39,956 nucleotides of DNA, taken from assembly GCA_012799975.1 (NCBI GenBank), contig JAAZKF010000342.1:1-39956 (forward strand). The letters run 5' to 3'. Below the pieces are notes generated by a model, which was given only the letters and a program-made list of their open reading frames with translations, was not told where the DNA came from and did no database searches. Origin of the DNA: Burkholderiales bacterium. GTDB taxonomy: Bacteria; Vulcanimicrobiota; Xenobia; Xenobiales; Xenobiaceae. A program made the translations under genes and the position numbers. Below are positions 1 to 39,956 of the stretch, piece by piece (position 1 is the stretch's first letter; each line of letters starts with the position of its first letter).

Positions 1-382
1 ACATGTGGTGGGGGCAGAAAACGATGCGATCCCGCTTACAACCGATCCGTTCCTGCAGAATGTCGCGGACCCACAACTTGTCCAGAAGCCAGACCAGCAT
101 GGCCTCGCGGAAAGCCACCATCGAGCGGGGCCAGGTGGCCAGGGTGGACATGAGGATCCGATCCAGCTTCCGGAAGGGCTTCTCGTAGAAGACCACCAGG
201 TCCAGGTCGGCTCCGGTGAGCCCGGCCCGTTCCAGGCAGAAACTGACCGCCCGGGCGGGAAATTCCCAATCGTGCTTGACTCTCGAGAAACGCTCCTCTT
301 CGGCGGCGGCCACGAGCTGCCCGTCCACCAGCAGGGCGGCCGCAGCGTCGTGATAGAAGCAGGAGATCCCCAGGACCCTCAT
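1..382 (-). CDS. Carbamoyltransferase (NodU/CmcH family), N-terminal ~127 codons; the gene runs off the left edge
   Basis: Absent from the ORF track because it is open at the window edge. Reverse translation from ATG 382..380 reads MRVLGISCFYHDAAAALLVDGQLVAAAEEERFSRVKHDWEFPARAVSFCLERAGLTGADLDLVVFYEKPF..., the typical N-terminus of NodU/CmcH carbamoyltransferases. There is no in-frame stop down to position 1. Confidence 0.8.
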   Translation of the reverse strand, partial: MRVLGISCFYHDAAAALLVDGQLVAAAEEERFSRVKHDWEFPARAVSFCLERAGLTGADLDLVVFYEKPFRKLDRILMSTLATWPRSMVAFREAMLVWLLDKLWVRDILQERIGCKRDRIVFCPHHM

Positions 383-594
383 CAGTGTTGCTGGTGGGGG
401 GCGCAGACCGGAGGATGCCTCCAGCGACCTCCGTTCGGGTCCCGGATCGCCAAGGGATCGGAGAAAAGCCGCAGGACCAGGGCGAAGGGGGTCAAGACGA
501 CCCAGTAGAAGACGGCTAACAGGACCCGGGCCTGAAACGTGGCGGCCCGAGCCGCCAGGGCCTTCCAGCGCTCCCAACTGCTCTCAGGGTTCAT
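382..594 (-). CDS. Small hydrophobic protein (70 aa) translationally coupled to the carbamoyltransferase
   Basis: Internal ATG at 594 of track ORF 382..900 gives MNPESSWERWKALAARAATFQARVLLAVFYWVVLTPFALVLRLF..., with one clear TM segment. Its TGA (384..382) overlaps the carbamoyltransferase ATG (382..380) by 1 nt. The upstream part of the track ORF is antisense to the gpsA leader and looks spurious. Confidence 0.4.
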   Translation of the reverse strand: MNPESSWERWKALAARAATFQARVLLAVFYWVVLTPFALVLRLFSDPLAIRDPNGGRWRHPPVCAPHQQH

Positions 595-759
595 GGGTTT
601 GCCTGTTCGCACGCGGGGTTGGAAGCCCTGCCGCAGTTGGCCCAGCGGGTCGAGGCCCCTTTCAGGAAGGTCGGGGAACCGGCCACGAATCCGCGTAAAG
701 GAAGCAAAGGCCCGGGGAGGGAATCCGCCCTGCGTGCCACAACCGCTGAGGAGAGCCTG

Positions 760-1758
760 ATGCTGACCGGGCCGATCGTCGTCCTGGGTTCGGGTAACTG
801 GGGAACCGCCCAGGCGCATCATCTGCGCCGAGCCGGCCTGGAGGTTACCCTCTGGGGCCGGGATCCCCGGGTTCTCAGCGAGGTTCAGGCCGGACGACAC
901 CCCCGCTTCTTCGGAGACTTCCGGCTGGCCTCGGGGATCCGCACCGAGCCCGACCTGGAGCGCGCGGTCCAGGGCAAGGCAGCCGTGGTGGTGGCCCTCC
1001 CCTCCACCGCCGTACGCCCGATAGCCCGAGCCGCACGCTCAGCGGTTCCCGAAGACGCCCTGGTGGTCAGCACCAGCAAAGGGCTGGAACAGGAAACCCT
1101 GCTGCGCATGTCCGAGGTCCTGGCCGAAGAATGGGGCCGGTTGGAGCGAATCACGGTGCTTTCCGGCCCCTCCTTCGCCCTGGAGGTGCTGCGAGGTCTG
1201 CCCACGGCCGTCACCGCAGCCGGTCCCACCCTCTCGGCGGCCCGACGGGCCTGCGACCTGTATCATCACGGCGCGATGAGGGTCTACACCTCCACCGATC
1301 TGGTGGGCGTCGAACTCGGCGGAGTCCTCAAGAATGTGATCGCCCTGGCTGCCGGAGTGACCGACGGATTCGGCATGGGAAATAATGCCAGGGCAGCACT
1401 CCTGACCCGTGGGCTGGCGGAGATCCGCCGCCTGGTGGTGGCCCTGGGCGGCCAGGCGGCCACCGTCACAGGCCTGAGCGGCCTGGGCGATCTCCTGCTG
1501 ACGGCCACTGGAGACCTGAGCCGAAACCGGCAGGTCGGCCTCCGCCTGGGACGGGGGGAAAGCCTGGAGCAGATCCTGGCCGACCTGGACCAGGTGGCCG
1601 AGGGGGTGCTGACAGCCCGCAGCGGGCTGGAACTGGCCCGGAACCACCAGGTCGAGGTCCCCCTGATCGAAGAGACCCAGCGTTTCCTGCAAGGAGAGCA
1701 CTCGGTGGCCGAGGCCGTGCGCCGCCTGCTGGCACGAGCCCCCAAAGCCGAGATGTAG
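760..1758 (+). CDS. gpsA: NAD(P)H-dependent glycerol-3-phosphate dehydrogenase
   Basis: Track ORF 619..1758. I place the start at ATG 760 (MLTGPIVVLGSGNWGTAQA..., GxGxxG dinucleotide fold), preceded by GAGGAGAG at 748-755. Full-length GpsA-like sequence (KGLE, GVLKNVIALAAG, NRQVGLRLGRG). Confidence 0.9.
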   Translation: MLTGPIVVLGSGNWGTAQAHHLRRAGLEVTLWGRDPRVLSEVQAGRHPRFFGDFRLASGIRTEPDLERAVQGKAAVVVALPSTAVRPIARAARSAVPEDALVVSTSKGLEQETLLRMSEVLAEEWGRLERITVLSGPSFALEVLRGLPTAVTAAGPTLSAARRACDLYHHGAMRVYTSTDLVGVELGGVLKNVIALAAGVTDGFGMGNNARAALLTRGLAEIRRLVVALGGQAATVTGLSGLGDLLLTATGDLSRNRQVGLRLGRGESLEQILADLDQVAEGVLTARSGLELARNHQVEVPLIEETQRFLQGEHSVAEAVRRLLARAPKAEM

Positions 1759-1769
1759 CTCCGGGGGTT

Positions 1770-3236
1770 TCAGGTCAGGTTCAGGATCGAGTCGAACCCC
1801 CCGAACTCATTTGGTTTGCGGAAAAGGTTCGAGGGGTCCTCCAGCCAGTGGGACCCATCCACCAGGAACTTGTAGTGGTAGCGTCCGGGCGCGGGAGCCT
1901 CCAGCTCAATCCGCCACAACCCGTCCAGGACCTCTTCAAAGAAGTTCCGCCCGGTCTGCCAACCGTTGAAGTCTCCCACCAGTTCGACCCGTCGAGCCCC
2001 GGGGTGGGCGAAGACGAAGCTGAGGCGACCATCCTCCACCAAAGGAGGGCGAAGCTCGCAGATCTGGCTAGGGGTCCAGGCCTGCCCGGCCTCCTCCACG
2101 GCCCGCCGGGCATTGACCATCCCACAGCCCTGCGAGAGCAGATCTCCCTTGCGCACGCGATCGGCAGTGGACATGAGGATCTGGCGCAGCACGGCCGGAG
2201 ATAGCGAAGGTTCAACCTCCAGCATCTGGGCGGCCACGGAGGCTACGATGGGGGCGGCGAATGAGGTCCCATCGACGTGCTGATAGTGCGCTGAGACGAC
2301 CTTGTCGCGCTGCAGGCCCGCCTCCAGCAGGCTGCGCAGGGTCTTGCTCGGCAGCTCCGCCAGGTTCTCCGGTAGGTTGGCCTCCGGAGCGGGGTGGGCC
2401 AAGAGGTCGCGAAGCTCCTCCCCTTCTGCCGAGGCCAGCCGACAGAGATACTCCACGCGGCGTTCCTGGACCGACCCCGGCAGTAGCGGAGCGGCCACCC
2501 AGGCAGCCGGAGCGATCACCTCGGGCTTGACGACCAGATCGAGAAGGACCCCGAAGCTGTTGCGGTACAACTCGACTTCTTCCGGACTGCAGGCTTCGCG
2601 CGAGACGCAGCCGCCGACGGTCAACACCGAAGGGGCGTTGGCCGGAGCCCGGGGCAGGCCCCCGTCATTCCCCGCCGCGGCCACCACCAGGATCCCGTCG
2701 CCGACAGCCGCCTCGGCTGCCCGGGCGATCTCCGAGTCCAAGAACGAGCCGTCCCGGTCACTGCCCACCGAGATATTCAGGATCTGGATCCCCAGGCGCT
2801 GGCGATGGGCCCGGACCCACTCCAGCCCCCGGACGATCAGGTCATCACAGATGCGCCCCTGACGGCTGACCTGGACCAGAACCACCCGGGCCCCACTGGC
2901 CAGGCCCCGATAACGCCCTTGGGAGAGGGTACCGTCGCCGGCGGCCACCACCGAGGTCTGCATGCCATGCCAGTTCCAGGGGTTGCGACATCGCTCCGGG
3001 TCCAGGAGGGCAGACTGACCACTGGCATCGTGAAAGGCCGCCACCCGTCCTGCCAGGTCGGCGTGAGGATAGAAGCCCGAATCCAGGAAGGCGATGGTGA
3101 CGCCCCGGCCGACCGGCCCGGGGTCGGCATCCAGCCGCCGGCCTGTCGGGGGGACCGCGTAGCGGGCCAGGTCTACCAGGGGCCTCCCGGGCCTTCCGAC
3201 CTCCCGCCGTTCCGGAGCGGCCGGGCGGACTCTCAC
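1770..3236 (-). CDS. S8 (subtilisin-like) serine peptidase with a C-terminal CBM48/AMPK-beta-like glycogen-binding domain; no signal peptide
   Basis: Catalytic triad contexts are present: IAFLDSGF (Asp), HGMQTSVVAAG (His) and GTSFAAPIVASVAA (Ser). The C-terminal ~85 aa (VELVGDFNGWQ...YHYKFLVDGSHWLEDP) matches the E-set/CBM48 pattern. The GTG start overlaps the tyrS stop (GTGA at 3233-3236). Confidence 0.85.
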   Translation of the reverse strand: MRVRPAAPERREVGRPGRPLVDLARYAVPPTGRRLDADPGPVGRGVTIAFLDSGFYPHADLAGRVAAFHDASGQSALLDPERCRNPWNWHGMQTSVVAAGDGTLSQGRYRGLASGARVVLVQVSRQGRICDDLIVRGLEWVRAHRQRLGIQILNISVGSDRDGSFLDSEIARAAEAAVGDGILVVAAAGNDGGLPRAPANAPSVLTVGGCVSREACSPEEVELYRNSFGVLLDLVVKPEVIAPAAWVAAPLLPGSVQERRVEYLCRLASAEGEELRDLLAHPAPEANLPENLAELPSKTLRSLLEAGLQRDKVVSAHYQHVDGTSFAAPIVASVAAQMLEVEPSLSPAVLRQILMSTADRVRKGDLLSQGCGMVNARRAVEEAGQAWTPSQICELRPPLVEDGRLSFVFAHPGARRVELVGDFNGWQTGRNFFEEVLDGLWRIELEAPAPGRYHYKFLVDGSHWLEDPSNLFRKPNEFGGFDSILNLT

Positions 3237-4438
3237 CCCAGCCGGACCTGTCGCCAGCGCTTGCCCAGCTTCAAACGGGCACCCTCAGCGGGTTCAATCG
3301 GGGTGACGGGGTCGTCCAGGACCACCCCCTCCAGGCTCAGGGCTCCCTGCTCCACCAAGCGCCGGGCCTCGCGCTTCGAGGGTGCCAGGCCGGCGGCCAG
3401 GAGCAATTCGACCGGCGAGAGGGGACCGGGTGGCAATTGGATTTCGGGGATCTCGGAGGGGACCTGCCCCGCGCTGACCACCCGCAGCCACTCGGCGTCG
3501 GCCTTCTCGGCCTCCTCGCGCGGGTGGTACAGGGAGATTATCTCTCGCGCCAGCCAGCGTTTGGAATCCCGCGGATTCTCGGTGTCCAGGCGGGCATCGA
3601 CCTGGTCCAGCGGCACCTCGGTGCACAACTCGAAGTAGCGCCGGATCATCGAGTCCGGAAGCTGCATCAACTTGAGGAACATCTCGGTGGGCGACTCGGT
3701 GATCCCCACGTAGTTCCCCAGGCTCTTGGACATCTTCTGGACCCCATCCAGACCTTCCAGGATCGGCATCAAGAAGACGACCTGGGGCTCCTGCCCATAC
3801 TCCCGCTGCAGCTCGCGACCCACCAGGATGTTGAACTTCTGGTCGGTGCCCCCCATCTCGACGTCGCAGCCCAGGGCCACCGAGTCGTAGCCCTGCATCA
3901 GGGGATAGAGGACCTCGTGCAAGCCGATGGGGACGCCTTCCAGAAAGCGTCTCTCGAAGTCATCGCGCTCCATCACCCGGGCCACTGTATAGCGTGAAGC
4001 CAGGGTGATCACCTCGGCGAAGTCCATGGGACCGAGCCACTCCGAGTTGAATCGGACCTCGGTGCGCTCGGGATCCAGGATCCGCGACAACTGGTCCCGA
4101 TAGGTCCGGGCGTTCTCCTCGATCTCCCGGGGTGAGAGCACCTTGCGGGTGACCGAGCGGCCTGACGGGTCCCCCACCCTGGCGGTGAAGTCCCCGATCA
4201 GCAGGACGACCTGGTGGCCCAGGTCCTGGAACTGACGCAATTTGCGCAGCACCACCGCGAAGCCTAGATGGATGTGGGGCGCCGTCGGATCCAGCCCCAA
4301 TTTGATGCGCAGTGGCTTTCCGTCACGCAGACTGCGCGCGATCTTCCCGCGCAGATCGTCGCGGCTGATGATCTCGGCGGTCCCGCGCTCCAGGCGGGAC
4401 AGTTGCAGTTCTACTTGTTCTTCAATGGACAAATTCAA
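3233..4438 (-). CDS. tyrS: Tyrosine--tRNA ligase
   Basis: Class I signatures are present: HIHLG (HIGH) and KMSKSLGNY (KMSKS). There is a C-terminal S4-like RNA-binding tail (REARRLVEQGALSLEG). Length of 401 aa is typical. Confidence 0.92.
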   Translation of the reverse strand: MNLSIEEQVELQLSRLERGTAEIISRDDLRGKIARSLRDGKPLRIKLGLDPTAPHIHLGFAVVLRKLRQFQDLGHQVVLLIGDFTARVGDPSGRSVTRKVLSPREIEENARTYRDQLSRILDPERTEVRFNSEWLGPMDFAEVITLASRYTVARVMERDDFERRFLEGVPIGLHEVLYPLMQGYDSVALGCDVEMGGTDQKFNILVGRELQREYGQEPQVVFLMPILEGLDGVQKMSKSLGNYVGITESPTEMFLKLMQLPDSMIRRYFELCTEVPLDQVDARLDTENPRDSKRWLAREIISLYHPREEAEKADAEWLRVVSAGQVPSEIPEIQLPPGPLSPVELLLAAGLAPSKREARRLVEQGALSLEGVVLDDPVTPIEPAEGARLKLGKRWRQVRLG

Positions 4439-4444
4439 AGGCTC

Positions 4445-4660
4445 CTACAGGGAACGGGCGGAACGGACCTGGAAAACTGCCCCCATCATCCCCAGGCTCA
4501 TCTGGGAAGACTCCTGGCCCTGGACCTCCAGGCGGGCCCCCTCGCGATACAGGGCCTGGGGAAGGCCCTCCAGGTGATATTGACGACCGTTATCGGCAGC
4601 CAGGACCCAGACGCCGCCTTCCAATTCCGAATGGTGCAAGGTCCCCTTCAGCTTTTCCAT
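4445..4660 (-). CDS. Small conserved hypothetical protein (71 aa), possibly DUF5818-like
   Basis: ORF MEKLKGTLHHSELEGGVWVLAADNGRQYHLEGLP...LEVQG... has a balanced, non-Arg-rich composition and sits 6 nt upstream of tyrS on the same strand. The family call is from memory of the SELEGGVW...Y.L.G pattern only. Confidence 0.45.
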   Translation of the reverse strand: MEKLKGTLHHSELEGGVWVLAADNGRQYHLEGLPQALYREGARLEVQGQESSQMSLGMMGAVFQVRSARSL

Positions 4661-4671
4661 AGCAGACCTCC

Positions 4672-5463
4672 CTACAGGTCGACCTGATTCTTGATCTCCT
4701 CGAGCTTGACGGGCCCGATTCCAGGAACGTTCAGAAGCTCCTCGTAGGTGGTGAAGGGGCCTTTCATCTCACGATACTCGACTATCTGACGCGAAAGCTC
4801 GGGCCCCAGGCCCTTGACTTTCGCCGCCAGTTCCTCGGCAGAAGCCTGGTTGAGGAGCAGGCGTCCCGTGCCCGAAACGGCCCCTTCCCCGTCGGGAAGC
4901 GCATCGCCCGCCCCCCTGGAGTCCTGGGGATGCAGCGAATCGTTCCCGGGTTCCTCGTCTTCCCAGGAGGGCGACGGAGTCTTTCGCGAGGCCTGAAGCC
5001 GGGGCTCGTTCTTGGAACGCACCACGATCTGGTCCTCGTCGCGGATCTTCTTGGCCAGGTTTACGCTGAGGGGATCGGCGTCGGGCAGCATGCCCCCGAC
5101 GGCGCGGATGGCATCGTCCACCCTCGTGTCAGCGGGCAGGGTAACCACCCCGGGTTGATGCACCGCTCCCACGACGTAGACCTTGACCATCTCCGGAGCA
5201 GCCGGCGTCGGTGAAGGGACGGGGGTCGGCGGGACCAGGGGGGCCGTCTCGATCGGCTGGAGCAGCCCTCCGGCGAGGTCATCCTCGCGATGGAGGGGAG
5301 ACATGTAGAACGAAAAGACCAGCGCCAGCACCAGGAGGACAAAGAGTCCGAAGAGCAGGGGCAGTCGCCAGGACGGCTCTTCCCGCTCGCCGGACTCGGA
5401 GTCGGCCGGTTCGGGAATCTCCGAGGGGAAATTGGAGAAATCCGGTTTTGATCTCACGCGCAC
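4672..5463 (-). CDS. comEA: ComEA-family competence DNA-binding protein (N-terminal TM, SLBB-like domain, C-terminal helix-hairpin-helix)
   Basis: The C-terminus LNQASAEELAAKVKGLGPELSRQIVEYREMKGPFTTYEELLNVPGIGPVKLEEIK is a canonical ComEA HhH pair. VYVVGAVHQPGVVTLP is the SLBB motif. A hydrophobic N-terminal anchor is present. GTG start. Confidence 0.8.
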   Translation of the reverse strand: MRVRSKPDFSNFPSEIPEPADSESGEREEPSWRLPLLFGLFVLLVLALVFSFYMSPLHREDDLAGGLLQPIETAPLVPPTPVPSPTPAAPEMVKVYVVGAVHQPGVVTLPADTRVDDAIRAVGGMLPDADPLSVNLAKKIRDEDQIVVRSKNEPRLQASRKTPSPSWEDEEPGNDSLHPQDSRGAGDALPDGEGAVSGTGRLLLNQASAEELAAKVKGLGPELSRQIVEYREMKGPFTTYEELLNVPGIGPVKLEEIKNQVDL

Positions 5464-6467
5464 ACAACCTCCTCCACCGTCAGACCCCGGTCATCCAGGC
5501 GGGCCGGCAGGATCTGCGCTCCGGAGCGTCCCAGGGCTTCCCGGACCGCCTCCCGGGCCTGTGGCCGGGCCAGGGTCAACAAGCAACCGCCCCCGCCGGC
5601 ACCGCAGATCTTCGAGGCCAGGGCCCCTGCCTCCCTGGCTGACTGCACCATCCGGTCGATCTCCGGGGTGGTGACGCCATCGGCCAGGCCCCGCCGGTTT
5701 TCCCACTCCCTGTCCAGGGCCCGGGAGACCTCCAGGAGATCCTCGGCCTGGAGGGCCTCCCACATCTGGTGGGCGGTCTCTTCGATGGCGCGCATCCGCT
5801 CGACGGTCTGGCCCTGCCTTTCGACGAATCCCTTGAGCATGTTCCAGTTGCTGGTCCCCGAGAAATGGCTGACCCCGGTGAAGGAGAGCAGCAGCGCACG
5901 GTCCAGCTCCTCCCGGAAGGCTTCCGAGGGGGCCAGGCGCTCGACGCGGGTCCCCTGGATCCCGAAGTGCAACCCCTTGATGCCTCCCAGGATGGCCCCG
6001 TAATAATCCTGCACCCCGGTGGGGATCCCCAGATTCTGGGCTTCCAGCGCGGCCCCGTAGCGGATCAGGTCCTCGTCGGCATCGGCCCGACCGGCGAATC
6101 GACACAAGGCCCTGGACATGGACATCAAGAGACTTGAAGAGGCCCCCAGGCCCGAACCCCGCGGCGCAGAGTTCAGCGTTCTCAACTCCAGGCCGCCCTC
6201 AGGGGCATAGAAGCGTACCGCCCGGGCCAGAAGGTCCAGTTCCTGGCCCAGGAGGAGCTCAGCGGGATGAGCGGCCTCGACCGACAGGCCCAGATCCTCG
6301 GAGACCAGACGAACCCGGCTGCCCTCCAAGGGCCGGACCTCGGCCCGCGAACGCAGATCCACACTGGCATTGACGGTCAGGGGTTTTTCCAGGAACAGGA
6401 AGAGCGGATGAAGGTCCAGGGTGCCACCCGCCAGGTCGACCCGGGTGGGGGCAGTTGCGATGAACAT
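5454..6467 (-). CDS. GHMP-family sugar kinase (galacto/heptose/fuco-kinase-like)
   Basis: Start chosen at ATG 6467 (MFIATAPTRVDLAGGTLD...), with GGAG upstream. The GHMP ATP-binding motif APRGSGLGASSSLLMS and the C-terminal KICGAGGGG motif are present. The track N-terminal extension (to 6578) has no support. Confidence 0.8.
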   Translation of the reverse strand: MFIATAPTRVDLAGGTLDLHPLFLFLEKPLTVNASVDLRSRAEVRPLEGSRVRLVSEDLGLSVEAAHPAELLLGQELDLLARAVRFYAPEGGLELRTLNSAPRGSGLGASSSLLMSMSRALCRFAGRADADEDLIRYGAALEAQNLGIPTGVQDYYGAILGGIKGLHFGIQGTRVERLAPSEAFREELDRALLLSFTGVSHFSGTSNWNMLKGFVERQGQTVERMRAIEETAHQMWEALQAEDLLEVSRALDREWENRRGLADGVTTPEIDRMVQSAREAGALASKICGAGGGGCLLTLARPQAREAVREALGRSGAQILPARLDDRGLTVEEVVCA

Positions 6468-6534
6468 AGAGGACTCCAATGACGAGCTGGCCGGTCCTTT
6501 TCTCGCTGGGCGGAATCGCTCCTCCAGGAGCGTC

Positions 6535-7011
6535 TCAGTCCGAATCGGATTCCCGCCCCAGACGCAGCAGCAGGCCATACCACAGATTTTTCAAACGCTC
6601 CCGCCAGCGCCGACGCCGTCGGGCACGGACCACCGAGTCCCCGACGGGCCGCAAGGTCTCCCCTTCCCGCTCCAGGCAGACCAGCCGGGCCAGGATCTCT
6701 TCAAAACCGTGCCGGGTCGGCGGGGCCTCCAGGCCATCGGCCACGACTTCGAATCGCTCCCCACCTTCGGTCAGGAGTCGTTGGCAGACCCTCCGAAGCA
6801 GACAGATCCCCCGGGTCTGGACCAGGACGATGTCGTCCCGGTCCAGGGTCAGCAAGCGGGCTTCCTCCAACTCCAGGATGTCACCGGGAAGCACGATGGG
6901 AGCCATGTCCGAACTCTGCATGCGCAGGCGAAGCCGCCCTCCCCCACCCAGGAGCCGCTTCCAGCGATCCAACCTGAAGGTAGAGTCGAGAGGGCCAGGC
7001 GCTTCAGCCAT
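6535..7011 (-). CDS. Hypothetical protein with an S24/S26 (LexA/signal-peptidase-like) fold signature
   Basis: SSDMAPIVLPGDILELEE...DIVLVQ resembles the G-x-SM-x-P...GD...V core of S24 peptidases. The expected Lys context reads LLRRV rather than xKR. The C-terminal tail is Arg-rich. It lies in the same operon as the PilZ-like gene, with an 8 nt overlap. Confidence 0.4.
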   Translation of the reverse strand: MAEAPGPLDSTFRLDRWKRLLGGGGRLRLRMQSSDMAPIVLPGDILELEEARLLTLDRDDIVLVQTRGICLLRRVCQRLLTEGGERFEVVADGLEAPPTRHGFEEILARLVCLEREGETLRPVGDSVVRARRRRRWRERLKNLWYGLLLRLGRESDSD

Positions 7012-7369
7012 GCGCTCGACGCAGGGCCTGAAGGCGGGCCAGCCGCTCGCACTCGGCGGCCGACATCTCGGAGGTGAAGGTCAGAAACACGCGATACCGG
7101 TCTTCGAGCAGGGCTGTGCAGTGTGTCACCGAGGCCTTGGCCTCAAGCGGCGCCCCCATCACGTTCAGGCGAAATCCGACCTCCTGCCCCGGGGACAAGG
7201 GTTCCGAGACCTCGACCTGCAGGCCGCGCAGGGTCAACTTGCGCCCGATCCCGGAAAGGGAAGGCTGATCGGCCCGAGAGATCTCCACGGGGAAGTCCCC
7301 CGGCGCGGATTTCCCCGAATCGGAGGAGCGCAACGGTTTGTTTTCGGCGGACCGTCTGCGCGGACTCAT
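7004..7369 (-). CDS. PilZ-like domain protein (121 aa)
   Basis: Start chosen at ATG 7369, with GGGGAG upstream. The SLSGIG...LRGLQVEV...GQEVGFRLNV...A.V.HC pattern resembles a PilZ beta-barrel. The (D/N)xSxxG motif reads SLSGIG, and I could not find a clean RxxxR motif. Confidence 0.45.
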   Translation of the reverse strand: MSPRRRSAENKPLRSSDSGKSAPGDFPVEISRADQPSLSGIGRKLTLRGLQVEVSEPLSPGQEVGFRLNVMGAPLEAKASVTHCTALLEDRYRVFLTFTSEMSAAECERLARLQALRRAHG

Positions 7370-7639
7370 CGGAATCTCCCCATATCTTCGACCTCTCCTG
7401 CCCCGAGTAAGGATCTGTTGCGGAATTCTATACCCGGGGGCGGAATCCCCCGTCGGGTAGGAATAGGAGGATTCCCGACTGCCTGGGGGAACTTTCTGCC
7501 CATTTCTGGGGTCCAACAATGTAGTTCGAGGGATCGGAAGGCCCGGGTCGTCCCCTTCCAGGATTCCCTACGCCTCGCAGGGGGAGGCCGGTGCATCCCG
7601 GTACCCACGCATCCGACGACCAGAGGAGAAGAAGATAAA

Positions 7640-7855
7640 TTGGCATCTTGTCCCCACTGTGGAGGAATGGCCGTCGTCGAAGAATATATCCGGACCAACG
7701 AACAGGGCACCTCGCGGGTGCGGATCCGGCGTTGTGTGTCGTTGAGCCGGGATCGCAGCTGGAATCGCCGGCGCAAGGACCCTCAGCTCCGCTCGACGCG
7801 GGATTGTGGCGAGGTGGAGATCCTCGACGAGGTCCAGATCAAGAGGACCGCCTGA
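7640..7855 (+). CDS. Candidate small Cys-containing (zinc-ribbon-like) protein, 71 aa
   Basis: The TTG at 7640 is in frame with the tail of spurious track ORF 6479..7855, and GAGGAG lies at 7624-7629. Product: (M)ASCPHCGGMAVVEEYIRTNEQGTSRVRIRRCVS...RDCGEVEILDEVQIKRTA. Third-codon positions are strongly G/C, as in neighbouring real genes. It is the only plausible gene in a ~590 bp gap. Confidence 0.35.
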   Translation: MASCPHCGGMAVVEEYIRTNEQGTSRVRIRRCVSLSRDRSWNRRRKDPQLRSTRDCGEVEILDEVQIKRTA

Positions 7856-7961
7856 GCCGGAATCCGGAACCCATACCCCCCGAAATCCTGCCCCTCATTT
7901 CCGCAGAATAGCGCCGTGACCTGGAAGCACCTGGTTTCTGGCGTTCCGACAAGCTTTCGCT

Positions 7962-9086
7962 TCAAGGCATGAGGATCCGTCCCAGGATCGCCGTATAACT
8001 GGCGCCCGTCGCCCGGGGCACGTTGGAAGGCCGGCCATGGGCCGTTTCATGCCCCAACAAGGCAAAGGCCACCGCCTCCCGGGCCTGGGCGGGAACCCCT
8101 GCTTCCTCCATCCGCAAAAGATGGACCCCAGCAGGCATCCGTTGCCGGAGTTCCTGCATCAGCACCGTATTTTCCACCCCTCCCCCCCCGACCAGGATCT
8201 GTGCCGTGCCTCTCAGGAACCGCTGCACGTGCAACATAACCGAGGCCGCAGTGAAGGCCGCGGCGGTGCGCAGGAGGTCCTCCGGGCTGCCCCGTCCCCA
8301 CAGGCGCTCCGCCAAAGGGCGGCCGAATTCCTCCCGTCCGGTGGATTTGGGGGCCGGCCGTGACAGGAAGGGGTGGGCCATGAGCTCGGCCAGCAGATCG
8401 GGCAGGACCCGACCCCGTGCCGCCAGCGCTCCGCCCCGATCACAGGTCTGCCCGCTGGCTCGCCAGGCCAGGGCATCCAACAAAGAATTGCCTGGTCCGG
8501 TGTCGCAGGCCTCCACCTCCCCCTGGGAGGGGATCCAGGTCAGGTTGGCCATCCCCCCCAGGTTCAAGGCCAGGCGATCCACGTGGGGATCGCGGAAGAG
8601 CAGGGCATCGGCGAAGGGGACCAGGGGAGCGCCCTGCCCTCCCGCGGCCATGTCCGCCGGGCGGAAGTCACAGACCGTCAAACAACCGGTCCGGCGCGCG
8701 ATCACGGCCCCTTCCCCGATCTGCAGGGTGCCTCGCACGCGCTCGCCACAATAGTATTCGGCCTCAGGGAGGTGAGCGATGGTCTGGCCGTGCGAGGCGA
8801 CCAGGTCGGCCCCGCCCTCCATGACCGAGAGGGCCGCCCGCGCGAAAAGTTCCCCCAGCAACCAATGCAGGCGCAAGATTTCCCGAGGTGAACCGCGATC
8901 GTCGAAAACCTCCTGAAGTCGGCGGCGGACCTCCTCTGGCAGGGGGTGGGAACGGAATTCCAAGAGGCGTGCCCGAGGGCCCATCTCGACCAGGGCAGCA
9001 TCGATGGCGTCAGCCGAGGTTCCCGACATCAGCCCGACCACCCGAGGGGCTTCCAGAGAGCGATAACGCAGCAGCGGATCAGCCAT
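7962..9086 (-). CDS. anmK: Anhydro-N-acetylmuramic acid kinase
   Basis: The N-terminal GLMSGTSADAIDAALVE motif and overall AnmK-like sequence (NLGGMANLTWIP, GPGNSLLDA) are present. Length is 374 aa. Confidence 0.88.
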   Translation of the reverse strand: MADPLLRYRSLEAPRVVGLMSGTSADAIDAALVEMGPRARLLEFRSHPLPEEVRRRLQEVFDDRGSPREILRLHWLLGELFARAALSVMEGGADLVASHGQTIAHLPEAEYYCGERVRGTLQIGEGAVIARRTGCLTVCDFRPADMAAGGQGAPLVPFADALLFRDPHVDRLALNLGGMANLTWIPSQGEVEACDTGPGNSLLDALAWRASGQTCDRGGALAARGRVLPDLLAELMAHPFLSRPAPKSTGREEFGRPLAERLWGRGSPEDLLRTAAAFTAASVMLHVQRFLRGTAQILVGGGGVENTVLMQELRQRMPAGVHLLRMEEAGVPAQAREAVAFALLGHETAHGRPSNVPRATGASYTAILGRILMP

Positions 9087-9798
9087 GGGCGGGTTTCCTG
9101 CCGAGATGCAAGGTGACGATCCCGCCGTTCAGGGGTACGATACGGATATCCTCAAGACCGGCCTGGTGCATGATATCCGCCACCTCCTCCACCGATATAA
9201 ATTCGGCGATGGACCGGGCCAGATACCGATAGGCTCCTCCCTGCCCCGAGAAGAGCCTCCCGACCAGGGGAACGAGCCAGCGCAGGACCAGCCCATGCAG
9301 GCAGCCCAGAAGGCCCGAGGGGCGGGTCAACTCCAACGAGACCACCCGCCCCTCCGGACGGATGAGCCGGGCCATCTCGCGGAACAGGGCCTCGACATCC
9401 TCCACGTTGCGCAGGGCGAAGGCCACGCTGGCTCCATCGAAGGATTCCCCGGGCAGACCGGTGGCCAGGGCGTCGCCCTCCACGAAGCGGAGTTCCGGAT
9501 GGCGAAGGCGGGCCCGCTCCAGCATCTCGGGCACAAAGTCCACCCCCACCACGTTCTCGGGGCCGACCTGGTGCGCCAATACGGCGGTGAGATCCCCGGT
9601 GCCGCAGCACAGGTCCACCACCCGGGACCCCTGATGCAGGCCCAGATGAGCGGCTGCCCGTCGCCTCCAGGGCTGGTGCAACCCCAAGGAGAGCAGGCTG
9701 TTGAGCAGGTCATAACGGCCCGCGATCCGGGCAAATATCCCCCGGACCAGCGAGGCCTTCCCGCCTGAAGGCGGAATTTCCGGGCGGGGTCGGGTCAC
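9079..9798 (-). CDS. ubiE: Demethylmenaquinone / ubiquinone C-methyltransferase
   Basis: IFARIAGRYDLLNSLLSLGLHQPWRR is the UbiE/MenG signature. VVDLCCGTGDL is SAM motif I. It overlaps anmK by 8 nt and the mqnC/E stop by 4 nt. Confidence 0.9.
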   Translation of the reverse strand: MTRPRPEIPPSGGKASLVRGIFARIAGRYDLLNSLLSLGLHQPWRRRAAAHLGLHQGSRVVDLCCGTGDLTAVLAHQVGPENVVGVDFVPEMLERARLRHPELRFVEGDALATGLPGESFDGASVAFALRNVEDVEALFREMARLIRPEGRVVSLELTRPSGLLGCLHGLVLRWLVPLVGRLFSGQGGAYRYLARSIAEFISVEEVADIMHQAGLEDIRIVPLNGGIVTLHLGRKPAHG

Positions 9799-10874
9799 TC
9801 AAGGACCTCCAGGATCTCGTAGCGGGAATTCCGCACCGCCGGAGTCCGCCCGGCCCCCCGGATGAGGCGGACGAACTCCTCGGAGTGGTAGCGATAGTGG
9901 ACTCCGGTCGCAGCCAGGACCAGCTCCTCCATCAACACGCTTCCCAGATCGTCCGCACCGAAATCCAGGGCCACCTGGGCCAATCGGGCTCCTTCGGTGA
10001 CCCAGCCCGAATGGAGGTGTCGGAAGTTGTCCAGGTAGAGCCGGGCCACGGCCAGGAGGCGCAGATACTCCACGCCTGCCGGAGGCACCGTGGCCGCCAG
10101 GTCGGTCCGCCGCGTAGAGAGACTCCAGTGGATGAAGGAGCGAAAACCGCCGGTCCGGTCCTGGAGGTTGCGCAGCCGTTCCAGGTGCTCAATGCGCTGC
10201 TGCGGGGTCTCGCCGAAGCCGAAGACCATGGTCGCCGTGGACTCTATCCCCAGGCTGTGAGCGAGCTGGTGGATTTCCAGCCAGCGCTCCGCAGGGATCT
10301 TCCGCGGCGAGACCCGACGGCGGATCTCGTCCACCAGCAGCTCGGCTCCCCCTCCGGGAAGCGAATCCAGGCCCGCCTGCTGCAGGCGCAGAAGGGTCTC
10401 AGCCAGGGAGAGCCCGGAGGTGGTGGCGATGTGGTCGACCTCGGAGGCGGCCAGGGAGTGCAGGTAGAGATGGGGATAGCGGGACTTCACGGCCGAGAAG
10501 AGGTGCTCGTAGAAGTCGATCCCCAGATCCGGATTATGCCCTCCCTGCAGGAAAACGGTGGTCCCCCCCACCTTCTCCATCTCGTCGATCTTGCGGAAGA
10601 TCTCATCCAGGGAGCGGACGAAGGACTCGGGATGACCGGGAGGACGATGGAAGGCGCAGAAGCTGCACCCGGTGACGCATATATTGGTGTAGTTGATGAT
10701 CCGGTCGCGAATGAAGGTGACGTATCCTTCCGGGTGCAGGCGGCGGCGGACCCGGTCAGCGGCGGCGCCCAGGCGGAAGAGGTCCGGCTCGCCCAGGAGG
10801 GCCTCCCCCTCCTCCGGAGTCAGGCGACTCCCCTCGGCCACGGCCTGCCAGGCAGCCTCCCTGGACAGACTCAC
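9795..10874 (-). CDS. Radical SAM menaquinone (futalosine-pathway) enzyme, MqnC/MqnE family
   Basis: Start set at GTG 10874, overlapping the mqnA stop (GTGA). The track extension to 11183 is Gly/Pro/Arg junk antisense-like sequence. The radical SAM cluster motif NICVTGCSFCAF (CxxxCxxC) and the C-terminal LAVARLYLDNFRHLHSGW...DFGADDLGS are typical of MqnC/MqnE. I cannot distinguish C from E by eye. Confidence 0.85.
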   Translation of the reverse strand: MSLSREAAWQAVAEGSRLTPEEGEALLGEPDLFRLGAAADRVRRRLHPEGYVTFIRDRIINYTNICVTGCSFCAFHRPPGHPESFVRSLDEIFRKIDEMEKVGGTTVFLQGGHNPDLGIDFYEHLFSAVKSRYPHLYLHSLAASEVDHIATTSGLSLAETLLRLQQAGLDSLPGGGAELLVDEIRRRVSPRKIPAERWLEIHQLAHSLGIESTATMVFGFGETPQQRIEHLERLRNLQDRTGGFRSFIHWSLSTRRTDLAATVPPAGVEYLRLLAVARLYLDNFRHLHSGWVTEGARLAQVALDFGADDLGSVLMEELVLAATGVHYRYHSEEFVRLIRGAGRTPAVRNSRYEILEVLE

Positions 10875-11653
10875 GCCGCCACCTCCCCCAGCAGGTCTTC
10901 GCCTCCGGCAGGCAGCAGCCCCAAGAGCCCGGCCCGGCGATAGAACTCGCGGAGCCCGGCCACGGAAGCGGCATCCAGGCGATGGTGCAGCCCCGCGAAA
11001 TAATCCTCCAGGCGGCGGCAGGACAGGCCCGTGCGCCGGGAAGCCTCCTGCACTACCTGCGAGGGATGGGCCTGCCCCCAGGCCCGGGAACGCTCCAACA
11101 GGTCCTGGCCCGCCGAAGCCAGTTCGGCACGGGTGGTCACCCACAGGGCGAAGACCATCGGCAGCCCCGTGGCCTGGCTCCACAAGACCCCCAAATCCGC
11201 CACATGCCGGGTCCCGGGCACCTCGCCCAGGGCCCGGTCACCGATCAGCAGGACGGCGGGAACCCGGTCGTCCAGAGAGGGTTCTCCGAGGAGTGGAACA
11301 GGCTGGATGCCGGGGAGCAGCACCTGGACCAGGATCCGGGAGGTTGCGCTGGCCGAGGTGATGGCCACCGGCTGGCCGGGCAATTCCTCCAGGGGGATCC
11401 GCGAGAAGAGCCGGACGCTCTGGACGGCCTCCCGAGCTCCCACGCAGAAGCCCGGAATGACCCGGTAGGTTCCCGGCGCAGCCGCCACCTCGGCCGCCGA
11501 GACTACGGTCAAATCCAACTGACCGGCCCGGGCCTGCTGATTCAACCAGGACGGCTCTCCGCGAAGGAGCTCGCCCGGAAAGGGGACAGCCCCACACTCC
11601 AGGCCCAGGGTCACCGGCAGGGCGTTTACCGACTTCAGGAGTCCCACGCGCAT
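10871..11653 (-). CDS. mqnA: Chorismate dehydratase MqnA (VitK2 biosynthesis PBP-like fold)
   Basis: Start set at ATG 11653 (MRVGLLKSVNALPVTLGL...). MqnA-like features are present: the N-terminal xxNxLP motif, LLIGDRAL and FALWV. The track extension to 11971 is unsupported. Confidence 0.8.
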   Translation of the reverse strand: MRVGLLKSVNALPVTLGLECGAVPFPGELLRGEPSWLNQQARAGQLDLTVVSAAEVAAAPGTYRVIPGFCVGAREAVQSVRLFSRIPLEELPGQPVAITSASATSRILVQVLLPGIQPVPLLGEPSLDDRVPAVLLIGDRALGEVPGTRHVADLGVLWSQATGLPMVFALWVTTRAELASAGQDLLERSRAWGQAHPSQVVQEASRRTGLSCRRLEDYFAGLHHRLDAASVAGLREFYRRAGLLGLLPAGGEDLLGEVAA

Positions 11654-12462
11654 CCGCGCACCTCCACGGGCTCTCGAGAGGCCTCGAGCACCCCGGCTCG
11701 AGCCTCGTGCCGGCCCACCGTACAGGAAGGTTTCAAGGCGCTTCCCCAGGCCCTCGCCTCCTCCAGGCCCCAGCCTGCCACCTCGTCGGCTCCACAGGTC
11801 AACAGGAACTGGGCCATCTTCCAGCCGAAGGCGGCCCAGGAAGCGCGGAGGCGCACCGTGGGAGGCAGGAAAAGACGGCTCACGGCCAGCAAACGGGCGT
11901 CCAGGAGCCCATCGGTAGCCTCGGCCCGATGCACCAACTCCCCCGGGGACTCGGGCAACCAGACCAGACATCTCAGGCTCCGCGCCGTGCGCAGCCGCTC
12001 CAGCCGAGCGGCCAGCTCAGCGGGGGTGCTGTTGGGACCGTAGGTGGCGCAGACCACCAGGGGCAAGGGCAGATCCAGTTGCTCAGACCAGGCCCCCTCA
12101 CCGGCGCTGACCGGCCCGCTGTCGACCGACAGGCTCTGGACCCCGGATCGGGCCAGGCTGCGGGTGGCAGCGGCGTCCAGGTCGGGGGGGGCTGCCGCGT
12201 GGACCCACAGGTTGGGATGCATCCCGACCCTTTCGCCAACCAGGGGCTCGGTACAGTCAAGCAGATGGAGCTCTCGGGGCTCCCCTTCCTCCGAGGCGGG
12301 GCGCCAGAGCCGCCTTGAATCCGCCAGCACGACGGCTCCATCCTCCCGATAGCCGGCGTGCTTCGAGAGCCGCTCCCTCCTCAGCCGACTTCCCAGGTCC
12401 AGGAGGGACCCGCACTGCAGGAAGGATTCGAGGTCGCGTAGGGGCGAGGGAAGGACACTCAC
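11635..12462 (-). CDS. MqnC/MqnE-like protein lacking the radical SAM CxxxCxxC motif
   Basis: The product aligns by eye with the neighbouring MqnC/E. LLDLGSRLRRERL matches LFRLGAAADRVRRRL. PLVVCATYGPNSTPAELAARLERLR matches TATMVFGFGETPQQRIEHLERLR. ARLLAVSRLFLPPTVRLRASW...TCGADEVAG matches LRLLAVARLYLDNFRHLHSGW...DFGADDLGS. Where NICVTGCSFCAF should sit it reads GAVVLADSRRLW. GTG start at 12462, with GAGG upstream. Confidence 0.55.
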   Translation of the reverse strand: MSVLPSPLRDLESFLQCGSLLDLGSRLRRERLSKHAGYREDGAVVLADSRRLWRPASEEGEPRELHLLDCTEPLVGERVGMHPNLWVHAAAPPDLDAAATRSLARSGVQSLSVDSGPVSAGEGAWSEQLDLPLPLVVCATYGPNSTPAELAARLERLRTARSLRCLVWLPESPGELVHRAEATDGLLDARLLAVSRLFLPPTVRLRASWAAFGWKMAQFLLTCGADEVAGWGLEEARAWGSALKPSCTVGRHEARAGVLEASREPVEVRGCAWDS

Positions 12463-12517
12463 CGGGCCTCGGTTCCAGTCCCTCCCAGCAAGTCCTGCCG
12501 CCCCCGAGCCCAGGGGA

Positions 12518-13396
12518 TCAGGTCAGGATCTCGAAAAGGCAGGCCACCAGCAAGGACAGGCTGATGGCGGCATTGCAGGTGAAGAAGGCCTGTTGCATCC
12601 GGGAAAGGTCTTCCGGGGAGAGCAGCGAGTGTTCCCACACCAGCAAGACCCCCACCAGGCCCAGCCCCAGGTTCCAGGCTCCTCCCAGGCCCAGGAGGGT
12701 GCCGACCAGAGCCAAGAGGACGAGCGTCAGAACGTGGCAGACCCGGGCTACCCGAAAGGCCCCGCGAGCCCCCAGCCGGACCGGCAACGAGTGCAGACCG
12801 ACGGCCCGGTCATGCTGAAGGTCCTGACAGGCATAAAGGATATCGAAGCCCCCCACCCAGAGCATGATGGCTCCGCCCAGCAGCCAGGCGGGCAACTCAA
12901 AGCGACCGGTAACCGCCAACCAACCCCCGATGGGAGCACAGGCCTGGACCAGCCCCAGCCCCAGATGACAGGCCCAGGTCAGACGCTTGAGGTAGGAGTA
13001 GACCAGCAGGAGGAGGACTGCCAGCGGAGAGAGGGCCAGGCATAGGGGATTGAGGAACCCGGCCGCCACTACCAGGGTCCCCAGGGAGAGTCCGGCCAGA
13101 AGCTGCACCGACCGGACCGAAACCCTCCCCGTCGGAAGATCCCGTTGGCACGTGCGCGGATTGCGGGCGTCGATCTCGCGGTCGATAAGCCGATTGAGGG
13201 CCATGCCGGCCGTGCGCGCGCCCACCATGGCCACGGTGACCCAGAAGGCCACCCGCCCCTCCGGCAAGCTGCCCCTGGCCAGAAGCATACCGACCCATGC
13301 GAAGGGCAGGGCGAAGACGGTCTGCTCCAGGCGGACCAGACTTACGAAGCGTCGCCAGGTCCGGAGCAGGCCGGCGAATATGCCCTCGTTCTTCAC
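12518..13396 (-). CDS. UbiA-family aromatic prenyltransferase (MqnP-like, by operon context)
   Basis: The UbiA motif NRLIDREIDARNPRT (NxxxDxxxD) is present, along with multiple TM helices and a second Asp-rich region (YACQDLQHD). It lies in the operon with mqn genes. Confidence 0.85.
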   Translation of the reverse strand: MKNEGIFAGLLRTWRRFVSLVRLEQTVFALPFAWVGMLLARGSLPEGRVAFWVTVAMVGARTAGMALNRLIDREIDARNPRTCQRDLPTGRVSVRSVQLLAGLSLGTLVVAAGFLNPLCLALSPLAVLLLLVYSYLKRLTWACHLGLGLVQACAPIGGWLAVTGRFELPAWLLGGAIMLWVGGFDILYACQDLQHDRAVGLHSLPVRLGARGAFRVARVCHVLTLVLLALVGTLLGLGGAWNLGLGLVGVLLVWEHSLLSPEDLSRMQQAFFTCNAAISLSLLVACLFEILT

Positions 13397-14244
13397 GCGT
13401 CCAGGACTCTCGACGGTCCCGCGTGTTCCTCGCCAGAGCTCGGCGAATCCCTGACTTCACCGTCAGGGAGCGGAAGCGGGGCTCGGAGACATGTAGCGAA
13501 CCCACCGGCTTGGAGGCCTGCAGGCGAGCGGTTCCAGGGTCCGGCCAGGGTCAGGACCATCCGCAGAAACTCCCACACAGCCGCCAGCGAGAACCCTTGC
13601 CGGAAGCCGGAGGTCCCGGGCCCTTCCACCCAGGGGACCTCCCCCATCCGCACTCCCATCTGCGCCAGGCGGATCAGGAGTTCCACGGTGCCGGCCTCTC
13701 CGGGAAAGGTGACCAGGTTCCGGCCGTGGAGCGCGAAGGCCCGCTCCAACACCGAGAGCCGGAATCCCTGGACTCCGGAGGTATAGTCGAAGACTCCGGG
13801 CAAGGGGCAGAAGAAGCGAAGAAGACCTGTCAGGAAACGGTCCCAGAAGGTCCGAAGGCCCCCTCGAGGCGCTCCGACCCGGAGGGTGCCCACAACCACC
13901 TCCATCCCCGACTCCAATCGGCGCAGAAGCCCTTCCAGAGAAGCCTGATCAAGGCTGGAAGCGGGGGGGAGGGTCAGCACCAGGTCGGTCGTGGGGTTCC
14001 CTCCTTGAAGAGCGCGGCGAAGCCCCGTGGCCAGGGCCAGTCCGCAACCGTGCCGGCGCACGTGTTGGACCAGTCTCAGGCGATCCCGCAGGCCGGAATT
14101 ATTGCAGACCACCTGGGCACTCTCGTCCTTCGAGCCGTCATCGACAACCAACACCCGTAGCGGCAGGTCCAGGGCCTCCAGGCGATGCAGCAGGCAGGAT
14201 AGTTCTTCGGACTGGTCGCGGACAATCAAGACGACGTGGAGCAC
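13393..14244 (-). CDS. Glycosyltransferase family 2-like protein (DPM1-like fold) with an apparently degenerate DxD
   Basis: The N-terminal VLVVDDGSKDES and HGCGLALATG patterns fit GT2. GTG start at 14244, with GAGGT 6 nt upstream. Its stop overlaps the prenyltransferase start (4 nt). Confidence 0.7.
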   Translation of the reverse strand: MLHVVLIVRDQSEELSCLLHRLEALDLPLRVLVVDDGSKDESAQVVCNNSGLRDRLRLVQHVRRHGCGLALATGLRRALQGGNPTTDLVLTLPPASSLDQASLEGLLRRLESGMEVVVGTLRVGAPRGGLRTFWDRFLTGLLRFFCPLPGVFDYTSGVQGFRLSVLERAFALHGRNLVTFPGEAGTVELLIRLAQMGVRMGEVPWVEGPGTSGFRQGFSLAAVWEFLRMVLTLAGPWNRSPAGLQAGGFATCLRAPLPLPDGEVRDSPSSGEEHAGPSRVLDA

Positions 14245-14416
14245 GGTATACCTCGGGGCGGGGCATTCCCTGGTCGAGGGCGGGACCCCTCTCGGATTCG
14301 CGACATCCGCGTGTAGCGACTGGATCCGACCTGGCGGGATATTGCCAGAAGCCAGATTTCACGGGATTTCGAGAGCATGCCGAAGCCCGAATGGAGGAAT
14401 TTTCGCCCCCTTCGGA

Positions 14417-14445
14417 TTGTGAAATATTCTGCCTCCTGATATAAT
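14417..14445 (+). promoter_or_regulatory. Sigma-70-type promoter candidate for the XRE regulator
   Basis: TTGTGA (14417-14422), a 17 nt spacer, then TATAAT (14440-14445), in a locally AT-rich patch. AAGGAGGA at 14463-14470 follows, then ATG at 14482. Confidence 0.55.
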
Positions 14446-14481
14446 TATCGGGTGAGTCGGAAAAGGAGGAACGGCATGTAG

Positions 14482-14931
14482 ATGAGGAATCAAGCCTGGG
14501 CCAACTACGTGAAAGACAAGAGAAAGGCCCGTGGGCTGACGCGCCGCAAGCTGGCTGAGCTGGCGGGCATCGATCCCAGCTACGTGACCTTGATCGAGAG
14601 GGACGGCTACGTTCCCCGCAAGGACAAGGTGCTGGAAATCGCCCGATCGCTCGAAGCCGAGGTGGATCACACCCTCCTGGTCGCAGGCTATGCCCCCGAG
14701 AAGATCCCCGTGAAGGACCTCTTGGATAGGCTGGAAACCTTCAAGGCCGAGAAGGTCCTGGACAAGGAACTGCGGGCGTCCATCCGCGAGCTCTTCGACC
14801 TGACCACTGCTCAGCAGAAGAAGGTCTCGGAAATGCTCACCGCCTACGTCAAGACCCTCAAAGACCAGAAGAAGGCCCGTGCTGCGGCCCGGGTGACCCG
14901 CTCCGGACGAGGGGCAGGCCTCCAGGCCTGA
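14482..14931 (+). CDS. XRE-family helix-turn-helix transcriptional regulator with a helical C-terminal extension
   Basis: RKARGLTRRKLAELAGIDPSYVTLIERDGYVP is a classic Cro/C1 HTH. Strong RBS. Monocistronic, lying between a divergent and a convergent neighbour. Confidence 0.85.
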   Translation: MRNQAWANYVKDKRKARGLTRRKLAELAGIDPSYVTLIERDGYVPRKDKVLEIARSLEAEVDHTLLVAGYAPEKIPVKDLLDRLETFKAEKVLDKELRASIRELFDLTTAQQKKVSEMLTAYVKTLKDQKKARAAARVTRSGRGAGLQA

Positions 14932-14974
14932 CCTCACCCGCTTTTCCAGGAGCTCCCCCCCGCTCCCGCCCCAT

Positions 14975-15008
14975 TCGAGGGCCCTGGGCACAAGCCCCGG
15001 GCCCTCGA
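14975..15008. terminator. GC-rich hairpin between convergent XRE and tal genes (candidate bidirectional terminator)
   Basis: TCGAGGGCCC-t-GGGC-acaa-GCCC-c-GGGCCCTCGA gives 10 + 4 bp of perfect pairing. There is no U-tract on either side. Confidence 0.4.
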
Positions 15009-15013
15009 GGGGA

Positions 15014-16150
15014 TCAGGAACCCGCCAGCAGTTTTTCGCGCTGGACCCGGACAGCTTCGACCAGGTCCTGGTAGGAAACGGCGAACTTCTCGACTCCCTC
15101 CCGGACCAGGGTGTTGTTGGTCATGTCCTCCAGGCTGAAGCCCAAGGAGGCGAAATCCTCCAGGACCTTCCGGGCGTCGGCCAGGTTCTCGGGCGTCAGG
15201 GTCCGGCACACCGTGCCGTGATCCCTAAAGGCCTCGATGGTCTCGTCGGGCATGGTGTTGATGCAGTCCGGCCCGATCAGATCATCGACGTAGATCGTGT
15301 CGCGGTAGGCCGGGTTCTTGGTGCTGGTACTGGCCCACAGAGGCCGCTGCACCGAGGCTCCCTGGGCCTGGAGTCGCTGCCAGCGGGAGGTGGCGACCTT
15401 CTGGAGGAAGAGTTCGTAAGCCGCACGCGCGTTGGCTACGGCGATCCTTCCCCTCAAGGCGTCGCAAGGGGCGGCCAGGGCCGGATTGGCCTTCACCCGA
15501 GCGTCCATGCGCTTCTCGGCCTCGGTATCAACCCGGCTGACGAAGAAGCTGGCCACCGAATGCAGCCCCCGAACCGATTCTCCCTTCTCCAGGCGCTTCT
15601 CCAAACCGGTCATCCAGGCATCGAGGACCTGTTCATAGCGCTGGACCGAGAACAACAAGGTCACGTTCACGTGAATGCCTTGGGAGAGCAGTTCGGTTAT
15701 CACCGGAAGACCTTCGGAGGTCGCCGGGACCTTGAGCATGAGGTTGGGGCGGTCCACCCGGGGTACCAGTTGGGCTGCCTGGGCCAGGCTCCCCGCCGTA
15801 TCGTGGGCCATGGTCGGGTTCAGTTCCAGGCTGACGTAGCCGTCCTGCCCTTCCGAGGACTGGTGAAGTGGCAGGAAGACGTCACAGGCCGAACGCACGT
15901 CCTGGATCATCAACTCCCAGACGATCTCCTCAGCCTGCTTGCCGGATCGGGCCAGTTCCAGGATCTGCTGATCATAGAGCGAGCCTTGCGAAATGGCCTT
16001 CTGGAAGATCGTCGGGTTGGAGGTCTGCCCGCGGATTCCGTCCTCCTTAATCCTCCGCTCCAGCAGACCGGTAGAGAACATGTCTCTTCTCAGGTTATCA
16101 AGCCAGGGGCTGACCCCCTCCGCCTGCAAGCGAACCATGGGGTTGGCCAT
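15014..16150 (-). CDS. tal: Transaldolase (long form)
   Basis: GVSPWLDNLRRD and TSNPTIFQKAI motifs are present. 378 aa. AAGGAG RBS. Confidence 0.92.
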   Translation of the reverse strand: MANPMVRLQAEGVSPWLDNLRRDMFSTGLLERRIKEDGIRGQTSNPTIFQKAISQGSLYDQQILELARSGKQAEEIVWELMIQDVRSACDVFLPLHQSSEGQDGYVSLELNPTMAHDTAGSLAQAAQLVPRVDRPNLMLKVPATSEGLPVITELLSQGIHVNVTLLFSVQRYEQVLDAWMTGLEKRLEKGESVRGLHSVASFFVSRVDTEAEKRMDARVKANPALAAPCDALRGRIAVANARAAYELFLQKVATSRWQRLQAQGASVQRPLWASTSTKNPAYRDTIYVDDLIGPDCINTMPDETIEAFRDHGTVCRTLTPENLADARKVLEDFASLGFSLEDMTNNTLVREGVEKFAVSYQDLVEAVRVQREKLLAGS

Positions 16151-16172
16151 GTGAATCTCCTTTCGCCTTTAT

Positions 16173-18182
16173 TCAGACCTGCAGCAGCGCACGTGCGCGC
16201 CGGGCGATATTCTCGCCGGTCAATCCGAACTTCTCATACAGGGTCTGATAGGGAGCCGAGGCTCCGAAGCGGTCCAGGGCCACCACGTCTCCGTGGTCTC
16301 CGACCCAGCGGTGCCAGCCCAGGGAAACCCCGGCTTCGACGGCTACCCGGGCGCGGATCCCGGAAGGCAGGACCTGCTCGCGATAGCTCGCGTCCTGCTC
16401 TGCGAAGAGTTCCCAGGAGGGCATGCTGACCACTCGGGTGGGGATCCCTTCCTGCTGCAGGAGGGCTCGCGCCTCCAGACAGAGGTGCACCTCCGAACCG
16501 GTTCCCAGCAGCAGCACCTTGGGGGTACCCCCTTCCGCCTCGGCCAGAATATAGGCTCCATTGTGCAGGCCTGCGGCCGCGCCCAGTTGCGTCCGGTCCA
16601 AGGTTGGCACATTCTGACGGGTCAGGGCCAGAGCCACCGGCCGGTCCTCGCTGCGGATGGCGTGTTTCCAGGCCTCGAGGACCTCCGCAGCATCGCAGGG
16701 GCGCAGCACCGTCAGGTTGGGAATGGCCCGCAGGGCCGCCAGGTGCTCGACGGGCTGGTGGGTGGGTCCATCCTCACCCAGGCCGATGCTGTCGTGGGTC
16801 CAGACATACACCAACGGCAGGCCCATCAGGGCTGCCAGGCGGACCGCCCCCCGCATATAGTCAGAAAAGACCAGGAAGGTCGAGCCGTAGGGGATCAACC
16901 CGCCGTGCAGGGCCAGTCCGTTGAGGATCGCGCCCATGGCATGCTCGCGGATTCCGAAGTGGATGTTACGGCCTTCGGGATTTTCGGCAAACTGCGAGGC
17001 GGCTCCGTCGATCAGGGTCTTGGTGGAAGGTTCCAGATCCGCCGAGCCGCCGATCATGTTGGGGAGGCGCCTGGCCAGAGCGTTGAGCACCTTGCCGGAC
17101 GACACACGCGTCGCGACGGACTTGCCGACCTCGAACTGGATCAAATCGCGGTCCCAGCCGGTCGGCAGACGGCCATCCATCCAGTCCTCGAATTCCGCGG
17201 CCAGTTCGGGATGGTCCTGGCGATAGGCCTCAAAAGCCTGATTCCAAAGCTCCTCCAACCGATGGCCGTTGTCCACCACGCGCATCCCCTGCTCGCGGAC
17301 TTCGTCGGGGACATAGAAGGTCTGGTCGGTGGGCAGTCCCAGGATTTCCTTGGTGGCGGCGATCTCGGTGTGGCCCAGGGGCGTCCCATGAGACTCGGCG
17401 GTATCCTGGGCGTTGGGGGCCGGCCAGGCGATATGGGTGCGCACAGCCAGCAGGCTGGGCCGGGGATCACGCCGGGCCTCGGCCAGGGCCTGTTCAAAGG
17501 CATCCAGGTCGTTGGGGTCCTCCAGGCGCTGCACATGCCAGCCGTAGGCCCGGTAGCGGGCCTCGCGGTCTTCAGTGAAGGAGAGGTCGGTCGAGCCGGC
17601 GATGGTGATGCGGTTATCATCATAGATGGCGATCAACTTGCCCAGGCGCTGGGTGCCAGCCAGTGAGGCCGCCTCGCCGGTGACGCCCTCCATGAGATCG
17701 CCATCCGAGCAGAAGACGTAGGTATGGTGGTTGACCACCTCATGCCCGGGGCGGTTGAAGCGGGCCGCCAGATAACGCTCAGCCAAGGCCATGCCGACGG
17801 CGCTGGAGAGACCTTGTCCCAAAGGTCCGGTGGTCATCTCAACACCAGGAGTCATGTAGTGTTCAGGGTGACCCGGGGTAATGCTGTCCCATTGCCGGAA
17901 GCTCTTCAGGTCGTCCAGGCTGACCCCGTAGCCGGTCAGGTGCAACAGGCTGTATAGCAACATGCTGGCATGCCCGCAGGACAGGAGGAAGCGGTCGCGG
18001 TCGACCCAGGCCGGGTTGTGCGGGTTGTGCCGCAGCACCCGGCTGAACATGACCCAACCCAGGGGTGCCAGCGCCATGGCGGCCCCGGGATGGCCGGAAT
18101 TGGCATGTTGTGGGCCGTCCATGGCCAAGCCTCGGATGACGTTGACGCAGAGGGAATCGAGTCGGGCCTCGGGGGTGCTCAC
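16173..18182 (-). CDS. tkt: Transketolase
   Basis: [12 protein letters not shown], the TPP motif SDGDLMEGV, and the [15 protein letters not shown] motif are present. 669 aa. Confidence 0.95.
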
Positions 18183-18327
18183 GGGGAGGGCGCTCCTTTC
18201 CAGGCCGCCGCCTTCAGAAGGGCAGCGCGGGAAGGCCCCCTTCGCGACCGGTGCCCAGGCCCCTACCGACCACGAGCCTCATTCGCAGGATATGGGAGGT
18301 CGAATCCCAGGACCCATCCCGCAGGCC

Positions 18328-19506
18328 TCAGTGCCCTCCCGAGTCCCAGGTCCCAGGGCGAATGACCCGGCTCGAAGGTTCCCAGGTGGTCCCCGGTTTG
18401 ATCTCCAGCACCAGGATGGCCAGGTCATCGGTGAGGTCCCCGCCCGAGTAGGCCATCACGGCTTCCTCCAGGCGGTGCAAAAGGTCTTCAGAGGTCGCCC
18501 CTGCATAACGGCTCAGCAACCTCTGCAGACGTGCCATGCCGAAGAGGTCACCGGAGGCCGACCGGGCCTCCACCAGACCATCGGTGAACAGGATCACCCG
18601 GTCCCCCGACTGAAGGGTCGTGCGTTTTTCGTCCCATGTGATGTCGTTGAAGAGACCCACGGGCAACCCCTCAGCCCGCAGTTCCTCGACATGTCCCGAA
18701 CTCCTCAACAGCAAACCCGCATGGTGACCTCCAGAGGCAAAGGTCAGAATGCTGCTCTCTTCGTCGAAGACCCCATAGAACAAGGTGGCGAACCAGGTCG
18801 TGTCCTCCGCACACAGGCGCAGGAGGCGCCGATTGAGGCGCTCCAGGACGACTCCCGGTGACGGACTGCGTTTCCCCCATTCGAAGAAGAAGCCCATCAG
18901 GATCGCCATCAACATGGAGGCCGAAATCCCTTTCCCCATGGTGTCCCCCAGACAGAACACCACGTACTTCTCCTGAAAGGGTCGGAAGTAGTAGAAGTCT
19001 CCGCCGATGGCCTGACACTGGCGCATCAGACCCTGAATCCGAACCCTGCTGAAGTCGTAGTCCGGAGGGATGAGGGCGGACTGCAAGGTGCGTGCCATTC
19101 CGATATCCCTGGTCACGCGAGCCTGATGGCGCTTGACGGCTTCGAAGCGATCCAGGGTGACCAGGATGAAGCCTGCCAGCAGCAGCCACTCCGCCAGCTC
19201 CAACAGGTCACGGACCAACAGGCCCGACCAGCCCAGTCGATCCCCTGCCAGCGAACACAGATGGTATAGGAGCAGGGCAGGCGGGATCACCCACAGGCCT
19301 TTGCGCCGGAACAGGATACACGCCACTATCACCGGAGCGAAGAAGAGGTCCAGGGGCAGACGAGGGCCCGTCCCGATCATCAAGGCAGTGCAGGCCAGGA
19401 GGGACAGCCCCAGGACGATCCACAGGACTCGTGCGGCGACGCCCCTGGGCTGTAACAGTAAGAGGCCCTCCAGGAAGCGGATCGACTGACTCACAGGAGT
19501 GCTCAA
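18328..19506 (-). CDS. Membrane-anchored PP2C/SpoIIE-family serine phosphatase (RsbU-like)
   Basis: The C-terminal domain carries GGDFYYF, CLGDTMGKGISASMLM and ILFTDGLVEA motifs. About four N-terminal TM helices. Start tentatively at TTG 19506; GTG 19494 is an alternative. The track extension to 20091 is Arg/Ser-rich and antisense to the PPIase gene. Confidence 0.8.
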   Translation of the reverse strand: MSTPVSQSIRFLEGLLLLQPRGVAARVLWIVLGLSLLACTALMIGTGPRLPLDLFFAPVIVACILFRRKGLWVIPPALLLYHLCSLAGDRLGWSGLLVRDLLELAEWLLLAGFILVTLDRFEAVKRHQARVTRDIGMARTLQSALIPPDYDFSRVRIQGLMRQCQAIGGDFYYFRPFQEKYVVFCLGDTMGKGISASMLMAILMGFFFEWGKRSPSPGVVLERLNRRLLRLCAEDTTWFATLFYGVFDEESSILTFASGGHHAGLLLRSSGHVEELRAEGLPVGLFNDITWDEKRTTLQSGDRVILFTDGLVEARSASGDLFGMARLQRLLSRYAGATSEDLLHRLEEAVMAYSGGDLTDDLAILVLEIKPGTTWEPSSRVIRPGTWDSGGH

Positions 19507-19693
19507 GGTTCCTTCTGCCTCAGACGCCCCCGTCGGTTTCCAAGACTCCGGGCGGCCAAGAAAAAAACCCAGGCCGTGTGCGTGGCACGCAGGGATCGTC
19601 CGGAGGGACTTTGCCCAAACCCGTCGGGTTCCTGCTCGCAGGACTTGGGCCCACCTCGCCGAACCGCGGCACGCCCTTTTCGGGAGGTAGGCT

Positions 19694-20578
19694 TTGAACC
19701 GCAAGAATCTGCTGGTCGTGCTGGTCTTGGCCCTGGGCGTCGGTGCTGCTTGCGCAGCCCTGGCCTGGCACCGGAACCGTCCGGTCGCCCGGGTCGACTC
19801 CCAGAGCATCTCGGCGGTCGAACTGAGCCGCGAGCTGCACGAACGCTTCGGGGCCGAAGTCCTCCAGGACCTGGTCAACCAGCGCCTGGTCGCCCGGGCG
19901 GCCGAAGAAGCAGGGATGACTGCGGGAGAAGCCGAGATCGACGCCTGGGTGGCGGATTTCCGGAAAAGACCCGAGGCTCGGGTCCTGCTGGATTCGGGTA
20001 GACTGCCCGAAGAACGTCTGCGACGCAACCTGGCCACGGTGGTGCCCCTGTACAACCTGGCCCTGCAGGACGTCTCCGAGGAGGATCGCAAGCAATACTT
20101 CCGGCTGCATCGCTCGGAATTCGAGGAGCTTCAGTTGCGACATATCCGGCTGGGAACCCGCGCCGAGGCCACCGAGCTGCGCCAGCGCATCCACTCCCCC
20201 GCGGACTTCCTCACCCTGGCGAGCGTCCATTCCCAGGACCAGGGCACCCGTGCCTCCGGCGGGGATCTGGGACGGGTGACCCGGGCCGAGCTGGAAGACT
20301 CCTTCGCAAAGGCCGACGTGGACGCCTTGTTCAGCCTGGCCCCGAACGGCCTCTCGGAACCCCTCCACTCCGATAGCGGCTCCTGGCACCTGTTCCTGAT
20401 GGAGGGCCGGACGGTCCACTATGAAGGTCTGCGCCGACGGGTCCTGGAAGTAATGGCCCGACCACGCCTGGAGGCCTGCCTGGAAGGACTGCGTGCCAAG
20501 GCCCGCATCGAGATCCTGCTGCCTTCGGCCCAAGCGATCTCGCCCCAGGCCTCACCGTCTACCGAGGTCCAGAAATGA
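19694..20578 (+). CDS. Parvulin-type peptidyl-prolyl isomerase (PrsA/SurA-like) with an N-terminal anchor or signal sequence
   Basis: TTG start with GGGAGG 6 nt upstream. Hydrophobic N-terminus (LLVVLVLALGVGAA). The PpiC-type domain reads LRHIRL...GGDLG...F....L..G..S.P......WHL. Confidence 0.72.
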   Translation: MNRKNLLVVLVLALGVGAACAALAWHRNRPVARVDSQSISAVELSRELHERFGAEVLQDLVNQRLVARAAEEAGMTAGEAEIDAWVADFRKRPEARVLLDSGRLPEERLRRNLATVVPLYNLALQDVSEEDRKQYFRLHRSEFEELQLRHIRLGTRAEATELRQRIHSPADFLTLASVHSQDQGTRASGGDLGRVTRAELEDSFAKADVDALFSLAPNGLSEPLHSDSGSWHLFLMEGRTVHYEGLRRRVLEVMARPRLEACLEGLRAKARIEILLPSAQAISPQASPSTEVQK

Positions 20579-21348
20579 ACCCGGGTGATTCTTTCCAGAG
20601 ACTCGTCGAACTCCTCGCCGTGCTGCGTGGCGAGACGGGTTGTCCCTGGGATCGCGAGCAGGATCACCACAGCCTGAAGAAATTCCTGCTGGAAGAAGCC
20701 TATGAGGTCCTGGAGGCCATCGACGAAGAGGATTCCGAGCACCTCTGCGAAGAGCTCGGAGACCTTTTGATGAACCTCCTCTTCCAGGCCAGGATCGCCC
20801 AGGAAGCCGGCCACTTCGACATCCAAGACGTGTGCCGGGGGATCACCGAGAAGTTGATCCGCCGACATCCCCACGTCTTCGCCTCGACCCCTGAGCTCCA
20901 GGCTGAAGACGTCGCCCGCCAATGGGAGCAGATCAAACTCCAGGAGAAAAAACGCCCGCCCCATACCTCGGCCCTGGACGGCATCCCCCGGAATGCCCCG
21001 GCCCTCAACCGCGCCCAGAAAACCGTCCAACGGGCAGCCCAGGCGGGTTTTGCCTGGCCCGACGCAGAAGGGGCCCTGGCCAAGGTGCATGAGGAGCTGG
21101 AGGAGGTTGAAGAAGTCGTGGAATCCGGCCCAAAGGGACGGCTGGAGCAAGAGATCGGCGACCTTCTCTTCGCCGTGATCGGCCTGGCCCGAACCGTAGG
21201 CGTAGACGCCGAATCCGCCCTGCGCGGGACCACGGCCCGATTCACGGAACGCTTTCGCCGTCTGGAGGCTCGCCTGGCCCCAGGACTTGCCGAGACGACC
21301 TCCGACGAGATGATTCGGATCTGGCGGGAGATGGCCACCGAAAACTGA
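20575..21348 (+). CDS. mazG: Nucleoside triphosphate pyrophosphohydrolase MazG
   Basis: CPWDREQDHHSLKKFLLEEAYEV plus a second MazG repeat (EELEEV...EIGDLLFAV). ATGA overlap with the upstream PPIase gene. Confidence 0.9.
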   Translation: MNPGDSFQRLVELLAVLRGETGCPWDREQDHHSLKKFLLEEAYEVLEAIDEEDSEHLCEELGDLLMNLLFQARIAQEAGHFDIQDVCRGITEKLIRRHPHVFASTPELQAEDVARQWEQIKLQEKKRPPHTSALDGIPRNAPALNRAQKTVQRAAQAGFAWPDAEGALAKVHEELEEVEEVVESGPKGRLEQEIGDLLFAVIGLARTVGVDAESALRGTTARFTERFRRLEARLAPGLAETTSDEMIRIWREMATEN

Positions 21349-21430
21349 AGGAACGGCTCGTTGCCCGCACACGGGAAGGGCCACCCATTTTACAACACGC
21401 GTCCAACGAGCAAGGTCAGGAGGGTTCAAC

Positions 21431-22048
21431 GTGAAATTCAACTTTCTCCCCCGTGAGGAGACCTTCTTCCAACACTTCCAGGAACAAGCGCAGTTGTGCC
21501 GACAGGCAGGAGACCTGCTGGCGACCCTGTTGGAGGACTTCGAACACTTCGAGATCCATCTCAAAGCCCTCAACGAGATCGAGCATCAAGGCGATGCCCT
21601 GGTCCACAAGGTCTCGCTGCAACTGGCACGCAGTTTCGTGACTCCCATCGACCGGGAGGACATCCACTCGTTGTCGGCCTACCTGGACGACATCCTGGAC
21701 TACTGCCAGTCCTCGGCCGTCAAGATGTCCACCTACCAGGTCCAGAAGCCGACCGAGGAGGCCTTCCACCTGGTCCACCTGGTCCAGAAAATCTCCGGAT
21801 TGATCAATCAGGCCGTCGACCGGATGGTGAAGTTGGAGGACATCACGGAATTGCGCCAGGAGGTCAAGACGATCGAGAAAGAAGCCGACAAGGTGTACCG
21901 CAGCGCCGTGGCCGACCTTTTCCGCCACGAAACCGACGCCATCCGCCTGATCAAGTGGAAGGAGATCTACAAAAGCCTGGAGACCGTCACCGACAAGTGT
22001 GAGGACGTCATGGACGTCCTGGAAGGCGTGGTCATCAAATACGCTTGA
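21431..22048 (+). CDS. DUF47-family protein (PhoU-related phosphate-transport regulator-like)
   Basis: FF..F.......A..L...... then EHQGDALVHKV...L.RSFVTPIDREDI..L...LDDILD is the DUF47/TIGR00153 pattern. GTG start. No PiT transporter gene is adjacent. Confidence 0.8.
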   Translation: MKFNFLPREETFFQHFQEQAQLCRQAGDLLATLLEDFEHFEIHLKALNEIEHQGDALVHKVSLQLARSFVTPIDREDIHSLSAYLDDILDYCQSSAVKMSTYQVQKPTEEAFHLVHLVQKISGLINQAVDRMVKLEDITELRQEVKTIEKEADKVYRSAVADLFRHETDAIRLIKWKEIYKSLETVTDKCEDVMDVLEGVVIKYA

Positions 22049-22161
22049 ACCCACCCCCTGGACACCGAGATGGAGGACCCTCCGGGAAGGCGGAGAACGT
22101 GGCCGCGTTCCCACCCGACATCCTGGATCCGGTCCTGAAAGTCCGGTCTCGAGAGATTTGA

Positions 22162-23481
<1,320 letters not shown>

Positions 23482-23503
23482 ACTGATCGGCCTTCAGGCC
23501 TGA

Positions 23504-23546
23504 ATGTGAGAAGAGCCCCACCGTGATGGCGGGGCTCTTCTCACAT
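23504..23546. terminator. Perfect 16 bp hairpin between convergent eno and DUF4405 genes (candidate bidirectional terminator)
   Basis: ATGTGAGAAGAGCCCC, an 11 nt loop, then GGGGCTCTTCTCACAT. It is preceded by the small palindrome GGCCTTCAGGCC. No clear U-tract. Confidence 0.55.
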
Positions 23547-23563
23547 GAAGATCGTGTCCTGGC

Positions 23564-24052
23564 TCAGTGCGACTCTTGCGATGGGCAAACAATCCCGGGA
23601 CCACAGCCGGACTCACGACCAGACCCATGGTCGAACTCACAGCTGGAACCGCGACCGTGGCCGTGGCCACCCCCTCCCGGCACAGCCTGCAACCGGGTCG
23701 AAGCCAGCCAGAGGCTGCCGAAGAAGCCCACGACCACCAGGGCCAGGAGCACGACTCCCATGACCCGGCGCGTCCCGGGGGTCGGCTTATCCCTTCCGCA
23801 GTGCCGGCAGACCATGCAGGCCACCCAGTCCCAATGCAGCACCAGGTGCAGGATCACCAGCATGACCGCAGCAATCGACATGTAGAAGTGCCAATCGCCG
23901 AAATCGTGTCGGCTCAGACCGAAGAGCGTGCGAGAATGGCCGGAGCCAGGAGGCATCACGAAATAGATCAAGGCTCCTGTCCAGGTCAGGCCCGCCATGA
24001 GGACTGCCAACAAAACGTCGATCCAGAAGTTCAAAGTTCCCCGTTTGTCCAT
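23564..24052 (-). CDS. DUF4405-like cytochrome-b-type membrane protein with a Gly/His/Cys-rich C-terminal tail
   Basis: Four TM segments with conserved His positions (GHSRTLFG..H, WHFYMS, ILHLVLHWDW) fit the DUF4405 pattern as I remember it. The tail reads GGGGHGHGRGSSCEFDHGSGRESGCGPGIVCPSQESH. GGAGGT RBS. Confidence 0.6.
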   Translation of the reverse strand: MDKRGTLNFWIDVLLAVLMAGLTWTGALIYFVMPPGSGHSRTLFGLSRHDFGDWHFYMSIAAVMLVILHLVLHWDWVACMVCRHCGRDKPTPGTRRVMGVVLLALVVVGFFGSLWLASTRLQAVPGGGGHGHGRGSSCEFDHGSGRESGCGPGIVCPSQESH

Positions 24053-24186
24053 ACCGGTACCTCCGTCTCAATCCGACCCCCAGGCTTCCCTGTCGGCCGA
24101 GCAAGGGATACAATCCGACTCGATTCGCATCCCGGCGGATACGCAGTCGTTCCCGGGCGCTCCGGCTCCCTCATCGGCTTTCCCGG

Positions 24187-24999
24187 TCATGGGCGACCGG
24201 CTCCCAGTCGAAGCGAGACCTTCCGGATGGAGGGGCCGAACTGCCGCATCCCCCCTCCCTCGGACACAACCTGGAGAACTCCTTCCGGCTGATGCACGAC
24301 CACTCCTGAGAGCAAGGTCACGCAGGTCCCTTCGAAGACCTCCGGAACCAGGGGGGTCGAAGCCCCAAGCAAGGCCACGACGCGACAGTTCCGGGCCGCC
24401 TTCAGAATGGTGTCCAGGGTCCCATTGAGAAGCGACGTCGCCGTGATCAAGGCCACGGAAGAGCGGGCCAGAACCTCCGGCGCCTCGTGGTCCGCTCGCA
24501 GTTCCCGGGAACCGGGCCCATCCAACCTCTCGAAGACGGTCAGGGAGCGGGCCTGGAGCCGCAATCCCTCCAACAACGGAGCGAAGTTCCCGATCATGGC
24601 GACCTCATCTTCGGGGGTGACCTCCAGGTGCTCCAGGATATCTCCGTGCAGCTCGCCAAGGCCCTCACGGTTGGCCAAGGCGTTGGCGCAGGCCAATCCC
24701 ACGGCTGCCTCGATCGCATCCGAAGACTCCAGGAAGGCCAGCAGCTCGTCGGCCAGACGCCCGACCAGGGGACGCGCCCCCCTGAAGACCGAACAACCTC
24801 CCCTGGCCAGGTCCCGGAAGGTATAGGCCACCCCGGTCCGCCCGTCACCCAGCCGAACAGCCGTGTAGCCCAAGCCGATCCGGACGTCCTGGACACGGAC
24901 CCCGCGGGCCTCTGCCGCCAGATGCAACCTCAGTCGAGGGGCAATCCCTTCCGGGTCCGATCCACCCGCAGGCCGACTAGTCCTACTCGTCAACTCCAT
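24187..24999 (-). CDS. DUF4213/DUF364 protein (putative metal-chelation Rossmann-like family)
   Basis: Start chosen at ATG 24999. VRIGLGYTAVRLGDGRTGVAYTF...GC pattern (DUF4213), followed by a Rossmann-like half (VAMIGNF.PL...L.VFE...V..ITATSL.NGTLD.IL). The track extension to 25125 starts at a TTG and is low complexity. Confidence 0.65.
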   Translation of the reverse strand: MELTSRTSRPAGGSDPEGIAPRLRLHLAAEARGVRVQDVRIGLGYTAVRLGDGRTGVAYTFRDLARGGCSVFRGARPLVGRLADELLAFLESSDAIEAAVGLACANALANREGLGELHGDILEHLEVTPEDEVAMIGNFAPLLEGLRLQARSLTVFERLDGPGSRELRADHEAPEVLARSSVALITATSLLNGTLDTILKAARNCRVVALLGASTPLVPEVFEGTCVTLLSGVVVHQPEGVLQVVSEGGGMRQFGPSIRKVSLRLGAGRP

Positions 25000-25528
25000 C
25001 CTCGGCACCTCGTCCTCCTGCCAGCGGGTCGGCACCCCGGCTTCGCCCATGTCTTTCGCTCCATCCACGGCCCGCCCTCCGACGGCCCCTCCCCTCCCCG
25101 TGCCCACACCCCCTTCCTCCTCCAAGGCTCAACCCGGTGCAGGTCGGGCAGGTTCCGGGCAATTCCCCGGGAGCCAGGAAGTGACTCTGGCCACAGGCCC
25201 GGCATGGCGGAGCGGGAGCGAGCCGGAAACTTCCCCCCTCGATGGCCAGGCTCCGCGCCTTGAGCAGGGCCTCAGTGACGACGCGTCGCCCTTGTTCCAG
25301 AAGACGACCCACGGTTTGACGGGAAACCCCCAGGTTCTGAGCCGCTTTTTCGTGACTGAGGCCTTCCAGGTCGACCAGGCGCATAGCTTCGAGTTCGTCG
25401 ATCTTCAGGACCAGATTCTCCAGATCCCGGGCCGGGACTCCGACCGGCTTGAAGAGGTTGGTACGGGGAAGGCAGGCGACCTGACGGGGACGGTGGGGAC
25501 GAGCCAAGACGGGGACCTCCTGCCACAT
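24983..25528 (-). CDS. DUF134 (UPF0251) putative DNA-binding protein with a C-terminal Cys4 ribbon and a Gly/Arg/His tail
   Basis: RPRQVACLPRTNLFKPVGVP...LKIDELEAMRLVDLEGLSHEKAAQNLGVSRQTVGRLLEQGRRVV is the DUF134 sigma-70-region-4-like HTH. It is followed by CRACG...CPTC and then GGGRGCGHGEGRGRRRAGRG. Confidence 0.75.
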   Translation of the reverse strand: MWQEVPVLARPHRPRQVACLPRTNLFKPVGVPARDLENLVLKIDELEAMRLVDLEGLSHEKAAQNLGVSRQTVGRLLEQGRRVVTEALLKARSLAIEGGSFRLAPAPPCRACGQSHFLAPGELPGTCPTCTGLSLGGGRGCGHGEGRGRRRAGRGWSERHGRSRGADPLAGGRGAEDGVDE

Positions 25529-25617
25529 GAGGGGATTGAACTTTCAGGAAGACTCGCAGAAAGACCAAGGCCCGACCCGACGGGCCGAGCCTTGGCCAGA
25601 GCCGGTTGGCCTGGACT

Positions 25618-25929
25618 TCACGACGGCGGAGGGGAGTCCTCCGCAGGTCTATTTGTCTTCATCTCGAGCAGGGTCTGGCGCATCTCGTGCAGACAACCCT
25701 CCAAATCATCCATCCGAGCGTGCAGGGCCTCAACCTCTGCGTCAGGAACCGGGCCCCTTCCCAGGGCCTCCCCCCCACCGGGGGCCGGAGGCGGGGGCGG
25801 AAGTCCCGGATTCCAGTTCCCCTGACCACGACCATGACCATGACGCCGGCGTCCTCTCCCCCGGCAAACACCACCCCCAAAGCCTTCAGGGCCGCGACCT
25901 CGAGGGCCTGTTCCATCACCTGCTGGCAT
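25618..25929 (-). CDS. DUF5320 family protein
   Basis: The N-terminal MPAGDGTGPRGRGP.G.GGG.C.GRG pattern and a C-terminal coiled coil (EVEALHARMDDLEGCLHEMRQTLLEMK) are as in DUF5320. AGGAGG RBS 5-6 nt upstream. Confidence 0.7.
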   Translation of the reverse strand: MPAGDGTGPRGRGPEGFGGGVCRGRGRRRHGHGRGQGNWNPGLPPPPPAPGGGEALGRGPVPDAEVEALHARMDDLEGCLHEMRQTLLEMKTNRPAEDSPPPS

Positions 25930-26286
25930 GCTGACCTCCTTGTTTTATCCTCGCCCGCCGGGATGCCATCATCCGATCAAACGGGCCGAATTATTAGCGT
26001 ATGCCCATAATACCCCTTCAAGAAACCTGCGTCAACCGAGATTTTGCGAAAGAGCAGCAGGTTTAGGGGCCCGCAACCTGAAACAACGCAGGTCGACTTC
26101 GGATGGGCTTCCCCACGATGGTGCCGCCGAGCGATTTCATCCCGATGACGCTGCCTCCCGGCCCTGTCCGATCCAGGAAAGATTCAGTGTCTTCCCGGAC
26201 AGCCGGGCTGCGGGGAAAGGGATCCCCGTGCCAACCCAGAACCTGCGCGGGCATCAAGCGACGGTTCCACCGTCAGGGAGATTTTC

Positions 26287-27261
26287 ATGACTCTTGATTG
26301 TGCTGTGACTTTTCCTGGCCAGGGTTCTCAGCGCCCCGGCATGGCCCTGGATTTTATCGAAGAAATCCCCGAATCGCGAGAAGTCTTCGCTGAAGCGAAC
26401 AGCGTGCTGCCCTTCAACGTGGAAGAGCTGTGCCGGCCAGCCGATCCGGGTTCTGAATATGGCGACCCGCGCCTGGAGCAGACCGAGTATGCCCAACCCT
26501 GCATCCTGACTGCGGAGATCGCCATGCTGAGGGGACTCCAGGCCCGCTTCGGCTTCCAACCCCGCTGGTTTGGAGGCCACAGCCTGGGTGAGTACACCGC
26601 GCTGGTGGCTGCCGGAGTCGTCCCCTTCAAGACGGCCGTCCGCCTGGTCCATGCCCGGGGGCAAGCGATGCAGAAGGCGGCTCCGCTGGGTTTCGGGGCC
26701 ATGACGGCCCTGATCCGGGAGGGCCTTCCCCTGGATGAGATCAAGGAGCTGGCCCGTCAGCTGGGAGTCGACCTGGCCAACGACAACTCGCCCAACCAGG
26801 CCGTGGTGAGCGGACCGCGCGAGGCCATCGAAGAACTCTCGGCCGAATTGGCCAGCCGCCACGAAGAGGACCTCCGAATCGTCCCCCTGGCTGTGAGCGC
26901 TCCCTTCCACTCGCGCTACATGGCCGAGGCCGAGGCCGATTTCAAGGAAGTCCTCCAAGAGGCTGGCCGGGAGTTCCGTCCGGAGCTCGCGGCATGCGTC
27001 ACCTCCAACTACACGGGCCGATTCCACACCGGAAAGCTGGAGGATCTGATCGAGTCGCTGACCCGCCAGGTGGCCTCTCCGGTCCGCTGGCGCGACAACA
27101 TGGCCGCCCTGGCCAGTGTGACCAGCAACCTCTTTGAGGTAGGCCCCGGCCGCCCCTTGGGTAATTTCTTCAAAGCCGCAGGCCTGAAGGTTCCCTCCAT
27201 CGTCGACCTGCGCTCGGCCCGTCGCGCACTGGAAGCATCTCCCGCGGTAGCCAAAGCCTGA
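26287..27261 (+). CDS. fabD: Malonyl-CoA:ACP transacylase-type acyltransferase
   Basis: FPGQGSQRPGM and the nucleophile motif GHSLGEYTALVAAG are present. 324 aa. Its stop overlaps the next start (TGATG). Confidence 0.88.
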   Translation: MTLDCAVTFPGQGSQRPGMALDFIEEIPESREVFAEANSVLPFNVEELCRPADPGSEYGDPRLEQTEYAQPCILTAEIAMLRGLQARFGFQPRWFGGHSLGEYTALVAAGVVPFKTAVRLVHARGQAMQKAAPLGFGAMTALIREGLPLDEIKELARQLGVDLANDNSPNQAVVSGPREAIEELSAELASRHEEDLRIVPLAVSAPFHSRYMAEAEADFKEVLQEAGREFRPELAACVTSNYTGRFHTGKLEDLIESLTRQVASPVRWRDNMAALASVTSNLFEVGPGRPLGNFFKAAGLKVPSIVDLRSARRALEASPAVAKA

Positions 27262-28196
27262 TGATTCGCTTCGACTCCAACCAATGGGCCGTGATCCTGG
27301 GTGGTTCTAGCGGCTTCGGCCTGGCCACGGCGCGCAAGATGGCTGCCCACGGCATGTCCGTGGCCGTCGTCCATCGGGACAGGCGCGGCGCCATGCCCAG
27401 GGTCGAGCCGGCCTTCGACGAGATCCGCAGCCACGGCCACGGGTTCCTGGCCCTGAACCTCGATGCCCTGGCCCCCGAGGGTCAGTCCAAGACCCTGGAA
27501 GCCCTGAAGGAGGCGATGGGTTCCCAGGGCCGGGTCCAGATGCTGTTGCACTCCATAGCCTTCGGGAACCTCAAGCCCCTGGTGGCCAGTCGCGCCCCGC
27601 GGCGGGGCGAGCAGGCCCTCCAGAGACTGGCGGAGGAGCTCGGAATCCCCTCGGACGAACTGCAGGGGACCCTGGAGCGCCTGGCTCAGGACGGAGAGGC
27701 TCCGCTGCAGACCTTGTTGCCCATTCCTGAAGGGCAGGCCCTCATGGAAGACGAGGATGTGGCCCGAACGATCTTCAGCATGGGCACCAGCCTGTTGACC
27801 TGGGTTCGCCTCTTCCACGAGAACGGTCTCTTCGCCGAGGATGCCCGCGTCTTCGGCCTGACCAGTGAGGGCAACCAGGTGGCCTGGCCAGGCTACTCCG
27901 CCGTGGCCGCCGCCAAGGTCGCCTTGGAATCGATCTCCCGAGCCATCGCCGTCGAGTTCGGTCCCTACGGAATCCGCTCGAATGTCCTGCAAGCGGGCGT
28001 TACCGACACCCCGGCCCTGCGCCTGATTCCCGGCAGCGCCCGCATGGTGGCCCATTCCTTGATGCGCAATCCCTTGGGACGCCTGACCACACCCATGGAT
28101 GTGGCCAACGTGATCTGCCTGATGTGCACGCCAGAAGCGGCCTGGGTCAACGGAACCGTGATCCGGGTCGACGGCGGGGAGAACGTCTCGGCATGA
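27261..28196 (+). CDS. SDR-superfamily oxidoreductase, enoyl-ACP-reductase-like (Y-x6-K), with an internal ~55 aa insertion
   Basis: Rossmann motif AVILGGSSGFGLATARKMA. Active-site region PGYSAVAAAKVALE has FabI-type Tyr-x6-Lys spacing rather than classical YxxxK. An extra helical segment (VASRAPRRGEQALQRLAEELGIPSDELQGTLERLAQDGEAPLQTLLPIPEGQ) is inserted after the beta4 region. Confidence 0.65.
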   Translation: MIRFDSNQWAVILGGSSGFGLATARKMAAHGMSVAVVHRDRRGAMPRVEPAFDEIRSHGHGFLALNLDALAPEGQSKTLEALKEAMGSQGRVQMLLHSIAFGNLKPLVASRAPRRGEQALQRLAEELGIPSDELQGTLERLAQDGEAPLQTLLPIPEGQALMEDEDVARTIFSMGTSLLTWVRLFHENGLFAEDARVFGLTSEGNQVAWPGYSAVAAAKVALESISRAIAVEFGPYGIRSNVLQAGVTDTPALRLIPGSARMVAHSLMRNPLGRLTTPMDVANVICLMCTPEAAWVNGTVIRVDGGENVSA

Positions 28197-29179
28197 TGCA
28201 CCTGCACGGAATGGGGCATTTTCACCCGCCCAACCGGTTAGACAACGACTTCCTGACCAGCCTGGACATCGGCACTGACGAGTCGTGGATCCTGGAACGC
28301 GTCGGGATCCGCTGCCGGCGCACGGTGCTTGACCTGGACTACATCGCCTCCACCCGCAACGCAGATCCCCGCCTGGCTGCTGCCGCCTCCACCCACAGCA
28401 ACGCCCAGACCGGCGCCTCTGCGGCCCGTATGGCCTTGGAACGGGCGGGTTTGGAACCCAAGGATATCGGGATGGTCTGGGCGGGAGGGTGCTCGCCCCA
28501 GCACACCATCCCCGCCGAAGCCAGCAAGATCGCCGCCGAACTCTGCATACAGGCTCCCGTCCTGGACATCGGCTCGGCCTGTTCGACCTTCGCGGCCCAG
28601 ATGCACCTGGCGGCGGGGATGCGCCCGGAAAGCCTTCCCGACTATCTACTGCTGATCAGCACCGAGAACAATACCCGGACGGTGGACTACCGCGACCGCG
28701 CCACCGCCGTGCTGTGGGGAGACGGCAGTTCAGCGGCCATCGTCTCACCCCGGGTCCCCTCCCGCATGCGCGTAGTCCATACCACCCTGGCCTCGGATCC
28801 CGCCGGTTGGGACAAGGTGACCATCCCCACGGGCGGACACTTCAGCCAGCATGGGCGAGCCGTCCAGGGATTCGCCATCCGCCGGACGGCCGAGACCCTT
28901 GAATCCCTCCGCAGCCGCTCGCGACGAACCCCTGAACACTTCCACTTCATCGGCCACCAGGCCAACCTGCTGATGCTGCAGAACGTCTGCGAGCGATGTG
29001 GAATCCCGCCGGAACGGCATCACTTCAACGTCGCTGAGTACGGTAACACCGGCGCAGCCGGAGCCCCCTGCGTCCTTTCCCAGAACTGGGAGCATTTCCA
29101 CGAGGGGGACGAGATCGCCCTGGTGGTGGTCGGTTCGGGGCTGACCTGGGGTGGAGTCCTGCTTGAGGTGCACGGGTGA
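28193..29179 (+). CDS. fabH: 3-oxoacyl-ACP synthase III (FabH-like)
   Basis: Start at ATG 28193 (ATGA overlap with the upstream stop). FabH N-terminus (GTDESWILERVGIRCRR). Cys-His-Asn triad contexts: GSACSTF, IGHQANLLML and EYGNTGAAGAP. Confidence 0.85.
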   Translation: MMHLHGMGHFHPPNRLDNDFLTSLDIGTDESWILERVGIRCRRTVLDLDYIASTRNADPRLAAAASTHSNAQTGASAARMALERAGLEPKDIGMVWAGGCSPQHTIPAEASKIAAELCIQAPVLDIGSACSTFAAQMHLAAGMRPESLPDYLLLISTENNTRTVDYRDRATAVLWGDGSSAAIVSPRVPSRMRVVHTTLASDPAGWDKVTIPTGGHFSQHGRAVQGFAIRRTAETLESLRSRSRRTPEHFHFIGHQANLLMLQNVCERCGIPPERHHFNVAEYGNTGAAGAPCVLSQNWEHFHEGDEIALVVVGSGLTWGGVLLEVHG

Positions 29180-29766
29180 AATACGCAGATTTCCTGAAAC
29201 GGACTGAATTTGACAAAGAAGAGCTGCTGGCCTTCGCTCGCGGCAACCTGGTGGAAGACCCGCCCTGTCCCGACTTCTCGGCCCTGCCTGCACCGCCGAT
29301 GCTGATGTTCGACCGGGTCATGGACATCCGGCGCGAAGGTCCCAAGGGTTTCCTGGCTGCCGAACAGGATGTCCGGGTGGACGAGTGGTTCTTCCACTGC
29401 CATTTCCGGAACGATCCGGTGCAGCCCGGTTGCCTCGGAGTCGACGCCATCTGGCAGATGATCGGTTTCTACGCCTGCCTGCGCGGAGGGCTGGGCGTGG
29501 GTCGGGCCCTGGGTTCCAAGGAGATCGAGTTCCGGGGGCAGATCCGTCCCCACGACCGCCTCGTCCGCTACGAGGTGGAAATCCGCCGCTACACCGAACT
29601 CCCTGCCAGCGGCTCGACGCTGGCCATCGGAACCGGAACCGTCTCGGTCGATGGAGAGTGCATCTACACAATCAAGGACGCCAAGGTCGGCCTCTTCCGC
29701 AACATCCAATACCCTGACTATCCGCATCGTTCAGAGAAATCACGAGGAGGTCTCCTGGTCCGTTGA
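29176..29766 (+). CDS. fabA: FabA-type 3-hydroxyacyl-ACP dehydratase/isomerase
   Basis: Aligns along its length with E. coli FabA from memory: LPAPPMLMFDRV, WFFHCHFRNDPVQPGCLGVDAIWQMIGFY, GRALG..EIEFRGQI and KVGLF. GTGA overlap with fabH. Confidence 0.88.
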   Translation: MKYADFLKRTEFDKEELLAFARGNLVEDPPCPDFSALPAPPMLMFDRVMDIRREGPKGFLAAEQDVRVDEWFFHCHFRNDPVQPGCLGVDAIWQMIGFYACLRGGLGVGRALGSKEIEFRGQIRPHDRLVRYEVEIRRYTELPASGSTLAIGTGTVSVDGECIYTIKDAKVGLFRNIQYPDYPHRSEKSRGGLLVR

Positions 29767-30482
29767 AAGTCGCACTAGTTACCGGTGGCGCCACCGGAAT
29801 CGGCGCGGCCTGCTGCCGAGCCCTGAGTCAGGCTGGCCTCGCGGTCGGAATCCACCACCGCACCAGCGCAGCGGCTGCCCAGGCATTACAGGAGGAATTG
29901 GGTGAGAACACCTTCCTGGTCAGCGCGGATCTTTCCACCACCGAAGGGGTCGACGCGGTCTACGAAGTCATGCGCCAGCGCGGTGGCCTGGAGGTCCTGG
30001 TCAACAACGCTGGAGCCACGGCGGACGCTCCCCTGTTCAGCGCGCGCCTGGAGGACTTCGACCGGGTCGTGGCCACCAACATGCGCAGCACCTGGTACCT
30101 CACCAAGCGCTTGGCCCGCTTGATGATGCGCCAGCGCTCGGGCCGGATCATCAACATCTCCAGCGTGGTCGGCAGCACCGGCAACCCGGGCCAGAGCGTC
30201 TACGGGATGACCAAGGCCGCCATCGACAACTTCACGCGGACGGCAGCCGCCGAACTGGCCGACTATGGAATACTGGTCAACGCTGTCGCTCCGGGATTCA
30301 TCGAGACCGCGATGACACAGGTCCTGCCCGAAGAGATCCGCGAGGGGATCCTGGCGAGGGTCCCCCTCAAGAGGATGGGGACCCCCCAGGAAGTGGCCGC
30401 CATGGTGCGCTTCCTGGCCCTGGAGGCCACCTACTGCACGGGGACGACCTTCCACGTGAACGGAGGGATGTACGGTGGCTGA
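29763..30482 (+). CDS. fabG: 3-oxoacyl-ACP reductase
   Basis: VTGGATGIG, NNAG and Ser...YGMTKAA (YxxxK) are classical SDR/FabG motifs. TTGA overlap with fabA. Confidence 0.9.
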   Translation: MKVALVTGGATGIGAACCRALSQAGLAVGIHHRTSAAAAQALQEELGENTFLVSADLSTTEGVDAVYEVMRQRGGLEVLVNNAGATADAPLFSARLEDFDRVVATNMRSTWYLTKRLARLMMRQRSGRIINISSVVGSTGNPGQSVYGMTKAAIDNFTRTAAAELADYGILVNAVAPGFIETAMTQVLPEEIREGILARVPLKRMGTPQEVAAMVRFLALEATYCTGTTFHVNGGMYGG

Positions 30483-30945
30483 CCCGAAAGCTGGCCTCAC
30501 ACCGGAGGAGGTGCTGGCCAGGGTACCTCAGCAGAGGCCCTTCCGCTTCGTGGACGAGATCCTTGAATTGGACTCGGAGAAGATCACGGGACGCTACACC
30601 TTCCGCCCGGACGAGAGCTTCTATGAGGGGCATTTTCCTGGCCGCCCCGTCACTCCGGGTGTCATCCTGTTGGAGTGCATGTGCCAGGTGGGCGTGGTGG
30701 CTTTGGGGATCTACCTGCTCTCGCGGGAGGTCGAACCCGAAGAGATCCCCCACTGGACGACCATGTTCGCCGACGCCACGGTCGAATTCTGCCGTCCCGT
30801 CCTGCCGGGCGAGCGGGTGACCATCCGGGGAACCCGGGAAATCTGGCGGCGCCGCAAACTGCGCTCGCGGATCGAAATGTACAACGAGGAAGGAGTGCTC
30901 GTGGCCAGCGCAACCGCGTCGGGCATGGGCGTGCGCCATGAATAG
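30475..30945 (+). CDS. fabZ: FabZ-like hot-dog 3-hydroxyacyl-ACP dehydratase
   Basis: PQQRPFRFVDEILEL...FYEGHFPGRPVTPGVILLECMCQ carries the FabZ catalytic His (GHFP) and Glu contexts. GTG start, 8 nt overlap with fabG. Confidence 0.8.
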   Translation: MADPKAGLTPEEVLARVPQQRPFRFVDEILELDSEKITGRYTFRPDESFYEGHFPGRPVTPGVILLECMCQVGVVALGIYLLSREVEPEEIPHWTTMFADATVEFCRPVLPGERVTIRGTREIWRRRKLRSRIEMYNEEGVLVASATASGMGVRHE

Positions 30946-32206
30946 GGTCGTCATTACCGGCATGGGGATCATCGCCCCCAATGCCCACGGTCTGGAAGAT
31001 TTCGAGCAGGCCTTGCGCCAGGGCCGATCCGGGCTGCGGCACCTGCCCCATCTGGTTGATCTCAACTTCACCTGCCAGGTCGCAGGGGTCCCCCAGGGGT
31101 ATGAGGAGTTGGCCCGGGAGTACTTCACCCCCGACAGGCTGGTGGCCATGAATTCCGGGATGATCTTCGCGGGAATCGCCGGGATCGACTGCTGGCGCGA
31201 CGCGGGGCTGCCGCTACCGGACCCCATCGAAGGGCCGGTCGACTGGCAGACGGGGGCCGTCATCGGCACCGGGGTCGGGGGCGTGGACACCCTGGGCGAC
31301 GTGGTCATCCCCCGGGTCAAGGAGGGCAAGGTACGCCGCATCGGCAGCACCTCGGTCGAGCAGACCATGGCCAGCGCCGTCAGCGGATGCCTGGGAGGCC
31401 TGCTGGCCATGGGCGGCCAGGTGACCACCAACTCCAGCGCCTGCACCACGGGCACCGAAGCCATCATCCAGGCCTTCTGGCACCTCCAGGCGGGCCGGGC
31501 CCGGCGGATGATGGCCGGGGGTGTGGAAGGAGCCTCAGAGTACATCTGGGCTGGATTCGACGCCATGCGCGTTCTGGCTCGAGGCTTCAATGAACGTCCG
31601 GAAGAAGCCTCACGCCCCATGAGTGCTTCCGCCAGCGGTTTCGTCCCGGGTTCGGGAGCCGGTCTCCTGATGCTGGAAACGCTGGAGTCCGCCCGGGAAA
31701 GAGGCGCCCGGATCTACGCCGAGGTCATGGGAGGTCACGTCAACTGTGGTGGCCAGCGCAATGGAGGCAGCACCACCGCCCCCAACCCCGAAGGTGTGAG
31801 GCGCTGCATCCAAGGCGCCCTGGCTTCAGCGGGCCTGACCCCCGATGACATCGACCTCATCAACGGTCATCTGACGGCCACCATGGCTGACCCCCTGGAG
31901 GTCCAGAACTGGGCTGCCGTGCTGCAACGCGACCCCCAGGACTTCCCCTGGATCAACTCGACCAAGTCGCTAATCGGTCACGGCCTGGGCGCCGCCGGAG
32001 GCATGGAATGCGTGGCCTCGGTGCTGCAGTTGTCGCGAGGTTTCGTACACGGTTCTGCGAACTGCCAGGATCTGCACCCGACCCTCGAGCCCTACAGCGC
32101 ACGAATTCCCCACCAGACTCGCAAAACGGACGCCCGGATACTGGCCAAGGCCAGCTTCGGATTCGGTGATGTGAACGGATGCGTCCTGTTCCGCAAGTGG
32201 GAATGA
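30938..32206 (+). CDS. 3-oxoacyl-ACP synthase I/II (KAS, Cys-His-His type)
   Basis: RVVITGMGIIAP, active-site Cys in NSSACTTGTEAI, and His contexts NGHLTATMADPLE and STKSLIGHGLGAAG. 422 aa, 8 nt overlap with the upstream gene. The segment GGHVNCGGQRNGGSTTAPNPEG differs from housekeeping FabF and FabB. Confidence 0.88.
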   Translation: MNRVVITGMGIIAPNAHGLEDFEQALRQGRSGLRHLPHLVDLNFTCQVAGVPQGYEELAREYFTPDRLVAMNSGMIFAGIAGIDCWRDAGLPLPDPIEGPVDWQTGAVIGTGVGGVDTLGDVVIPRVKEGKVRRIGSTSVEQTMASAVSGCLGGLLAMGGQVTTNSSACTTGTEAIIQAFWHLQAGRARRMMAGGVEGASEYIWAGFDAMRVLARGFNERPEEASRPMSASASGFVPGSGAGLLMLETLESARERGARIYAEVMGGHVNCGGQRNGGSTTAPNPEGVRRCIQGALASAGLTPDDIDLINGHLTATMADPLEVQNWAAVLQRDPQDFPWINSTKSLIGHGLGAAGGMECVASVLQLSRGFVHGSANCQDLHPTLEPYSARIPHQTRKTDARILAKASFGFGDVNGCVLFRKWE

Positions 32207-32226
32207 ACCTCAGAGGAGAACAAGAC

Positions 32227-32472
32227 ATGGATCAGCAGACCGCCTTGGAAAAAGTCACTGCCATCATCAAACCCTACGCCAAGAACCTGGCCCCCCTCGA
32301 GGAGGGGAACCTGGAAGCCCGGATCCTGGAAGACCTGGGCGTGAACTCCGCACGCCTGGTGGACATCATCCTGGCTTTCGAGGATGAGTTCGGCATCTCG
32401 ATCGACGACGATACCGCAGACAAGGTCCGCACGATCAACGACGCCGTACAGGTCATCTTGAGCCAGGCTTGA
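32227..32472 (+). CDS. Acyl carrier protein, divergent (81 aa)
   Basis: ATG 32227, with AGAGGAGAA upstream. Four-helix ACP pattern. The phosphopantetheine Ser lies in LEDLGVNSARLVDI rather than the near-invariant housekeeping DLGADSLD. Confidence 0.78.
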   Translation: MDQQTALEKVTAIIKPYAKNLAPLEEGNLEARILEDLGVNSARLVDIILAFEDEFGISIDDDTADKVRTINDAVQVILSQA

Positions 32473-33242
32473 CCCCCATTCCCCCTGCCCTGGGCCATCG
32501 CGACCGGCTGGGACTCTTCCTGCAGCGGGCGATGGCCTGGGCCTTCACTCCGGTCAGTTACTACCTGACCTGGTTCTGGATGCGCTTCGTGCGCGGCTAC
32601 CGCATTTCCGGCATGCGGGCCTTCCGCGACGAGATAAGGCGGAAACTGGGGCCGCATAGGACTCCCCTGCTGGTCTGCCCCAACCACCTGACGGCCATCG
32701 ACTCGCTGGTCCTGATCTGGGCTCTCGGTTCAGGCCTTCACTACCTCCAGAAAGACCGGGACTTCGCCTGGAACCTGCCCGAGCGCCGCAACCTGGGAGA
32801 AGGCCTGCTCCTGCTCGTGGCCTGCTACCTGTGCAAGTGCATTCCGGTCCTGCGCCAGGGTCCTCCCGAGGTGACGGCACGAACCATGTCCAAGATCCGA
32901 CACCTCCTGGCCGGGGGGCACCGGGTGATGATCTTCCCCGAGGGGACGCGCAGCCGGAGCGGGCGGGTCGACACCCGGGACTTCGCCTACGGAACGGGCC
33001 GCCTGGTCCAGGAAGTCCCGGGAACACGGGTCCTGTGTGTCTACCTCCGGGGCCTGGGCCAGGAGGTCTGCAGCTACCTCCCCCGCCGCGGAGAGACCTT
33101 CCACCTGTGCTTCGACGTCCTGGAACCCACCTCACCCAACAAGGGTCTGCGCGGATCGCGGGATATCTCGCGCCTCATCGTCGAGCGCCTGGCTTCCCTG
33201 GAAGAGGAATGGTTTGCCAACCACCGCCCGACTGGGCAATGA
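32469..33242 (+). CDS. PlsC/LPLAT-family acyltransferase
   Basis: Acyltransferase motif I CPNHLTAIDS (HxxxxD) and motif III IFPEGTRSRSG are present. Hydrophobic N-terminus. TTGA overlap with the ACP stop. Confidence 0.83.
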   Translation: MTPIPPALGHRDRLGLFLQRAMAWAFTPVSYYLTWFWMRFVRGYRISGMRAFRDEIRRKLGPHRTPLLVCPNHLTAIDSLVLIWALGSGLHYLQKDRDFAWNLPERRNLGEGLLLLVACYLCKCIPVLRQGPPEVTARTMSKIRHLLAGGHRVMIFPEGTRSRSGRVDTRDFAYGTGRLVQEVPGTRVLCVYLRGLGQEVCSYLPRRGETFHLCFDVLEPTSPNKGLRGSRDISRLIVERLASLEEEWFANHRPTGQ

Positions 33243-33840
33243 CCTGGTCGACCTGACCACCCCCCACACGGCGGGCAAAGCCCGGGACCTGCGCTTCCTG
33301 AGGCGTGTCTTCACTGCGGCTGAGCAGGATCGGATCGCCTCTTCCCCGGACCCCGACCGGGTCCTGTGGAAGCTTTGGAGTGCCAAGGAAGCCGCCTACA
33401 AGGCCTGGTCCCGATACCTTCCGGATCTGGTCTTCGCCCATTCGCGATTCGAGGTGGACCCTGAGGACGGCTCGGTCAGGCTTCCCCAGGGCCTATGTCG
33501 GGTCCACTGGTGCGAGCAGGAGGAATGGATCCACTGCCTGGCCTGGACCGGATTCCCGGAGGGGCTTTCCTGGAAGGTGGAGGGTCTGCCCAAGGGAGTC
33601 CCCGAGAACGGCCCAGAGGCCATCACAATCCCCTCCCTGCAGGCACGAGACCTGGCCGCGAGGCTTCTGGCCGGGATCGGCCTGCCAGGAGCCCGGCTGC
33701 ACCGGGAAGACCGGAGACCACCGGTGGTTCTTCTCGAAGGGCGGCTCCTGGAAGGGTTCCTGGTGTCCTGGTCCCACGACGGAAACCGGGTAGCTGCAGC
33801 CGTAGCCCGGACCGGGAGAGGCCAAGAAATCCCCCTATGA
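33214..33840 (+). CDS. 4'-phosphopantetheinyl transferase superfamily protein
   Basis: LGNDLVDL (the GxDxxxx motif) and LWSAKEAAYKA (the W-x-x-KEA-x-x-K motif) are present. Start tentatively at TTG 33214, with GGAAGAGGAA upstream. This gives a 29 nt overlap with the acyltransferase gene. Confidence 0.72.
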   Translation: MPTTARLGNDLVDLTTPHTAGKARDLRFLRRVFTAAEQDRIASSPDPDRVLWKLWSAKEAAYKAWSRYLPDLVFAHSRFEVDPEDGSVRLPQGLCRVHWCEQEEWIHCLAWTGFPEGLSWKVEGLPKGVPENGPEAITIPSLQARDLAARLLAGIGLPGARLHREDRRPPVVLLEGRLLEGFLVSWSHDGNRVAAAVARTGRGQEIPL

Positions 33841-35492
33841 ACGCGGACCGATTGCATGACCCTGCCGCCGTTCGCAAGGCCCGGGGTGCCTTCTTTACCC
33901 CACCTGAGCTCTGCGCCTTTGTGGCTCGTTGGGCGATCCGGAGCTCAGCGGACCGTGTGCTCGAACCTTCGTGCGGGGAGGCGGCCTTTCTGTTGGCTTG
34001 CGGAGAATGCCTCCGGGCCTTCGGGTCTGGTGCCCCGGACGAGCGGCAACTTACAGGAATCGAACTGCACCAGGAGTCTGCTGATCGCGCCCGGGCACGT
34101 CTGGCCGAGAACCTGCTGCCGGCAACCGTGACGGTCGCGAACTTCTTCGACTGCGAAGCCTCCGGGAGGCCCTATGATGTGGTCACCGGCAACCCGCCCT
34201 ACGTCCGCTACCAATGGTTCAGGGGAGAGGACCGCAGAAAGGCCCGGGAGGCGGCCCTTGTCCAAGGGGTGCGGGTCAGCGGTCTGGCCAGTTCCTGGGC
34301 CGCCTTCGTGGTGCAGGCAACCAGCTTCCTCGCTCCGGAAGGCCGGATGGGCCTCGTACTGCCGGCAGAGCTCCTGACGGTCAACTACGCGGCTCCCATT
34401 CGAGAGTTCCTGCTCAGGAGGTTCTCGCAAGTCCGACTGATTCTTTTCGAGAAACTCGTCTTCCCGGGCGTGCTCGAGGAAGTCGTCCTTCTTCTGGCCG
34501 AGGGCCAGGGCCCCACCGCTCACTTCGAACTCTGTCAGGTTCAGGGGCTCGAGGATCTGCTGCAGATGCGCATTGTCCCGAGCAGGTGGGCCCCGGAGAC
34601 TCCTTCCGAGAAGTGGACCGGAGCCCTGATTTCAAGAGAAGCTGCTGACCGCTGCCGTTCCGCGCTGGACCAAGGCATCTTTCAGCCACTGCTGGATTGG
34701 GGTGAGACCTATCTCGGCATGGTGACGGGCAACAACAGGTATTTCACGCTGTCAGCCGCCGAAGCCAAGTCGCTCAAACTGCCGAGCAAGGACCTGATTC
34801 CCATCTCACCACCGGGCTCGCGACATCTCAGGGGCCTCAGCTTCTCCCGCGTCGCCTGGGAGGAGATGGTTGAGGGTGATTTTCGCGTCTTCCTCTTCCG
34901 CCCTGAATCCGGGGAACCGAAAGGGGCGGCCGCAGCCTATATCCGGAAAGGTGAGAAGGAGAAGGTCCACTCCGCCTACAAGTGCCGGGTCCGCAGCCCG
35001 TGGTGGCGGGTTCCCGTCGTCCCTACGCCGCATCTCTTCCTCACCTACATGAACCACGACACGCCGAGGTTGGTTGGTAATCCCGACGGTTTCTGGTTCC
35101 TGAACTCGATCCACGGGGTAGGGCTCCACCCGGACCGGGTGGAAATCGGGTCTGAGGTGCTACCGGTCGCTGCCCTGAACAGCCTCACCCTCCTGGCAGC
35201 GGAGCTCGTCGGCCGTTCATATGGTGGCGGCATGCTCAAAATCGAGCCCAAGGAGGCCGACCAGCTCTCAGTTCCTTCAGCCGCCCTCCTGCAAGCGTCG
35301 CGGGAGGACCTTCTCGACTTGCGCCCACAACTTTCTGAAGCGCTTCGAGGCGGGGATCTGCCAGGCGCAGTCCAACTGGTAGACCGGGTCCTGCTTCTCC
35401 AGCATGCTGGATTCCAAGAGCGCGATTTGACGGCTCTCCAGAAGGCTCGCGAGCATCTTTTTTCACGTCGGGCAGCACGAGGCGATGGTTGA
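33837..35492 (+). CDS. Gamma-class N6-adenine DNA methyltransferase (Eco57I/TaqI-like) with a C-terminal target-recognition domain
   Basis: Start at ATG 33837 (ATGA overlap with the PPTase stop). FFTPPELCAFV, SAM motif I VLEPSCGEAAF, and catalytic motif IV VVTGNPPYVRYQ are present. The C-terminal half (LGMVTGNNRYF...SPWWRV...LNSIHGV...GRSYGGGMLKIEPKEADQLSVP) resembles the TaqI-like specificity domain. No nuclease domain or partner ORF is visible. Confidence 0.82.
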   Translation: MNADRLHDPAAVRKARGAFFTPPELCAFVARWAIRSSADRVLEPSCGEAAFLLACGECLRAFGSGAPDERQLTGIELHQESADRARARLAENLLPATVTVANFFDCEASGRPYDVVTGNPPYVRYQWFRGEDRRKAREAALVQGVRVSGLASSWAAFVVQATSFLAPEGRMGLVLPAELLTVNYAAPIREFLLRRFSQVRLILFEKLVFPGVLEEVVLLLAEGQGPTAHFELCQVQGLEDLLQMRIVPSRWAPETPSEKWTGALISREAADRCRSALDQGIFQPLLDWGETYLGMVTGNNRYFTLSAAEAKSLKLPSKDLIPISPPGSRHLRGLSFSRVAWEEMVEGDFRVFLFRPESGEPKGAAAAYIRKGEKEKVHSAYKCRVRSPWWRVPVVPTPHLFLTYMNHDTPRLVGNPDGFWFLNSIHGVGLHPDRVEIGSEVLPVAALNSLTLLAAELVGRSYGGGMLKIEPKEADQLSVPSAALLQASREDLLDLRPQLSEALRGGDLPGAVQLVDRVLLLQHAGFQERDLTALQKAREHLFSRRAARGDG

Positions 35493-35858
35493 ATGAGTAG
35501 AAGCCGGCACCGCAGCGACCGGATTTTGCCGTGACCGCAGCCATGATGCCCGCTGCAGGAGAAGAGCGCCACCCTCCCGGAGCAGATATCCAGCCCGCTT
35601 CTGCGAGGCCCTGCCGGCCTGATGCCAGTCCACCTCCGCTACTCCGAGGATCCTGGCCGGACAGAGAGAATCCCAGGCCCTGGACCCGGTAGGGAAAACC
35701 AACCAGCATCGTCTAGGTTTTCCCCCGCAAGAGCAAAAAAGTTGCGGTTTGCCTTGAGGCAAGTCATACTGCTTGCGACACAGAGGAGAGGGAAAGGCCG
35801 GCGAGGCAACCCGGGGGGTCCGGGCCAGGTTCCCAGATCCTGGAAAACGAGGTAGAGG

Positions 35859-36953
35859 ATGAGCGTGGAGACCCCGACCGGCAAACCCCTGGAACTCTCT
35901 GATCTGCTGGTGACCATGGTCCAGAGGGAGGCCTCCGACCTCCATCTGGGAGTTGGTTTCGCCCCATCGATCCGGGTGGACGGAAAGCTCTCTGCCCTGG
36001 AAGGGTACGCCCCCCTCAATCAGAAGGCCTTGGAGGAGCTGCTCCATCCCCACCTCCTCCCCGAACAGCACGAGACCCTGAAGACGACCCGCGAGCTGGA
36101 CTTCTCCTACTCGCTCCCCGGCGTCTCGAGGTTCCGGGGCAATCTCCTGTGGCAACGCGGCACGCTGGGCGCGGTCTTCCGGAGTATCCCCACCCAACCG
36201 TTGAGCATCGACGAACTGGGACTGCCCCCGATCATCAAGATACTGGCGACCCGCCCCCGGGGATTGGTTCTGGTGACCGGCCCTACCGGAAGCGGCAAGT
36301 CGACTACGCTGGCCGCGATGATCGACTACATCAACAACAGATCCTCCTACCACGTAGTCACCATCGAGGACCCCATCGAGTTCCTGCATCGCAACAAGAA
36401 ATGCATCATCCGCCAGCGGGAACTGGGTTCGGACACCAGGTCCTTTGCTGCGGCCCTCAAACACGTCCTGCGCCAGGATCCCGACGTGATCCTGGTCGGC
36501 GAGATGCGCGACCTGGAGACCATCTCCCTGGCCGTCACGGCGGCGGAGACCGGTCACCTGGTGCTGGCGACCCTGCACACCACCTCGGCCACCAGCACGG
36601 TGGACCGCATCATCGACGTGTTTCCGGCGGCCCAGCAACAGCAGATCCGGATGCAGTTGTCGGCCACGCTCCAAGGCGTGGTGGCCCAGGTGCTCATACC
36701 CCGGGTCGGGGGACGTGGACGAGAGTGTGCGATGGAGGTCCTGGTGGGCAGCGGCGCGGTCCGCAACATGATCCGCGAGGGCAAGACGCACCTGTTGAAC
36801 AACCTGCTGGCTTCAGGCGGCAACGTTGGTATGCAGACCCTCAATCAGTCCCTCAAGGTCCTGGTCGAGAAGGGCCTGGTCGGACTGCCCGAGGCGCTGG
36901 AGAAATCAAACGACACCGCCGAGCTCCAAAGCCTGGTCCAGAACCGATACTAG
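35859..36953 (+). CDS. pilT: Type IV pilus retraction ATPase PilT
   Basis: Walker A GPTGSGKST, Walker B ILVGEMRD, His box LVLATLHT, and the PilT signature AVRNMIREGK are present. 364 aa. Confidence 0.92.
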   Translation: MSVETPTGKPLELSDLLVTMVQREASDLHLGVGFAPSIRVDGKLSALEGYAPLNQKALEELLHPHLLPEQHETLKTTRELDFSYSLPGVSRFRGNLLWQRGTLGAVFRSIPTQPLSIDELGLPPIIKILATRPRGLVLVTGPTGSGKSTTLAAMIDYINNRSSYHVVTIEDPIEFLHRNKKCIIRQRELGSDTRSFAAALKHVLRQDPDVILVGEMRDLETISLAVTAAETGHLVLATLHTTSATSTVDRIIDVFPAAQQQQIRMQLSATLQGVVAQVLIPRVGGRGRECAMEVLVGSGAVRNMIREGKTHLLNNLLASGGNVGMQTLNQSLKVLVEKGLVGLPEALEKSNDTAELQSLVQNRY

Positions 36954-37109
36954 AAACAGAAACACCGAAAGGGATGGCCCCCTGTGCTGTCCTCTCGACG
37001 AGTAATCCGACAAGCCAGGAGGAGCCGGCGGAAACCCTCTACCAACAGCCCGGGCCGCTTCACGCTGGCCTGCGTCCAGTCCCGGACAGGCGTCAAATCG
37101 CCTCAGGCT

Positions 37110-38153
37110 TCAGCGTTCCAGACCCGCCGTCCGCAGAATCCGCCGGGGCAACTCGGTCTGGTCATAGGTCCCGGTGAATCCACCTGAGCCGGGGCCCTCC
37201 ACGTAGACGGGCACCGGATTCCCCGTATGGCGACTGGTGGAATAGCTCAACTTCACCTGGCGCTGGCTGGGGGTCCCGCTCTCCAGGGTCAGGTTTCCCG
37301 TATCGTGGTCGGCGCTGACCACGACCAGCGTATCTTTCGACTCTTGGGCGAAGCGTCGGCAGACCCCCACCGCCGCATCGAGTTCCAGGACCTGCTGCAG
37401 GCCCGCCTCAGGCAGTTGCTTGTGCCCGGCCTGGTCTATCTGGTCGTGGACCACCACCAGGAAGAAGCCCTTCCTGGCCGGAGCCAGGAAGCTCAAAGCC
37501 CCCTGGACCAGGGAGGAGGTCGTGAGGTAGGAACCCGGCTCAGCGGGCTCATCCACTTCAGGCCTCTCGAAGAATCCCAGCGTCCGTCCCCTGGCCAGGG
37601 TCCCCACCTGCTCGATGCCGTCCAGCAGACGCCATCCCTCAGTTTTGGGGAAATGCTTGCGTCCACCACCCAGGAGCAGATCCAGACGGCTATCCAGAAG
37701 CTGGGCCGCGATCTCCTTCTTGGCGCTACGGTTGGCCACATGGGCCGCGAAACAGGCCGCGGGGACCTGGACCAGACTTCCGGAAGTCACCAGGCCGGTG
37801 GCCTTGCCGGCTGCCTGGGCCTTTTCCAGGATCGTCGGCAGGATGGCCCCGTCCGCGCTGGTCGAGACCCGTCCGTTGGGAACCGAAACCCCGGTGGCCA
37901 GCGCCGTTCCCCCAGCCGCCGAGTCGAGCGGAAGGGTATCGGCGATGGCGGTCCGGAGCAGGCCCGTGACGCTCATCCTCTCCATATGGGTCGGTTCTCC
38001 GGAACGAATGCCAGCAGCAGTAACCAGACCCGGACCCATCCCATCCCCGATGAGCAGGATGACGTTGCGGGGCTTCGCGGGCCCGGGTGCGGCGGCCAGA
38101 AGCAACCCCACCACGAACAGCAGCCCCAGGACCAGACGCTGGATTCGGATCAT
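37110..38153 (-). CDS. Alkaline phosphatase (PhoA family), secreted
   Basis: Signal peptide (RLVLGLLFVVGLLLAAA). Metal-site and nucleophile motifs are present: LLIGDGMG, LDSAAGGTALATG and SADHDTG. The ATG at 38153 is favoured over the track GTG at 38156 because of spacing from the AAGGAGG. Confidence 0.87.
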   Translation of the reverse strand: MIRIQRLVLGLLFVVGLLLAAAPGPAKPRNVILLIGDGMGPGLVTAAGIRSGEPTHMERMSVTGLLRTAIADTLPLDSAAGGTALATGVSVPNGRVSTSADGAILPTILEKAQAAGKATGLVTSGSLVQVPAACFAAHVANRSAKKEIAAQLLDSRLDLLLGGGRKHFPKTEGWRLLDGIEQVGTLARGRTLGFFERPEVDEPAEPGSYLTTSSLVQGALSFLAPARKGFFLVVVHDQIDQAGHKQLPEAGLQQVLELDAAVGVCRRFAQESKDTLVVVSADHDTGNLTLESGTPSQRQVKLSYSTSRHTGNPVPVYVEGPGSGGFTGTYDQTELPRRILRTAGLER

Positions 38154-38248
38154 CACGCCCTCCTTGGGCCCATGCCTGCCGGGCCCGGATGGAGGCGCTT
38201 CGCGTCCGGGGAATAGCTTCCTTCAGGAGCGCAGGTGCCCCCTAGCTG

Positions 38249-39956
38249 CTAGACCTGAACGGTCTCTTCGACGGCCAAGGTGACCTGGACATCAAAGCGA
38301 TCGCCCTCGGCCGGCGTCCCTTCCAGGCACTGGACCTTGGCCCCTTCGGCCGTCCCTGCCAGCAGGACATCCGCCAACACCGGTTCCAGGGCTGCCAGGT
38401 CGCTGGCCGCGCCACGCACGACCAACTCTTCCACCGGCCAGCGCAGCTTCTTCTGGGCCACCGTCTTGGCCTGACGGATCTTGCGCAGGACCTCGACGCC
38501 GCAGGCATAGACCTCGCCCTGTTCGGGCTCGGGTACGGCCAGTTCCTCGACGGTGGGCCAGGGGGAGGTGTGAACCGAACGCTCGCGGCCCTCACCGGCC
38601 ATACGCCAGGACCATACCTCCTCGGTGATATAGGGGAGGAAGGGGGCGAAGAGGCGCAACATGGTCCGCAGGGCCAGATGGAGGGTGGCCATGGCACTGC
38701 GCCTGGCGGGCGTGTCTTCTACCTCGTAGGAGCGGCGCTTGACCAGCTCGACGTAGTCATCGCAGAATTCCCAGAAGTCGCCTTCTATGGCCTGCAGGGC
38801 CAGGGCATATTCAAAGCGCTCAAAGGCCTCGGTGGCCTCTAGGACGATCCGGCGCAGCCGGGAAAGCAGGGCCCGGTCCAGAGGCTCGGTGACATGCTCG
38901 AGAGTCCAGCGGCCCTGCCCCTCGGCATCCCGATCCAGTTGCATCAGCACGAAACGGCTGGCGTTGAAGAGTTTGGTGGCCAGACGCCGTCCGTTGTCGA
39001 AGAGCTTGGAATCGAAGACCGTGTCGGTGCCCAGACGGGCCCGGGCCGCCCAGTAGCGCACCCCGTCGGCCGAATACTCATTCAGGAAGTGGCTCGGGGT
39101 GACCACGTTGCCCTTGGACTTCTCCATCTTCTTGCGGTCCGGGTCCAGGATCCAGCCACTGATCACCACGTGCTTCCAGGGGATGGTTCCCTCATGCATC
39201 CAGGCCTTGACGATGGTGTAGAAGGCCCAGGTGCGGATGATCTCGTGAGACTGGGGCCGGATATCCATGGGGAAGAGCTTGCGGTGGCGTTCGGGATCCC
39301 TTCCCCAACCACTGACGATCTGGGGCGTGAGCGAGGAGGTGGCCCAGGTGTCCATCACGTTCTGGTCGCCTGCGAAGCCACCGGGCTTGTCCCGCTGGGA
39401 TTCGTCGAAGCCGGGAGCCGGCTGCGAGAGCGGGTCGACCGGAAGCATGTCGGGCGTGGCGTAGATCGGGTGGGTGTGATCCACCGTGCCGTCCTCCAGG
39501 ACCGGGTACCACACCGGGAAGGGCACTCCGAAGAAACGCTGACGGCTGATGCACCAGTCATACTGCAGTCCCTCGATCCAATGCTCGATACGGGTTCGCA
39601 TATGCTCAGGATGCCATTGGACTTCCCGGGCCTTGGCCAGCAGGGCCTCCTTGTGTTCGAGAAGGCGTACGAACCACTGCCGGGTGGTGACGAACTCCAG
39701 GGGATATTCGCCCTTCTCATAGTATTTGACGAACTGACTGGTCGGCTTCAACTCGCCCACCAAAGCCCCCACCTCGCGGAGGAGTTCGGCGATCCGGGTC
39801 CGCGCCTGCTTGACGTAGAGACCGGTGAGGCGGGAATGGGCGAGGTTGGCGGCCTCGGGGTCGAGGCTGACGAAGGGTTGCGAACCGAAGTCGACCGATT
39901 GTATCCGCCCGTCGCGCCCGATCAACTGCCGAAATGGCAATTCCGAGCCCCGCCAG
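38249..39956 (-). CDS. valS: Class I aminoacyl-tRNA ligase, most likely valine--tRNA ligase (C-terminal ~568 codons; the 5' end lies beyond the right edge)
   Basis: The frame stays open upstream of the track TTG through to position 39956. DWCISRQRFFGVPFPVWY, KMEKSKGNVV (KMSKS) and YSADGVRYWAARARLGTD...GRRLATKLFNASRF resemble actinobacterial/archaeal-type ValRS. IleRS is not fully excluded by eye. Confidence 0.78.
   Translation of the reverse strand, partial: WRGSELPFRQLIGRDGRIQSVDFGSQPFVSLDPEAANLAHSRLTGLYVKQARTRIAELLREVGALVGELKPTSQFVKYYEKGEYPLEFVTTRQWFVRLLEHKEALLAKAREVQWHPEHMRTRIEHWIEGLQYDWCISRQRFFGVPFPVWYPVLEDGTVDHTHPIYATPDMLPVDPLSQPAPGFDESQRDKPGGFAGDQNVMDTWATSSLTPQIVSGWGRDPERHRKLFPMDIRPQSHEIIRTWAFYTIVKAWMHEGTIPWKHVVISGWILDPDRKKMEKSKGNVVTPSHFLNEYSADGVRYWAARARLGTDTVFDSKLFDNGRRLATKLFNASRFVLMQLDRDAEGQGRWTLEHVTEPLDRALLSRLRRIVLEATEAFERFEYALALQAIEGDFWEFCDDYVELVKRRSYEVEDTPARRSAMATLHLALRTMLRLFAPFLPYITEEVWSWRMAGEGRERSVHTSPWPTVEELAVPEPEQGEVYACGVEVLRKIRQAKTVAQKKLRWPVEELVVRGAASDLAALEPVLADVLLAGTAEGAKVQCLEGTPAEGDRFDVQVTLAVEETVQV

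Follow-up and report, generated by a model that had tools for sequence, protein, structure and literature searches.

A ten-gene type II FAS operon with its own carrier protein in a UBP9-class Eremiobacterota bacterium, a candidate plug-in lipid pathway

Results

The window analysed here, a 39,956-nt stretch of DNA from a UBP9-class Eremiobacterota (WPS-2) bacterium, carries at positions 26287-33840 of the forward strand ten genes with lipid functions that form one polycistronic unit, an operon of about 7.5 kb (Table 1). Their products are, in order, FabD, a FabI-like enoyl reductase (ER), FabH, FabA, FabG, FabZ, a KAS I/II, a carrier protein (ACP), a GPAT/LPLAT-type acyltransferase (AT) and a 4'-phosphopantetheinyl transferase (PPTase). 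An eleventh open reading frame follows, and nine of the ten junctions between the eleven are overlaps. A separate set of gene calls for the source contig (JGI 3300064082 Ga0591956_0000377) gave the same eleven product lengths. An earlier note, made from the letters of the window, had described eleven coupled lipid genes; all ten junctions are as it stated, but the cassette counts ten genes, the eleventh being a DNA methyltransferase.

Table 1 Genes and junctions of the cassette and the adjoining methyltransferase gene (all on the + strand).
Feature	Position	Length	Profile matches and signatures	Junction with next gene
FabD-like malonyl-CoA:ACP transacylase	26287..27261	324 aa	PF00698; TIGR00128 fabD 228 bits (cut-off 261)	TGATG, 1-nt overlap at 27261
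FabI/FabL-like enoyl-ACP reductase (ER)	27261..28196	311 aa, with ~60-aa insertion	adh_short_C2, in two pieces	ATGA
FabH-like KAS III	28193..29179	328 aa	PF08545, PF08541; PRK09352 195 bits (cut-off 249)	GTGA
FabA-type 3-hydroxyacyl-ACP dehydratase/isomerase	29176..29766	196 aa	PF07977; PRK05174 207 bits (cut-off 124)	TTGA
FabG-type 3-oxoacyl-ACP reductase	29763..30482	239 aa	TIGR01830 254 bits (cut-off 298)	8-nt overlap
FabZ/ApeI-like dehydratase	30475..30945	156 aa	PF07977; FabZ PRK00006 67 bits (cut-off 113)	8-nt overlap
Elongating beta-ketoacyl-ACP synthase, KAS I/II type	30938..32206	422 aa	PF00109, PF02801; fabF 281 bits (cut-off 494)	gap (next line)
KAS/ACP gap	32207..32226	20 nt	GGAG ribosome-binding site; acctcagaggagaacaagac	abuts ATG 32227
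Dedicated ACP, pI 4.1	32227..32472	81 aa	PF00550; VNSARLVD	TTGA
GPAT/LPLAT-superfamily acyltransferase (AT)	32469..33242	257 aa	PF01553; NHLTAID (HX4D), FPEGTRS	29-nt overlap
4'-phosphopantetheinyl transferase (PPTase)	33214..33840	208 aa	PF01648	ATGA
Type II N6-adenine DNA methyltransferase, Eco57I family	33837..35492	551 aa	PF02384, PF07669, PF22837; NPPY

All ten lipid functions were verified by Pfam and NCBIfam profile matches, and motif inspection found the catalytic motifs intact in all ten proteins. The locus is, as had been proposed, a self-contained type II FAS-like operon that encodes every step of the elongation cycle and adds an ACP, a PPTase and a PlsC-superfamily acyltransferase of its own. 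FabD has the active-site motifs GHSLGE97, the Arg in HARGQ122 and the His in APFHS205, FabH the triad Cys130, His255 and Asn285 (top PDB match Aquifex FabH, 120 bits), and FabG the motifs TGGATGIG, NNAG, Ser and Y147-x3-K. The two dehydratases likewise keep their catalytic residues: His and Asp in FabA, which is 49% identical to that of E. coli, and His53 and Glu68 in FabZ, for which precomputed annotation also gives an ApeI-like match (PF22818). The KAS has a Cys-His-His triad and its top PDB match is P. aeruginosa FabB (7PPS, 38% identity). The ER carries HSIAFG97 and Y212-x6-K; its top NCBIfam match is FabL, the match to the FabV-type Enoyl_reductase is weak, and a search of the PDB returned no close relative. 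The components are nevertheless atypical, as the earlier note had suspected for ACP, KAS and reductase: the scores of FabD, FabH, FabG, FabZ, FabF and ACP do not reach the NCBIfam equivalog cut-offs, FabA being the exception that passes.

The ACP falls under the cut-off of all NCBIfam ACP models and is 44% identical to T. thermophilus ACP; Ser41 is present. It lies far from the housekeeping AcpP motif: in place of the canonical DSLDxVEL it has the signature (V/I)NSA(R/N)LVD, which the 26 cassette ACPs examined share without exception. The PPTase has the motifs GNDLVD and WSAKEAAYK (KEAxxK), with no sequence relative in the PDB. Among NCBIfam models the AT best matches the acyltransferase domain of acyl-ACP:phospholipid O-acyltransferase (Aas), and its AF2 model (pLDDT 95) gives distant Foldseek matches (TM 0.43-0.52) to GPAT1, 7zkq chain T and PatA. 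It forms a discrete family: of 1.84 billion representatives, only 349 match at E<=1e-3. A second PF01553 acyltransferase, encoded near gpsA on the source contig, is 27% identical to the AT and outscores it against the PlsC model.

The PPTase gene is the last one common to the window and sister genomes. Four sister UBP9 genomes share nucleotide homology with the window only as far as 33813-33832, at its 3' end, and past its stop the relatives have a terminator followed by an integration hotspot at tRNA-Ala. The eleventh frame is an unrelated, strain-specific gene outside the cassette: its product is a full-length DNA methyltransferase with NPPY and N6_Mtase, Eco57I and M_Eco57I_C domains (PADLOC MTase_II, 524 bits), its GC3 is 0.72 compared with 0.75-0.85 in the ten cassette genes, and it is absent at the corresponding position in L003, L004, L007 and L023 and from every other phylum's cassettes. 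Although its start overlaps the PPTase stop and the eleven-gene arrangement is seen in two independent assemblies, we give almost no credence to a single functional unit of eleven genes in which this protein methylates the lipid product.

The core order ER-FabH-(FabA/FabG)-FabZ-KAS-ACP-AT-PPTase is kept across phyla at 40-68% identity per gene (50-61% for ER and 57-68% for KAS against the window). Syntenic cores were found in Spirochaeta africana, Cytophagia, Deltaproteobacteria/Syntrophaceae, Myxococcota, Coxiellaceae/Berkiella, Spirochaetales and others, and KAS homologues also in Vicinamibacterales, Armatimonadetes, Calditrichaeota, KSB1, Latescibacterota and Omnitrophica. Horizontal transfer appears to have carried the cassette into more than a dozen bacterial phyla. 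It is present in at least five UBP9 genomes (80-92% nucleotide identity), and it is a discrete unit because in L023 the ten genes occupy a different flank.

Gene content varies within the family. Most cassettes lack FabD and FabG and must therefore coexist with another FAS; FabD was seen, among the fetched loci, only in the UBP9 cassettes and in Smithella L010. Among the complete cassettes fetched, only the UBP9 copy unites FabD, FabG and FabA, and it could therefore in principle stand alone. In L010, L016 and L017 FabG stands in place of FabA, so that synthesis of unsaturated chains cannot be the family's universal function. The window's FabG is 51-58% identical to that of these three cassettes and of L011, a partial locus that also has FabA. 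FabH and AT co-occur without exception in the cassettes compared, and some cassettes encode a single-chain BC-BCCP-CT carboxylase of about 1,900 aa.

The earlier note could name no described system of this content, but the FabH-FabA-FabZ-KAS-ACP core is that of a published one. In Coxiella burnetii, CBU_0034-0038 (ACP, FabB, FabZ, FabA, FabH) is described as a horizontally acquired second FAS, transferred en bloc and predicted from homology to make unsaturated fatty acids; transposon insertions in CBU_0035 and CBU_0038 lower intracellular growth, and the S. africana operon is arranged like it (PMC5423948; bioRxiv 10.64898/2026.05.14.724635). It coexists with the vertically inherited FAS CBU_0493-0497 (PMC5423948). 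Against S. africana, the window's FabH, FabA, FabZ, KAS and ACP are 56-68% identical, and the acyltransferase, which lies beyond the published five-gene core, is 46% identical; as in the window, ER lies upstream of the S. africana core and AT and PPTase downstream. The UBP9 copy differs in an extra FabD at the 5' end and an extra FabG between FabA and FabZ. The C. burnetii papers name five genes, and ER, acyltransferase, PPTase and the ACP signature are not discussed there. The window's cassette thus appears to belong to this published kind of second FAS, as a ten-gene version with FabD, FabG and FabA, the putative orthology to C. burnetii running through the published S. africana comparison rather than direct alignment to CBU proteins.

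Discussion

Compared with E. coli-type FAS II (fabH-fabD-fabG-acpP-fabF, fabA/fabB, fabZ, fabI), the cassette covers every step with conserved catalytic residues and has the FabA and KAS I/II pair of the anaerobic unsaturated pathway. However, its genes lie in one operon joined by PPTase and acyltransferase, its proteins other than FabA score below the equivalog cut-offs, its ACP has NSARLVD, its ER has the insertion, and a plsX/rpmF context is absent. Mycobacterial FAS-II (mtFabH, fabD-acpM-kasA-kasB, MabA, InhA, HadABC) resembles the cassette in being a dissociated second FAS that has an ACP, FabD, KAS and Y-x6-K enoyl reductase of its own and a FabH through which it could connect to another synthase. 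The likeness is in how the system works and not in sequence (AcpM model 32 bits against a cut-off of 146, KasA/B model 174 against 560), and the cassette has an ACP without C-terminal extension, a single KAS and its own acyltransferase. Aryl-polyene (APE)/flexirubin clusters share ACP, KAS, a FabG-like KR, ApeI/ApeP-like dehydratase domains and an LPLAT-type acyltransferase, whereas the cassette has an enoyl reductase, FabH, one KS without CLF partner and one ACP, and lacks AMP-ligase, thioesterase, LolA/MMPL, glycosyltransferase and methyltransferase. Domain annotation of the cassette and its neighbourhood bore out the absence of APE, Ole and Pfa hallmarks.

Could the cassette be the only, housekeeping FAS of the UBP9 bacterium, an acquired FabA/FabB-type FAS II having displaced the ancestral one, with the AT as the cell's PlsC? 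The UBP9 copy does hold all elongation enzymes, FabD and FabG among them, as well as ACP, PPTase and acyltransferase, is kept in at least five UBP9 genomes and has housekeeping neighbours (eno, tkt, tal and gpsA, for example), and about 50 kb of the source contig contain no further fab gene. We nevertheless regard this as quite unlikely: orthologous cassettes of other phyla lack FabD/FabG and the C. burnetii operon coexists with an inherited FAS, the ACP lacks the DSLD surface normally read by AcpS, LpxA/D, PlsX and LipB, and there are also the sub-cut-off scores, the missing plsX or rpmF linkage, the PlsC-like gene near gpsA and the different flank in L023.

It is also unlikely that the cassette makes, instead of ordinary membrane fatty acids, a chemically specialised chain that the AT attaches to a dedicated acceptor, for example a very-long-chain acyl from housekeeping primers (cf. 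mycobacterial FabH to FAS-II) or a secondary-lipid precursor. Pointing that way, in Bacteroidota and Halioglobus the same ER-FabZ-KAS-ACP-PPTase module (KAS about 50% identical, ACP with the NSANLVD form of the signature) is coupled not with FabH and AT but with a type III PKS together with a methyltransferase and a FAD-monooxygenase, an arrangement like that of srs/ars-type phenolic-lipid clusters, which requires a long acyl starter; some cassettes have their own carboxylase, FabH and AT always go together, and the acyltransferase belongs to a small family remote from canonical PlsC. But the enzymes are precisely those of ordinary saturated/cis-unsaturated synthesis, the sequences contain nothing that sets chain length, and the window has FabH, FabA, FabG, FabD and a PlsC-superfamily acyltransferase with no type III PKS; neither the UBP9 cassette nor its surroundings encode tailoring enzymes, a thioesterase, a ligase or an exporter.

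We favour, as reasonably probable, the reading of 26287-33840 as a single polycistronic "plug-in" type II FAS that moves horizontally and runs on its own insulated carrier protein; the accessory role proposed earlier is largely supported by cross-phylum synteny and by the C. burnetii coexistence. From the intact catalytic motifs and family homology, the PPTase would convert the ACP to the holo form at Ser41, within a helix-II motif that differs from the surface recognised by housekeeping enzymes and may thus insulate the pathway from the housekeeping FAS. FabD would load malonate, FabH prime and KAS I/II elongate, each cycle being completed by FabG, FabZ/FabA and the FabI-like reductase, and the FabA/KAS pair could divert the cis-3 intermediate, making cis-monounsaturated chains possible without oxygen. 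The product would be chains of ordinary length, saturated or, as predicted for C. burnetii, cis-unsaturated, and the GPAT/LPLAT-type acyltransferase would esterify the finished acyl-ACP onto a lyso-glycerolipid or related hydroxyl acceptor.

Results

Eleven consecutive open reading frames (ORFs) occupy the forward strand at 26287-35492, and the lengths of all eleven products agree with those called independently on the source contig (JGI 3300064082 Ga0591956_0000377, 140,810 bp). Ten of the ORFs were assigned by Pfam and NCBIfam to FabD, an enoyl-reductase-type SDR (ER), FabH, FabA, FabG, FabZ, a KAS I/II, an ACP, a PF01553 acyltransferase (AT) and a PF01648 phosphopantetheinyl transferase (PPTase). 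An earlier note, made from the sequence alone, had read the stretch as an eleven-gene lipid cassette. Every junction matches its description, and profile searches of each protein with Pfam and NCBIfam show that its lipid functions are real for ten genes, but the eleventh is a strain-specific DNA methyltransferase and the unit is one of ten genes. Catalytic signatures are intact in all ten cassette proteins. A scan for promoters and terminators inside the operon gave nothing above chance expectation, and no Rfam family or tRNA was detected across the entire window, which argues against a riboswitch in the leader of about 350 nt (25935-26286) that precedes fabD. A Pro/Gly/Ser-rich ORF, a 253-aa hypothetical protein in the sister UBP9 genome L003, is split over two frames at 25181-25931 and for that reason is probably not a real gene.

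Coordinates and signatures of the cassette, its flanks and related loci. Locations are in the window unless a comparison locus is named; L003, L004 and L007 are sister UBP9 genomes.
Feature	Location	Strand	Detail
FabD/ER junction	27261	+	TGATG
ER/FabH junction	28193-28196	+	ATGA
FabH/FabA junction	29176-29179	+	GTGA
FabA/FabG junction	29763-29766	+	TTGA
FabG/FabZ junction	30475	+	8-nt overlap
FabZ/KAS junction	30938	+	8-nt overlap
KAS/ACP junction	ahead of ACP start 32227	+	20-nt gap acctcagaggagaacaagac with GGAG
ACP/AT junction	32469	+	TTGA
AT/PPTase junction	33214	+	29-nt overlap
PPTase/methyltransferase junction	33837	+	ATGA
FabD signature			GHSLG, Arg, His
ER signature			FabI-like HSIAFG and Y-x6-K, separated by a ~60-residue insertion
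FabH signature			Cys-His-Asn
FabA signature			His and Asp (FFHCHF, GVDA)
FabG signature			Y-x3-K
FabZ signature			His and Glu
KAS signature			Cys-His-His
ACP signature residue			Ser41
AT signature			NHLTAID (HX4D) and FPEGTRS
PPTase signature			GNDLVD and KEAAYK
Type II N6-adenine DNA methyltransferase, Eco57I family, full-length	33837-35492	+	N6_Mtase, Eco57I and M_Eco57I_C domains; NPPY motif
tRNA-Ala(CGC) site	L007 12041-12116		after cassette and terminator
Integrase/terminase-bearing element	L004 13013-20324		between PPTase and tRNA
tRNA remnant and gene for 1,767-aa SNF2 helicase	L003 ~12900-13000		3' of cassette
Single-chain carboxylase	L012 12455-18487
Single-chain carboxylase	L015 12910-18510
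Single-chain carboxylase	L016 13016-18607
Single-chain carboxylase	L017 13049-18652
Single-chain carboxylase	L021 2671-8400
Single-chain carboxylase	L024 11322-16493
Second PF01553 acyltransferase, 257 aa	L026 3861-4634	-	same contig, ~6 kb left of window start

The 3' boundary was placed by comparison with the sister genomes, to which the window is 87-89% (L003, L004, L007) or 80% (L023) identical at the nucleotide level. Homology stops at 33813-33832, in the last codons of the PPTase, and earlier in L023, in which the same ten genes lie in wholly different flanks. At this break the sister genomes have a hairpin terminator and, beyond it, tRNA-Ala(CGC) or what is left of this gene. This site 3' of the UBP9 cassette is an integration hotspot, and the window, from which both tRNA and remnant are absent, has lost tRNA-Ala altogether. 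The methyltransferase gene, which scores 524 bits for PADLOC MTase_II, is lower in GC3 (0.72) than any of the cassette genes (0.75-0.85) and occurs in two independent assemblies (L028 and L029). It is solitary, with no restriction-enzyme partner recognised beside it. The end of homology, the altered flank in L023 and the low GC3 therefore delimit the cassette to ten genes, 26287-33840. The ATGA overlap that joins the methyltransferase to the PPTase is a by-product of insertion at a variable site, and it is very improbable that all eleven genes form one functional unit; a functional tie was rejected because the enzyme is a DNA methyltransferase and is absent from the sister genomes. Directly 3' of the methyltransferase gene lies a stand-alone PilT/T2SSE-family ATPase gene (35859-36953, +), with no other pilus or secretion genes nearby and weak PADLOC matches to the mads_8 and mads_3 components.

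As a criterion for housekeeping type II fatty acid synthase (FAS) we used the curated NCBIfam equivalog cut-offs for fabD, fabH, fabG, fabZ, fabF and acpP, and all six proteins score below them (score/cut-off: fabD 228/261, fabH 195/249, fabG 254/298, fabZ 67/113, fabF 281/494, ACP 54/71). Only FabA passes its cut-off (PRK05174, 207/124). Housekeeping AcpP carries DSLDxVEL at the phosphopantetheine/helix-II motif, whereas the cassette ACP lacks it and reads LGVNSARLVDI. The form (V/I)NSA(R/N)LVD was present in 26 of the 26 cassette ACPs examined, including a variant associated with a type III polyketide synthase (PKS; NSANLVD), and is the sharpest marker of the family. The earlier note's view of the KAS as atypical and of the ACP as far from housekeeping AcpP thus agrees with both the scores and the motif. 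It had also stated that the hallmarks of aryl-polyene clusters are absent, and rightly so: such clusters need a KS/CLF pair, two ACPs, an AMP-ligase or thioesterase and LolA/MMPL export genes, and have no enoyl reductase, whereas the 22-40 kb part of the window holds one KS, one ACP and an ER, with no AMP-ligase, thioesterase or LolA/MMPL genes. An aryl-polyene or flexirubin assignment was therefore rejected. The rhizobial acpXL-lpxXL very-long-chain cluster has LpxXL, of the lipid A acyltransferase family, two FabF paralogues and a Zn-alcohol dehydrogenase; it was rejected, given that the cassette AT belongs to PF01553 (GPAT/LPLAT), the KAS is single and there is no alcohol dehydrogenase. Mycobacterial FAS-II was rejected on its model scores (AcpM 32/146, KasA/B 174/560), a type III PKS phenolic-lipid cluster because no chalcone-synthase-like type III PKS is present in the window, only in Bacteroidota-type relatives, and Pfa/Ole membership was also rejected.

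The AT belongs to a small, discrete family, with 349 representatives at E<=1e-3 and 83 at E<=1e-30 among 1.84 billion. Among NCBIfam models it scores best with that for the acyltransferase domain of Aas, an acyl-ACP:phospholipid acyltransferase. An AF2 model (pLDDT 95) has only distant PDB neighbours (GPAT1, PatA and chain T of 7zkq, which we take to be tafazzin; TM 0.43-0.52), and this predicted structure confirms the superfamily and does not reveal the acceptor.

Among solved structures the closest to the KAS is P. aeruginosa FabB, at only 38% identity, and relatives with 65-72% identity are found in lineages far removed from the host, among them Spirochaeta africana, Vicinamibacterales and Armatimonadetes. 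Searching with the KAS of a Coxiellaceae copy adds, among the matches listed, Calditrichaeota, KSB1, Latescibacterota, Omnitrophica, Handelsmanbacteria and Bacteroidetes; C. burnetii was not among the 120 matches listed for this query. From tblastn on fetched loci and precomputed gene tables, we found a colinear core of ER-FabH-(FabA or FabG)-FabZ-KAS-ACP-AT-PPTase, with 40-68% per-gene identity to the window, in S. africana, Cytophagia, Deltaproteobacteria/Smithella/Syntrophaceae, Myxococcota, Coxiellaceae/Berkiella (uncultured Coxiellaceae and Berkiella loci L013 and L014) and Spirochaetales. In S. africana DSM 8902 (CP003282.1) the genes are colinear and the identities are 61% (ER), 62% (FabH), 65% (FabA), 62% (FabZ), 68% (KAS), 56% (ACP) and 46% (AT). 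Plasmid carriage was not seen in a tblastn search of PLSDB (no match at E<=1e-60).

Part of this arrangement has been described. The window order FabH-FabA-[FabG]-FabZ-KAS-ACP agrees with the published order CBU_0038 to CBU_0034 of C. burnetii, a second FAS operon that is arranged as in S. africana DSM 8902, its best match, came as a block from a deltaproteobacterium or spirochaete, and sits beside a vertically inherited FAS, CBU_0493-0497 (Moses et al. 2017, PMC5423948). In Vero cells, growth is lower when a transposon interrupts CBU_0035 or CBU_0038 (PMC5423948). The earlier note had known of no described system; this does not hold, given that the FabH-FabA-FabZ-FabB-ACP part was published as CBU_0034-0038 (PMC5423948). 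Our literature searches found no biochemical characterisation of the cassette and no named system, and both Coxiella papers infer unsaturated fatty-acid synthesis from homology alone (PMC5423948; bioRxiv 10.64898/2026.05.14.724635).

The gene content varies among hosts. Most cassettes outside UBP9 are without FabD and FabG; such a cassette cannot serve its host as the only FAS, which implies a second one. The UBP9 version is alone among the complete fetched cassettes in combining FabD, FabA and FabG, although the partial L011 also has FabA and FabG. In some cassettes FabG takes the place of FabA, which argues against unsaturation as a purpose common to the whole family. In Bacteroidota and Halioglobus (L018, L019, L020 and L022; for example L020 5738-11989) an ER-FabZ-KAS-ACP-PPTase module with a KAS about 50% identical is preceded by an FAD-monooxygenase, a methyltransferase and a type III PKS, and FabH and AT are missing; this variant is a phenolic-lipid cluster of srs-like type that carries a mini-FAS of its own. 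Myxococcota, a Spirochaetales MAG and L024 have, directly 3' of the PPTase, a gene for a 1,720-1,910-aa single-chain carboxylase of eukaryote/LCC-like architecture (BC-BCCP-ACC_central-CT), which suggests a private supply of malonyl- or alkylmalonyl-CoA. In an uncultured Smithella (L010 6618-7817) a gene for an acyl-CoA-dehydrogenase-family flavoprotein occupies the ER position. Together, these variants indicate that the elongation module is reused with different loading and off-loading partners.

The host class, UBP9, is a basal and apparently obligately anaerobic class of Candidatus Eremiobacterota/WPS-2 (PMC6664022). The window forms one end of the 140.8-kb source contig, and the rest of it is ordinary chromosome, with gpsA, tyrS, futalosine-type menaquinone genes, ubiA, ubiE, transketolase, transaldolase, enolase, a PilT-like ATPase, alkaline phosphatase and a class I tRNA synthetase. 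No other fab genes were found in the window or in an extra ~10 kb on its left (~50 kb of the contig covered). The second PF01553 acyltransferase, near gpsA and ~6 kb upstream, is only 27% identical to the cassette AT and scores higher against the PlsC/AGPAT domain model (55 versus 28 bits); it is a candidate housekeeping PlsC and a weak pointer to a separate housekeeping FAS. The menaquinone set (9079-13396, -) comprises a UbiE-type methyltransferase, a radical-SAM CofH/MqnC-like enzyme and a UbiA prenyltransferase, with a VitK2_biosynth gene taken from the source-contig calls, and occurs although the lineage is described as lacking respiration genes. The window is missing an ARMT1-like (PF01937) gene, of which only ~22 codons are left at 24076-24100; in the sister genomes this gene stands between those for DUF4405 and DUF364 (L003 2277-3157).

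Discussion

Given its gene content, coupling, active sites, orthology and boundary, the cassette is probably an insulated second type II FAS, and from these features we infer the insulation, the product and the acceptor of the pathway. The private PPTase would activate the NSARLVD ACP, on which FabD, FabH, KAS, FabG, FabZ/FabA and ER would build an acyl chain; the FabA/KAS pair may permit oxygen-independent cis-unsaturation, and the LPLAT-type AT would deliver the acyl-ACP to a lyso-lipid acceptor. The earlier note's picture of an accessory, self-contained FAS is largely supported by the ten-gene content, the cross-phylum synteny and the ACP signature. The unusual completeness of the UBP9 copy could instead mean that it is the sole housekeeping FAS of this class, a rather improbable reading in view of the coexistence of two synthases reported in C. 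burnetii and implied wherever FabD and FabG are lacking. A specialised product, for example a very-long-chain or secondary-lipid precursor, also seems unlikely for the cassette, even though the PKS-coupled and carboxylase-coupled variants speak for it.

More tentatively, the insulated second FAS could belong to an orthogonal, mobile "plug-in" synthase, defined by the NSA(R/N)LVD ACP and the private PPTase, present in at least 13 phylum-level lineages and making a chemically distinct lipid class beyond the cis-unsaturated fatty acids of the Coxiella literature. Its chain would then be one that the housekeeping FAS cannot supply or that must be kept apart from it. The elongation module would be combinatorial, joined to FabH and an LPLAT-type AT or to a type III PKS, and sometimes to its own single-chain acyl-CoA carboxylase.

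Special lipids such as mycolates, the very-long-chain acids of lipid A and aryl polyenes are the products of accessory type II synthases that use private ACPs. The cassette family occurs widely and has clearly moved horizontally, and has so far been annotated by homology only, although, according to transposon data cited in PMC5423948, the operon affects how well C. burnetii grows inside cells. The UBP9 copy is a new and unusually complete member of this known mobile family, the most complete among the complete cassettes found. With all ten genes in 7.5 kb, and needing only malonyl-CoA and NAD(P)H, it is a convenient heterologous-expression construct for studying the product, the AT acceptor and the insulation of the ACP, which, if true, would also be relevant to the engineering of orthogonal fatty-acid pathways. 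A product different from ordinary unsaturated fatty acids would add to the interest of the family, and if UBP9 has no other FAS, a horizontally acquired synthase would have replaced the ancestral one.
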